This document shows, one piece after another, positions 1 through 64,000 of a DNA stretch of 64,000 nucleotides. How positions within the stretch are numbered: position 1 is the stretch's first letter; each line of letters begins with the position of its first letter. The notes below the pieces were generated by a model that was not told the origin of the DNA, ran no database searches, and worked only from the letters and a program-made list of their open reading frames with translations. The translations under genes were made by a program, and so were the position numbers. The stretch comes from Dimorphilus gyrociliatus (lineage: Eukaryota; Animalia; Annelida), in contig CAJFCJ010000017.1 in assembly GCA_904063045.1 (NCBI GenBank), forward strand, positions 248,001-312,000, read 5' to 3'.

Positions 1-186
1 TAGTTGACTGAATAGTGCCAAATTATTAGCAGTTATCCCACAATCAATATCATCTAGATATTTTAGTATTGAAATTGCTAAATAGGAAGGTAATGTATAA
101 TTTTTAAAGTTGCCTTTATAGAATATTTTCCCAAAGTTTATTGCTAAATACTGAAGAATTAAACTTTCTAAACTTGCTATTGTCAT
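1..186 (-). CDS. ZYG-11/ZER1-like LRR protein, 5-prime end only (runs off the window edge)
   Basis: Not in the ORF track. ATG at 186 opens 62 stop-free codons to base 1: MTIASLESLILQYLAINFGKIFYKGNFKNYTLPSYLAISILKYLDDIDCGITANNLALFSQL. This aligns with the N-termini of the paralogs at 52834 (SLRNLTLQRV...LPSLIAEMIL...CGISDEDLQLFSRL) and 55476. Confidence 0.75.
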   Translation of the reverse strand, partial: MTIASLESLILQYLAINFGKIFYKGNFKNYTLPSYLAISILKYLDDIDCGITANNLALFSQL

Positions 187-471
187 ATTAATATTTTCAG
201 AATTATGAAAAGTCTAACAATACCAACAAAATCTAATTGAAATTAATGTAAAAGAATCTTGTACAGATACTCTTCACCTTCAATATTTTACTACTTACTT
301 CTTCGATTCAATTTCAATTCAATTCTTATAAATCAACAGTTCTATCTAGGCGTTTAATTACACCTTTTAATAATGAATATATTGCGAAAGATTAGTATTA
401 CGAAATGCTGTTCGCTAATCAGAGCACAATTTGCTAAATGCCATAAAAAAGTTTTCGTTCGTCTGCTTTGG

Positions 472-502
472 CCAATCAGCATTTACCTAACAAAAGAAAA
501 GC
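472..502. promoter_or_regulatory. CCAAT-box-containing 31-bp element upstream of the ZYG11-like gene at 1-186
   Basis: CCAATCAGCATTTACCTAACAAAAGAAAAGC matches 53103-53133 at 26/31 ungapped positions. It lies 286 bp upstream of the ATG, versus 269 bp for the paralog. Confidence 0.5.
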
Positions 503-1279
503 TGATTATTTTAATTAAAATGAAAAATTCTTAAGTTTTACTTGGACGATTTTTATCGAAATTAATTAAAACAATAAATTGTTAATTACGTCATTGAATA
601 ATTCTGTAATAAGTTAATAATTTAAAAATATTCAATTATATTTTTTAAGAAGGTAAAATAAAAAATTTTTTGGATGAAACTTTATTTTTTTTTAACTACC
701 AGTTTTCAAATATATTTTACTTTTTTTTTATATTTATAAAACTTTTATTCTTAGTTTTCATCTTTTCCTCCTTCTCCTTACTTTCTTTATATAATTTATT
801 TATCAAAACAAAGATATCAACAAGTTTGAATGAATTGAATGGAATATTTTAAAATGCTTAATTAAAGAGAAAATAATAATTTGACAAATCGAAGGAAGGG
901 AAAACTTGCTCTTTTATCGTTACTATCTTAATAAATTAGGTTTTAATATCATAATATAGAATATATTGACTACAAACGTTCGCTTTTTAAAATATCCAAA
1001 CTTTCCTAATTGACTAATGCTTCGATGTTTCTCTTTAAACGCAAACAACAATGCTTGTACGATGAACATTTGAGTTTGTCGACGAGAGACGCATGAAGAC
1101 ATCAACATTAAAAAAGTTGACAATCTCTCGTCACGTGATAAGAAAGTTCGAAGAGGATCCTAATTCAAAAAATATATATTAGATATGTAATATATCTTAT
1201 ACTAAACAGTTAATAGGCCTAACTTTAATGTTGATTTTCTTATCAATATTATTTTTTTGTATACTATGACTATGCCATT

Positions 1280-2338
1280 ATGGCAGTAACTTACTGCTAT
1301 ATTTTTTTAACTACAACATCATTTTTAGTCTCTCAAACGTTTTTTTGCTCAATTTTTTTATACTGGCTTCAACATATAGGAGAATCTTTTATCTATTTGC
1401 CAAATTTACAATTAATAGGGTTTGTTATAATATTGAAATAATCCATTTTAATTGAATATTAATTATCGTCAAAAAAAAACAACAACAACAATAGGTTAAT
1501 TATTTTACTTGTGTGGGCAGTATTAACTGGTTTCTATGTATGTTTTTCATGGATTTCATGGTTTTATCAACACTACAGGAGTTTATTTCCTAGAAATCTT
1601 TTAATCTTTTTACAAACTGCAGTCAGTTTCGTTTTTCTCTTAAAGAATATAAAGAGATTAAACTAATCAAGTATTTTTTATTTATTTATTAAATATAGGT
1701 CAATGAAGAAACTCATACTTTATTTAATTTTTTCGTAACGAGCTCTCAATTAGTTGCGCAGACATTCTTTTGTTCGGTATTCGTTTATTGGCTACAGCAG
1801 ATGAATATAACTGACGTTTACGCTCTACTATTGAAAAATATAGGGTTATTGTACAACTTATGCAATTTATTATATAAATTAATAATAGCCTTCTCTTAAT
1901 AGGTTAATTTTATTAAATATCATATCAATTTGTAATGGAATTTATACGGTTGGTTCATGGTTTCTTGATATTAAAAAGTACTTGGGGAAAAAGATACCTA
2001 GATACCATTTTTGGCTATTTTTCCAAACTGCTCTCTTTTACTGGACAATTCACTTTTTAATCTTTATCAATATGGATAATAGACGTTCAACGATAAAGAA
2101 GATTGAAACGTAAGAATATTTTCAATTATTAATAATTTTAATTTATTAAATTTTCCTTCTTTCATTCAGATCAGAATACTTTTTATCTCTACCTCTTTTA
2201 ATTCACGGAATTGCTATTCTTTACGTTGTTTTTACATCGTTCAACTATATTTTTGAAAGAATAAGCCAAGTTGTAGGCTTTTGGAAAGTCTACTTTCGTT
2301 TTAACGAAACTTTTAATAGAGAATTGCATATAGTTTAA
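1280..2338 (+). CDS. Orphan multi-pass membrane protein with an internal two-exon duplication
   Basis: Hand-spliced 5 exons. Repeated blocks SQTFFCSIFLYWLQ / AQTFFCSVFVYWLQ and FLQTA / FFQTA, each pair joined by a phase-2 intron in an IG-L codon context. Start codon and the 1622 GTCAGT donor are uncertain. Confidence 0.55.
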
Positions 2339-2842
2339 GATTTTACAAATGATTATACGATTGAACAACTTGAATTATTTTATTCTTTTATTGTTTTATT
2401 CATAAATATTCAAATTTTTTTATACTGTATATATATATACAACAAAAACTAAACAGAGACACCTAGTTAATACTTTATTAATATCTTAGGAAATGATTAA
2501 AACCTGTCAATATTGGAATTGGAGTCAGGGCAACGTATTAAAGTCTCCAATATTGTTTTGCAGCTGACTGAGTAAGAATAATGTAGTGTGTTATATATTT
2601 CAACATTAACAACACTTTAGAAATAACGTGTTTTTCACTGACTGAATTGTTTTGGTCGGCTTATAATAATACTTATAAATAATCTTTGTCCAATGTAAAT
2701 AGGAAGTTAGAAACTGTTAATTCCTTTAGTGGAAAAAGAAAGAAGGAAAACGATATAAAACGAATTAAGCTTTCACTGAACCTTTGATATACTCTATATA
2801 GTGGATAGTATCTTAAAGTATATTCATATTAATAGCAACGCA

Positions 2843-3514
2843 ATGGAAGCAAATAGAAAATTGATATTCCTACTTTCGTTCGGAACCTTTAATGGATATT
2901 TTTATACTTTTAGTTTGTACTATTCGTTATATTATCTGATTAATAACTTGTATTCAAGTTATTTATGGAAATGGATAGTAATTCTATTGTAAGTATTCAA
3001 CTTTCTGTTTCAAATATACACTGCTCTGTATTCAATTGGCGCTTTTGATCAATAGAGGATTGTCGTCTGTAGCAATTGCAATCGTTCTCCTAATTAGTAT
3101 TTTATCAATAATAAAAGAATTATACGATAATCTGGGAAAAGAATTGGATAAGTATCGTCTTCAAGACTGGTTCAAACTCTTATCAATAGTATTTATTACT
3201 CATCTTTATATAATAGGAATAAATGCCAATTCAATAATGCTACACTTACAATACGGCGATTACTTTTGCAGGTAAAAAGAGTTTGTTTATATCATTAGAA
3301 TAATATTGTATTATGATTTCTTTCCAGTTTATACATTCATATTATCATCTCCTGCATTATCTCTGGAATATTAACAATCTATATCTTTATCTATGTAATA
3401 GACGGAGAACTTTGCAAAACTTCACAATTAACTGTCTTTCTCGTAGCCATTTTATTGGTATCGTTCCTTGTACAGTTTATATCAAAGAATTATCTTACAT
3501 TTCAATCATCGTGA
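2843..3514 (+). CDS. Orphan multi-pass membrane protein (about 6 hydrophobic segments), paralog of the upstream gene
   Basis: Three exons join in frame through two phase-2 GT-AG introns (MEANRKLIF...ILL/GLSSVAIAIV...YFC/SLYIHIIISC...FQSS*). LGKELDKY resembles LGKKIPRY in the upstream gene. Confidence 0.65.
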
Positions 3515-3889
3515 ATTGTTTATTACGTTATCTCAATAATTATTAAATAAAATTGTTTTGAATAGGCCTATTTTTTATTTAGTTTCAACTATATAAGATT
3601 TTCTTAATTGATATCAATTTCGTAACTATGGTAACGTATTTTTTTTCTAAAAAAAAAACAACAACAACAACAGCAAATGTGCTATGACGTTATGAGCTAT
3701 GATAAATCTATAAAATATGAAAAAATCGTAGCTAAACGTTAAAGAATATTATTCGATCATAGTATTGATGGACTACCATCATCTGTTAAAAAACTGCAAT
3801 AGGAAATCGTTAAAATTTTGAATAATACTGTCGAATATAACATCTATTAAATTTACTTGAAAAACTGGTATTTGGTTGTGACGTTTAGA

Positions 3890-6004
3890 ATGATAATACT
3901 TTTAATAATCGCATCATTTACCTTGTGTAGTTGTGAACGTAATGAATATTTCCTAATACAATTGAATACTATTGTGTATTATCTTTTATGATGTTCAATT
4001 CTCTTTCAGCCATTGGATTTAAACCATTGAAATATCAAGGAAAACTTTGTGAATCGGAAGCTTGGGATATACAATGTGAAGGTGATCGTTTTATTCATGT
4101 TGTTGGTATTAACTACGGTAGAACCGAAGGTGATTCTCACTGTCTTCCTTTTATTGATAACAATTCTACGTAAGATAAAACTTATAAATGTTATTTACAT
4201 TTAATAATTAATTTACATATGCAAATTAGTATAATTGAGGAGTGTCATACGAATGCGATTAATATAACAACATTAGTAAAAGAAGATTGTGATGGGAAAA
4301 CGGAATGCTCATTGGATATTAGTAGATTAGCGGAACACGCTAAACATTGTCCTAACAACTCTTATCCTTATCTCGATTTACACTACGAATGTGTGGTGAA
4401 GACTAAGACAAGATATATTTGTAAAACTGAAGGACCAATGTCGATTATATGTCCATCTGATCATTTAATTATGATAAGAAATGCTGTCTTTGGACAAATA
4501 GCCGGCGAAGATAGATGCTCATCATTAGAAGCGCCTAAAGCGAATTGTTCTTCACTTAACACTTTGAAATATGTTTATTATCAATGTCAGAAAACTTCGA
4601 ATTGCGAAATTAGTTGGGAAGCGAATGATCCTTGTCCAATAGATAACGATTTAAACAGTTTTCTAGAAGTTGAATATGCGTGTTTAAAGTGTAAAAATGA
4701 AAAACCAAATCGTAAATGTAATCATTTAGCAAAGATTGGCCATTGTCATAAGAATCCTGGTTGGATGTATACTTATTGTAGAAAATCTTGCTGGAAGTGT
4801 AGGACTATTCGAGATATTGGTAAAATAATTGAATATGTTTAAAAAAAAAGAAAAGGGAAATTTCAATACCCTTTTGTTTTTTTGCAGAACAATGCAAAAA
4901 TACTGCAATTGCCGATAATCAATGTGAACAGTGGGTAAGGGAAGGAAAATGCTATAGTGATCGGAAACATATGCTATTATTTTGCTTAAAATCGTGTAGA
5001 AAGTGTCGCGAACCTAAAGGTATCATTAAATATTATCATTATAGAGTGTTTCGTTCAATTCATTTCCGGTTTTCTATTTAACAGGTATTCCAACGTGCGT
5101 AAATAATCTACTAGATGACGCTCTATGCGAAAGGCTAGCCTATTACGGATTCTGCCAGTACAATCATGATTCCATGAACGATCTTTGCTTCAAAACTTGT
5201 AGCGGATGCGAATTCATTGATAGTAAAGGTGAAATATGTTTCAAATCTATAATATTTCACTAATGATCCTATTAATTTTCCTCCATAGGTGACATCTGCG
5301 ATAATCCTTCAGGAGATGAAAATTGTAATAAGTGGGCATCAACTAATGAATGTGATCTCAATAGAGATTGGATGTCTCAGCAGTGTACTAGAGCGTGTAA
5401 AAGGTGTAATGAAGTAAAACGAACCAAGGAGGAATTACCAAAAATTGATTGTTTTAATTCATTTGGCGATGAAACATGTAGAAAATGGGGAACGGATATT
5501 CATTGTCATATAAATCCACAATGGATGTTGCATATTTGCTATAAAACATGTTCAAAATGCGATGAAAAAGCAGGTATTATTGTCATTTTATTAGATAATA
5601 GATTTTTAATAGCTTAGTCATTTGTCTAAATCTTATAATATATTCATAAAGAACCAAAATGCGTTAATCTTATTGGCGATGATAGCATTTGTTTAAGATG
5701 GGGAATTTCTGGTCTTTGCGTAAAGAGAAGGAATTTCATGGAACAATACTGCTATAAGATGTGCACTCATTGTAAACCAATTAAAGAAAGTGAGAGTATT
5801 ACCACCTACCAGTTATAATAAATAAATGTATTCTTTTATAATATTCCTGTAGAACCTATCGATTGTTCATCTATTAGAAAAGAATGCGCTGATTGGATAA
5901 AAATTAACGGATGTAGTAAGAAGAAGGGTTCGATGTCTATTCTATGCTTTAAGGAATGCGAAGCTTGTCAGTTAAATATCGACAATACCATCACCTTAAG
6001 ATAA
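3890..6004 (+). CDS. Secreted protein: signal peptide + 2 SUEL (rhamnose-binding/Gal_lectin) domains + 7 ShKT domains
   Basis: Exon 1 MIILLIIASFTLCSCE. SUEL motifs NYGR...YLDLHYEC and FGQ...DPC...FLEVEYAC. Seven 6-Cys ShKT repeats (e.g. CNHLAKIGHCHKNPGWMYTYCRKSCWKC, CRKWGTDIHCHINPQWMLHICYKTCSKC), mostly one per exon. The final stop is slightly uncertain. Confidence 0.9.
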
Positions 6005-6374
6005 ATTGGAAAAATATTAATAAACTCTTTGTTTTTATATAGAAACCGTCTGATTTTTATTCGTAAAAATATATTTAGTATAAAAGTATAAACAATTTGC
6101 ACTTAAAAATGACTTTTAAGTATGAAAAGTTAAGTTTTTTAACCTCTCTTTCAGAGCAGTTAACTCTTCCCCCTCCCCCACCCCTTCAAAAACATACATA
6201 ACGTTCAGTCTATAATACAAATTCAATAGAATATATCGTATATATAACTTTCAATTTTCAACATCTTTAAATGAGATATAGAAACAGTTATAAGACTAAA
6301 ATCTCTGCAGGAAATGTTCACTCAACCCTACAATGATGACGAAATTATAATTAGTATAATACTCTAAATAAAAC

Positions 6375-9300
6375 TTATTTAACAAGATTAATAATCATAG
6401 ATAAGAATACAATTAATAAGATAGCAGGTTTTGATATGTTTACACCTGATTGACCGTCCAAAAACCAAAAGTTACATTTTTCACCTGTACAGCACTTTTC
6501 ACATTCTGTTTTTCCTTCAACAGTTTGACATTTTTCATTCTCATTTTCCGATGTACAAGTCGCATTAAAGCATCCTCTTTTAAACGTAACCTGGTCGCCT
6601 GTTTTTGTTCTGTAAGCCATACATTCTCCAACTCCGCAATCGACAAATTTAATTTTATCAGTTTCTTCTTTTATATCTTCTATGCTTTTTCCACAATCCT
6701 TCTCACTGCCTTGGCATTGGTAGCATTTACCTGAAAAGAGGAATATCTCAATGAATAGAAGATGGAGGGAGAGGAGGGGGTTTATGAGAAAAATATACTT
6801 ACGAGCACATTCCCTATTGAAATTGTACAGGTAAGTTCCTTTTTTACATTGTGTACATTTTCTACCGTGTACGCAAGAATTGCAGCCAGTAACTGTACAT
6901 GGAACGCAGCCTAATTTATCATCTTGTAAGGTAAATGAAGATTTACAGGAAAGACAAGGAGCTTTTCCTCCTTGCGGAGTTGGACCGCAAGTTCCACAAT
7001 TTATAAATGCAGCATCGTCACAACTTCTACAAGTTCCGTCACTTTGAAGAGAATAGGAAGAAGATACACATTTACTGCATCTGACCAAGTTAGTTGATGA
7101 TACGGAGCAAGTTTCACAATTGGATGGACAAGCCAAGCAACTGCCATCAGAAGTTCTTGCATATTTATCATTACACTTAGTACACTCGTATTTGTGATTA
7201 AATGTACATTCTTTACAATTACTAGGACACTTTCCGCAATCATCGTTATTGAGGTAATATTTATCTTGACAGGAGTCACATTTAAACTCATCCCCGGAAG
7301 GAGAACAAATATTACAGTTTGTAGTTCCGCAAAGTTTACATTCTGTACCGCTAAGACCATAGTTTGAAAGGCAAGCTTTACACTCTACAGTACCTTCATC
7401 GTTTAGAGAGCATTTACTGCAGCCCGCTGGACAAATTGTACATAATTGCTCTTTATTTTTATAATAATGAGGGATACATGAACTACAAGTGAATTTACTA
7501 GTATCTTCTTTAAAAGAGCAAGAGGTACAACCAATCGGACAGTTTTTACATTCTCCATTTGACAAATCTTGAGTTGAGTTACATGTTTGACAAACTGTTT
7601 TACCATTCTGTCTAACTGAAATTACGCAATCTGCTTTAGTTTCGTAACATTTTGAATCGCCGGAAAATAGAAAATATCCAGGTTTACACTTTCCAAAATC
7701 GCATTTATCCTTGCCAGAACTATCGCACGATATACAATTAGAATCGCAAGCTGTAAAGTGAACATGTAAATTTTGATTCAATAAGATATATTAAAGAAAC
7801 TTTACCAAGGCATACGTTAGGCGTTACTCCAGTGTTTAATGTATAACCTTGTAGACATGTTTTTGGTAGTAGAGTATTGGATTGAGCACTTTCATAAATA
7901 CATCTAGCTACGCCTTCACCAGTACATTTAATACAAGTTCCTTGTAGTCTATCTCTAATATATCCTTCTTTACAACCATTTGGTAGACATGTTGTCCCAT
8001 CCAAGCAAAAATCGCAACCAAAAGTACACGGTTGGCATGCTCCGTTGGAATCTTGATAAAATCTACTTTTACATTTTAAACAGAAGAATTTATTATAAAT
8101 ATCCTTAACGCATTTATCGCAATTGGCTATTGTACAAGTTTCGCACATGAAGTCTGAATCTCTTAAGGCTGCTTCGCCACAACCAAACTGAAGGCATACG
8201 GTTTTTGCTATATCGGTTGGATCTATTCTACATTCACTACAAGCCACAGGCGTTGTTGGACATTGAATACAAGCTCCTTGAGTATTGAGAGCGTAGCCAG
8301 TTAAACATTCTGTACACTTATTTATTGTAGTAGGTACACCGCTCGAATCAACGGAACACTTTTTACAGCCTGTTTGACAAGCCAAACAAGATCCAGTTCC
8401 GGCAGAACTGAATGCAAATTCGCTATCGCAAGCTGAACAAGACTCAATGCTACCAGCAGTTGTTGTACTTTCTCTACAAGTTGAACAATTAGGTTGAATA
8501 GCGCCGGGTGTGTCTGTTGAACAACTGAGGCACGAAGAGCCATCGGCACTGAGGACGTAACCAGAGACACATTCGGAACATTTGCATTCATGATTAGTAT
8601 CCAGTTTAAAATTTCCAGCTTTACAGTTTGGAAAACCAGCTGGTACACCGCAAGAAACGCACCCAAGACCGTCACTTCTCTTTATTTGGTTCGCAAGGCA
8701 TTCACAAGTACATCCGGATGTCGAAATTTTTTTGATTCCAACAGAACAATTAAGTGCACCGCAATCAAAACAAGACATACCGTCGTCAGTTGGTTCTCCT
8801 ATGGCACATCCAGAGCAACCGCAAACATATGCCTCATCTAAAAGTCTCCATGAATACGAAATACAATTTGTGATTCCAGTACATTTAGTACAACCCGTCA
8901 AATCGAGATTCATTATGTAATAATTGGGATGTACATCATTAGAACACCTTCCACATTTACACTGTCCAGCTATTGGCACTGCAAAAGCACAATTTTCCAA
9001 ACTGTTTGCTGTACAATTCGTACAAGTATACTTGGAAGTGGAGACAACGTCAATTGCAAAATCATTTTCACATCCACCGCAGCGACCTTCGGTTCCGGTA
9101 TTACCGTCAGATATGGCGAAATAACTATTACAACCGTCGATAGAATTAGCTAGATTCGGAGATGATACCTGAACTGGAGCTGATGTTCCATCGAAAGATT
9201 GCATAAAACCATCTGCTTGAATTCTACAATTGAGAATTGAAGGACTTGTGGCATATGCATATCCTGGTTTACAGCCTGGGTTGAAGGGAGTTAAGGGTAC

Positions 9301-12300
9301 ACAGGTACCTCGACCAGGACTCAATGCATAATTGCTTGAACATTTGGCGCAACTGGAAGCAGGTCCAGGTCCAGTAGGTGAACCGGTTATAGTGATTTGT
9401 TTAACACAGTTGGTAATTATCGGACTGGGAGCGAGTGCGCCACACGAAGATCCCAATTGTAGATCGGCAGATAGGGGCGAAATTAGATTTTCGGTTGATT
9501 GGCACTCTTTACATAAGCAGGTACCTCCTCCTGCAACTGTAGCCCAAGATGTAGTACATCCTCCAACAGGAGATGAGCAAGGTGTTGCGCAATCAAACCC
9601 TACACCGGATGAACATTCTAAACATATAACACCAGACGGTTCTTTAGTGCACTCTGTACATAAAGAATATTCTGCTGTGCAATTTTTACAGATTCCTCCA
9701 TCAAGATAGAAGCCAACTTCACACCTAACGCAGTCAACTCTAAAGTCGTTTGGAGCAGATGGAACGCTTGTTCCCCAATCTAAACAATTTGCCGGAACAG
9801 CTAACGTATAAAGAGATGATATTTAAATGAAAGTTTGTTACTTTTTCAATTGTGGAACACTTACCTTTACATTCGTATCCTGGATTAACAACTGCTTCAT
9901 AACCAAAACGACACGTGTCAAGCCCCGCATTGGAATAAGTTCCGTTACACCATAAAGCATTTGGATAAATGTCTACACAACCTATAAAAAAGACCATAAT
10001 ACAGTATAAACTTTTCAAACTGTAAAGTTTCTTTGTGTGTTACAACATACTTCGACATCTCTGGTGGTCAGATGTTTCTTGAAGAACTGTGTATCTTTGA
10101 GTGCTTGATGCTGACTGATCTCCAAGGCAGCTTCCCGCTTTACACCTACATACGGGAGGAGACCCTCCGTATTCTAAAGTTTGACAATGAGGTCTAGCTT
10201 TTGTACAATCTAAAAAGAATTATTTGATAATATAAACCGAATTTTAAATTGTCTTGTACATACCATAACATCCTTTTACAAACGAAGCTCCAATTTGGAC
10301 ACTTATCCATTGTCGAGCGCCGACACAAGTTTTACAAACAACATCCTCTTTATTCGTTGTTAATTCGCATCTTTGGCAATAGACTCCGCAACTTTTACAC
10401 ACACCAGCATTGATGCCTGCCTGAATAACAAGGGCTCCAGCTGGACAGGATCTACAGTAGCATATATCATTTTCATCAACAATAGAATCAGCATTGCAGC
10501 TACTATCTGATGGACAATTTCCAGAGCAGTCCATACTTGAAAATGAAAATTTCTTGTTATTTCCATTAACTGACTTGGAAGCGCATGGAGACCTTAGGCA
10601 TTTTAAATTATTATCAATAATTTCGCAATGAGCACAACCCTCCAATGAACTACAGGATACACAAGATTCGATTTGATTCTTACTATTATACTTCGAAGCG
10701 TAACCAATGCTACATTTTTGACAAATATTATTACTAGCTGTTTTTCGGCAATATTCACAACCGAATAGACAATCGAAACAACTTCCGGTTTCATCATCAA
10801 ATCCCTTGAATTTAGCACATTTTGAAGCGTAACAAATTGGTGTAGGAGAATCGTTCGTTTTGAAATAGCACTTTAAACAACCATTCGGACATTCTGTAAA
10901 TCGTATTATTATTATATTTTATTATATAAAATTCTAATCATTGTTTACAAACCAACGCAAGTTCCGTCGCTTTTTACCGTCCATGATTTTCCTTCGTTAT
11001 TCTCAGTACAAGAATGAGTTACACTATCTCCATTACATTCTACTCTAGAATTCGATGAACTATATGTGCAGGCGTTACAATTATCTGGACATTTAGAGCA
11101 TAGCTTTTTATCGTTTATGGCGTATCCTGCAGCGCATTTATCATCTTTGCATATAAGACTTCCAGAATCAACTTTACATTCTAAACAATTCTCTGGACAT
11201 GCGTCGCAGCTCTTTGAAGAAATAAGAGTGTATTGTACAGAGCATTTCGTACATTTTATAACGCCGCTAGTTTCTGCGCAAGTGGCACAATTTCTAGGAC
11301 AAGGGAGACATTTGTTCTCCTTAACAAAATAACCATCATTACACTTTTTGCATTGATTTTTACCGCTTGTTGCGTCGCATTCGGCACATTGAGAATCAAT
11401 GATAGTACATAGCTCACACTTGTTGAGGTTTGTAAGTGCGTATTTCGTTGATATACACTCCGAACAGGCATCCTTATTCAAGCATTTTGAGCAGCCAGCG
11501 ATAGATGTTTGACATAATTTACATATTGCCGTTGAACCACTATTGTCTATGTATGCTTGAGATGAACAAGCAGTACAACTAACTCCTCTACTTGCGATAA
11601 ACTCGCATGTTTCACAGTACGATCCGCAAGCTGTTTCATTTAAGGATAATAGACACATATTGTAAGTATTCATTCTTTCATTATTACAACGAATTAATGA
11701 ATAACTTTCGTTACCTGAACATAATTGATCATCGTTCTTTATGTATCCTTTTATGCAAGATGTACAAGTCTGAGTGGCACCGGAAGTAGCTGCTGTACAA
11801 TTCCTGCAACCAGTTGGACAACCTAAGAAAACAAGATTATTCAATAAATATGATTCTAGATAAATTATTCTTAATCTTGGCTCACTTGAACATTTATCTT
11901 CTTCAAGAATATAACCACCTATACAACCTTTACAAATTGTAGCTTCATTCTCATTTTCCCAAGTTTCCTTTTCCTCGCATTTCTCTACGTTGCAGAAACT
12001 TGGACAAGCTGTTAAATAGATTATAATCTATTATAATCTATTCATAACTAGTTACATAATAAACTTTCACTTACTTAAACATTTCAAGCCATCTTTACTC
12101 AAAATCCTACCGCTTGAACAAACTCCACAAGCGGTTAGCTTATCTCCCTCTTGCTCAACTTCACAATTTTGAATATTTCCTGCTCTTGAAGTTACTCCAG
12201 CTTGAACAGCTGCAAATAATAAGTAATTTAATGTATTATGATTTAAGGTAGTATAATATTGTAATAAACTTATGCCTACTGTAAATATCCAATGCAAAGA

Positions 12301-12328
12301 GGAGAGAAAGCAATAGAATATATCTCAT
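6375..12328 (-). CDS. Large Cys-rich surface protein: signal peptide, many CxxC furin-like repeats, C-terminal Ly6/uPAR domain and GPI-type signal
   Basis: Start MRYILLLSLLFALDIY/TVQAG. Long runs of CxxC-x-CxxC repeats over several exons. C-terminal CYQC...CCTGEKCN three-finger pattern, then GQSG and hydrophobic AILLIVFLSMIINLVK-stop. Confidence 0.9.
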
Positions 12329-13977
12329 TTCTGGACGAATTTTATGTAATTATTCTAAAAAGACAATATATTATTATGAAGGAAGGAGAAGAGCTAATAT
12401 ATGAACATTTAGCTTCGTATCTCGCTTACAATCTATGATCGTAAGAGTATTTATACTCGCTCCATTCAATAGGTGTTGTTTATCAACAGGTATCTATGGC
12501 ATTCGCTATAAAGATTGACTTAATTCATAAAGGCATGCGCCTTCTTTGAATTGATTATTATAAAAATAATAACTATACAAATTGAAAGCTCTAACTTCTA
12601 TAACATTTGTAAAAATAACAGTCATAATTGTAACATTTTCCTTATTCTATTAATTCCTTCATGGCGGAAATCATTAATTGATATTCGTATTCTTATCTTC
12701 CCATTACAAAATTACTATTAAAAAGAATAGCGAACTTATACATATTAACAACCGGAAGTTATATTTAAAGAAGAATTATTTTTAACTATACATATTTATC
12801 AAATATTAGGATATATCTCGATTTTATTACTTTCAAAAGAGAGATTATTTCTGGGGAATTAAAGAAAATAGCTGACAAGAATGTCGAAAGAGAGAGAAAT
12901 ATGTTTTGAATTGAACAGAAAACAAGGACATCTCTTCGATTAAAGATTGTATTGATTATCAAAGTTTTCTTTATAGAGCAATTTAGAGTTTGCGTTAATT
13001 TCTTTAATTTTTCCACTTATTACTTAATCAATTCGGCTATTAATTAAACTAGACATAGACCTATGCTAAATGTTGTTTACTTCCTATATATATCGTAATA
13101 TGAACATATTGACTTATGAGTTTGATTACTCCGGAAATGAGTGATTATCTGTGGTTGAATAGCGATTAATTTTCACTAGTGTTATTCTCTTTCTTTATTA
13201 TAGATAGCAAATGCTATAGGTAGAAGAGAAAGCAAATTGGTCTTATTCCAACCGGAAGCATTAGGCTATTCACCCTTTTTCATTATCTATTTTACCTTTC
13301 ACTTGCCAATGAAGTTGTAAGCAAGATTCCAATCTAGAGGCTAGGTTTTTATCTTGGCAACGAGGTGTTTTTCAGAGAGATTTCCAATAAAAGAAATATT
13401 ACGAAACGCGTTTAATTGTTTACTTTTCGTTGAAAAACATCTTTTAACCTTTGAAAAAGCTGTACATTAATTATTAATAAGTTATTCGTACTGTCAAGGG
13501 CAATAAAAAGAGAGGAAGAGTGTAACGTAATTAATCTCTCAACCTAATTGTCTAGAGCAAATGCCTTAGGGAATATCGAAATCTGGTATATTATACTTCA
13601 ACTTTTTGGTCTGCTAAACGCAGAAGCATTAATGAATTTTTTATTGCTGTAATAAATTATTACAAAATCTCTAAGTTGTTTTATTGTTGTTCCTATATAC
13701 AGTGTATGAACAAGCTTTTTGTGGTTAGATTAAAATTGGTTACTTTTGAAATTTACACACTGTCTGTTGTATAATCTGTATGAAAGATATGAATAAGGAT
13801 AGAATCTGATATCCTAATTAAATTTCTAAAGGTATCAATCTTATAATCATCTTGTACTCATTCCTAATCCATCTGGAAACTTTGAAAAAAAGAAGAGAAG
13901 GGTTTATAATACAAGTCATAATAAACAAGTATACTGTATTAACATCAACAATAGAAATTACAATATAAACTATTTCT

Positions 13978-16900
13978 TTATGAAAATCGTTTCTTTAAGA
14001 TACGCTCAACAAGTAGAGCAAACGAGTGCATATCTTCTGCGCGCTTTTCATCATCAAGCATTGAAAAGTTTTCCCAGAAAACGAGATATTTCTTAGTCTT
14101 CTTCTAGAATGTATAAATGAAAATAATGAATACAATACCTAAGCTTTTTACATTCAAGATTCAAACCTGACAAACAACATTACGTTCGCTTAATTGACCA
14201 TTGAATGATAAAGAATTATCGTGAATATAACAGCAGGCAACTGCAATTCGTTTGATACAATAATAATAGTTATAGTTGCGAAAGAATTCATTAGATAGCA
14301 AAAGACTTTGATGAATGGTGGGAAGCGTCGAATGGCAGATGAAATTCTTGTTAAAAAGATGTAAATAGGAGGTAACTTTTTAAATAAAGGTGTAAACAAG
14401 TTATGTAATAATAATAATTGAATATCCCATTAAAGGTAATAAATCGTTATAGACTACTTACAAAACCTATAAAATTCCTTTTCAATCTCGTAAATGATTA
14501 ATTGTCTATAACGGAATTAGAAACGTGAACAAAGGTAATTTGAATAATTAATTAGAATACTTTCTATTCATTATCCTTTCTCGAGCTTTTTTTTGGGAGC
14601 TTCTTAATTCGGACAAAGTGTAGATAAGTGGATTAAGGATGGAGTTGAAAGGAATAAGGATAATGGTAATTATCGCATAAGTATCGTTGTTTATATTCAA
14701 TTTATTTAATGCAGATAAAACTCCTAAAAGGAATAATATTAATGATTAAATAGCAATGATAGTGAAGGATGAAACTAAAAGACCTAAAAGAGAAATTGGA
14801 AGCCAACATAGTAAATTTGTTAAAACAATCATTAAGATGGTTCTTATCAGTTTATTTTGAGTTTTTACATGAAGTTTTGATTCTTTCCACTTTTTCATTG
14901 ATCGTTTTACCTTCATTAATAAATCTATATAAATCGAGGCGTTAACTAGACTAAGACAAAGTGTAAATATTCCAAAGATTATAAATGAAAAGATCCATCC
15001 TTCCCTTTTCTCTCCTCCAATTTCAATATTAAAACAAATAGGTGAATTTGAATAAAATTTCTAAAATAGAAATAGGTTATTCAATGTTTGTTTTTTTTTG
15101 TCTAGTCAGCTAAATTTTCAAAAAAAAAAACCTTATAGAATATAACAGGAGCCAAACCAATAAGAAGAGAAATAGATATAATTAAAAGTAGTAGAATTTT
15201 GGAATATTTAGTTAGCATTGAAATATTTTTAGGATTTAAAATAGCTCTATGTCTATCAAGAGTTAATAAAAGTAAACTGGTAGCCGACAATACTAAAGAG
15301 CTAGTCATTATTATTCCACTAAATTGACAAAGTATACTTTCTTTCCAATTCTCCTCATTTTCCAGATAGCTTTTATAATAATGAATATCAACGCATGCAA
15401 TTATAAAGATATAGGTTGATGTAAAAAAGTCACCAATCGATAGGGATAGTCGATAAGGTTTTGATGGTTTCTTTGACTTTGATATTAGAAATATTGATAA
15501 TAAATTCAATAAAACTCCAGTGGTTCCAAGTATCCAAAATAGAATTCTTAAGATGTTATTACTCAATAAATTTGAACAAGTATTGAATAGAGATGAATCC
15601 GGTTTACAAATTATACGATTACCAATATATTTCCAACTTAGACAGCATAGTTTATATCTATTGCTGAAGATTTTAACTAAGTTTTTCAAGTATCTAACAA
15701 TGCGAACAGCCTGTTTAGCCGGGAATTCTGTATTGTTCAAGTACAATTCTTGTAGATTAATTAACTCTTTAAATGAAGTTCTTTCTATTGTACGAAGATG
15801 GCAATTTTGTATTTTAAGAACCCGTAGAAGTTTCAAATTATCAAATGTTATAGGATAGATATGAGATATAGCTGTTTCAGTTAAATCCATATAGATAAGA
15901 TTAATTGCAAGAGTTAGTAGAGAGAGTTTGGAGAAATCCAAAGGATTATAGGACAAATCAAGATACTGTAAAACTCTAAGAGGTCCTACTTTTAAAAAGT
16001 CTATAGTCTTTAAATTGTTTCTAGCTAGAATAAGAGTATACAAGTTTGGTACGATAATTGATGAGTCGTTTAGATATTGGTTGTTTGTTACGTTTAGATA
16101 AACTAGAGAATACGAACGAAAGAACTCTTGAAATTGAAGATTTCCTTCTAGGGTAGCTTTCTTAAAATTCTTATTGATTGAAGAGATTAGATTTCTTCCT
16201 TTATTTGGACTTTTGCAGATAATCTCTAAGAGAAATGGTTGATAACAGAATTTGATATTGGAAACGGGAATTTCGCAATTTAATTCATCACTTCCCAAGA
16301 AACAATCAATGATACCATTGCATAATTTATCAGAAATTAAAAATAGGCTTTCTTTTCTACACTTAAAAAATCCTTTCGCTATGAAATTCTCTATAAAAAA
16401 TGAAGAGAGAGAGAGAATAGAATGAAAGGTGTATAAAGTGATGAAATACCGCAATTATCTTCATCATCTTGATAGATACAATGATAATATCCATCGCAGA
16501 CAAACTTTATATCTATACAAAATTGTTGCTCTTTACACAAGTATTCTCCTTTATTACAAATAATGTTTTCATTGTCTTCATTAGAATTTATCATAGGAAT
16601 CTCAGTTCGAAGATTGTTCATTGAATCGTATGATACGCTCCTTTTTCTGTTAGATGTTTGTTGAGGGACGTTTAATTCGTCTAATAAATCTCTACAATTA
16701 TATATTCCGTCGCCTATAAACTCTCTTGGTAAACATTCTCCGTCGCATTCGAATTGATAATGGTGATTACAGCCTATAGTTAACTTTCATTGAGTTAAGA
16801 AGAACAAATAATTGTCATCACACCTTGACTAATGGCAGTTACTTCGCATATTTCGTCGCTAGAGTCGAAGCAGTTTTTCTCTTCATTACAAACCTTATTG

Positions 16901-19900
16901 TAAGGGATAGATTGACCATTTTTACAAGTATAGTTAAGATTTTTGGATAGTTTCTCATCGAATGTTTTCCATACTGAACGGATAAAACATTAGAAGAAAA
17001 GATGGGCGAGAAGATAAGTTGGGTTAATTGAAGTTTTAATACAATTTCTCTTTATAATTTACCGCAGTAGAGTTCGTCCGATTGATCATCGCAATCAATT
17101 TGAAGGTCACATACTAAAAGATAGCTTATTGTTTGATTATAGCTTTGACATTGATACTGCTCTAAGAGAGAATTTTTACATTCTTCGTCCTCGCCAGACG
17201 GACAATCAAAAATTCCGTCGCATAAATAAACATAATTAATACATATTTGATCTTTTGAACATAGAAAACTATTATTCTTACAATAGAATTGTTCAAGCTC
17301 CGTTATGGATAATCCGAAGTAATTGGATCGTTTCTCTCCTATTAAAGAAATATGTATGAATTAATAAATGTCGATATTAAATTCTAGACAAACTATACCT
17401 AAAATTTTATGACAAATCAATACGTTATTAATGATATTCTTGCATTTTGATGATAAAGAGAAATATCTTCCTTTACTACTGCCAATTATTTCCATACAAT
17501 CATCTCTAACATTTATATTGAAAGTAAAACTTTCAGGTGATTTCCTTTGATAAAGATGAAAACTATTCCAAAAATAGGAAGCTGGATAATTACCGATGGT
17601 CGTAAGAATTGACCTATTTTTATAATCAACTTTTCTCTTAATTGCTAAGGAAGAAGAGAAATATATTCTTTAAATATATACTATTATTAAATTTAATAAC
17701 CAACGACTGATAACTGCCAACTCTTTAGTTCCATTTCTAAATTGATTGAAGAAGATACGAAGAAGATAAATGATAGAGTGTTTATAAATAGTTGGAAGAT
17801 CTGTTAAAGTCCAATTTCTTTGAGAGCATAATCTAACACGGTTATTAATTGGCTCTTTTCTTTTCAATAGAAAAACATAGTAGCAAACATGACCGAATGT
17901 TAAAGCGTCCCATTCACTACATATGACTGTAGAGTACGTTATCTGTTAGTATCGTTATGAATATATAGTAAAACGTTATTACTTCCTCTATTCCGACATT
18001 GTAATAAAAAATTTTCGTTAGACTCTCTATTAATTAATTAATTAATTAATTAATTATTACTTAAGCTAAATCTGGTTACTCATTAATTTGGCAATTATGT
18101 AAATTTGTTTCATTTTGTTTGCATATCATTATAAACTGTTTAGATTCCGATACGTTAGTGTGTATAATTGTTCCTTCGTTAAAGCCAAAGTGGGAACAGA
18201 TTAATCTTACTTCGTTGTATCTTAGAGGTAACATACTCTGCCAATGAAGATTTTCGAATATTTGATACATTCCGATAAAACTATCGAAAGTGTGCTTATC
18301 ATCGACGAGTTCCATTGTTTCACTTTTAAATCTCAATGAAAAATCTGTTCATTTTTTATTAGAAATATCTATTTATAGAGTAATAATAACTAATCAATGA
18401 ATTACCTTTTACACCGGAACAATCAAAATACGGAAGTCTTAACGATTTTAGAAAATATGTGTTGTATATCTCTTCATAGCGCAGCTGACATTCGCTAACC
18501 TCCTTAGTTTCACTCTCAAAATAACAAGAAGACAATATCACAATCTTTAATAAAAGGTCAAATTGTACATATATTATATTTAAGTAAACCTATATTTGAC
18601 CTCTTTATAATCGTGTTTATTGACTGTAAAATATTTTTTCATCATACTTTTTGAAGGTGAAGAATTGAAAAATCTACAAAAAGTCCACGGATATTCATCA
18701 TATTCAAGGTCATAAAACTCTTGACTTAAATAATAAGCTGGTAATACTCCAAAAGTTTTCGAAACAAAGAAGATTTTAGTAATATTTATCAAACGATTAT
18801 ATAATTTTGAATAGATAAAAGTATTATTTTCATTTACGCCGCTTAATTCAACATTTAAATCTTTAATAATTAATTAAAATATATCTTTAATAAATACTAA
18901 TGAATATTCATTTACCATTTGTATCTAAATAAGCACAGAGCACTTCGTTAGAAGTGAACGATCTACTGATAGATATTAACATTTTAGCATCATTTAACGT
19001 AACTTTAAATGGATATTTATATGCTGCAATCTCATAATCGAACTGTTTAATAAATTGAACTTTTGAGCAGATCTTCAAATCGTAGTTCTTGTTCTTTATA
19101 GTAATAACATATACATCTTTTCCACTAATTCTTAACAATAGTACCAGAAACATAAAACTCATTTTAGCGAAGATATCTATAAAGTATATTTTGCTATTAG
19201 ATTATTATTATAATGTTATTTAACTAATTATTCAAAATTTCTCACACGGTCTCGTCCTTTTATAACATTTCAGACAAAATCCTACATCTGTTGTTTTATT
19301 GATGGTTAAACTGCTAAAGGAAAGAAACAACGGACGTTAGACTTTCTATTTTGTTTTATAATTGCCGAAATTCTTACAAATGATAGGCTATTGGAGAAAG
19401 TTGGATGGATACGTATGAAGTTACGTGTTCGGAAAGTTTACATGGATTTTGGATAGAATGAATATTATCATATCCCATATCATAACATAAATTATTCCTC
19501 GAAGAGCTATTTATTAGTAAAGAATAAGAAGAAAAATTCACAATATACGAAATATTGGTCGAAGTATTGAAATAGTTTAATAAACCATAAATGTAATTTT
19601 CGCCATCCTTATAAATATTCATAAAAGGTTTACTCCTATATTCTGTTAAGAAATCTCCATATATTTGCATATTATCAACTGCAAAAGATAATAGTTAAAT
19701 ATTTTACTAACCATAGTTACTGTCGCATTTATAATTTGGAATATAGATAAAATTGTCAGATATTCTCGAAAGTTCTCTTGGACTGTAATAGTTTAATGAA
19801 CAGCCAAGTAATTTTCCCTCTAGATGGACAGTTAGGCAATCTTGTAATGATATAACCTAAAAAATAGTTAAAAGATAGGCAAACTCTAATAGAAAAAATC

Positions 19901-21028
19901 CTTGAATACTGACTTGTTTAGTAGATGAATTACTAAGACGATAGGAGCTACTTCTTGGTTGAACGTTATCGGATATATTATAAATTGACAAGCATATAAA
20001 CTCTGACGGGAAAAAGTCCTTATCGTTATTACCACTGAAATATGGCGGAATTAATCCATAAGTTTTCGATATAAAGTATAATTCCGTTATATTTTCTAAA
20101 TAACCATACAACTTAGAGAATATATAGTTATTAGCCGGATTAGAGCCTAATCTTTCAATTGTTAAATCTAAAAATAGAAACATAAGAGATGAATAAATTT
20201 TACCTTTTAGTAAATAATATATTACCATTCAAATTGAAATAGCTACAGGTTAATTGTTTAGTTTTATTAAGTAGAACACTACTGATAATCATCTTATCTT
20301 GAGAATAATTTACAGAATAATTTCCGTTCGTATGATTTATTTTAAATGTTCTCCTCTTGACAAACTCTACCTTTTGACAAACTTCACTAAGACTTATATT
20401 CGAGTCTACTATCTGTTTTATTATTCCAGATGATTTTAGATATAGACGATATAGAATTTCATCTAGTTCTATAGCAAATATATCTGTAGGGAAAGATGTA
20501 TCTCTATAAGAATTTCTCTATTAGATGAATAGTTATCTTCTCCTTACAATCGGCATTCAATTTATAACATTTTAGACAAAATCCATCGCTATTGATAGAG
20601 GAAGATGCTACTCTAAAAAGTGTAGATATTGATATATTCGTGTGTTTCTTTAATTTTTGAATTTAAGGAAACTACTACAATTGAAAAGTATCTTCTTTCA
20701 ATTCAACCATGCTGTTTCCTCTCCTCGAATCAGTTATAAGACATGGATTAGAGATTGAATGTATGGTATCAAAGCCAGCTTTTCCGCACAGTTTATTATT
20801 ATTTAACGAATCAAAATCATAACTTTTAAAGCGAACAGGAAACGTTTCATTAGATAATGTAATTGAAATTAGGCCATATACGCTAGTAGTCGTTTCTTTG
20901 TATATTTGTATAAACATTTGTACATCATCAGAAAGTATACGACTCTTATTAGCTTTATTTAAAACTATTAAAGTTTGTACTAAGAATAGATAAGTAATAG
21001 AAAATAGTTGAAAGGTTGTATTCATCAT
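13978..21028 (-). CDS. GRL101-like receptor A: 2 N-terminal modules, SRCR-like, CTLD-like, 6 LDLa, LRR, class A 7TM, pseudokinase-like tail
   Basis: Signal-like MMNTTFQLFSITYLFL. LDLa repeats with DCxxxxDE. LRRs (LQYLDLSYN). TM1 LGTTGVLLN, TM3 LTLDRH, TM6 LCWLP, TM7 NPLIY. Tail ends ...IHDNSLSFNGQLSERNVVCQ/KKTKKYLVFWENFS...EDMHSFALLVERILKKRFS* at 13978. Confidence 0.88.
18029..18056. repeat. (TTAA)n self-complementary microsatellite, intronic in receptor A
   Basis: Perfect run attaattaattaattaattaattaatta. Confidence 0.9.
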
Positions 21029-21256
21029 TAAAGATTAACAAATTGTGAAAAAAGTACGAAAAAGAGTTAAACGACTCTTCTTCGTATGATAAATATTGAT
21101 ATAAAATCATAAAAAAACACTTTGTATACGGTTACTCAAATTAATTAATGTTGTAAAATGAAAAGAATCATGTTTATTAGTATTTAGAAGAGAAGAATTT
21201 TTATATGATCCACTTTTTAATGTCTCATTATAATAAATATATTGAAAAATGGGAAT

Positions 21257-24200
21257 TTATGATTTAGAATGTAGATATAACATTGTTTTCTTTCTTAATA
21301 CCGTTTTGACAAAATATCCAATAGCGTATACATCCTCTTTCTCTTTCTTTTTGTCCAAAATTGAGAAATTTGGCCATGAAACGTAATATTTCCCCTTCAA
21401 TTGTCATATTATTCAACATGGAAAGAGAATAATAGATAATAAACTAACCGCATACATTATATTCTCCTCATTCAATTGACCTTTGAATGATAATGAATAT
21501 TGATGAATGAACTGGCAAGCATTCAACACTTGTCTTATACAAATTAAATATTCCGAATTCATAAAGAAAGGTTTCGTTATCTCTAAAGAGAATTCATTTT
21601 TAAGATCATTCTCCCAAAGGGAAACGTTATTTGCATTGAAATCTCTTAAATATGCAAAGACTATAGAAAGAGAAACAAAAATGAGTAAGTTATAAAGGAA
21701 ACTAGTAATAATCACAATTTCTATATAATTTCATTTTTGTATTCTCTGCTAAAACCTTTTCTCTGTTTAGTGTTGAGACTTTTTTCATTTCTGAAATGTC
21801 TAATCCAGTTAGAATGGAGAGAATTAAAGGATTTACAAATGAATAGAAAGGACCCATAAATACGAATATTAATTTATTGTTTATGTAGTATGAAAGTTGC
21901 ATTATTGATGATAAAAGACCTAATAGGAAGACCAAAAACCAACAAAAGAATCCAACTAGTAATGCTAGCTTGAACAGATTGCTAAATTGACGCAAGCTGT
22001 CTATTTTTAGATTAGATGTCTCTTTTTTTCTCATTCTCTTCGATATAATCAAAGATAGGAAAAGAGTTGTTACACTAAAAGCCAGATTAAAGGTGGAGAA
22101 GATAAAAAACGATTGATTTTCTCTCTCAGTCTCTTCTTTTACAAATATTGAATTTTGACAAATTGAAGAACCTGAATCGAATTTCTATCAAACAACAGTA
22201 TATGTATACATGTAAATTCAATCTTTGAAACAACCTGTAAAAAGAGGGAAAAGAAGAATCCAAGAAGAAAGGAACAACCAAAGGTCAAGAGGGAAAATGG
22301 AATTATGTCAGATGTGAATTTTGATTGAATATTCGGATTTGAACAGGTGTTATAATATCGTTCAAGCGTAAATAATAAATAACTAGAATTTGATAGGAAG
22401 AGTGAAAATATCATTAAAAATCGTATCAATAAACATAGATAGCCTTCCATTAATTGTGCCTCATTTTCTAAGTAGGCCTCTTTAAAATATCCATCAATAA
22501 ATGCAATAATAAATGAGCAAGAGGAAGTTAATAGATGTCCAATAGAAATAGACATTTTATAGTAACTGTTTGATTTATTACCAACTTGAAAAAGTAGAAA
22601 CAAAGATAAAGAATTCGTTAATAATCCAATTAATCCTAAAGCCCAGAATATTAGCTTAAATACAATTGTATTCAATAGATTTGAACAGTTATCATTCATA
22701 TATAAAAGTTGAGGAGTACAGGTAAAACGATCGCCAAAATAGTTGAATATAAAACAACATAGTTTCAATTTACTGCCAAAAAGTTTATCAAGTTTTTTCA
22801 ACTGTAAAATTTTATGAAATATCCGAATTGTAGAGAATTTTGTATTATTTAAATGCAGTTCATTTAAATTCTTTAGCCATTTTGATAAAATATTATGAAT
22901 ATTTCTTATATAACAATTGTTTAATTTAAGAATTTTTAAATATTTCAACTTTACAAAGGTATTTCTATTAATCCGTGATATCTTTGAAGAAGATAAATCA
23001 ATATAAATTAGATTGGGAGAGTTTATTATCAATGAAAGATTAAAGGATATTAAAGAATTAAAAGAAATATCTATATATTGTAAAAGAGGTAATGAATGTT
23101 TTCTTAAAATATCCAGATTAGTTAGATTATCTCTCTTTAAATTTAAATAAACAAGATTAGGAGCATAGATTGATGATTTTGATGTTAAATCGTTGCTCTC
23201 AATACGTAATACAATCAACGAATACATTGTTTTTATAGAAACAATCTCTATTCTTCCAATTAGAGTAATTTTTGAAAAGCTTTCATTCATATAGAACGTA
23301 AAATTATCATTTTCGTTCAACGTTATATCATTAGCTTTCCTAATACAATAAATATCAAAAGGATACGATTCGTAACAATGTACTCTACGAATTTTTGGAA
23401 TATTACAAAATATTTCGTCACTTCCTTCCCTACAATCTATTTTTCCATCACATATTTTACTGTTGGTAAGAAACAATCTCTCATTTCTACATTTAAAATA
23501 ACCTTTCGGTAGAAATGTATCTGAAAATTTCATGCGAAAAAGAGGATTAATTTAAATAGGAAAAAGTTATGATAAACCGCAATTCTGTTCATCATCCTGA
23601 TGTAAACAATGATTAACACCGTCGCAAACAAATTGAATAGAGATACAATACTCTTCGGATTGGCATAGATACTTTCCAATACCGCAATTTATCTTTTTAT
23701 CTCCAACCTTTCTCTTTATATAAGGAATAGGAGTTTTCAGATTTTCTATAGTATCATACATCATAAGATCCTTCTTCTTAGAAGGGTAACTGTGCCATAA
23801 TTTTAAATTTCTCTTGTATTCAAATGCGTTGACTTCTCTATCCGATTTATCCTTACAACTATACTTTCCATCGCACAAGAAAGCTAATGGTAAACAATGA
23901 CCATCGCAACTAAATTGTCTATTCTCATTGCATCCTTTACAATAGTTTATTGTTTGTTTAAGTAATTTAATAAGAAATAAGAATAACCTATTTTTACCCG
24001 ATTGATATCCTTCGTAAATACTGATATTAGAATTGCATAGTTCATCACTTTCATCAAAGCAGTTTCTCTCATTATTACAAATATCTTCAAACTTGATACA
24101 TTGATGATTATTACATTGAAATCTTTAGGAGAGATGATAATCTTAATTAGATTTAATTAAATTCATGCCTTCTACCTGGAACTTTCAATGCAGGTTTGAT

Positions 24201-27200
24201 GCTCTAAAAGTGTATAAATAACGTATAAATCAATTTTACTTGTTGACTAGTGTTACCGCAATATAATTCGTCCGATTTATCTGGACAGTCTTCAATAAAA
24301 TTACAGACCAGGGTGTAGCTAATCTTTTCAATAGAATTAAGACATTGAAACCTTTCGAATGTTAATATTGTACAATTATTCTCATCTCCTCCCGATGGAC
24401 AATCTATCTTTCCATCGCAAACGTAGGCAACATTGATACAAATATGATCGTTTGGACAGAGAAAACCACTTTCCTTGCATCTATAACTTTCAATATCATT
24501 AATAGAAATTCCAAAATATTCCGAACGTTTTACAACTTAAGATACAAGACATTTCATTAATTATTAAAAAGATAAGAAACCTTTTACAAACGATAAGTTT
24601 GTTGACAGATATATGTTTTTACAATAGGTTTTGAACACCGAACCATTGTTGAAGATATAGATGGTATATATCTATGTTTGCCCTTTTAGATGATTGATAA
24701 GAAATTATATTAATAAATTGTATTAAAATGAAAAAATGAACTTTACTTTTCTATAAAAATTGAACGACATACAATCATTCTCATTTTCAGAATAAACTTC
24801 TCTTCTCCAAAAGTCAACAGTATTAACGCATGATTCGTAAGTTTCTATATTCCAAAAATACGAACTAGGATAGTTACCAACAGTAACTAACCTTCTTATA
24901 TTTCTATCATTAGTCTTTTCGATCAAAGCTAATTGAGAAGACATTATTAGTATTTCCTCTAAGCTGGACTATACAATAAAAGAGCATACGATGAGGTACA
25001 AACCAATTTTCTAAAGAGATACCTTTGAACCTTAGTTTATACTTGCTTAAGAAGAGTATTGACAAAATAAAGACTTTATCAAAACTTGGAAAGTCTGCTA
25101 AGGTTTGATTTTTTGTTAAACAAAGGTTATTCAACAGAGTAGGGGAGACGTTAGTTTGTAAATCGTGTAGATAATAGCATACGTTATTTATAACTGGTAC
25201 ATTCTTTCTCAAGCATTGAACTGTAAATTTACATATAATAAGAACAATCCTCTTGCTTTTAGTTATTTAACTACAATCATGCTTATCATTTGAACATTCA
25301 ATGCCGATGGAATTGACTAGGCCTGAATATGATGTATCTTGATGTATATATCCATAATAGCTATTAAAGAAAACGATGATATTTTACAGTTTTTTTTACT
25401 TAATCCATAGCCTACTGGAAACTGTATCTGCAAACTTTAATGTTAGTAACATTTCCTTGACATGTAACCTCTCCAAACATGGAATTGAATGGAATATTTT
25501 GTTTAAAGCGTCGTACCGTTCCATGATTAAAGCCGAAATATGAGCAAACAAGTGTTAAATCATAATAATTTAAAACGACTATATTAATCCATTTATATTC
25601 AATTTTCTTTTGAAACATTCCTATAAAACTATTAAACGAATGATTTTTACCGAAAATAGTATTTTCAGAGGTTTTAAGTCTGAAAATATTATCTAAAAAC
25701 AATCTATGATTAAAGATAGAATTTAAGAAATTTAGAGACTAAAGATACTTGATTTATCGCAATGAATTGTCGGTATATTTAAATTTAGATTAGGTGAATT
25801 GTGTTCCAACTTGAAGTTGTGAGGTAAGAAATTGGAATATTTTATACTTTTAATGTAAAATAGCTGAAAAGAAAGAGAGAATTATAGCTCTGGGTAATGA
25901 TAGTATAAAACTGCTAGTTTACTTGGTGTGTTCTTTTCAAATTAATTGAATAAAACGAAATACAATTTGACAATTGATGCATAGAATACTGAATATACTT
26001 TTCATGACGAAGAGGTAACCCTTTCCTCAAGAACAAGGGAATAATCCCCATTCTTTTCGATGTGATAAAGATATTGCTATATTTTGCCAGACTACTATAA
26101 GCTGTTAAAAAAGCGTAAGTGTTAACCGAATTCATTCCAACCACTTCTAACTTTATATCTGTTTTATCAAATGTTGATAATAGATATCTATTAAACATAA
26201 ATAAATAAACAAACAAACAAACAAACCATGAAGATATGTATGAGGACAAATTATTTCACGCCTCTGTTCCCTGTGAAAACTCTGAGCCATTACCGTAGTA
26301 TGATTATCAATAAGTAATTGATAAGATATTTCAGAAGATATAGACAAATTAAAGTGTTCGGCGATGATGAATTGTACTTTATTGCATAAGGCTTCTGTTA
26401 TTTCGTACTTACCAAAGACAGTATAACTTTTCATGTCTTTCCGAAAATATAGTCTATCTGATTCGTATGATAGCATAGCAAATAAATCTATATACACAGT
26501 ATATCAAGTTATTTAACGTTACATTACACAATCAACTGTATACATTACACGAAACTTTCTTATAACACTTTAAGCATAAACCTTTTCTTGTTGAATTGTT
26601 AACGAGGAAGCTGTTTTTTTTATGGATAAATTATCTATATAATATGAATATAAACTATATTATTAATTTAATAGTTTTGTACAATTTATAAGAGTTTTCG
26701 GAAAATTGAATGATTGAAAATGATTGAACAGATTCATTCACTCTGCAAGCTAATGATAAATGAAATAAGTAATCGTATCCTAAATCTTGGCAAATGTTAT
26801 TATAATGTGAATTGTTTTGATATAAATCTGCTGCTATAAATTCAACAATTAAAGATATATTTGATGATTTAATACGTATATTCAATAATCCGTAAGAGTA
26901 ATATTTAGTATTCTCATAAATATTCATAAATGGCTTTATATCGTCGTTATTAATTTCAACTGTATTTTATAGTAGTATAGTCATTGCAATTATCTTAGCC
27001 AATAGAATGCTTATTACCAAGATTATAATCGCTGCATTTATATTTAGGAATGAAAATGTTTCTTTCCGTTATATGTTCAATTTTTTCAATGATAGATGAA
27101 TAGCAACCGAAATATTTATCCAAGTGATAAAGATAAGAGCACCCCCTCAAAAACACAACCTATAATTACAGAAACACTATAAATCATTAAATAGTAATAA

Positions 27201-28332
27201 TAGATAATAACTCTTTGTTGATTGTCTTTGGAAAATGTATATGAAACAATGTTGGTTTCATCCAATCCAATCTTCTTTATTAATAAACGACATATTAATT
27301 GGGATGGAGAGAACGATTGCATCGTTTTATAATCTAAATAAACTGGTATTACACCATAAGTTTTAGAATAGATGTATATGTCAGTATAGTTCATTAAGTA
27401 GTAATATAATTTCGAAAATATCAATGTATTAATTGGATTTAAGCCGAATTTTTCAATCTTTATATCTTATATAAAAAGTGTAGCAATAAAAAACTATGAT
27501 ATATATTAGCAATTAAACAAATTAACATACCATTTAAATCGGAATAACTGCATTTTAAATGAACTTTTGGCAATTTCAATACAAAAGAAACGTATATTTT
27601 TTCATTAAGAAGATTTACAGTAACATATCTACTGATATTCTTCAAGTTTTGCGGAGTATTATGTAAAATAAATTCTGATTTTTTACATATCTCTCCTCCA
27701 CTTATCGATGACTCAGCAATTTTGTATAGAATATCATTGTCTTTCAAGTATAAATGATAACTATTGTCTAATATTCTACCAGCAAAGATATCTGTTGAAT
27801 TGGAAATATATTAAACTCTCTTACTCTCTCTCTCTCTCTGTCTCCTCTCAATTTCTTACAAGATACTCCTAACTTATAGCATTTTAAACAGAATCCATCC
27901 ATTTCCGCTGATTCATTCGACGATCTTTTATTTCTGTTATTTGTTTTTTAATTTGAAATATTAGAATATAAAAAAAATGAACAAAACATACAAATTGAAT
28001 ACGAAATCATCTTGAACTGTAAATATATTTCCATATTTTGATTGATCTAAAGAACAAGGACTTGAAATTGAATGTATAGAATCATAGCCAACATTAGAGC
28101 ATAGTTTATTTTTCAGCAAAGATCTCAAATCAGTAAAAGCTATAGGAAACGATGTGTTTAAAAGAGATAGTGTTATATAAATTAACCCATAAGCTGTAAT
28201 ATTGGTTTCGTGATAAACATCTAAAGACAAGGTTACATCTCTACCAAAATGAAGCATATCCTTAAAATGGCAATCTTGAATAAAAATAATGCCTATACTA
28301 ATCAATTGAATATCTAAATATTTCAAAGGCAT
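21257..28332 (-). CDS. GRL101-like receptor B: same architecture as A (2 N-terminal modules, 6 LDLa), pseudokinase-like tail
   Basis: ATG 28332 (MPLKYLDIQLISIGIIF). TM3 FTLERY, TM6 FFCWF, TM7 VNPLIL. Tail ...FIHQYSLSFKGQLNEENIMYA/GKYYVSWPNFS...KEDVYAIGYFVKTVLRKKTMLYLHSKS*. Confidence 0.88.
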
Positions 28333-28470
28333 TGCTACTTTTCTCTATCGAAATCTCATTAAAAACTAGTTAGAAAACAATAGGAAATCACTTGAACAAA
28401 CGCGATATTTCAATACAAAGAAGGCATATAAAATTTATTCAAGTCGTGATAAATATGAAAAATTAATAGT
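28322..28470. repeat. About 150-bp direct repeat, copy 1 (contains the ATG and proximal upstream region of receptor B)
   Basis: Aligns with 29533-29677 with 6 substitutions and 2 small indels by manual comparison. Confidence 0.9.
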
Positions 28471-29532
28471 GTAACTTAGTTGCATGTACAATAGCTCGAA
28501 TTTCTCCCATTCTTTCGCTTCGCTATATCTGGACACAATGCTTTCGTGCCTCACTATGAAGCCTTCGAACATATTGGGCTCTCCTTCGAACATAATTGGA
28601 GTGCTTGGGATCATACTCTTTCTTCTATCGTACCTTCTGACCATCAGGGCCTTCAGCCATTCGTCACTTTCTTGCTTCGTCAGCATGCACGTTTCTTGCT
28701 CGCTTATCACTCTTGCTGCTTGAGCCTCTAGTCTTCTCATTTTCTTCTGGACCATCTCCAGTTGCTCACTTAGTTTGTTACTCATCTCTGCTTTTATGCT
28801 TTCTACCCTACTATTTATAGTAGCTTTCATCAACCTGGTCAATTGATAGTCTCTTGCTTCCAGTGCTGCTTCTCGGATGGCTTCCAGCTCTTGCCTTAAC
28901 AGGTTCTCTTTTTTCATTTGTTTGACTTCAAACTGAGCTGTTTCTTCTTTTCTCACTCTTCTTTCCATTTCTATCATTTTGCCCAATTAGGCCAGCATAT
29001 TTTCCTTTTCTTCCATCCACCATTCTTCCCTATTTGTGTCTAATGGAAGAATATCATCCCTTTTTGGGGTGGTGTTAACTTCATCAGCGTCACTCTCGTA
29101 CTAAATCGTACTGCAGGTCTCTCGCAAACCTTTTCTGTAGGCCCTCTAATCTTTTGTATGGCATGTACCTATTGCATTTTAACTCCTTCTCTTCCCCCAT
29201 TGAACAGGATAGGTGCATACACCTTTCCGTCCTTGAAGGTTATATTTTCTTCTAATTCTTCTACCCATCTTTTATCTCTTAAGGTTAGCTTTTGTTCTCT
29301 TGAGCTTTCCCTCTTTAATATCAACAATATTCTTGCCTGCCGCCCTTTTTCTACCCTTTGTCCCGTTATCGACCATCCTAACTTAGAAAGTATGACGGTT
29401 GGCTCGTCCACATCTCCTTCCAGTATTATCCTGGGTGCTATCATGTCTATGTAGTCACACCCTATCAACAGGTCTACTTGTCGATTTCTCAGTTCTGGAA
29501 TAGGGATGTCTTTTAGATATGGCCTTCTCGTT
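28471..29532 (-). mobile_element. BEL/Pao LTR-retrotransposon fragment (protease-region and Gag pieces)
   Basis: PIMFEGEPNMFEGFIVRHESIV...EKFELL resembles the DUF1759 Gag motif (PxFxGxxxxWxxF...EKL). DLLIGCDY...EPTVILSKLGWSITG and ITFKDGKVYAPILF resemble the DUF1758 peptidase region and the following GxYxVxLPW motif. No RT, integrase or LTRs are seen. Confidence 0.8.
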
Positions 29533-29677
29533 TTCGAAGGCATTGCTACTTTTCTCTATCGAAATTTCATTAAAAACTAGTTAGAAAACAATAGGAAATC
29601 ACTTGAACAAACGTGATATTCAATACAAAGAATGCATATAAAATTTATTCAAGTGATAAATATGCAAAATTGATAGT
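29533..29677. repeat. About 150-bp direct repeat, copy 2
   Basis: Near-identical to 28322-28470. Its ATG (29543) starts ORF 29169-29543. Confidence 0.9.
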
Positions 29678-29749
29678 ATCTTAATTAAAGGAAGATTGTA
29701 TTCTTCTTCAATATATCTTTGTCATGTTGATATTTTCTTGAACTTTGCA

Positions 29750-30470
29750 CTATTTATTTCTTCTGAATTTAAGAACCAAAAAAATAATAAAGTTTGTTAC
29801 TACACTTATTGGCCAAACTACTGTAATACCAATAAGATAGTTTCTATATCCTGAAACGCCATATCTAAGAGATAAAGAAAAATATTCAATAATGAATCAT
29901 TAGATAATATTATTAAATTATTAGACATACGTTTCTTGTACCATATCAGCCGGACACAAATCCAAACCGTATTTCGTTCTATCTTGTACAGTAAGATAGT
30001 GAACACCTATAATTAATATCCACGTGTATGGATATATTTGAAAGGGGATTAAAAGAAGCAACGGTGTCAGATAATCACCAATAACCAAAACTATTTGAAC
30101 AAGAAGAACGTAGCCAAAAACTCCATATACTATATAAATGAATATTAACGGATCGCTTACACTTTGAAAATGAAAGAAACACATTATATATAACTTATAA
30201 TCAAAGAGTATTATAATTGTAATTATACGGTCTATTATATTCTGTAATTAGGCAAATATCGTCGGGAACAACATACAATTCGATTACAGTATTATTTAAA
30301 GTATATTTAAAAGGAACTTGATAATATTGCAGTTTTCCATCGATAGTTTTTCTATTATATTCTTGAATTTTGACAAAGCTTTGCGTTCTTATTAAAACGT
30401 AACAAGACGGACCCAGAATAAATAGTACTATCATAGATAAAATTACTATGGCAATATATGTATATCTCAT
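29750..30470 (-). CDS. Orphan 4-TM protein, paralog of 42763-43557
   Basis: Three exons: MRYTYIAIVILSMIVLFILGPSCYVL..., two central hydrophobic segments, ...LCPADMVQET/YGVSGYRNYLIGITVVWPISVVTNFIIFLVLKFRRNK*. Confidence 0.65.
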
Positions 30471-31272
30471 ATTTTCTAGTAAGAGCATTAAAAAGAAGAA
30501 TCTCTTTATCAATATCCTTAAGATATTGTCTTCAATATTGAAAGAGAATTTAATCCATACCTGTCTGTAATTGTAAATAAGAAAGAATAGCAAAGTATCG
30601 TAGGTAGGTAAAGAGAGAGCCGGTAGGCCTTTATCAAAAGCCTAAGAGTAATATTAAGAATTCACTTAATATTTTATATTATTATCTAGCACCGGCGCCG
30701 TTTTCGAATTTAACAAATGTATTTATTAACTTCCTCTCTCGTTTAACTGATGTAAACTTTGTCTGAAATGTCCTACTATATAACCAGATGGAGAGTAATT
30801 AATTAAATGTTAAATAAATCTGTTATAGAACTTGAAAAATCAAGTTTAATTGTTTCAACGTAAAACATAGCAAAGTGGAGATTTCAATACGCTATATCAT
30901 TCATTCGTGTGACTAAGAAACTGTATTGTTCAACAAATTTCCTACTCGTCTTCACTTTAATAAATCGACCATATGGATTTGAATCTTATTACTTTTTAAT
31001 ACAGTCTTTTCAATAGCTAAATTCAGAGATAGTATTGAAGGTGATATTTTATGTTTTGCGCATCAATGAAAAGAAAGAAAGCAGCTATTTTTCATATATA
31101 GTAGATATAGTATATACCTGCATATATAAGATATTTCCAAGTTGTATAGTTATTTTCGTACGATAAAAATACTTCCTTAGTTAATAAATAAAGTTTCTTT
31201 GTACTACTAAACAGTATCCTACTCAATAAACTATCAACTTTCCCCCATCAAAGAGAGATTAATCCGGTAAGA

Positions 31273-34200
31273 ATGTCTGTTGAAGAAGAAATTACCTTTA
31301 TCTATTATAAATCTCAAATTGAAACCCTACTGGAGGATGGTAATATGATAGAATCATTCTCAAACTTTGGATTTGAACCGGATAATGCGGAATCTCATAT
31401 TGAAAGTATGACTGGTTTACCAACAATTCAATCTATGGAGGAAAATTTTAATAAACAATCTCTTAATCGTATAATAACTATCCTGAAAGATTTGAAGAGT
31501 GAAAGATCAATTGAACTGGTAAAAAATCTAGAAGAACCAAATTTCACTTGGAATCGTCTAGTTCAACATGTAAAGAATAAGAGAAAAGAGGATATATTGC
31601 AAACTGACTCATATAGCAATATGAACTTGAGCGAAATGAATAATACTATTGAATTATTTAAATTAGCTGATAAAGATAAGATTCATGATGTTAATTGTAT
31701 AAATTATTCAAATTTTCATGAATTATTTAACAAAGGATTTAATAAAATTTTAGTTCAAGGTGACCCTGGAATAGGAAAAACAATTCAAATAAGAAGTCTC
31801 ATTTCCTCTTGGTATAATGATGAATGGAACGAAAATTTAAATACATTAGTCCTACTTATTTCACTGGACTATATACAACCTTTTGTTGACATTATTGATG
31901 TAATACTAAAGCAGAACTTTCTCAACATTCCCTATATTAATAGACGTATAGTAGAGCTTCTCTTGACGGAGAAAAGTAAAAATGTACTACTTTTTATCGA
32001 TGGAGCCGAAAAACTTCGCGTTGTTTCCAAGTCAATAGACGATATACTGGAAAAGGCTAATTGCCCTGTTCAAACAGTTATTTGGTCAAATAAACGAAGA
32101 GCGAAACAAATTGCGGATACATGCGACGTAATTTTTGAATTGAATGGTCTAAACTTGAATCAGTTAGATAAACTATTGAATCATTACTACAAAAATAAAG
32201 ATTCTCTTATAGCCGACTTTACAAAAGCGATTTCTCAACAAAACTCTCAAATTATTACAGATTTATGTAAAATTCCAGAATTTTCCTTAAATCTCTTTCA
32301 AGTTTGGATGAAAGATATGATATTATTTACAAAGAATACATTCGAAATATTAGAAGAGATAATCAATACTTCACAAAATGGAAAGGTATATAGTATTAAA
32401 TTTTCCAAATCTTCTACTAAACTCATTGAAAAGTCTTGTTTTAAAATGTTAACTAAAGATAAATTAACTTTATCAACAAGATCAATAGATAAGAGGATCA
32501 TTTTAAACTATTTTAAGGGTTTAGCTCATATTGATATTGAATCGGACATAAATTTTGGTCAAGTAACATTTCTTCATCAGTCGATTAAAGAATATTTTGC
32601 GTCAAAATTTTTAATACGTACATTGGAAAACTTCAATTTATGTTGCCTTAGAAATAGAGATGTATATTTGGATTTATTATTTGAAAATGACTATTCAACA
32701 TCATTCAATATATTGAATTTTATTAGACAATATTCAAGACAATTATTTCAAGATATTGTTTATAGATCGGAGAAATTTCAAATATTCTCCAAGTTTAGTA
32801 ACAATTTTATGAATTTAATTGATAAGGAGTTGAAGGATAAAACACTTTTACAGTTACAAGATGAATGGTTAAACGACGCTGCCGTCTCTATTCTATTTGA
32901 GAAAAAAGGAATGTACTTAAATGAAATAATCTTTAAAAATATACAATTAAATCTAAATACGATAATCCAAACAATTAGCAGACATTGTCCTAGTTTGAGA
33001 AATCTTTATTTAGATAATCAAGGCGACAATAACAATAACAATGGCAATAGAACTATATCTATGGAGCACATCATTACTCTAATTAAATCAATACCAATCG
33101 AGAATATATCGCTAGATGGAACTTTCTTCGAAATAATTAAAACAAACGTCCAATCAAGTTTGTCAAATAAACTCTATATATCCGATTTAAGGATGATTAA
33201 CGAATCTCATTCTAAGAAAGTCATTATCTACGTAACGTTTGGATCAATTTATATGAAAACTTTTATAGACGAATGTCGAAATTATTCATTATTTAGAATT
33301 AATAATTGGTTGAATTTTTTGGAAACTTGCCAATCAATTAATTCGTTTATACTAAAACATAAAACTATTACTAAAAGAATATACGAACAACTATTGGATT
33401 TATTTATTAAATGGAAAGAATGTAATATTACACCGGATGTAAATTTGGAGAATTTTTCCATTGAATTAAACAATGAAGATCTCTATAATAACGTTGATTC
33501 TAAGGGAATTAATGATGATTATCTTAATGAAAAAACACTACCTTTTAACGATATGGAATTGAATATTTGTTCAACTGTACAAATACTTCAATTTTCAAGA
33601 ATTAATAAAGATATTATTCAACATCTCATTCAAAATAATCCTTATATTTCATCACTAGAATTTAACGGACTTTTCTATATGCTTAATCAACATTTAGTTG
33701 GTCAAAGAAATCTTCGTATCGAAGAGTTTCTCTTCGGTCATAGACCTATAAAATTTCTTAAGGATTACTTAATAAATCGCTCAATAGTCGAAAAACTTTC
33801 ATTCGAAAAGACAAACTTTTGTAATCATTTTTTAAAAAATGAAATTATTGAACAAACTACCATCTTTAAACATCTTAAAATTCTTGAAATAAATGACTGT
33901 AATCTCTCTCAAAATCAAGCAACGCTTATTGGATATTGTCTTCAACTGTGTAGACATATTGAAACACTCTCTTTACAGTCAAACAGTCGTATGGATAAAG
34001 GATTTATAGATATATGCAATGGATTAGAAAGGGTTAAGACCTCGATAAAAAATCTTAATTTTGATTTCTGCTATTTGAACGAAAGTCAATCAAGACATTT
34101 AGGTAATTGCCTTCTTACTGGATTAAATATTGAAGATCTTTCCTTAAAAGCCAATCAAAATATGAATAAAGCGTTCAATACAATTTGTGAAGGTCTTATG

Positions 34201-35844
34201 AAATCGGTATGCACTTTAAAGAGATTAAATTTAGATGACTGTTACCTGAAAGATAATGATCTTGTTCAATTTAAAGAATTATCATTGATGCTTTCAAATA
34301 TTGAAATACTTTCATTAAAGGGTAATAGAGGAATGAAGAATTCTCTAGACAACATTTGTACTGGATTGACAAAATCGTCCAGTACACTCAAAAGCTTAAA
34401 TATGGCTCATTGGAATTTGAATTGCGATGAATCGAAGAAATTAGCCAAATGTTTAGGAGATTGTCTCACTTTAGAAGCATTATCTGTAGAAGGGAATGAA
34501 CATATGAAATATGGATTGAACGTTTTAAGTAACAACGTTAAAAATTCTTGTTCTTTCATAAAGTGTTTAAACTTTGACAATTGTAATTTAACGGAAGTTC
34601 AAGTAGTAAGTTTGGCAGAATGTCTAGCAGTTTGCTCAGATATTGTTGAGTTATCTTTCAAAGGAAATAAGAACATTCTTAACGGATTTATAAAAGTTTC
34701 TACAAGGATGTCTATTTCTCTTCCAAATCTTCAAATTCTTTATCTAGATAATTGCTCTTTGATCGATAGACAGTTGGAATATCTAGGAAAATTATTGGTA
34801 ACTAGTTCAAATATTGAAATTCTATCTTTAGCTGGTAACAAGGGAATGAAAAATGGATTTAATCATATCTGCGAAGGATTAAAGAGGTCTGTTTCAAAAA
34901 TAAAACATCTCAATTTCGATGATTGCGCTTTGACAAAAGTTGACCTAGTTTCTCTTAGTGAACTCTTAAGTCTCTGTTCACAAGTTGAAATACTCTCTCT
35001 AAGTTTGAATAAAGGAATGAAAGATGAATTTAATACGATATTAACCGAATTGAATAGGTCGATAGAACAACTAAAGAAGCTTTTCTTCAACGAATGCGAT
35101 ATAGACGAAAGCCAAGCAAAAGCGTTAGCAAACTCCCTTCAGATCTCTTCCAAAATTAGTACATTATCTTTAAAAAGAAATCCAAATATGGGAGTAGGAT
35201 TTTACAATCTTTGCAAAGGCCTAGGCAGCTCTTCATACAATATAATAGACGTTTATTTGGATGAATGTAATTTGGACGAAAGTCAGGCTATATCTTTTGG
35301 TAATTGTTTACGTTTTTGTTCAAATTTAAAGGTTCTATCGTTAAACGGAAATGAGCATATGAAAGGTGGATTTAAGAGTATTTGTACCGGTTTACAAAGT
35401 TCGCGCAATTGTTTCAAAGTAATCTATTTAGAATATTGCAACTTGAATGGTAATCAGGTCAAATGTTTTGGAGAATTTCTAAAAGTCTGTTCATATGTTC
35501 AATTGTTATCAATGAAAGGAAATGAGAATATTGGAGAAGGATTTGCAGATATTTGTGAGGGTATTATTAATTCCGCCAATTGTCTTAAAAGTCTTAACTT
35601 TGACGATTGCTCTCTGAATGAACATCAGGCCAAATATTTGGAAGAATCTTTGAATGTTCTCCATTATATTGAAAGTTTTTCTATTCGAGGAAATAATGAA
35701 ATAGGTCGTAAATTTAAAGCAATTAGTAAATCATTTGAGATATCCAGAAGACAAGAAACAAATGCAAATGGTAATAGTTATCCTATTTCTCAAGAACAAG
35801 TTATCTCTGTAGGAGAGATAGATCAGACATTATCGAATATCTAA
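31273..35844 (+). CDS. NLR-type NACHT-LRR protein, single exon, 1523 aa
   Basis: Walker A GDPGIGKT, Walker B-like LLFIDGAEK, LCKIP, winged-helix FLHQSIKEYFAS. Eleven tandem about 57-aa A/B ribonuclease-inhibitor-type LRR pairs (about 33874-35700). The helical N-terminus may be a death fold (unconfirmed). Confidence 0.93.
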   Translation: MSVEEEITFIYYKSQIETLLEDGNMIESFSNFGFEPDNAESHIESMTGLPTIQSMEENFNKQSLNRIITILKDLKSERSIELVKNLEEPNFTWNRLVQHVKNKRKEDILQTDSYSNMNLSEMNNTIELFKLADKDKIHDVNCINYSNFHELFNKGFNKILVQGDPGIGKTIQIRSLISSWYNDEWNENLNTLVLLISLDYIQPFVDIIDVILKQNFLNIPYINRRIVELLLTEKSKNVLLFIDGAEKLRVVSKSIDDILEKANCPVQTVIWSNKRRAKQIADTCDVIFELNGLNLNQLDKLLNHYYKNKDSLIADFTKAISQQNSQIITDLCKIPEFSLNLFQVWMKDMILFTKNTFEILEEIINTSQNGKVYSIKFSKSSTKLIEKSCFKMLTKDKLTLSTRSIDKRIILNYFKGLAHIDIESDINFGQVTFLHQSIKEYFASKFLIRTLENFNLCCLRNRDVYLDLLFENDYSTSFNILNFIRQYSRQLFQDIVYRSEKFQIFSKFSNNFMNLIDKELKDKTLLQLQDEWLNDAAVSILFEKKGMYLNEIIFKNIQLNLNTIIQTISRHCPSLRNLYLDNQGDNNNNNGNRTISMEHIITLIKSIPIENISLDGTFFEIIKTNVQSSLSNKLYISDLRMINESHSKKVIIYVTFGSIYMKTFIDECRNYSLFRINNWLNFLETCQSINSFILKHKTITKRIYEQLLDLFIKWKECNITPDVNLENFSIELNNEDLYNNVDSKGINDDYLNEKTLPFNDMELNICSTVQILQFSRINKDIIQHLIQNNPYISSLEFNGLFYMLNQHLVGQRNLRIEEFLFGHRPIKFLKDYLINRSIVEKLSFEKTNFCNHFLKNEIIEQTTIFKHLKILEINDCNLSQNQATLIGYCLQLCRHIETLSLQSNSRMDKGFIDICNGLERVKTSIKNLNFDFCYLNESQSRHLGNCLLTGLNIEDLSLKANQNMNKAFNTICEGLMKSVCTLKRLNLDDCYLKDNDLVQFKELSLMLSNIEILSLKGNRGMKNSLDNICTGLTKSSSTLKSLNMAHWNLNCDESKKLAKCLGDCLTLEALSVEGNEHMKYGLNVLSNNVKNSCSFIKCLNFDNCNLTEVQVVSLAECLAVCSDIVELSFKGNKNILNGFIKVSTRMSISLPNLQILYLDNCSLIDRQLEYLGKLLVTSSNIEILSLAGNKGMKNGFNHICEGLKRSVSKIKHLNFDDCALTKVDLVSLSELLSLCSQVEILSLSLNKGMKDEFNTILTELNRSIEQLKKLFFNECDIDESQAKALANSLQISSKISTLSLKRNPNMGVGFYNLCKGLGSSSYNIIDVYLDECNLDESQAISFGNCLRFCSNLKVLSLNGNEHMKGGFKSICTGLQSSRNCFKVIYLEYCNLNGNQVKCFGEFLKVCSYVQLLSMKGNENIGEGFADICEGIINSANCLKSLNFDDCSLNEHQAKYLEESLNVLHYIESFSIRGNNEIGRKFKAISKSFEISRRQETNANGNSYPISQEQVISVGEIDQTLSNI

Positions 35845-36157
35845 AAAAATGACTTTTGAGAAGTAGTAGCGTCTAGTCCGGAGGAGGGAGTTAAATGAAA
35901 TGAAGCCCCACCTTCAACGGAAGTAGAATAGGCATCAATTGTGTCCTTAAAAGAAGCCTATACCTCTAATTCGATAGATGAAAATTATAGACTCATTCCT
36001 GAAGATGAATGAAGAAAAAAATCATCCAACGCCACCGTTACAATCATAATTGTCAAATAAACAAGTTTTATTAGCAATAGAAAAGAGGTAATGACAATTA
36101 AGTAAATGAAACTATGTTCTACGGTGGGTTATGAATGTTTTTTTTGTCATATTTTGT

Positions 36158-39100
36158 TTAAATGCGTTTGTTAGCCTTTGAGAAAAGAACTTTCTTTTGA
36201 TAAATCATTTTTAAAAATTGTCCCAAATATAAGATATCATTCTTCCCTTTATCTTCATTATACCTTGTAAAATTATTCCATAGAATGACGTAATCGTTAA
36301 TTGATTGCTGTAGTTATTGATAAATTATACAATTTTGTTTTAGTATAGATATAGGACATACAATAGATAGATAAGAATAGTAACCTGAAGAAAAATACTA
36401 TTTATAGTTAATTCTTTATTAATACAAAAGTGATTTTGATGGCAGAAACTATAGATATTTGCTATAGATTTGATACATTTTAAATCTTGATGAGTTTGAA
36501 AGAATTTCAAATTAATTTCAATAGTTTTCAATTGAATAGCATCTTCCAAGACTAATAGATTATTCCTCTGACATTTTCTTATTGATAGAAGTACTGTATA
36601 CAAAAGAAGAAGGTACTATTATCGCGTATACATTATGAATTTACAATAATAGACCTTCCATAATTGACTTTTCTTCAATACTTTGAATTAATTTACCTCT
36701 ATTAATTAAATAGATAATTAGTTAGTTAGAATATTTAATAAAAGTAATAAATAGATAGTTAATGATAACAATTTCTCTTTTCTTTTTTTCTTTGATTCTT
36801 GAACAAGATTAATCATTTCACTTGATGAATAGATCATCGGATTTAAAAGAGAGTTAACTTGTACTAATAAGACAAGACCGCTATATATATCGTCCTTGAA
36901 ATATACTTGATTTAATATGGCTAAAATTCCTGTATACAGTATATAAATGTACAATATATACTGTATAAATATAAACATAAACGCTATTGGATACTAACCA
37001 ATTACCGATAAAGGAAACCAACATAAAATGCTAGTGGCTATAATTAGAAATATACTATTTGTGATCTTATTCGTTTTCTTTTGATGACGACTGGTTTTGA
37101 ATCTCTTGAACGATAGTCGTATACTCAAAAACATATCAATATAGTAAATTCCAATGATTATAGTAATAATAAACATTAATAATCCAAAGATAAGAAAGTT
37201 AAAGAGCCATCCTTTAGTTTTTTCGCTTCTAATATGAATGTTAAAACAAACTGGAGTTCTTTCGTAAGGATTCTAGTATATTAACTATTGTAATCTATGT
37301 ATAAACTATTTATTCATCGACTAACCACATAGAGAATTAAAGGAGTACAACTAATTAGTAAGCATATTATTATTGATAATAAATTAATCCAAGGACTATA
37401 CGACGCCACCTTCGAAGGTAGAAAAGGATTTTTAATACCAGCGTGTCTTTCTAAGGTAATCAACAAAAGGGAAAACGCCGAAAGTGTTAAAGCGAACGTC
37501 ATAACCGTTCCAATTAATTGACACATAATGCTTTCCCGCCAAACGGTATCGTGTTCAAGATAATTCTCTCCAAAATATGAATCGGTAATTGCTATTATAA
37601 AAACGTATATTGACGTAAGACAATCGGCAATTGAAAGTGTTAATCTATAAACTCTTGAACTTTTCTTAGACAATAATACAATTAAGATAGAAAGTAAATT
37701 TCCAATAAATCCAACAATTCCAAAAAGCCAATAAATAATCCTTAAAAAGATTGAACTAAGAAGAGTTGAACAAGTAAAAAGTAACGATTTAGACGGTCTA
37801 CATATTAAATTTTTGCCAAAATATTTCCAACCAAAACAGCAAAGTTTAAAACTTTCACTAAATATTTTTCTAATATTAAACAACTGTTTAACATTGATAC
37901 TATCGGACATTTTATAATAATTCGATTTATTTAAATGAAGTTCAATTAATTTATTAAATATATTAAAAGATCCTTTTTCAATATATTTAATACTACAATA
38001 AGCTAATTTTAATATTTGTAAGTGTTTTAATGGTTTAAAATCATTTAATTGAATAATTGAAATTTCAGTATTAGATATATCCAATTGAATTAAATTTGAA
38101 CTGTTCAAAAATCTCAAATCAGTAATGGTAGGAATAGGATTGAACGATACGTTTAAATATTGAAGAATTACTAGACTATTATCACCAAATATAGTCATAG
38201 TTTTCAAATTACTATTGACTATTGTTAGATGTATAAGATTTGGAAATTTATGAAATAGTATAGTATCTATATGATAATAGTATTGAATATGTAGGAAGAG
38301 TAAATTATAAATATTCTCTATTGGTACAAAATTGAATATTCTATGGAATGATATCATCTTTATATTCAATATATTTGTAAGATTATCAATAGTTTCCAAA
38401 CTATTATCATCTATCAATTCACAATGAACATGTATAGAATTCAATAGTTTACAATGATTATTTCTAATATTTTCAATTTGACAAACGAATTCGTCACTTC
38501 CGGAAAGGCAACTAATCTCATTATCGCAAAGTTTACTAAGTGGAAGATAAAGATTCTGATTTCTACATTTAAAGAAACCGGATGGTATAAAGTTTTCTAT
38601 AAATAACTTTAATAAATTATTAGATCATCATTTTAATATTTCTAACTAAATACCACAATCAAGTTCATCATCTCCATGGAAACAATGTGTAATTCCATCG
38701 CAAACATTCTCTATAGGCATGCAAAAGTAATCTAGTTTGCACAAGTATTCACCAATATTACATTCTTTTCTTTTACAATTATGTAGACTGTTATAAGGAG
38801 AATGAACTTTCGTAAGCAAATCTCCCATTGTATTGTATTTTAATTGGCAATTCTCATCTCGTATTGCCTCATCAAGCTTTGTTGAATGTGGCCGACAAAT
38901 ATCATCATGATAACAGTAACGAACTTCTATCTCTTGATTTATGCAATGAGCCTTCAAATCACATTGAAGATGTTTACTCAAACAGAGTCCGTCGCACAAA
39001 AATTGTTTATCCTCTCTGCATTCTTCGATATCGTTTCTTAATGTCTATCGAAAGAGTACTTTTTTACAACTAACTTTCATAAAAGCCTGGATGTATCGCT

Positions 39101-41982
39101 TCGCTAGTGGAGCATAGTTCATCGGATGAATCGAAGCAATTTCTTTCATTGTTGCAGATTGAAGAATTCGATATACATTGTCCACTTTTACATTGGCTGT
39201 TTGAATGACTATACAGTATATAAATGTATATTGTATACTTTTTAATAGCCATACATAAAATCTTCTGTACAATTCCTCTTCTCTGTTCAAGCAAATAACG
39301 GATATAAATCTTTTAACAGAAAATTTGAACAAACCGCAAAATATCTCGTCTGATTTATCCGCGCAGTCATTAAAATGATCGCAAACCAAATTTGAATTTA
39401 TAGTTTGATTTTCATCATTCATGCACAGATAGCCAAATCCATAGAAATGTGTTGTTGAACAATTACTCTCATCTTCGGCAAGTGGACAATCATCTTTTCC
39501 ATCGCAATAATAAATAATATTAATACAAATTTTATGATTGTGACAGAAAAATGTATTGTTAGGACATGAAAAACTACTCTTATTGTATAAGGAAGTGATG
39601 GAACTATCAAAGTTCTCCGATATCATCAGCGTTTGACATATGAAATCAAATGATATTAGACGATCGCAAATGATGGAGTAAATATTAACAAATTTTCTTC
39701 CAGCAATCTGAAATTCCAGACAATCTCCTTTAATAGCTTCACTTTTATAATAATTAAGCTTATCAGTAAGACGACATATGTCTTTAGAAGATAGGAAAAA
39801 GTAGTTAGAGATATAATCAATTGGGGTATCGCTTGATGATACTTTTATCATTCTATTATATCTATCTCTTTTCAAACTTATTCCTGTATTGCTGTTGTTA
39901 TTATCATTTGTTTTTTATAAAAAAAAATGAATTATCATTTACTGTCAAAGAGTATTAGATTTCTCTTATTCTTGAGAAAGTAGTTTGTCATATCATTAAG
40001 CATTACAAAATCTTCAACATGATTTAGAGTATAAATATTCCAAAGTGACATATTATTCCTTTTACAATATTCTCCTTGATCATTAAAATTGCTGGCGTGT
40101 TCTTTACTGATAAAGGAATAGCAAATATTTTTTACTGGTAAACTCTTTGCATCTGGACATTCTCTAACTAGGATTATAGTTAACGAAATAGATAACGATT
40201 AGCTAGATATTATAATTTTCCTTATATACCTTTTCTCTTTAAACATTTTAATAAAAATCTCGAACGATACTTTCTTGTAAAGAGTTGAGAAGAATGAAAT
40301 AAAATTTCAGCCTATTAATTGTACAATAAGTTAATATATCTACTTTTTTCTTCCTTGTGATTTTATCGCTACGCAATGAAAAATATTTGACGAATTTGAT
40401 GGACAATGTAATCGTTCATAACGATATACACTTCGAATAGAATTTGCATCGAAAAATTTATATTTAACCAAAGATCTTCTAGCCTTTCTTAACAGTGTTC
40501 CGGAATTAAATCCGAAATTTGAACAGATTATCTTTACTTCTCTATATAATAACAACGAAAGTGGAGCCCAATATTCTCCATTTGAAATATATAATTGACC
40601 TTGAAAGTTGTTAAATGAATGCTTTTGGCCTAAATAAATAGATTTATATTTCGGATTAAACACTTGAAATCCAAAGTCTAGAATTAAATAACCTTTATAT
40701 TTATCCATCTATCTATAAATGGTATAAGATAATCATTTTACCTGAATTGTTTGGGTGTTTATATTTATCGCAGTAAGGATCTAAAAGTCTAATTCTTGTA
40801 TTGAATTTTACCGATCGTAAAATTCGGCATCCATAAGCGTGATGATTACTATTTACGCAATCTCCCAATTCGTATCTCTTTAACAAAAGTATTTTGGATT
40901 TCAATTAAGGAGAAAATACTTAGCTTACAGTGTCAATATCTTCTATAGGATAGTTAGATTCATCTGGTATCCACATCATATTGAAAAATTTACATATTGC
41001 AGTATTTATGCTAAAATTCTCTATTAGTGTACTTTCTAAGGAATAACCAATGGGAAAGAGTCCAAAAGTTTTTGAAATTGCAAAATATGTAAAGAATATA
41101 AATGAATACGAAACTTCTTTCGTATCTTTGAAGAAATTTTTTGGATTTCCAAAATTTAAATCTGATTTTTTCAGATTTCTTTACTAAATAATTTCTAATT
41201 AATTAATTAATTAATTAACCTTTAATCTGCGAATAAGAACATCTAATTTGAGTTGAAAAAGTACTCTTATCATGTATCTCAAATATCCTGTTTACTCTCC
41301 AAATAGCAACTTTTCCTTCAACAATTAATTCGTCTTTTAATTCTGACCTATATATAAAAAATTCAACAGTTTCGCAGATATTATCTACTTTTGTTCTATT
41401 ATCAAAAATCCTATAAAATTCGTATCGTTTCGTCAAATATAAATCGTAATAATTTCTCCTCGAAACAGCAAAGGCGTCTAATTTAAAAATTTATATTAAT
41501 ACACTGTATACGCGAAATAGTAAAGCATAGTATTCTTTATACATTGAGCGTTTCTTTTATAACATTTTAAACAGAGTCCATTCTTTGTTGATTCATCAAA
41601 ATATTGGCTTAAATGGAAAAGACAGTTAAGAATGTTGATTTCACAGTAAATTGTACAATTATTACATTCGACAGCATCTATTAAACCTGAGAGATATACG
41701 CACAAAAGACATTTGTCTAGTATTAAATGAACAACTATATCCAACAGCGTGATAATCTATAAAATCCATTTCTTTGCAAATACTAGTAAAAAGATCAAAG
41801 TCATATTCATCATATTGCGCAATTGTTGATGTATTTAATAAAGAATTATTAATATATAAAAATCCTTCCGTAAAACTGTCACTTTGATTCAAAATTCTCA
41901 AGGAAAATGTATATTTTCTATTGAGTTTTGAACATTCAAAACTATAGAATAATAGATAGATTAATACAAATAATAGTTTCAT
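36158..41982 (-). CDS. GRL101-like receptor C: 1 N-terminal module, SRCR-like, CTLD-like, 6 LDLa, LRR, 7TM, pseudokinase-like tail
   Basis: MKLLFVLIYLLFYSFEC signal. TM3 ITLERH, TM6 LCWFP, TM7 NPMIY. Tail ...FCHQNHFCINKELTINSIFLQ/QSINDYVILWNNF...KNDILYLGQFLKMIYQKKVLFSKANKRI*. Confidence 0.88.
41196..41218. repeat. (TTAA)n microsatellite, intronic in receptor C
   Basis: taattaattaattaattaattaa. Confidence 0.9.
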
Positions 41983-42762
41983 TTAGAGAAAGACAAAGAC
42001 TAGTACTAAAATGTTATAGTTAGGGTTAGGTTAAATTGATTAAGTAATGAAATATTCGATATGGAAATCCTATAGAAAAGACATTTTCGTGAAAAGGTCA
42101 TTTTAAATATTATAGATATTCGATATATAATATCCTATTAGTATTATAATTGATAGCATAAAATCAGATTAAATAGCTCTAAATCAACTTAGATATTTAT
42201 AGTAAAACTTATTTAAACGCTGCATTGAAAGCTCCATTTACGATATTTTGAGACAATCGATGGAGAAAAAAGTATAGCCTTTCATCTTTCGACTCTATTG
42301 AATTATATATGCTAATTTTTTTTGTTAATCCGGATTAAGATGTTTTGATAATCTAAATTATTTAATCTATATACAAGGGATTATTGATATCATTATTATT
42401 ACTTTACGGAACGTCGTGTCACCGATTTTTGATCTCACACATACGAATAACGAATTTTATTGGCTATCCTTCTTAAATTTATTGAAAGTTCTCCAGGATA
42501 TAATATCCATAAAACAATGTCTCTTCCTCTTCGGACGTTCACACCACTAACTTTGGAGATGTTATTTCTGGGAAGGACAACTGCTGAATAAAATGAATGG
42601 AAATGCTGAATCATAGATTACACAAAAATGTGCCCAAACAGAAAAAAGGAATAGACTGTATTCATAAAAGTTTCACCATTTTGAATATATGAATAAATTG
42701 TGTTATTCCACTGTTATTATACCTAAGAGAGAAGAAGTAAAAACTATTGAATATCTCTCTAA

Positions 42763-43557
42763 ATGGATCGAACTGTTAAAATCTTAAGAGGAATACTATT
42801 TCCATTCTTGATAATTATCATCTTGGGAGTAATTTTTCAAGGACCAGTTTGTCACCTTCTATACAATAAGGAAAATAACAGTAAATCTTTAAAGTTCTAC
42901 TCTAAATCAACGAATGAAGCGGATTATAAAAATGTAGTGGATATAAATAAAATCAAAGATTCCAAAATGCCAATATGCTTCAAAAGGAATTTTGAACATT
43001 CGTAAGATTATAATTATCTCTTTTTTATTATAATTAAAATATTCATACAACTAATTAATATATCTATTTTTAGAAAATATAATGAATTTTTCAAGTTCTT
43101 CCCAATAATTTCATCATGTTGCGGTTTATTTACATTTCCATTATTTCAAGGATGCGTTAAAATTTTGAACAAGAGGATAATGATTGTATTGATACCAATT
43201 ATTATGGTAAATCTAACTTATACTCTATTCGTTTGTACCTATTACGAAAAATTATTTGAACCCTCTTCGGAGAAGTATAAAAAATGTCCGGATGTTGATG
43301 ATGTTATACATATATCAACTTATATTACAATACCAATTTGTATATTTCTTCAAATGATATTCCTATGTTTCTGGATTGATTTCTGTGCTGGTAAATATTG
43401 TCATATTTTTATTAATAATCATTAATATTTCATAATAAAAGAACCTTTTTCCCATAAACTTTTAGCCATAAAAAATCGTTTTAAAAGGCCAGGAAGTGAA
43501 GAGACAAAAAAGAAGGATATTTTTACCGTTGAAAAACAAGAGAATGGTGTTTTCTGA
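42763..43557 (+). CDS. Orphan 4-TM protein, paralog of 29750-30470
   Basis: MDRTVKILRGILFPFLIIIILGVIFQGPVCHLL..., three GT-AG-joined exons, KCPDVDD before the last TM, ends ...EKQENGVF*. Shares GPxC and cysteine placement with the paralog. Confidence 0.65.
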
Positions 43558-44271
43558 GAAGGATATTCTAATTCTCTCTCTCCCTCTCTTCTTCGAGATT
43601 TTTTATAGAAGCAATTGTAGTTGTTGTTAACATTTTATCTGGACAGCGTCTAACATTTTTACAGTTTACACATATTAATACATATTTAGAAAGACCTGCT
43701 TAAACAGATTGTTTACTGTATATATAATATTTTACCAGTTTTCCTCCAAACAAGATAGAGGCCTTCTTCTAAACCTTTCTCTATTTAATCCCCCCTTGAT
43801 ATTTAGATATTATATTTAGATCAAAAGATTACTAAATATAGATCATACTTTTTATATTTTCGTCTCAATTTCGCCATCTTTTTTTCAAGAAATTATTGAA
43901 ATTATGGGAAAACATTGTATAAAATCTCTAAAGAATATTCAAGTATGTTATCTCATATTACACAATTTTCATTCAATTGGATAGATTGATTTACAATTTA
44001 CACGAGAAAATTAATTATTAGAATTGTATATTAGTGAAGTAAATCAATCTTATACGTTTATACTTGTTGGAAAGTTAACATATCTTTAATATCTTTCCTT
44101 ACCAATAGAGAGATATACGATATAGATTAAAGAGACGAATAGATACGATTGAAAACATTTTAATTTCATTAATTAAAAGTGTTTTCATGTTTTTTCACTG
44201 TCTTCTTTTTTATTTCTATGTAAGAAAGACCTAGAGTTTATTCATGGTGATAAGTTAACGGAGCGCTTGAG

Positions 44272-47200
44272 ATGATCTTTTATATCTTGTTATATCAATC
44301 ATTCGTTTGTAACTTGTGTATCTATCCTGGAGAGTATACATATATAAAAGAAAGGCTATTACGTTTTTCAATATTTCCATATTTCCAAGACATACATATG
44401 AAATACGGAGAAGTGATGGTTAGATTTAACACTGGATATTATCCTTTGTTATTTAAGCATTGTTTACCACAAGCTCAAAAGGACTTTTTCTCTGAAAGAC
44501 TCCATTGCGATAAAATGTACTTGCTTCACGAACCGTGTCATTCTTCAAATCAACAAGTGGTAGATCTTGTATATGCCAAACCATTTTGGAAATAATTATT
44601 ATACCAAAAGCATAATTTAGGGAAGATAAATCATTGAATGTCTTTTTTCTATACCTTTTACAGTAGGATCGTATTAATAAAGGTTGATGGACAAAAAAGT
44701 CAACTTTTTGCCCTATGTTTAAAATGTTATAAGACTCACAATTGTAATTATAACATAATAATACAATAATGAAGAAAAGAAAGTAATAAAAATATTAAAA
44801 TTACTTAAAGATTTGTTTGCCGTATTCAATGAAACATTAAATACGTTTATCCTACTGAGAAGGGAAAATCAAGGCTTTAACTCGAGAATTTATTTTAATA
44901 AATCATCCGCAAAGGAGATATGCTATAATGCACAATATTCCCTTGTGTCCAATTATGATCGAGTATTATTTAAGTTAATATATAGTAAAGGTGAATTTTC
45001 GCTTATGAACACTACAACTACAACCAAAGATTATTCGTCTACATGCTCTCCGGAAGACATCAAAGGTAAATTTTCTAATTAACAAATATACTTGCAATCA
45101 TTGTAAACGCTCTCTTTAGATACGTCATTTATTAAAACATATAAACAATTGGCAAGATATTCAATCCTTCTCTACGAACCTAAAAACTATATACTCTATT
45201 CTAAAACTTTTGGTATTTTACCATACGCCTTTGAAGATGGTACCGATAAATTACAGGCGGCGAAATGGAAATGTCTGCAACAATCCAAAGACTTCTCTCC
45301 AAAAGATATAAAAACCATTCGAAAAGAAAGAACAGTAAGCTGTTTTCCATGAATTTTAATAGCTAGCACTACTAGGGAATAAATAATATATCTTATGTAT
45401 TATCCATATTAAAAAAACACACACACAAACTTTAGAAGAAAATGTGCTACCGAAACGAAAATAAAGAACACCTTACAGATTCTATAGGATTAACAAACTG
45501 CAAATGGAATACGAAATATGTTATGAACTGCATTTTACAAAATGTAAAATCACATTTTGTCCTTGATAATAGTTGTACTAAAGGAATTTCAGTGAAAGGT
45601 ATATCATCTGAGAAATGGTTGTAAACAATAATTTAATATCTATGAAATATTGCAGATTTTACAGTACGCCTTTGGAAAAATGATACATCAATTCTGTATA
45701 AAAATAATGAAAATTTTTCAAGTTTTACAGGAATTGTTCAAATATCAAGGCGTAATACGTTCTACAATATTCATCCGAATAATTTAAGTATCTTTGAAAT
45801 ATCTTTAATCTGCAAAACTCTTGGTTTTAAGTCTGGAACATTTGTCTTTGATATGGAAGCGAATTTTATCACAACTTTCAAATCATTTGTATTAAATTGT
45901 AATGAAAAAACAACTAAAATTGAAGATTGCGTTAAAGGTTCAGAGGAGAACTATTTGATATATACTACAAATGAAAAAGGATCCTATAATGGTAGATGAA
46001 CATAGACCGTATATTGCTCTTATTTGCTGTATATGTATAATTTACAGAACAGCTCTTCGCATCTTTAAAATGTTCAATAGTTAAAAAATGTAAAGATAAC
46101 CTTCTTATCTATAATACATATTGATATAATCAATTACATTTGTCTATAGCTTGCCCAAATACAATAAACCATTCACATACGGTTATCTACAACGATATTT
46201 GCTATTATTCCTTTTCGCTACCAAACAAATTTACTATTACAAAAATAGAGGATTATTGTAAAAAATTGGGATTAGGCATTGTTGATCTCTCTTTTAGGGA
46301 AATTCACCATACAGTTCTAAGATTACCTATTGTTCGAAAAGGTGTTGTACTTACTACTAGTAAGTATATTAATATACCTTTATAAATAATATAACATTTA
46401 ATAATAGTAATAATATTTGAGAAACTGGGAGGTTGAATATTTCTAATAGTTTATTACAAACTTCCTCATCAACAACTCCTTATCCAATTGGTTATATTGA
46501 AAATTTCATTATTGTTGAAACTCTGAGTGGTAGAAATGCTGATAAAATATGTAAAAGTATTTTATACGAATTGTACCATTCAAAACAGTTGAATGAAGAT
46601 TGTTTTAGTATGAGAATAGGATTATATAATTGGTATAATATATCTAAAATAACGAAAATTAGTTGTAAAAACAAATTTGACGTTTTTACTTGTCAGAAGA
46701 ATCTAAGTATTAATTAATTGATATAATAAATATATTAATATGTATATAGATAATTTTTTCCCCAATAAGATAACGATATCAAGAGGCAATCTGTTGAACC
46801 GATACTGCAAAATGAAAATCTTACTCAACTGTTTTATTGCAATAGTTCAAACATCTACGTAAATATAATATACTTGTGCGATAAGCATAAAGATTGCTTA
46901 CCCTTTGGTGAAGATGAAGAGAATTGTGAACTATTTCAATCCTTCCATTGTTCTGATGGAAAGGAGATACCATTTCATTTTGTTTGTAACTTCAAACAAG
47001 ACTGCTCCGACGGAGTTGACGAAGATTGCGGTATGAATGAAACATTTTCTGCTTTTTTGTCTTATAATGTAAGATTATGTTGAGCTCTTTTCAAATTTCA
47101 GTATGGCCTATCTGTCAGGACAATTTTACGTATAAATTAACATATACTATTCTTACTAATAACCTCAATTAATCCTATACTTTCTTAATGAATCTTAACT

Positions 47201-50181
47201 GAATAGTTGCGATAATAAAAGATGTTTATCTAAAAAGAATATCTTTAATCATGAAAAGAACTGCGAAGATAATAGCGACGAAAGAAATTGGGATAAAAGT
47301 ACTTGTTATCTTTAATAGAACGAACAAATTGACCTATTTGAAATTATACAGAATTCTGTCAGGGTTTTCCATGCAGTAACCTTTGTTTAAGAGAAGAGCG
47401 AAAATGCGACTTTAAACAAGATTGTCCAAATAATGAGGATGAAGAATATTTTATGTGTTTTAAATATAAATTAAAAGGTTTTTTAGACTTGAATTCATTG
47501 TTGCAAGTATAACTTATCATTATCATTTATCATCAAGAATGTAAATACATTATTAACAATCCGGAAGGAAAGAGGAACGTTTTGTCCCAATTAAATCCAA
47601 AGATATATTTTAATCGTCCTATACAACAGTGTTCTAATGAAGAATACGCATGCATTGCAGGTGACAATTGCATAGCGTTACCTAAAATTTGCAACGGAAT
47701 TTAGGATTGTAGAAACGGAGATGACGAAGAGAATTGCAGTAGTTTGTCATAATTAACTATGGAATGAATAATGGATTTATATACAGTAGATACGTTTCTA
47801 TTAGATAATTTTATCCTACCAAAACATTTCAAATGTAAGGCAAAACAACAATTCATTTCTATTAAACATGTATGCAATCATGTAATGGATTGCGATGACG
47901 GTAGCGATGAAGCTAGTTGTGACAATGGCAATGTTATTGAAGGTTGTAAAAACGTAAAGGAAACTCATACTATTTCCTGTTCAGTAAGAGGCAAATATTT
48001 AAAAGAACTATCATTTCAAAATTCAACAAGTCCTCTATATAAAAAGATGTTGTTTGAATATACTAAAATAACGAATATTCATTCAAAAGTATTGAACAAT
48101 ATTCTATCAGTTACTATAATAAATTGTCAACTTGAAAACATTTCAATAGCGCAAACATTCCCAAATTTAATTTCTTTAGAGATTAACAAAACAGATTTAT
48201 ACATTTATTCCAGTATTGAAATCTGGAATTTGAAATTACTTCAAATACTTAAATTTCAATCAATAACTAATAAATATTTTGCTAATTTTTCATTTTCTCA
48301 ATTTCCACAATTGATTCATTTACATATTGTTAATAGTAGAATAACTCATTTAACAAATACAACATTCAATAAACTATTGAGATTGAAATATTTATATTTC
48401 ATTCAAAATACTGTTATAAATATTCATAAAGATACATTTTTAATACCGAATTTTGAAATATTGAACTTTGAACAAACAACTTTACCAATTCAACAAACAT
48501 CTATAGCTTTAGAATCGTTGAAAACCATCTCAATGTTCTTAAGTAAATATTACTTTTTGTGTTGTTTTATTTGGAAATTTGTGGGAAAATCGACAAAATG
48601 CTATCCGAGAGAATCTCTTTTCTTTTCTTGCGATGATCTATTAACGTCTAAAACTCTTCGAATTGTTATTTGGATATTAGCTTTAATGGGAATTTTAGGG
48701 AATTTACTATCAATTTCTATTAGAATAAATAATTTTAAAAGATTATCTTGTATATTTCACTGTTCATTAGCGTTTGCCGATTTGGGCACTTCAATATATT
48801 TATTAATTATAGCATTACAAGATTTGAAATATAGGGGATACTTTATTGAATATAGCTTCGAATGGAGAACAAGTGGCTTATGTAAATTTGCTGGAGTATT
48901 ATCTAGCTTTTCCCTATTTATGTCTTCTTTCAGCTTAACGATTATAACAGTTGAACGATATATTATTGTTGTTCATGTGTTGAAAAATTTCTTTAATATG
49001 TATATCATCACTTTGATGTTTATCGTTATGGTGTTTTTATCAATCTCATTCGCCGTTTTACCATTATTGCTATACGATGTAAGAACATTCTTTTATCTAT
49101 GGAGGATGTTTTTAAAAGGGTTCTCTTTCAATTTGTCTCTCTAGAATTATTATTCTCAGTCTTCTATATGTTTTAACTTGTTCGTACGAACTGAAAATTA
49201 CGATGGATGGTTTTTTTCCTTGTTGTTGTACGGAATATGGATACCGTTGACATCCTTAGTAATTACTATTTGTTATATTCTATTATTGAATAATCTAAGG
49301 ATAGCCATGTTTAATAAACACGGTAAAAATAGCTTAAAGATGTTCAACAAAGTGATAAAGAATGCCTTAGTCATTACCTTAATTAATCTATCTTGCTGGA
49401 TACCAATATCAATACTGGGTTTTATAGCTATATCTACAAATTTATATTCTTATTGCTATGCTAATTCTGCCTATAAATGCTATTACAAATCCTATTATTT
49501 ATACAATATCAGAGATATTAAACATTAGTAGAGAATGGAAAAGAAAAGATGAATCCTTTAAGTAGAAAAACTATTCTTTATATTCTTTCTAGAAGGGTTT
49601 TTTAATTAAGAAATTAATTCTTTTCTTAGACAAAAGTTAGCAAAAGAAATTAAAGATAAATCGAAAGTAGAAAGTACGTTTTTAGTTCTTTCATCTTTCC
49701 TTTATAATTCCTTTACTTAATAGACTTAATGTTTATGAAAAAATCGTATAAACATCATATAATACAAAGGGAAGTTGTAGAATATAGAAATGATACTAGA
49801 ATTTCTACACTTCTCTACAACTTCTCTTACTTATTGCAACTGTGTAGAAGCTCGTTTACAGTTTTAAAATTCTGTGAAGAAAATTCATACACAATAAATG
49901 AACCGTTTAGCGAGAAAACATTCTTAATTCAGGTAATAAATTTAGTACTTAATATATACTGTATGTTAATTAATTAATTAATTAATTAATTAACTAGTTA
50001 ATTACTATTTTTTTAGAATAAGAAATTTTTTATACCTTTCGATAGTATTACGTTTTTCGAGGAAGATAATTCAAAGAAATGTATTTTCTCCCTTGGCCAA
50101 TTCATAAGGAAAAGTCTACAAAGAGAAGTTCTAAATCGTAAATTTAGATTATGGAATGACCAAAAACCTTATGATTTATAG
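44272..50181 (+). CDS. GRL101-like receptor D: 1 N-terminal module, SRCR-like, CTLD-like, 6 LDLa (two degenerate), LRR, 7TM, pseudokinase-like tail
   Basis: TM1 LALMGILGN, TM2 LAFADL, TM3 ITVERY, TM6 SCWIP, TM7 NPIIY. Tail ...LKFCEENSYTINEPFSEKTFLIQ/NKKFFIPFDS...KKCIFSLGQFIRK...PYDL*. The exact start is less certain. Confidence 0.87.
49966..49993. repeat. (TTAA)n microsatellite, intronic in receptor D
   Basis: ttaattaattaattaattaattaattaa. Confidence 0.9.
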
Positions 50182-50701
50182 AATACTTTCATTTAAATAC
50201 ATCTAGCAATATGACAGACTAAAAGATCAATTTGAATACGAATATTGACATATTTCATGAATTTAGGGTGTTTTATTAGTTTCTGTCTCGTAATGTATAT
50301 TTTAAATTAGAAAGAATAGTCCGTTATTGGATATTCTACGAAAAAGAATGATTCAATGACATTTAACCAATGAGCGTTCGCATTACTAAATATCCTTTTC
50401 TTTCTTTTGGGTTTCAACCAATTAAAATATATTGAAATATTCAGTGCCGAACGTAACTTCGAAGAAGTATAGCTAGATAGATAGCAGAATACTTAAAAGA
50501 GCATTGACATCACCTATTTTGTATTTATATTCCATACTATCAAATAATAAAAATAGTGGAAATGATTGAAAACTATTGCAATTTACTTATATTGATATAT
50601 TCCACAAGTTAAAACATAAAAATGACAAATAAATAGCAATAATATAATAATAATAACCAAAAAACTCAAAAACAGAAATGCCAAGTTTAACAAAAGTGTT
50701 T

Positions 50702-52834
50702 TTAAGATTCGAAAATTTTTTCCAAATTGACTATATTAAAAAGTTTAGGATCGGCTTCGATAATAAAGAATCTCTGTTTAAGGAATCTGTACATTTCCTT
50801 TAAATAACTTATCAAATTTGAATCATCTTGACACATTCGTATGAAAAATTGTGATGAAAGATTGAAATTATGACAAATTTCTTCAATATCTTTAACTAGC
50901 CTTAAAATTTGCTTATCAGGCAACTATATTTAAAGAGAATTATAGATAAGATAGAATAAATTGAAAATAATTTAAGAACCTTTTCGAAGAAATTATATCG
51001 AACTAATTGAGTAAAATCTTCGTTATTCTCCTTAGTCATTAGCCAAAATTCAACGCATGTCTCTATCCAATTGATCTTGAATGAAAAAAAAAAAAAGAAA
51101 TAAAGATAACAAGATAAAACAATAAAAAGAGTTAATTAATCTAAAATCTAATAAAACGCAAAATGTAACGCATATAGATTTTACTTTAGAAAATATGATG
51201 AATAATCGTAATAAGAATGAAAAAAGTTGAAGTTTAGACAAAATCTGAAAGTGTAAGAAAAAAAAAGAAAAAGTTGTTTAGGAATAAAAGATATTTAATA
51301 AAGTTTATTGTTTATGTTTACTTTGGAAAATAGAAAGAATTTGTTATTGAATAGTTTTGTAAGTGAATACAAAAATTTGAACCAAGTATTTAAGGATATA
51401 TCAGCTAAAGATTCTATAAAATTCAAGCAGATATAGATAATTTTATTCCAATAATATTCGTGAACCGATGAATAATTAATTTCGTTGATTATCTGGAAAT
51501 AATAATTTAAGGATAATCCAAAATTTAAATCTTCGTATTCAGATAAATTTAATGGACGAAAAGTTTGAACGTCAAGTTGTTTGAATATCATCTGTCATAT
51601 CGATAATACGATTATATATTAATATACGAATTGAAATATTTGTATATAAGTTTGAACAGACCTTCCATAATAAATCAATCTTACCAAATTCAATATTACC
51701 GTCATCTTTCATCTTTTCCACTGCCAATATATTTATTATTTCGATTGGAGAACTTAGATGGATTGTTCCTTGAAGATAATTAGCCAATCTATTTAAGATA
51801 TCAAGGTCGTTCTTGACCTAGAATTTGTTGGAGAAAGTTGAATATTTACGAAAAATATTAGTCTTACCAACCCTATCATTTTCGGCTGGTTTAAAAATGA
51901 ATAAATCGTCTCTATCGAATACAATAACAGATTCGTCGACATTCTTCAATAGGAAAAACTTTGGTTTAGGTTTTTGACATGATAAACGACTGTAAAAAGA
52001 AAAGAAACTTATAATAATAATACAAAGAGTAAATAACTATTATAGGAAACAATGATACAATATTAACTGCTCGTCTATTTGAGCCGATGTCTTTTGAAAG
52101 CCGACCAACATTATTGAGAGACTATCTAATTGCCAATCAGAAATCCAAAAGAAATGAAAAAATCGGATAAGGTTCAATGAAACGTTAAAGTTTAAGTGTA
52201 AATGCTTCAATTGTTTAACTTCCTTCAAACATTGAAATCCAGAAAGGCATAGAGCCTTTAAAGTATGAAGATATTTCAGATTTACTATGCTATCTAGACA
52301 TTTCACTTGAGTTCTATCGATATTTAAATCTTCTAGTAGTGTTACTTCTCGACAAATTAGATTTAAACTTCTTTCAGTAAATCCAGAATTGCTAAGATCT
52401 AACTTTCGTAACGATTTAAAATATCTTAAATATTCAACCTTTTTCAATCTGCAATACACTCTATTAGCAATACTAAACTCTTTAAGCTTGTTGAAATCAA
52501 TTATTTTCTTTAATTCGTCCAAAGATACTGCAGATGATGAGTTTTTCAATTCAAGAACTATAATTGGATGATCGATCAAAAAGGATAAGGTCTGTATATC
52601 TTTAATCTTATTAGCGTGTATAGCAAATCTATGTAATCTCGTGTCTAATCTACTAAACAATTGTAAATCTTCGTCCGATATACCGCAGCATAAGACGTCT
52701 CGAGATTCCAAGATCATCTCGGCAATGAGAGACGGTAATCTTAATCCTTTGGCGTGAACACTATTAAGTATTTCTTGGAAGCTCATAGAAACACGTTGAA
52801 GTGTCAAATTTCGAAGGGATGGAATAGAAACCAT
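50702..52834 (-). CDS. ZYG-11/ZER1-family LRR protein (putative CUL2 substrate receptor)
   Basis: N-terminal VHL-box-like SLRNLTLQRV...LPSLIAEMIL. LFSRLDTRLHRFAI...HPIIVLEL matches the ZYG11 pattern. LRRs (LRKLDLSN) and multi-exon helical C-terminus. Confidence 0.8.
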
Positions 52835-53087
52835 GATCTTTATTCTATTATACGAAATTAACGAATATTGGACCTATTGTAGAAAAAGTTTATCTAACCT
52901 TAACCTTCCGAAAAAAAAATGATTCTATATTCGTAATCGAGCTTTAAAATTCCTAGAAATTTTCTCCTAGAAATTAACAATATTATAGAAATATTTTAGC
53001 TTAATAATTCCGATTAATTATTCCAATAGAAGATTAATTACCAGCTCAAAACGTGTGCTCTAAGTAGTTATTTATGATTTAACGTGA

Positions 53088-53144
53088 CCCAATGGTTTTC
53101 GACCAATCAGCTTTCAGCTAACATAAAAAAAGCATTGGACCAAT
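53088..53144. promoter_or_regulatory. CCAAT cluster including the 31-bp element shared with 472-502
   Basis: CCAAT at about 53089, 53103 and 53140 plus ATTGG at 53134. Core CCAATCAGCTTTCAGCTAACATAAAAAAAGC. Confidence 0.5.
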
Positions 53145-53252
53145 AAGAATTTATTAATAAAATATATTTTTTTCGATAAGAATTTATTAAGATAAGAACC
53201 AATTTATTAATTAATTAGTTATCGAAATCTATAATTTTTTTATCTTTTTTTT

Positions 53253-55476
53253 CTACAAATAATTAATTGAGAAAGAAGAGAAAAACAAAACAAAATCTTT
53301 ACATTTACTACCAGGTTTCACTATTTTTTGCTAAAAATAAATTCAAGTTCATAATACTCAGACAAAACTACTTTCTCTTTTTTTTTGCAATTAAACATAA
53401 ACCTTAGGAAAATGAATTACGTTGCAACAATTGTCGTGTTCCTCCAGTACTAATTTCAATCTTTGAACGTAAAAACTATTCATATTTTTCATATATTTAA
53501 ATGATGGAATTTCCTTATAATCGCAATATTTAAAATTTGTATCAAGATCGGAAGAGATATCCTCAATTTCCTTTGATAGTTTAATAACATCGTCATTCGT
53601 CATCTTTTGTTGCGTTTAATAAGATAATAAGAATTAAATTAAGTATTAATAGAATAACAAACCGCTTCGAAAATATTCTCATTACTAAGCGTTACGAATC
53701 TATTATCGTTCTTTTCCTCCCATATCCAAGTAGCTATTTCATCTAGTTGATAAATCTATTGTAGCAAACAACAAAGAAAAGAGAAGAAACTATATTTAAT
53801 AATAATGAATATTAAACATATTTCTATTACTTTAGAAGCTACAACGAACGATCTCAATACAATTAGGAATAGATCAATCCTAGTAAACACCTGTTGAAAA
53901 ATATTAAAATATTATAAGGAATTAACATAATATATTAGGTTAAAGTAATAAAATATTTGAACCTTTTCAACAATAAAAAACTTGTTATTGAGAAGTGCCA
54001 TTATAATAGTAAAGTTATACTTAGTACAGGCGTGCAATGTAAAATAATTCTTTAATTTTAATAGATAAACGCATCCATTAATTACTTTTATCCAACAAAA
54101 TATGTCGTTACGATGATATTTTAAGTTACAAAGTATCTTTATCAATTGTCTAAAGCTATCTTGAGAGCAATGATATTCGCTTGTTAGTGTATTTGTATAA
54201 AAATCTTGATGTCCTATTGTTCTAAAGAAAATCTAAAATAGACAATAATTAATAGAAATCTATTCGTTTATTGTTTATTAATAACCTCCCAAATCATTTC
54301 AGTACGATTTGAATCAACAGGTGTCTTATCGAATTCCGTTTGGGCAATTGCTCTCATCTTTTTAACAAAGATACAAGGTATCTTACCAGCCAAATGCTTT
54401 GATACTTGAAAAATACAATCAAGATCGTACAAGTCGTCTCTCTAAATCGGGAAGGAAAAGTGAAAAATAATGAATCGTTATATAGATAATAAAAGGATTT
54501 AATTACAAAATTGCATTGTCCTTCACTCGAAAAGTTCATTGAACTATCGTATAGAAAGAAATGGTGCATCTTTTGAAAGAACAACTTCTTTATCTCTGGC
54601 TTTCTATTAAGTATATATCTATTTTGAAAAATGGTAACAAAAACAAAGGTAATTATTTATTAATAAATCTATTATGTAATACTTGTATATACTGTATTAC
54701 CTTGTATAATCTACGTATTCTATTGAATCTACTGAAAATTTCTTAATCGATATATTGGCAATAGTCCAAGTAGAATTTAGGAGGAATGTTAAAAAGTTTT
54801 TAAGATCGGATACCATTGTAAATTCAACATCCAACTCTTCCAATTGATTCAATTGTTGAAAAACTGAAAAATCTATTTCGTTTCTTGATTCAAAGAGAAA
54901 TTTAAATATTTTCAACTTTTGTAAGAGTTTAATCCCATTTAAATTCGATATTGAACTCTTTTGTATATTTAATTCTTCTAATAGTATCATTTTATTGAAT
55001 ATAAATGTTAATACTTCATCTTTTACAATTGTACCGCTTATATCTAATTTCTTCAGAAATCTCATTTGACCTAGAAATTCCAAATCAATTTCAAAGTGTA
55101 ATCCTTTATTGACGAATGTTAATTCTTTTAATTTCTTGCAACTGACAATATTCTTTAAATCTATTAACGATTTAAACGATAGATAATTAACCAATTCAAG
55201 ACTTTCTATTGGATGATCTCTTAGAAAGTTGAACTTTTTCAAATTCTTTATTTTATCACCCTGAATACTAAATTTCGATAGTTGCGTCTTAATTTTACGG
55301 ATTATCTCTAAATCTTCCTCGGTTATACCAAACGTTAAATCATCTCTCCACTCGATAATCATTTCAACAATCTTGGACGGTAATTCAATAGTTTTAAACG
55401 TTAAAGGATGAAATACTTTGGAAAAGTTTAATGAAATATAACGCAGCGTTAAATATTGTAAATCTCTTGTAGACAT
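53253..55476 (-). CDS. ZYG-11/ZER1-family LRR protein, tandem paralog
   Basis: MSTRDLQYLTLRYI...LPSKIVEMII...HPIESLEL...LKKLDISGT. Later exons are collinear with the neighbour (LLNNKFFIVEK vs LFNNKFFLFSK). The 3-prime end is approximate. Confidence 0.78.
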
Positions 55477-55713
55477 GATAGTCGTATCTTGAAAAGATGA
55501 TGAAAAAAGAAACAGAATCGTTAATTTGATATACCTTATCGAATAATTCAACCTTTATTTAACAGAATCAGCTGTCAGAATGATTTCCGATTGAAATGTT
55601 GGAGAAAGTAAATACTTTGTAGTCTTTGGATAGAAAGTGGATACAATCCAGAGGTGTTTAATAATGTGTATTGAGTATAGTATCTATTTCACCTTCCCTT
55701 AGAACAGAGGGAA

Positions 55714-55734
55714 AGAGAGAGAGAGAGAGAGAGA
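55714..55734. repeat. (GA)n microsatellite
   Basis: Perfect AG/GA run. Confidence 0.85.
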
Positions 55735-55927
55735 CTAAATAGTTCTTTTCATATATTATTTCGTCATTTTTATTAGGATAGAAACTTAAATAGTACCAAA
55801 AAAATCAAATATAACTTAATCTATTTAATAAACTAAGAAAAAAATATATAATAAACCACTTATTAAGCGAAACATTGTACATATTTCGATAAAGAGATAG
55901 AGAGATAGAGAGAGGATAGAAAGAGTA

Positions 55928-57253
55928 CTAATCTCCATCTAATCGATTAAATAAATAAACCATTTTATCGATATCCAAACTCTTCTCCATATCCCAATTA
56001 TCATTTATGACATCAGTCGGAAATTTACATTTATCATCTAATCTAATACAAAAAAAGATTTTAGCTAAAGAATATAACAATCCGTATTTTTCTCTATTCT
56101 CTTCCCACCATTTAATAGGATCTTCCGATCTATCTAATAACGGTTCATTTAGATAGGCTAGTAAAACTTTCTGAACTTTTCTCTTGATAATATCGTTTGG
56201 TGTATCAATACTCTCCAATGCGTATATTCGATGTTTAATTGTATTATAGGCTATATCTTTTTCCTGTTCATTTAAATATTTCAATTTATATCTAGGATCC
56301 AAAACTGACGCTTCGTTTAGAATATTTTTCGTAAATCTCGAATTGAAATAGTAACAATGTACATTTGTTACTAAATTACTTATAATAAATTCTCCTAATG
56401 GACCATTATACGAATTAATAAACAAAACAAGATCGGTAACTGTAGGAACAACATCCGAAAGAAAACATCTTACACGAACCAGTTTAATTGATAATTCAAA
56501 TTTTTCCAATATATGATTAACGAATTTCTGCTCTTCGTTACTCAATCCTCTGAATGTCTTTTGAAAATCTTTCGAATCGATAATTGCCTTACCACTCTTC
56601 AGTAGTAGATCGTCTGGTGAGGCAATCTTCGGTAGGTCTTTATCCGGTAAATTCTCAAAGTATTCGTACAATTGTTTATGCGAGCATATAATAAAGATTG
56701 TTTTCGAAAATAGACCATATCTATTGTTCAAAACACATATAAACTCACTAGGATGTTTACCGATATACAACGTTACACGTTTAATTTCTAAATCTTTATC
56801 GGTAACAAACATAGTCAATTTTTTCCTAGTAGTTGCTTCTTCCTCCTCCATAAGTATAAACGAATAGAATGATGCATTAAGAAGATTTCTCCATTCAATT
56901 ATCCAATTCCTAACAGTCTCTTCCTTTTTCATTATTACTTGAGAGAATTCTTGAAAATTGATTGTTGGTGATATCATTTTAAGGATTTTAATGAAGAAAG
57001 GATTAAATAGATCTTCAGTTTGTGAGTTATTTTTACTTAACGAAAAATCCAATACATTTTCTAATAGAATATTCCTAACAACTATTTGTTGTTCACTAAC
57101 CTCTTTTTGGTCTTTTAGACCATGAAACATTTTTAAATGACGTAGCATTGATAGAACATTATTCTTAAGGGTGAAGACTGCAGCGCAGAAAGCACATTTA
57201 GCTTTATTATTCTCTTCTCTATGAAAGTATTTCCATACTTCTTCCGCTTTCAT
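55928..57253 (-). CDS. BED zinc finger + hAT dimerisation domain protein (ZBED-like, hAT transposase-derived)
   Basis: VWKYF...CAFC...LRHLKMFH BED finger. LDPRYK and DPIKWWEENREKYGLLYSLAKIFFCI match the hAT C-terminus. Intact single-exon 441-aa ORF with no recognisable DDE motifs or TIRs. Confidence 0.85.
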   Translation of the reverse strand: MKAEEVWKYFHREENNKAKCAFCAAVFTLKNNVLSMLRHLKMFHGLKDQKEVSEQQIVVRNILLENVLDFSLSKNNSQTEDLFNPFFIKILKMISPTINFQEFSQVIMKKEETVRNWIIEWRNLLNASFYSFILMEEEEATTRKKLTMFVTDKDLEIKRVTLYIGKHPSEFICVLNNRYGLFSKTIFIICSHKQLYEYFENLPDKDLPKIASPDDLLLKSGKAIIDSKDFQKTFRGLSNEEQKFVNHILEKFELSIKLVRVRCFLSDVVPTVTDLVLFINSYNGPLGEFIISNLVTNVHCYYFNSRFTKNILNEASVLDPRYKLKYLNEQEKDIAYNTIKHRIYALESIDTPNDIIKRKVQKVLLAYLNEPLLDRSEDPIKWWEENREKYGLLYSLAKIFFCIRLDDKCKFPTDVINDNWDMEKSLDIDKMVYLFNRLDGD

Positions 57254-58950
57254 AATTTGTTGATAATTGTCTATATTTCCAATTCCTTATTTAGTGGACT
57301 CTTTCTTAATTAATTCTCCTATTCGTTAGCGTTAGATAACTTTTCTTTAATTATCAGTATAAGGATGAATCAAAGAGTAAAGTCTTAATGGCTGATGAGT
57401 AATTTCATCTATTAATATTGCTCTTGTAGTTTTTATAGCTTTATCGACGCTAATTTATTAAAGAGTACCGTTGTAGAGTAGACTCAATACTAATTAGGAT
57501 ATAGACAAACCATGTTTTCTGTTTAAAAAAAAATATATCAAGTTCAATTTTTCATTATTTCAAGTATGTTGAATTTATAAAACATTAAATTCAACACTGA
57601 AACAATCTATATCTAATATTTAAACATAAAATAAAAAAACAAAGACTTTTTTCAACAATAGAAAGGGAAATAAAGTAAAAGGAAAACAAAACTAATAGAT
57701 TTTTACATATTATTAATGAATTTCTTTTGAGAAGATGTGTAATTTTTTTTTTTTAACTTCCATTTCTCCATTTTCAATAATAATCTAAATGTAAAACGAC
57801 TATAGGTAAAATCAATACCGTTTTAACTGTATTCATTACTTAATTTTAATAAAAGAGAAAGTATCTTTGTTGAGTTCTATGTAAAATAATTTTTTTTTGT
57901 TATATTTTTTTTTTTAAAAAAACAAACTATTAAATTATTCTTATAGTTTAAATCTAATATATTGCATTGATTTCGCTGTTTTTTTGGTTTTTTAATCTAA
58001 TAGAAACTGTGGAATAGAATGTTTCTAATGGTATTATATGTGTATATATTATTTCTCCCCCTCTCTCTCTCTCTCTACCTCTCTTTTTTTTATTTTTCCA
58101 TAAGCCTATCATATCTGTTTTAAAGTTGTCCAAGTTTAGGTAAAATTTGTATTTACTAGCTCGACGGTTAATAGGTCAGACTGTGTTATTTTTTTATAGC
58201 AACGGCTGTTTATAGGATTCAAAATGGATGACGTAAAATTTACAATCTCCGCCTCAATTTCACCTTGAATTTTATCATTATGCTATTAAGAAGAATCGTA
58301 ACTTTCGTCTATTAAAGTATCATGAACGCTAATCGCGTTGGTGGGAAGTGACGCTTAGTAACTGGTGTTTTTGTTTTTTTTTATGTTAACAATTTGCTAA
58401 CCGAACGTCGCGTCTCTTTTGAGTTATTGCTCAATAAAACTATTAACTATCTAATTAGATGTGTACCGAATATATGTATAACAGTCTTTTTTTATTCCAA
58501 GTAGAGTTAACATGTCTACATTCCTTTACCAACTTTATTATTTATGACGTAATACAAGCCTATTTAGATGACAATGAACTCAATAGATAATAACTATAGC
58601 AACCTGTATTTACACGCGTAAATTGGAACAATCAATAGTACCTTATTATTATAATTAAATATAAATTTCTTTCGGTAAACAATAAATAAATAGAATATAA
58701 ATTGAAAATGTAAAAATCTTCTCCACCAGTTTAATTCCAATTATAAAAAATTCGATATTAATATCTCTTATTATTTTAAAAGCGAAAGTAAAAGTTGTTT
58801 TGAACACTTTAATTAGTAAAATTGAACGGTTGAGGTTGAAAATATTGAACGTGGTTATTCTTAATAAGATATTTAACCATATACCTTAGACGCTATTAAC
58901 AATTGTATCATATATTTTTATTGCAGATTTTAAATTAATCGGAAATCAAA

Positions 58951-61108
58951 ATGTCTTGTCTAAAACTATTAACAATTAACGAGAGTAATCAAGTGACTAT
59001 TAATACAAACGCCAAATCGTTTCTACTGACAGAATGTAGAAATAGAAAATGTATTATCATAAGTATTACAGGTACATTTAGAAGTGGAAAAAGCACTTTA
59101 CTAAATTTCATTCTACATTTTATGAACAATACAACTGGTTCAATAAGAAACGTTTTTAACGCAAGATATGATTCCGATGGTCTTTCTGTTACTAAAGGTA
59201 TTTATAATAAATAAACAGTAAACAGTATATATACATTATATATTCATCTTTCTGTTTAAAAGGAATCGACTTTTTGCCAACACTCTATCTAAGGTTTCAA
59301 TTGTTTTCATTAGTTTAATATATTTTATTATTTTAATACATTTATTTCATTTATAGGCATAATTACGGCATACTTTTCGTTGATTCACAAGGTCTAGACA
59401 GTCCTGAACGACTCAGAAACAATGATCATTTAATTCTCGCCTTATTATTTCGCATCTCTTCAATAACAATTATCAATATAAAGGATAATCTAAAGCAATC
59501 AGAAATAGAAAAGTTACATGTAAAATTATTAGTTTTTTAATCATTTCTTATCAGCGATAATTAAAAAGTATTCATTATTGAAATTACCTTTTACAGTTGA
59601 GCATTTCGCATAGAATACAAAATGGAGGCAGTTACGAGACCGATCAATTTTCGGTAAATATACTTAAAAATATCCTGAATATCTGAGTATTAATTAGTAG
59701 TATTCTCTATTGCAGAATCTTGTATTTGTAATAAGAGATCGGAAGAAAAGAGATGTGTATGATCATGGAAGATTTAATTATAAATTCAAATTTAAGCAAC
59801 TAGAAGTAATTCTTTTATTTATTGTTCGTATATTTATTATTGTGAAATATCTTAATCTGTAGGAATTTCCCGAATTTGGAAATCTTCTTACCAATATATG
59901 GAGCAAAGAATCCCAATTTGTCTTATTACCACAACCGTTTGTGGATGACCCTGACAATGAAGATCTTATACATCTGAATGGTATTTAATTCGTACATAGA
60001 GACTTTTCAATCTATTAATGTTTGTTTGTATGTTTTAGAAATAAAAGAATCCTTTAAAACTTCATTTTCACAGTTTTTGGACGATTTATTAAAATTTAGC
60101 GACAGAATATCGAATTACGCTCGAACTGGACCAGAAATTATTAGACATATAGAACAAATTTCCTATGATGTAGTAAGAACTGATTGGATTGCGAGACCTC
60201 AGCGTCGAAGACAAGTACTGTCGGATATTGAAATGGATAAATTAAAACGTTCTGCTATTGATGCTATAAAGACTGCTGTATATGATTTATGTTGGGATTG
60301 CGTTCCTACAGAATCGAATTCGAATATGAGAGATATGAAGCAGAATATCGAACTGGAAAACAAGAAATTTATGAAGGAAGCATTAGACCACTTTGGAATA
60401 GATGATGCATATTCTAAACATGAATTTGAAGCTTCAGTACTTGAACAAATGAATATGTTGTTTAAAAGCATCCCTAGCAATATATCAAACTTTCGATCTA
60501 ATATATTAGATTGCTTTACGAATGATTTTGATTCCACTTTTGAAATTAATTACAATTATACAAGATATCTTGATGAAGAAGAGCTTTACGATTTTTTCAA
60601 TTATGCTGATAGAAACGTAAAACAATCACTAATTGATTGTTTCGATGAAGATATCTCTAAACGTATAGACGTAGAGGAGCTAATTGATGATAGAAAGCGA
60701 ATGATTAAACATTTTAACGAAATTTGGGATGTAAACGCAATTGAGCAGATTGGAGCAACATTTGTAAGATTTGGTAAGGCAGTATATGATTTCTTTGCTG
60801 AAGATGAAGAAGAGACTATGGAACGGTCAAAGTCTAAATTAATGAAAAAAATTCTGGATTTCATAAGAGAAAAATATCCAGCAGATGCTGAAAAACTATT
60901 GGATATGTCAAGATATCGTTTTAATGATAATAGTGGTTTCAATCCTTTTCTCCTGTCCAGAGCAAGGTTACCTAAGCATGAAATCAAAGAATTATTTGGA
61001 AAATATATGAATTCTGTAAAGTTCCCTATAAAAAGACAATTTTATTATCGTACTTCTTTCAATTACCGAAAACATAATAGTAAACACTTTAATTTAAGTA
61101 GTTTCTAA
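58951..61108 (+). CDS. Atlastin/GBP-superfamily (GB1/RHD3) GTPase lacking a TM hairpin
   Basis: G1 GTFRSGKSTLLN, G2 TKG, G3 LFVDSQG, G4 FVIRD across short exons. The long last exon is helical with no 20-residue hydrophobic span. Confidence 0.87.
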
Positions 61109-61210
61109 AGATCAAACATTTGCAGTTTGTTTATTTTGCAGTGTATCTCAAATTTTAAAAAAATACAGTTATTCATATTTTAACAAGCAAAAATCCATGT
61201 GATTTCAATA

Positions 61211-63691
61211 TTACATACATGTACAAATGCCAGACTTCTTATCTGAGCCTTGCCTTGACGCTTTACCCTTTGGAGTATTCTTGGTTTCGTTGTTATCATT
61301 GCCAATTTTGCATTTTTGATTATTATCATCTTTTCCGTACGCCTTATCATTCTTATAATCATCTTTCAGAGAACTGGTCCTCGAAACTCTGTATAATAAA
61401 ATGATTAGTTTAAAATAATAGTAATAGCAAGCGACATTACTCTGAATTGCTCCTAATCAAAATTGGTATCCTCTTCATTTGTTCAGTGTAAATATCGTAC
61501 ACAATTTTCTTCGATTCCAAAACTGTATTCAGGGAAAACTCTTGAATATTTTCAAGATATAAATCTCCTTTAATTCCTTGATCCCTTTGCAATTTTTGTA
61601 ACAATTCTTTAGCTTTATCGTTTTCTCTTCTGAAAATCTTTTTGAAAATTTCCAACATGCTGGGGAATTCATCCAATAAAATCTTCCATTCTCCAGCTAA
61701 TTGGTTAGGTAAAGATTGGTAACCTTTCAATGATGCTTCAATATTCAAACCAAGTTTACACAGATATTCATCAGATATTGATTGCAATTTGTGTGAAGAG
61801 GCGTCTCTCGATTCGTAAAAGTCTTTCAAGCAATCGTAACCGAATGAGTTAAATGTTTGAACTATTTTATATGGAACAAGTCCAATTTGTCCGTAAAACT
61901 TTAAAAGTGCAACTGTTGTCCTCATGATAAACATTCCATTTATAATTTTAATGGTCTTCTTTCTTTCATTGACAATACTTTGGACATCAACTTGTCTCAG
62001 CATTTTTCCCTGGTGTTTAAACTGCAGCGCACTTGTAACATTTCTCTCGGCTCCATCGAAACATTTCGAAAGGCTTTCAATGGAAAGAAATGAAGAATCT
62101 CTTAAAAATTGTCCAATAGTATTATCGAATCTATCATAAAAACAATCTATAATTTGTTTTCGTAATTCTGTGGATTGCGATTTTATATCTTTCAAAGCTT
62201 TATCTATATGTTCATTTATTGTGGATGAAAACATTTTCTTATCTTTTTCATTGTCCATTCTTTCTTCTTCGAATAACTCTTTCGATTTTTGATGATATTT
62301 CTTACGTAATTCTCTTCCACGATTTTCAATTTCACTATCATCTATGTCCATTGGAACACATTCACAAGACAACTCTACAGTTTCCTCTTCCAAATCCTTA
62401 AAGATGTCTTCTGCTGTATTTCTAACTTTTCTATACGACAACAATTCCCTCACCGATCTGGGATTTTTGATTCTATCGTTTGTTTCCAGATTTTGTAAGA
62501 CTTTCTCGATATTTTCTAATATTTCTGGTCCAGTTCTTGCCATATTTAATATTTTATCACAAAACTCGAAAAGATCTCCAACAAACGCTTCCATTGCAGT
62601 TCTGAAATTATCTCCGAAATCTGTAATATACAAAAATTCATTGATTTAATGATTATCTTCCATTTAAAATTGTTTATTTACCGTTCAAGTTGATTTCATC
62701 ATTTTCCTGATCATCCAATCTTGGATTAGGTAACAAAGAAAATTTCGTTTCTTTCCGCCAAATGTTCTTCAGAGTTTGACCTAAATCTTCGTAATTCTTT
62801 TAATGATATACCGTTAATTATCAATGAAATAATAATACGAAGACAAAAATCCCATTACCTCAAGCTGTTTTGCTTTGAATTCATCATTGAATATGCCATG
62901 CTTATACTTATCTCTCTTACTTCTGTCTCTTAGAACAAATAAAAGATTCTGAAGTAGGAAGATAAAAGGCTATTTAAGTAATATCACTTTCATATATAAA
63001 TTAATCTTACTGAAAAATTTTTCAGCTCATTCTCCGATCGATTCTCAACACTTATCATTAAACAATGCTAAAAAAAACGTCATTCTAATATCATTTTCTT
63101 ATCAATTTTAATAACCCAATCAACTTACACAAAGGGCTTCTGTTTCGGACTCTTTTAATACTTCCTTTGTATTTAAAATAGTTAGTGATGAAACGTGAAG
63201 TAATATTGAAAAAATCAATAAATCATTAATCTGTAATTTTTCAGGACTGTCTAAACCCTGCGAATCCACGAACAGTATGTGGTAACCCTTCCTATGTATA
63301 ATATATTGAATGAGAAAAAAAAAGCTAATGGATAAACTTAAAACAAAAGAAACCTTTCAACTGAAAAAGGCCAGATATCGATTCCTGTGGAATATAAGAT
63401 TAATCTGAGACGGTTGTTAATTAAGTCAAAAACAGAAAATAAACCTTTTGTGACAGATGCATGATTCTCGTCGTATCGAGCATGAAATCGATTTTCAACT
63501 TTATCCGCCGAAGAATACAAGTAATGAAGAATAAGATTTAACAAAGTACTCTTTCCACTTCTTAATACCCCAGTTATACTAATAACAATACATTTCTTGT
63601 CCCTACACTCCTTCCGTAGAAAATCAATAGCTGATATATTCAATTTCGGAGTATTATTTTCATCAATTTTTAACAAATTTATCGCAGACAT
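61211..63691 (-). CDS. Atlastin/GBP-superfamily GTPase with C-terminal CaaX motif
   Basis: G1 GVLRSGKSTLLN, TKG, LFVDSQG, FVLRD. A 52-nt GT-AG intron (61389-61440) joins in frame to a last exon ending ...KGKASRQGSDKKSGICTCM-TAA (stop 61211-61213). Confidence 0.87.
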
Positions 63692-64000
63692 TATCTACGA
63701 GTGCCAACAAAATCTTTATAACAACCTACTTTCACTATACGATGAATATATGAAAAAACCATGGTTAGAATTATACATCAATAATAGTTTTAACCATACT
63801 TGTCTATAAAAAAACGGATACTTCTGATAGAAAGAATGCTACTTGGTGTTTATATTATAACAACGTTAAAACTATAATAACACCCTTAATATTTGGATAT
63901 TTATTTGCTTACTTTGAATAAGCAAATCAATATTTTATTTATTATTAATCATACAAAAAAAACATTCCTTTTCACTTATAACAAACAATAATAAATTTAA

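Follow-up and report, generated by a model that had tools for sequence, protein, structure and literature searches.

Spliced cytoplasmic tails in four GRL101-like receptors of Dimorphilus gyrociliatus as a probable remnant of a protein kinase core

Four GRL101-like receptors (A to D) of the annelid Dimorphilus gyrociliatus, all encoded in one 64,000-nucleotide stretch of contig CAJFCJ010000017.1 (the window), are confirmed to possess a conserved in-frame tail of 125-140 residues, gained by splicing upstream of an apparent stop codon. What might this tail be? Most likely it is a remnant of the catalytic core of a protein kinase. The explanation that best accounts for the whole body of evidence, that the spliced tails form a conserved module, derived from a kinase core and non-catalytic, is in our judgement probable. 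An original prediction, made from the DNA letters alone, had proposed a truncated pseudokinase running from alphaC to alphaF; the resemblance to a kinase core stands, but "pseudokinase" is too strong a word for what would be a fragment of the core only.

Results

The receptor part of these proteins combines LDLa module(s), an LRR ectodomain and a rhodopsin-family 7TM domain, the make-up of a type C LGR or GRL101-like class A GPCR, and Pfam agrees with the predicted assignment. Among the large exons, LRR_8 scores above the cut-off in A (1e-10), B (9e-9) and C (4e-7) and below it in D (1e-4), 7tm_1 scores above it in A (5e-10), D (1e-9) and C (3e-9), and Ldl_recept_a scores above it in D (9e-7) and below it in B (8e-5) and A (1e-3); the large ORF of receptor B has no 7tm_1 match in Pfam. 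Receptor A has the DRH motif in TM3 and NPLIY in TM7, and further LDLa-like cysteine modules, recognized by eye from open frames, lie upstream at 16394-17360, for approximately six modules altogether. The 450-residue exon of receptor A, searched against 5.8 billion proteins within a length range that excludes full-length relatives, retrieved one LRR protein and no named relative of the receptor body. To judge from their sequences, the receptors are very divergent.

How is the apparent stop codon behind TM7 bypassed? For receptor A, a single RNA-derived contig of 534 nt (depth 9.6), assembled from one small RNA run, contains three joints at which 14104-14166, 14376-14461 and 14506-14560 have been spliced out. 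Each of the three skipped segments reads CT..AC on the plus strand, which is GT..AG on the minus strand, and ten loose letters of the contig beyond 14730 match the end of the TM6 exon in reverse complement. The joints and the loose letters together indicate that in a single RNA molecule the end of TM6 is followed by the TM7 exon, the 44-nt mini exon, the 209-nt exon and the last exon (Table 1). Because the RNA joins the TM7 exon to downstream exons, the stop codon past TM7 is intronic. The contig reaches 14003, 23 nt short of the stop codon of the last exon; it is the sole contig spanning the tail junctions, it is spliced, and no contig retains an intron. The translated spliced model gives an open tail of 126 residues that includes the peptides cited in the original prediction. 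Since the apparent stop is intronic, these receptors are likely to be truncated in ORF views that go exon by exon and in gene models guided by homology.

Receptors B, C and D are laid out like A, with GT..AG at all junctions. In all four receptors a phase-1 intron precedes the main tail exon and a phase-0 intron precedes the last exon, so the junctions and their phases bear out the predicted recurrence of both introns. The 44-nt mini exon, behind a phase-2 intron, is found in A, C and D and in a copy outside the window, L001; in receptor B the first intron is absent, and the TM7 exon reads straight through the residues equivalent to the mini exon of A. It is only in receptor A that RNA shows the junctions, those of B and C being predicted from conservation. 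For receptor D, the RNA run contains 0.47 of the sampled words from 49400-50181, a measure that does not cover the joints, and this fraction is compatible with transcription of the D exons. An apparent stop codon in D, a TAG beyond the donor of the TM7 exon, is intronic in the spliced model. An in-frame spliced tail beyond TM7 in all four paralogs, as originally proposed, is therefore upheld by RNA joints in A and by conserved exons and sites in B, C and D, and the proposed ends at 13978, 21257, 36158 and 50181 are indeed stop codons. The tail is open in every copy, with a measured length of 125-140 residues in place of the expected 130-150 or so. In the proposed arrangement, splicing would start from a donor shortly before the apparent stop, past TM7 and helix 8, and continue through two or three small exons, which add a cytoplasmic tail of 126-139 residues.

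Table 1. Exons and kinase-like elements of receptors A to D, in window coordinates
Feature	Position	Strand	Basis
Receptor A large exon: one LDLa module, LRRs, TM1-TM4	15102..16454	-	Pfam LRR_8 1e-10, 7tm_1 5e-10, Ldl_recept_a 1e-3
Receptor A TM7 / helix 8 exon, NPLIY inside; phase 2 end at 14561, upstream of apparent stop	14561..14723	-	RNA joint 14505/14561 and translation
Receptor A 55-nt intron (GTATTC..TATAG), carrying apparent stop TAA 14550-14548	14506..14560	-	Absent from RNA contig; sequence
Receptor A 44-nt mini exon (QLIIYEIEKEFYRF)	14462..14505	-	RNA contig; equal-length exon in C, D, L001
Receptor A main tail exon, 209 nt, phase 1 in / phase 0 out	14167..14375	-	RNA contig piece 14167-14375; family alignment
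Receptor A alphaE-like helix	~14221-14277	-	In main tail exon; family-profile kinase matches fall at this element
Receptor A catalytic-loop-like stretch (HDNSLSFNGQLSERNVV)	~14173-14220	-	Main tail exon; family alignment
Receptor A last exon, stop 13980-13978, beta-strand-like KYLVFWENF	13978..14103	-	RNA contig piece 14003-14103; alignment
Receptor A alphaF / subdomain IX-like EDMHSFALLVERIL	~13990-14037	-	Last exon; family hhalign to kinase subdomain IX, P 0.01
Receptor B TM7 exon, phase 1 end at 21716, donor GTGATT	21716..21900	-	Predicted from conservation
Receptor B main tail exon (EYLICIRQVLNACQFIHQYSLSFKGQLNEENIMY), most kinase-like copy	21449..21660	-	phmmer to CaMK1D; ESM Atlas neighbours
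Receptor B last exon (KYYVSWPNFSIL...EDVYAIGYFVKTVL), stop 21259-21257	21257..21394	-	Translation, alignment
Receptor C 44-nt mini exon; TM7 exon end 36770, donor GTTATC	36655..36698	-	Inferred
Receptor C main tail exon	36385..36593	-	Translation, alignment
Receptor C last exon, stop 36160-36158	36158..36307	-	Translation, alignment
Receptor D 44-nt mini exon; TM7 exon end 49561, donor GTAGAA	49630..49673	+	Sequence; RNA words 0.47 over 49400-50181
Receptor D main tail exon, most decayed copy (FCEEN for FCHEN; NG absent)	49724..49932	+	Translation, alignment
Receptor D last exon, stop 50179-50181	50017..50181	+	Translation, alignment

A profile search with the four main exons across 1.84 billion representative proteins detected six further copies of the tail, all of them short ORF fragments of Logan contigs. 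For four of the six, the contig DNA or the called neighbours include Ldl_recept_a, LRR_8 or 7tm_1 ORFs; Ldl_recept_a ORFs are present at L001 and L005, and in P0002 a single unbroken ORF covers TM6-TM7 and the tail as far as the end of the main exon. No annotated protein with this tail was found among the protein libraries searched. All four copies in the window, and all outside copies examined, have an open reading frame. In this AT-rich DNA 8% of random codons would be stops, from which the computed chance of an open frame of 126-139 codons is approximately 1e-5 per copy. The paralogs are 13-41% identical, and synonymous sites are consequently saturated. The tails of A and B are 41% identical, compared with 40% for the receptor body, whereas in five of the six paralog pairs the tails are less conserved than the receptor body (16-26% versus 25-43% identity). 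As far as sequence can tell, members of this receptor family share the tail as a conserved module.

Four parts can be discerned in the putative kinase-derived tail: an alphaD/alphaE-like helix with F-C/I-H at its end; a catalytic-loop-like stretch, N-S-L-S-F/L-N-G-x-L/F-S, in which N-G would take the place of the kinase R-D; a short predicted beta hairpin, divided by the phase-0 intron; and an alphaF or subdomain IX-like segment, E-D-x-x-x-x-G-x-F-V-K-x-I-L. When the family profile of ten main exons was compared with 177,635 sequences of solved structures, it produced seven matches, all seven of them kinases (including CaMKII at E 0.32, BTK and BRSK2) and all aligned at alphaE, and two other alignments of the family gave the same picture. 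With phmmer, the main exon of receptor B alone has CaMK1D as its top solved-structure match (E 0.64 over 44 aligned residues), sharing IRQVLnA/IRQVLDA and L..EN..Y, and the six matches of the L001 main exon are all CaMKII. The B and L001 exons are 28% identical, and both best match CaM-kinases (E ~0.6) in the same alphaD-alphaE-catalytic-loop register. Overall, the solved-structure kinase matches have E values of 0.3-2.5 and fall in one register. The kinases found to be nearest by sequence are apparently those of the CAMK group (CaMK1D, CaMKII, BRSK2), with BTK also among the matches.

The order of the elements was examined with hhalign, using an alignment of ten spliced tails and two comparison sets, the YopO family and one canonical bacterial kinase family. 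Against 120 canonical kinases the last exon aligned to subdomain IX (score 23.1, P 0.01), and with 32 YopO-family kinases a single co-linear alignment began at alphaE, ran over the catalytic loop and DLG and reached subdomain IX (score 16.9, P 0.11). No column shuffle out of 150 came up to either score, and reversed alignments scored 10.4 and 12.5. In the ESM Atlas, the neighbours of three different paralogs are mostly Pkinase-fragment clusters with scores of 0.85-0.94, and 84 of the 100 neighbours of the receptor B main exon lie in Pkinase-family clusters, a result to be read with the tool's own statement that one third of shuffled proteins also obtain ten same-family neighbours. Statistical backing is confined to the alphaD-alphaE-catalytic-loop and alphaF parts, with no single match formally significant.

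Other searches returned no kinase. The original prediction had pointed to the Pkinase and PK_Tyr_Ser-Thr profiles, and here it found no support: in Pfam hmmscan, single exon pieces, 17 alignment pieces and the L001 read-through matched no kinase family even at E 10, and neither Pkinase (PF00069) nor PK_Tyr_Ser-Thr (PF07714) rose above its family threshold for the exon pieces or the read-through. Such Pfam matches as the tail pieces have, for example Chromo and RecJ_OB, are noise. The four-main-exon profile search across 1.84 billion proteins contained no kinase at E <=0.001, and neither the last-exon profile by itself nor the main exon of receptor A alone matched any solved structure. A tail HMM run with hmmsearch on bacterial kinases gave no more than 4 bits, a single YopO sequence did not match the tail profile, and E. 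coli YegI was dropped as a kinase comparator, being itself without a Pfam Pkinase match. An AlphaFold model of L001:5926-6351, read through the stop-free last intron, has pLDDT 59 and pTM 0.33 and shapes 23 intron-encoded residues into a long confident hairpin; in the PDB, Foldseek with this model found phage coat proteins and inteins, none at E <=0.001, and no kinase. With its poor confidence and its hairpin of intron-encoded residues, we judged the read-through model meaningless. The AlphaFold model of P0002:112-216 consists of two helices only. Profile and structure comparisons, on which the original prediction had staked its kinase reading, give a divided answer: Pfam is null and the structure models are uninformative, whereas the solved-structure sequence matches and the hhalign comparison at P 0.01 lean towards kinases.

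What does the tail lack? In alignments of the ten copies the glycine-rich loop, the VAIK lysine, the HRD aspartate and DFG are all missing; N-G occupies the R-D position, N-F-S or nothing stands at the D-F-G position, and there is only a short stretch where the activation loop would be. The predicted loss of the HRD aspartate and DFG and the collapse of the activation loop are accordingly seen in the tail alignments. Only about 45 residues separate helix 8 from the alphaE-like helix, their match to alphaC-beta4-beta5 being by eye only, and the protein ends 10-30 residues beyond the alphaF-like helix. There is no space for beta1-beta3 or an ATP site and nothing past alphaF, and the complete bilobal fold, with an N-lobe of beta1-beta5 and alphaC and a C-lobe of alphaD-alphaI, is not present. 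Because the N-lobe strands are absent along with the catalytic motifs, the tail would be a kinase-derived remnant and not a full pseudokinase.

Discussion

Could the tail be a real, conserved, lineage-specific cytoplasmic domain with no kinase descent, in which the kinase-like motifs are short convergent patterns, an amphipathic helix with C-H at its end and a D-x4-G ahead of a helix? We think this unlikely. In its favour, all of the kinase matches are weak (E 0.3-2.5, P 0.01-0.11), Pfam is silent and no kinase reaches E <=0.001 among 1.84 billion proteins, the structure models are uninformative, and copies C and D, and A when taken alone, give little or no kinase signal. Convergence would nonetheless have to explain why two exons that are 28% identical choose the same kinase group and the same structural element, why the family-profile matches are kinases without exception, and why another motif, located in a separate exon, fits another kinase element with the correct order and a credible spacing. 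Shuffled and reversed controls score lower, and the language-model search concurs for three paralogs. A more specific ancestry, in which the tail would descend from a receptor guanylyl cyclase and its kinase-homology domain, was favoured by the original prediction from the H-x7-G-x-L-x3-N spacing, which in A and B exceeds that of CaMK1D by one residue (a single alignment gap). In natriuretic-peptide receptors the kinase-homology domain has the sequence ...LH......HG.LKS.N.., in which the spacing is likewise the longer one, and the HRD aspartate is missing from it as well. This origin is nevertheless improbable: the solved-structure matches at E up to 10 are CAMK-group kinases and BTK with no guanylyl cyclase among them, the motif is lost in C, D and several outside copies, and no cyclase exon lies downstream, the stop codon following soon past alphaF in all copies. 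Among the solved structures, it is to CaMK1D, CaMKII, BRSK2 and BTK, and not to guanylyl cyclases, that the tail appears closest.

The tail exons might also be transcribed and spliced and still encode no more than the decaying leftover of an old fusion, without function; alternatively, the spliced form might be a minor isoform next to a short-tailed receptor that terminates at the stop behind TM7. The faster tail divergence in five of six pairs, compared with the receptor body, the absence of the conserved H and N-G from receptor D, and RNA support consisting of one contig from one small run all fit such a view. We give it little credence, since frames have stayed open in all four receptors and every outside copy examined against random stops at 8% of codons, intron phases and the 44-nt mini exon have been retained, the A and B tails match the receptor body in conservation, and the sole contig over the tail junctions of A is spliced, intron retention being seen in none. 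If the tail is, as we prefer, a conserved remnant of a kinase core, the missing catalytic motifs, activation segment and post-alphaF part imply that it would neither bind ATP normally nor phosphorylate. In real kinases, the alphaD-alphaE-alphaF surface is a docking place for regulatory segments and partners. By pure inference, the tail could be a non-catalytic docking or regulatory module at the inner face of the receptor.

The window receptors share with GRL101 and other type C LGRs (RXFP1, RXFP2, Lymnaea GRL101) the succession of LDLa module(s), LRRs and a rhodopsin-type 7TM domain with NPxxY, and the approximately six LDLa-like modules seen by eye in receptor A resemble the many-LDLa GRL101 type. 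Known members of this group have, to our knowledge, an ordinary short tail after helix 8, to which the window receptors add a conserved kinase-like module of 125-140 residues. In the alphaD-alphaE-catalytic-loop region of that module the best sequence matches are CAMK-group kinases (CaMK1D, CaMKII and BRSK2, E 0.3-1), and yet, compared with these, the tail is without N-lobe strands, HRD, DFG, an activation segment, alphaG-alphaI and a calmodulin-binding segment. The receptor guanylyl cyclases are reminiscent of the window receptors in having a dead kinase-like module just inside the membrane, and we take the catalytic-loop spacing of the A and B copies to be similar to theirs. Unlike the tail, however, their kinase-homology domain is a full-length pseudokinase in a single-pass receptor and is followed by a cyclase, and no sequence match between it and the tail was found among the solved structures.

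Fusions of GPCRs to kinases have been described only from choanoflagellates, sponges, oomycetes and amoebozoans, and are reported to be missing from other metazoans (eLife 2025 survey, PMC12716839); none of the GPCR-TKL/K or GPCR-TK fusions has been functionally characterized (PMC12716839, PMC5784254). The original prediction knew of no characterized animal class A receptor of the present design, and in our literature search there was likewise no report of a comparable one among bilaterian GPCRs. It is possible, if doubtful, that this is a family of class A LGR-type GPCRs in a bilaterian whose 7TM domain is joined directly to a folded, kinase-derived module kept for non-catalytic signalling, maybe as a built-in platform on which a CAMK-type regulator docks or as a decoy for it, with an output apart from G proteins and arrestins, and that it represents an independent reinvention of the GPCR-kinase fusion within the animal lineage. 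If so, 7TM-kinase wiring arose anew inside animals, and a kinase fragment far below the completeness of a pseudokinase can be retained across many paralogs. Like the GPCR-TKL/K and GPCR-TK fusions, the window receptors would carry a 7TM domain and a C-terminal cytoplasmic kinase-type domain in one polypeptide. Those fusions have complete, recognizable kinase domains on other 7TM families, whereas the window receptors have a class A LGR 7TM domain in a bilaterian, and a kinase part that would be truncated, catalytically dead and below the reach of Pfam.

Results

Splicing of the receptor tails

On the minus strand, the TM7 exon of receptor A reads ...NPLIYTLSELRSSQKKARERIMNRKYSN and then meets a stop codon at 14550-14548, with a donor site (AA/GTATTC) 11 nt upstream of it. 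Contigs from the sequencing run X1 placed on 13400-19300 skip nine short stretches, each with GT..AG ends on the minus strand, which identifies the run as RNA-derived. One contig (534 nt, depth 9.6) spans 14003-14103, 14167-14375, 14462-14505 and 14561 to ~14730, and its final 10 letters match the TM6 exon end in reverse complement (101 + 209 + 44 + 170 + 10 = 534). This coverage places the end of TM6, TM7 and three downstream exons on a single RNA, and the apparent stop after TM7 is intronic. The spliced tail is an open frame of 126 residues ending at TAA 13980-13978, 23 nt beyond the contig end. The original prediction of an in-frame tail past TM7, on one mRNA with the 7TM domain, is thus borne out for receptor A, the gene to which all RNA-shown junctions belong, by one contig of one small run.

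At the sequence level, the tails of receptors B, C and D follow the same plan, with GT..AG at every junction. The predicted recurrence of intron phases also holds, by RNA in A and by sequence in the others: a phase-1 intron precedes the 209-212-nt main exon and a phase-0 intron precedes the last exon in all four genes, and the predicted outer coordinates of the tails coincide with their stop codons. Random codons would be stops 8% of the time, which puts the chance of each open tail at ~1e-5. X1 contains 0.47 of the sampled words of D 49400-50181, for which the exon-only maximum would be ~0.6. A, C, D and L001, a locus outside the window, share a mini exon of 44 nt that follows a phase-2 intron. 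In B the first intron is absent and the TM7 exon reads straight into the tail (21661-21760, minus strand, versus 14462-14560, minus strand, in A), the residues matching the mini exon being continuous with TM7. P0002, a protein from another outside locus, is encoded from the TM6-TM7 region to the main tail exon end by one unbroken ORF with zero introns. Introns have been gained or lost within this family.

Receptor architecture and neighboring genes

The window is AT-rich (~28% G+C) and its introns are short. In the large exons of the four paralogous receptors, Pfam places LRR_8 in every one, Ldl_recept_a in three (A, B, D) and 7tm_1 also in three (A, C, D); about six LDLa-like cysteine modules are visible by eye upstream of the LRR exon of A (16394-17360, minus strand). 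On these matches and modules, the architecture can fairly be called GRL101-like / type C LGR. When named relatives of the receptor body were sought, one LRR protein was the sole match. Still further upstream in A (18080-21034, minus strand) lie large, duplicated-looking exons to which Pfam assigns nothing, 19377-19694 for example being similar to 20678-21034.

Among the neighbors, the NACHT frame is an intronless NLR-like gene between B and C, and the zf-BED ORF is a hAT-family transposase, possibly intact. The cysteine-rich frames lie directly downstream of receptor A and probably encode a single large cysteine-repeat protein, secreted or in the membrane; Pfam matches them weakly to Giardia VSP and to nothing else.

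Receptor genes and other coding features in the window
Feature	Position	Strand	Details
Receptor A	~13.9-21.0 kb	minus	
Receptor B	21.2-23.6 kb and further	minus	
Receptor C	36.1-40.7 kb	minus	
Receptor D	~47.7-50.2 kb	plus	
SUEL-type lectin ORF	4219-4842	plus	207 residues; lectin domain (4e-13), then ShK domain
Cysteine-rich frames	6375-11844	minus	large; 468, 572, 133, 299 residues; CxxC-type repeats
NACHT-domain frame	31273-35844	plus	single ORF, 1523 residues; Pfam 4e-9, residues 159-308
zf-BED ORF	55928-57253	minus	441 residues; zf-BED and hAT dimerisation domains

Distribution and conservation of the tail

Searching 1.84 billion representative proteins with a profile of the four main exons gave six matches at E 0.001 or better. 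All six are short pieces of ORFs in Logan assemblies, drawn from a few runs, and none is a kinase. Contig DNA or gene calls were obtained for five of the six, and in four of these (P0001, P0002, P0003, P0006) the same contig also bears ORFs with LDLa, LRR or 7tm_1, or large ORFs further upstream. Because of this sharing of contigs with receptor-domain ORFs, the tail module, with at least ten copies, is tied to the LDLa/LRR/7tm_1 receptor type; none was found outside such receptors in that search. The last tail intron of L001 (6133-6201, 69 nt) is in frame and stop-free, so a prokaryote-style gene caller read through it, giving P0001. At L005, another outside copy, the TM7 region (4449-4715) has PLINSIGELRNFF in place of NPxxY, so at least one family member has lost this motif but kept the tail.

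Tails of A and B are 41% identical, versus 40% for the receptor body; for the remaining pairs the values are 16-26% versus 25-43%, a low but real conservation. Conservation is highest in Y-L-x-C-I-K-x-I-x-x-A-I-x-F-C-H-x-N-S-L-S-F-N-G-x-F-S; after it, the last exon contributes K-x-F/Y-x-I/V... and then E/K-D-I/L-x-S/A-L/I-G-x-F-V-K-x-I-L-x-K.

Kinase likeness

Solved structures (177,635 sequences, E up to 10) were searched with exon pieces of the tail, and the inputs for Pfam and AlphaFold were exon pieces or read-throughs. A profile of ten main exons gave seven matches, all protein kinases (CaMKII, E 0.32; BTK, 1.2; BRSK2, 2.3) and all aligned at the αE helix end; with the four-sequence profile, kinases made up 9 of 12. 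The main exon of B by itself had CaMK1D as its top match (E 0.64), over 44 residues from the αD end through αE to the catalytic loop (EITKPFFMNSEYLICIRQVLNACQFIHQYSLSFKGQLNEENIMY in B). The L001 exon, 28% identical to that of B, gave six matches, every one CaMKII, in the same register. Neither the A main exon nor the last-exon profile, each by itself, matched a solved structure.

Ten tails, spliced and aligned locally, were run in hhalign against two kinase sets, one of 120 canonical bacterial Ser/Thr kinases and one of 32 members of the YopO family. Against the canonical set, the last-exon helix fell on subdomain IX (k-Di-slG-fvk-iL versus SDiYalGL-LYEaL; score 23.1, P 0.01), and a greedier alignment had αE and subdomain IX both in register. 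The YopO set gave a single co-linear alignment that takes in αE, the catalytic loop, DLG and, at its end, subdomain IX (score 16.9, P 0.11). Both scores lay above those of all 150 column shuffles, whose means were 11.4 and 10.4; the reversed alignments came to 10.4 and 12.5. An ESM Atlas feature search with three different paralogs returned mostly Pkinase-fragment clusters (scores 0.85-0.94), neighbors that by the tool's own warning are a lead only.

Pfam matched no kinase family to the exon pieces or the L001 read-through, even at E 10, and the tail HMM gave bacterial kinases at most 4 bits. AlphaFold of L001 read through its stop-free intron reached pLDDT 59, and its most confident element was the intron-encoded peptide, a long hairpin; high AlphaFold confidence can land on non-coding read-through. 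Foldseek matches to this model were meaningless. P0002:112-216 was modeled as two helices, and neither prediction gave a usable fold.

Discussion

What might the tail be, and where did it come from? Each kinase-likeness result taken singly would not stand. In combination, they favor descent from a kinase core above other readings, as a probable origin: two divergent exons both lead to one kinase group and to one element of it, another exon has a further motif that matches a further kinase element in the expected order, and shuffled and reversed controls score lower. The module falls short of what is usually called a pseudokinase: it is too short to include β1-β3, the glycine loop, VAIK lysine, HRD aspartate and DFG are missing, the activation segment is cut to ~ten residues, and the protein ends shortly after αF. 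The first ~45 residues may correspond to αC-β4-β5, a mapping made by eye only. The guanylyl-cyclase origin once suggested gains no backing from these searches. The nearest kinases found are of the CAMK group, and the extra catalytic-loop residue is a single gap versus CaMK1D.

The tail cannot be an enzyme. It could be a functionless relic, or the tailed form a minor isoform, and we regard this as improbable; that many paralogs have kept the tail speaks for a structural role. Conservation is strongest in the αE / catalytic-loop block, and in CAMK-type kinases regulatory segments bind the αD-αE-αF surface. The tail would most likely serve as a docking or regulatory module at the inner face of the receptor.

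The Dimorphilus genome paper calls the GPCR repertoire conserved and leaves a kinase-like receptor tail unmentioned, and the literature searched yielded no account of such a tail on a GPCR of LGR type or from a bilaterian. PMC12716839 describes 7TM-kinase fusions as not found in metazoans other than sponges and as never functionally characterised. The ectodomain and 7TM domain of A-D match those of type C LGR / GRL101 receptors, whereas the fusions of oomycetes, amoebozoans, choanoflagellates and sponges, as presented in PMC12716839, join full kinase domains to other 7TM families.

Follow-up and report, generated by a model that had tools for sequence, protein, structure and literature searches.

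Can an atlastin-type GTPase do without its membrane hairpin and reach membranes by a lipid instead? Atlastins are textbook dynamin-superfamily GTPases that are built permanently into the ER membrane; their immune cousins, the GBPs, are soluble and targeted by a lipid. A locus of the miniature marine annelid Dimorphilus gyrociliatus raises this question, as a sequence-only reading of it had proposed an atlastin-type GTPase that swapped its transmembrane (TM) hairpin for a CaaX prenylation box and thereby took on a GBP-like design. We analyzed the gene concerned (here gene A) and its convergent neighbour (gene B) in a stretch of 64,000 nucleotides, referred to as the window, which comes from contig CAJFCJ010000017.1 (GCA_904063045.1) and has a GC content of 26-39% across its length. 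The features discussed below are collected in Table 1.

Table 1. Positions of the features of genes A and B in the window.
Feature	Position	Strand	Remarks
Gene A	61211..63691	(-)	8 exons, 686 aa; TM-less atlastin-type GTPase; assembled open model
Gene A exons	63691-63445, 63384-63354, 63291-63129, 63067-63011, 62948-62859, 62796-62682, 62620-61441, 61388-61211	(-)	
G1/P-loop RSGKS, aa 44-48	63548..63562	(-)	atlastin/GBP-type arginine; aligned to atlastin GAFRKGKS
G3 DSQG, aa 102-105	63255..63266	(-)	aligned to atlastin-1 DTQG
G4 LRD, aa 172-174	62925..62933	(-)	aligned to atlastin-1 VRD
Segment MRTTVALLKFYGQIGLVPYKIVQTF, aa 467-491, earlier read as an eroded hairpin	61851..61925	(-)	mean Kyte-Doolittle value 0.64; best 19-residue window 1.23
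Terminal intron, GTAATG...TATTATACAG	61389..61440	(-)	52 nt; GC 0.231, in the range of gene A's other introns
Exon 8 (tail)	61211..61388	(-)	58-59 residues and stop; Lys/Asp/Asn-rich, probably disordered; assessed by GC, codon score and open-frame simulation
Predicted CaaX box, Cys683-Thr-Cys-Met686	61214..61225	(-)	stop at 61213-61211; Cys at -4 given the predicted splice
AATAAA poly(A) signal	61130..61135	(-)	first base 76 nt beyond the exon 8 stop; none in the terminal intron
Gene B, DgyrCDS10782, convergent paralogue	58951..61108	(+)	7 exons, 591 aa in the revised model

Gene A and its domain organization

The coding sequence assembled for gene A has 2061 nt, a number divisible by 3, and consists of 686 codons and a stop with no internal stops. 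Its seven introns are all of the GT..AG type and measure, in order, 60, 62, 61, 62, 62, 61 and 52 nt; the frame is open only if the last of them is taken out. An in-frame TAG lies 6 nt upstream of the ATG, and the start codon appears sound because the N-terminus is kept in the paralogue (MSAINLL in gene A and MSCLKLL in gene B).

The public annotation of GCA_904063045.1, which is informed by RNA-seq, calls no gene at this position and leaves a gap between DgyrCDS10782 and a gene for a 4455-aa EGF/cadherin receptor. Moreover, an exhaustive phmmer search of exon 7 against 1.84 billion protein representatives returned gene B as the sole match, and no overlapping gene A protein. Word-indexed searches returned B itself and nothing else, whether the query was exon 7 of gene A, full-length B or the G-domain region of B (E up to 10), so that neither type of search found an orthologue of gene A in the protein collections covered. 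Judged from its reading frame and splice sites, gene A is a real, intact and so far unannotated gene, and the practical gain is that a missing gene can be added to the D. gyrociliatus annotation and the model of neighbouring gene B corrected. The annotated upstream neighbour on the minus strand (51818-55476) has a product of 649 aa, for which no Pfam hit is recorded and which is unlike A and B by tblastn.

The RxGKS, DSQG and RD motifs named in the sequence-only reading were found as RSGKS, DSQG and LRD. Gene A also carries TKGI (aa 81) and LLPNP (aa 217, an atlastin-like LLPxP), and all five motifs are kept in gene B. In both paralogues, Pfam recognizes a single domain, the N-terminal GBP domain PF02263 (exon 1, 23-27 bits); the GBP_C domain PF02841 has no match in the Pfam search even when E values up to 1 are admitted. 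When PDB sequences were searched, exon 1 of gene A gave E 3e-5 with fly atlastin and E 0.75 with GBP5, and full-length B gave E 6e-6 with atlastin-1, with no GBP among its matches up to an E value of 10. We then built a family profile from the G-domain exons of A and B and searched it against the PDB, the scores standing in for a tree. The profile matches atlastin-1 with E 1e-15 and 61 bits (profile positions 7-239 against ATL1 residues 39-292), atlastin-3 with E 1e-12 and fly atlastin with E 8e-12. Xenopus RNF112 (PDB 9jju; PMC12012479) and GBP5 follow at E 4e-6, both with about 30 bits, and GBP1/2 at about E 1e-4; Sey1/RHD3 is not among the matches of this profile in the PDB. These scores agree with the earlier preference for an atlastin type over a GBP type. 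By this measure the GTPase domain of gene A, about 235 residues long, is atlastin-type and strongly diverged, and with its motifs it is probably active.

Behind the G domain, residues 236-627 (about 390 aa) are predicted to be all-helical. An AlphaFold2 model of this region, made from a two-row alignment, is likewise all-helical with a mean pLDDT of 46.5, which is too poor for fold comparison. A profile search gave no PDB relative of the region, including the atlastin chains that contain the three-helix bundle, and gene B was its only relative in the large protein collections. By hydropathy in 19-residue windows, no TM segment is present in the gene A product once the G-domain core is set aside. 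The highest Kyte-Doolittle mean, 1.82, lies in this core (aa 114-132) and the best value elsewhere is 1.23, so the absence of a TM hairpin claimed for the protein is borne out. The same cannot be said of the segment at aa 467-491, which had been taken for the eroded counterpart of the atlastin hairpin. This segment is moderately hydrophobic and includes Arg, Lys and Gln, and gene B has two 7-residue gaps opposite it in the alignment; the segment has no atlastin match and belongs to a helical region without detectable similarity to atlastin or any PDB entry. As a remnant hairpin it is unsupported.

The predicted CaaX end and the terminal exon

The explanation that we prefer runs as follows. Behind an atlastin-type G domain with intact G1-G4 would come a lineage-specific helical region, about 390 residues long, but no hairpin. 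Removal of the last, 52-nt intron would then add a flexible, basic tail of 59 residues with a CTCM end, and cytosolic farnesyltransferase would modify Cys683. The farnesyl group and the nearby lysines would together provide a reversible membrane attachment in a protein whose ancestors were integral to the ER membrane. Finally, GTP-dependent head-to-head dimerisation of G domains would act on the recruiting membrane, so that the GBP1 design would be approached from the atlastin side. Splicing in vivo, farnesylation and membrane targeting are steps that we infer from the gene model. Taken as a whole, a functional atlastin-type gene with a farnesylated tail is somewhat probable.

In the tetrapeptide CTCM, a1 is Thr, a2 is Cys and X is Met. 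Met at X is the preference of farnesyltransferase, while the residue at a2 is not classically aliphatic. The last 20 residues of the gene A product (PKGKASRQGSDKKSGICTCM) carry a net charge of +4, and this charge followed by a CaaX resembles the ends of K-Ras4B and GBP1, both of which consist of a polybasic stretch plus CaaX. In a yeast CXXX screen, farnesyltransferase was limited mainly by D/E/K/R at a2 and by K/P/R at X (PMC10320760), and CTCM breaks neither restriction. The case was picked from many genes, and we estimate that a permissive CxxX would end roughly 1-2% of C-termini by chance; at such a frequency the motif alone is therefore suggestive and not proof. A farnesylation signal at the C-terminus is plausible for this one gene of one species.

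It may be that the tail is made and CTCM is merely its chance end, which would leave a soluble cytoplasmic GTPase without lipid, comparable to the silkworm protein BmAtlastin-n. Several observations fit such an end: the CaaX is not shared by gene B, the sole detectable relative of gene A; Cys at a2 is non-canonical; CTCM is absent among the entries listed in the supplements of two CXXX screens; and the paper on BmAtlastin-n describes a cytoplasmic protein and does not mention a CaaX (PMC4926086). On the other side, none of the rules from the yeast CXXX screen is broken by CTCM (PMC10320760), the tetrapeptide closes a flexible segment whose net charge is +4, and the superfamily of gene A works on membranes. 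We consider a chance end unlikely, although it deserves to be taken seriously, and hold with moderate confidence that the gene A product is spliced and prenylated.

Another possibility is that the protein stops earlier. Exon 7 ends in an open reading frame ...IRSNSE, with ...TCAGA/GTAATG at the boundary and a TAA overlapping the donor, and this is the SNSE* end given by the ORF track. If the 52-nt segment were kept, as in the intron-retention product suggested before, translation would indeed stop at ...SNSE through this TAA, and the downstream frame with CTCM would be a 3'UTR that is open by chance. If the intron is removed, a phase 2 junction joins GA to A GTT TCG... and the frame continues as E-VSRTSSLKDDYKNDKAYGKDDNNQKCKIGNDNNETKNTPKGKASRQGSDKKSGICTCM-stop, which starts with E-VSRTSS and ends with KKSGICTCM. 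For the shorter protein speak the missing annotation of gene A, the length of the terminal intron (52 nt versus 57-77 nt in the other twelve introns of both paralogues) and the fact that two frames are open in the tail stretch.

The splice sites and the composition of the tail point the other way. Intron 5 has the identical donor hexamer GTAATG, and intron 6 has an acceptor (TATATTACAG) similar to TATTATACAG of the terminal intron. Introns of D. gyrociliatus have a median length of 66 bp, and short ones are spliced efficiently (PMC7854359). Exon 8 has an exon-like GC content of 0.365, compared with 0.31-0.39 in the other exons, 0.18-0.28 in introns and 0.23 in the 3'UTR. Under a codon log-likelihood model trained on exons 1-7 of both paralogues, the frame dictated by the splice scores 0.44-0.51 bit/codon, the best of the six frames and equal to the usage of exon 7 (0.52 +/- 0.11); the references for non-coding sequence and for the antisense frames of exon 7 are -0.57 +/- 0.15 and -0.15 +/- 0.19 bit/codon, respectively. 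The second open frame of the tail region reaches 0.09-0.17 bit/codon and needs poor acceptors. Moreover, when non-coding sequence was simulated with a Markov model, keeping the donor in place and accepting any AG at a distance of 40-110 nt behind it, an extension of at least 59 codons arose in only 1.4% of cases. The AATAAA signal that starts 76 nt beyond the exon 8 stop, with none inside the terminal intron, likewise speaks for a coding tail exon.

Two more in-frame AG acceptors, giving introns of 61 and 67 nt, lead to the identical C-terminus. Antisense to the tail exon, a 61-codon ORF ending in CIIK-stop (61219-61404, plus strand) scores -0.06 bit/codon, and probably owes its openness to the Lys/Asp/Asn-rich composition of the sense frame.

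The SNSE end is thus improbable. Exon 8 is very probably coding, and it is highly likely, as far as codon usage and splice signals can tell, that the terminal intron is spliced as predicted. Every sequence statement that had been made on the SNSE* end, the 52-nt GTAATG intron and the in-frame last exon was reproduced, and the exon reads like coding sequence, with CTCM at its end behind a basic stretch.

Paralogue B and the history of the pair

Genes A and B converge, with 102 nt (61109-61210) between their stop codons. The AATAAA of gene A lies 22 nt from the stop of gene B, and the 3'UTRs must therefore overlap on opposite strands. The two genes share their exon structure: exons 1-6 measure 247, 31, 163, 57, 90 and 118 nt in B, and 247, 31, 163, 57, 90 and 115 nt in A. 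Their products are 53% identical over residues 1-235 and 20-37% identical over the helical region. A tblastn search of the window and of the 22-kb locus revealed no third copy.

The similarity of the pair bears on whether gene A could be a young pseudogene, duplicated from the annotated gene B and now silent or decaying, with a C-terminus without function. That gene A is missing both in the public annotation and in every protein collection searched would be in keeping with such a copy. Nothing, however, is disabled over 2061 nt in a 30%-GC genome; none of the 14 splice sites deviates from the canonical form, and all of G1-G4 are preserved. Furthermore, the GTPase domain differs from that of B at 47% of residues and yet is open, which would not hold for a long-dead copy. 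The matching exon sizes, together with a GTPase domain that is 53% identical and keeps its motifs, argue for long-term purifying selection, and we regard a decaying duplicate as very improbable.

The public model of gene B (562 aa) cuts out an in-frame segment of 87 nt, GTAATC...ATTACAG, within exon 1 (58985-59071, plus strand). With this cut the product loses 29 residues, among them the strand CIIISITG that immediately precedes the P-loop. The corresponding residues are present in gene A, where a donor of this kind is missing. The 87-nt "intron" looks like a mis-annotation, or is possibly an exitron. At the other end of gene B, a donor GTAAAG at 61017 (61017-61083, plus strand) is followed by an AG about 64 nt on; its use would give an end ...GKYMNS, with TAA just after the junction. 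The C-terminus of gene B is uncertain, and no variant of it gives a CaaX.

Gene B has no TM segment, no usable CxxX-stop and no counterpart of the tail exon of gene A; a search for a hidden CaaX exon of gene B gave short or antisense hits and nothing else. Because the paralogue is without hairpin and without CaaX, the word "swap" is too strong. Gene A itself has no hairpin and, in the spliced model, does have the CaaX motif, but the single exchange of one for the other was overstated. Comparison of the two genes suggests that the hairpin was probably lost once, before the duplication of A and B, two separate losses being the alternative. The CaaX would have been gained in A or else lost in B, and the likeliest order is loss of the hairpin, duplication, and a CaaX in copy A only.

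Comparison with atlastins, RNF112 and GBPs

That gene A might be an ordinary invertebrate GBP whose CaaX was inherited from the GBP lineage is hardly credible: Pfam does give the shared PF02263 alone, and the layout of a G domain, a long helical region and a CaaX is GBP-like, but atlastins score about 30 bits above any GBP with a whole-domain alignment that includes LLPxP, PF02841 is missing even at E 1, and the paralogue is without a CaaX.

The atlastin-type gene with a predicted lipid anchor can be compared with four known systems. The atlastins themselves (ATL1-3 and that of Drosophila) are the best match of the G domain (E 1e-15 to 8e-12) and align over its full length; they share with gene A the R-x-GKS P-loop, T-x-GI in switch I, D-x-QG, RD, and LLPxP after G4. 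The three-helix bundle of atlastin-1 has about 100 aa, as against the helical region of about 390 aa in gene A. Gene A further differs from atlastins in that it has no two-TM hairpin and no detectable sequence similarity to the three-helix bundle or the C-terminal amphipathic helix, in that its G domain falls short of theirs by about 50 residues and matches with only about 60 bits, and in its predicted CaaX end.

RNF112 carries a RING finger; gene A has none, as its frame begins directly at the G domain, and no TM segment either. RNF112/ZNF179 (9jju; PMC12012479) has, like gene A, branched off from the atlastin/GBP line of dynamin-superfamily proteins, and its G domain matches at E 4e-6.

The silkworm offers a published parallel in the lack of a membrane segment. 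BmAtlastin-n, of 770 aa, has an atlastin-group G domain and a coiled-coil and no TM segment; it is cytoplasmic and antiviral, and silkworm Atlastin3/4 are also without TM segments (PMC4926086). Compared by description, BmAtlastin-n and gene A have in common a G domain, a long helical or coiled-coil part, a C-terminal part, the lack of TM segments and a similar size (770 versus 686 aa). The silkworm protein has experimental antiviral data, and no CaaX is mentioned for it (PMC4926086). The novelty that had been claimed for the design is therefore reduced, since TM-less cytoplasmic atlastins, one of them antiviral, have already been published (PMC4926086). Among the matches listed in a limited full-text search, no paper links an atlastin-type protein to a CaaX box.

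An immune, GBP-like function of gene A is speculation, and we rate it as doubtful. With similar reserve it may be proposed that annelids, and perhaps other spiralians, possess a lineage of atlastin-derived GTPases that use a farnesyl group and a polybasic stretch for targeting instead of an ER hairpin. Gene A would be one member of this lineage, in which the GBP1/2/5 design would have been reinvented, possibly for cell-autonomous defence. If gene A does encode a farnesylated atlastin-type protein, the change from an integral to a switchable membrane attachment would have arisen more than once in the superfamily. A review of GBPs asks whether atlastins have assumed defence roles in those invertebrates that have no GBPs (PMC9005921), and gene A would then offer a tractable invertebrate case for this question.

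The vertebrate GBP1/2/5 share their layout with the predicted product of gene A. Gene A differs from them in a weak and partial match of the G domain (E 4e-6 to 1e-4) and in having no GBP_C, and its CaaX would therefore be convergent with that of GBP. In both cases, a soluble large GTPase has a long helical region and a basic patch, and ends in a C-terminal CaaX, which in gene A is predicted.
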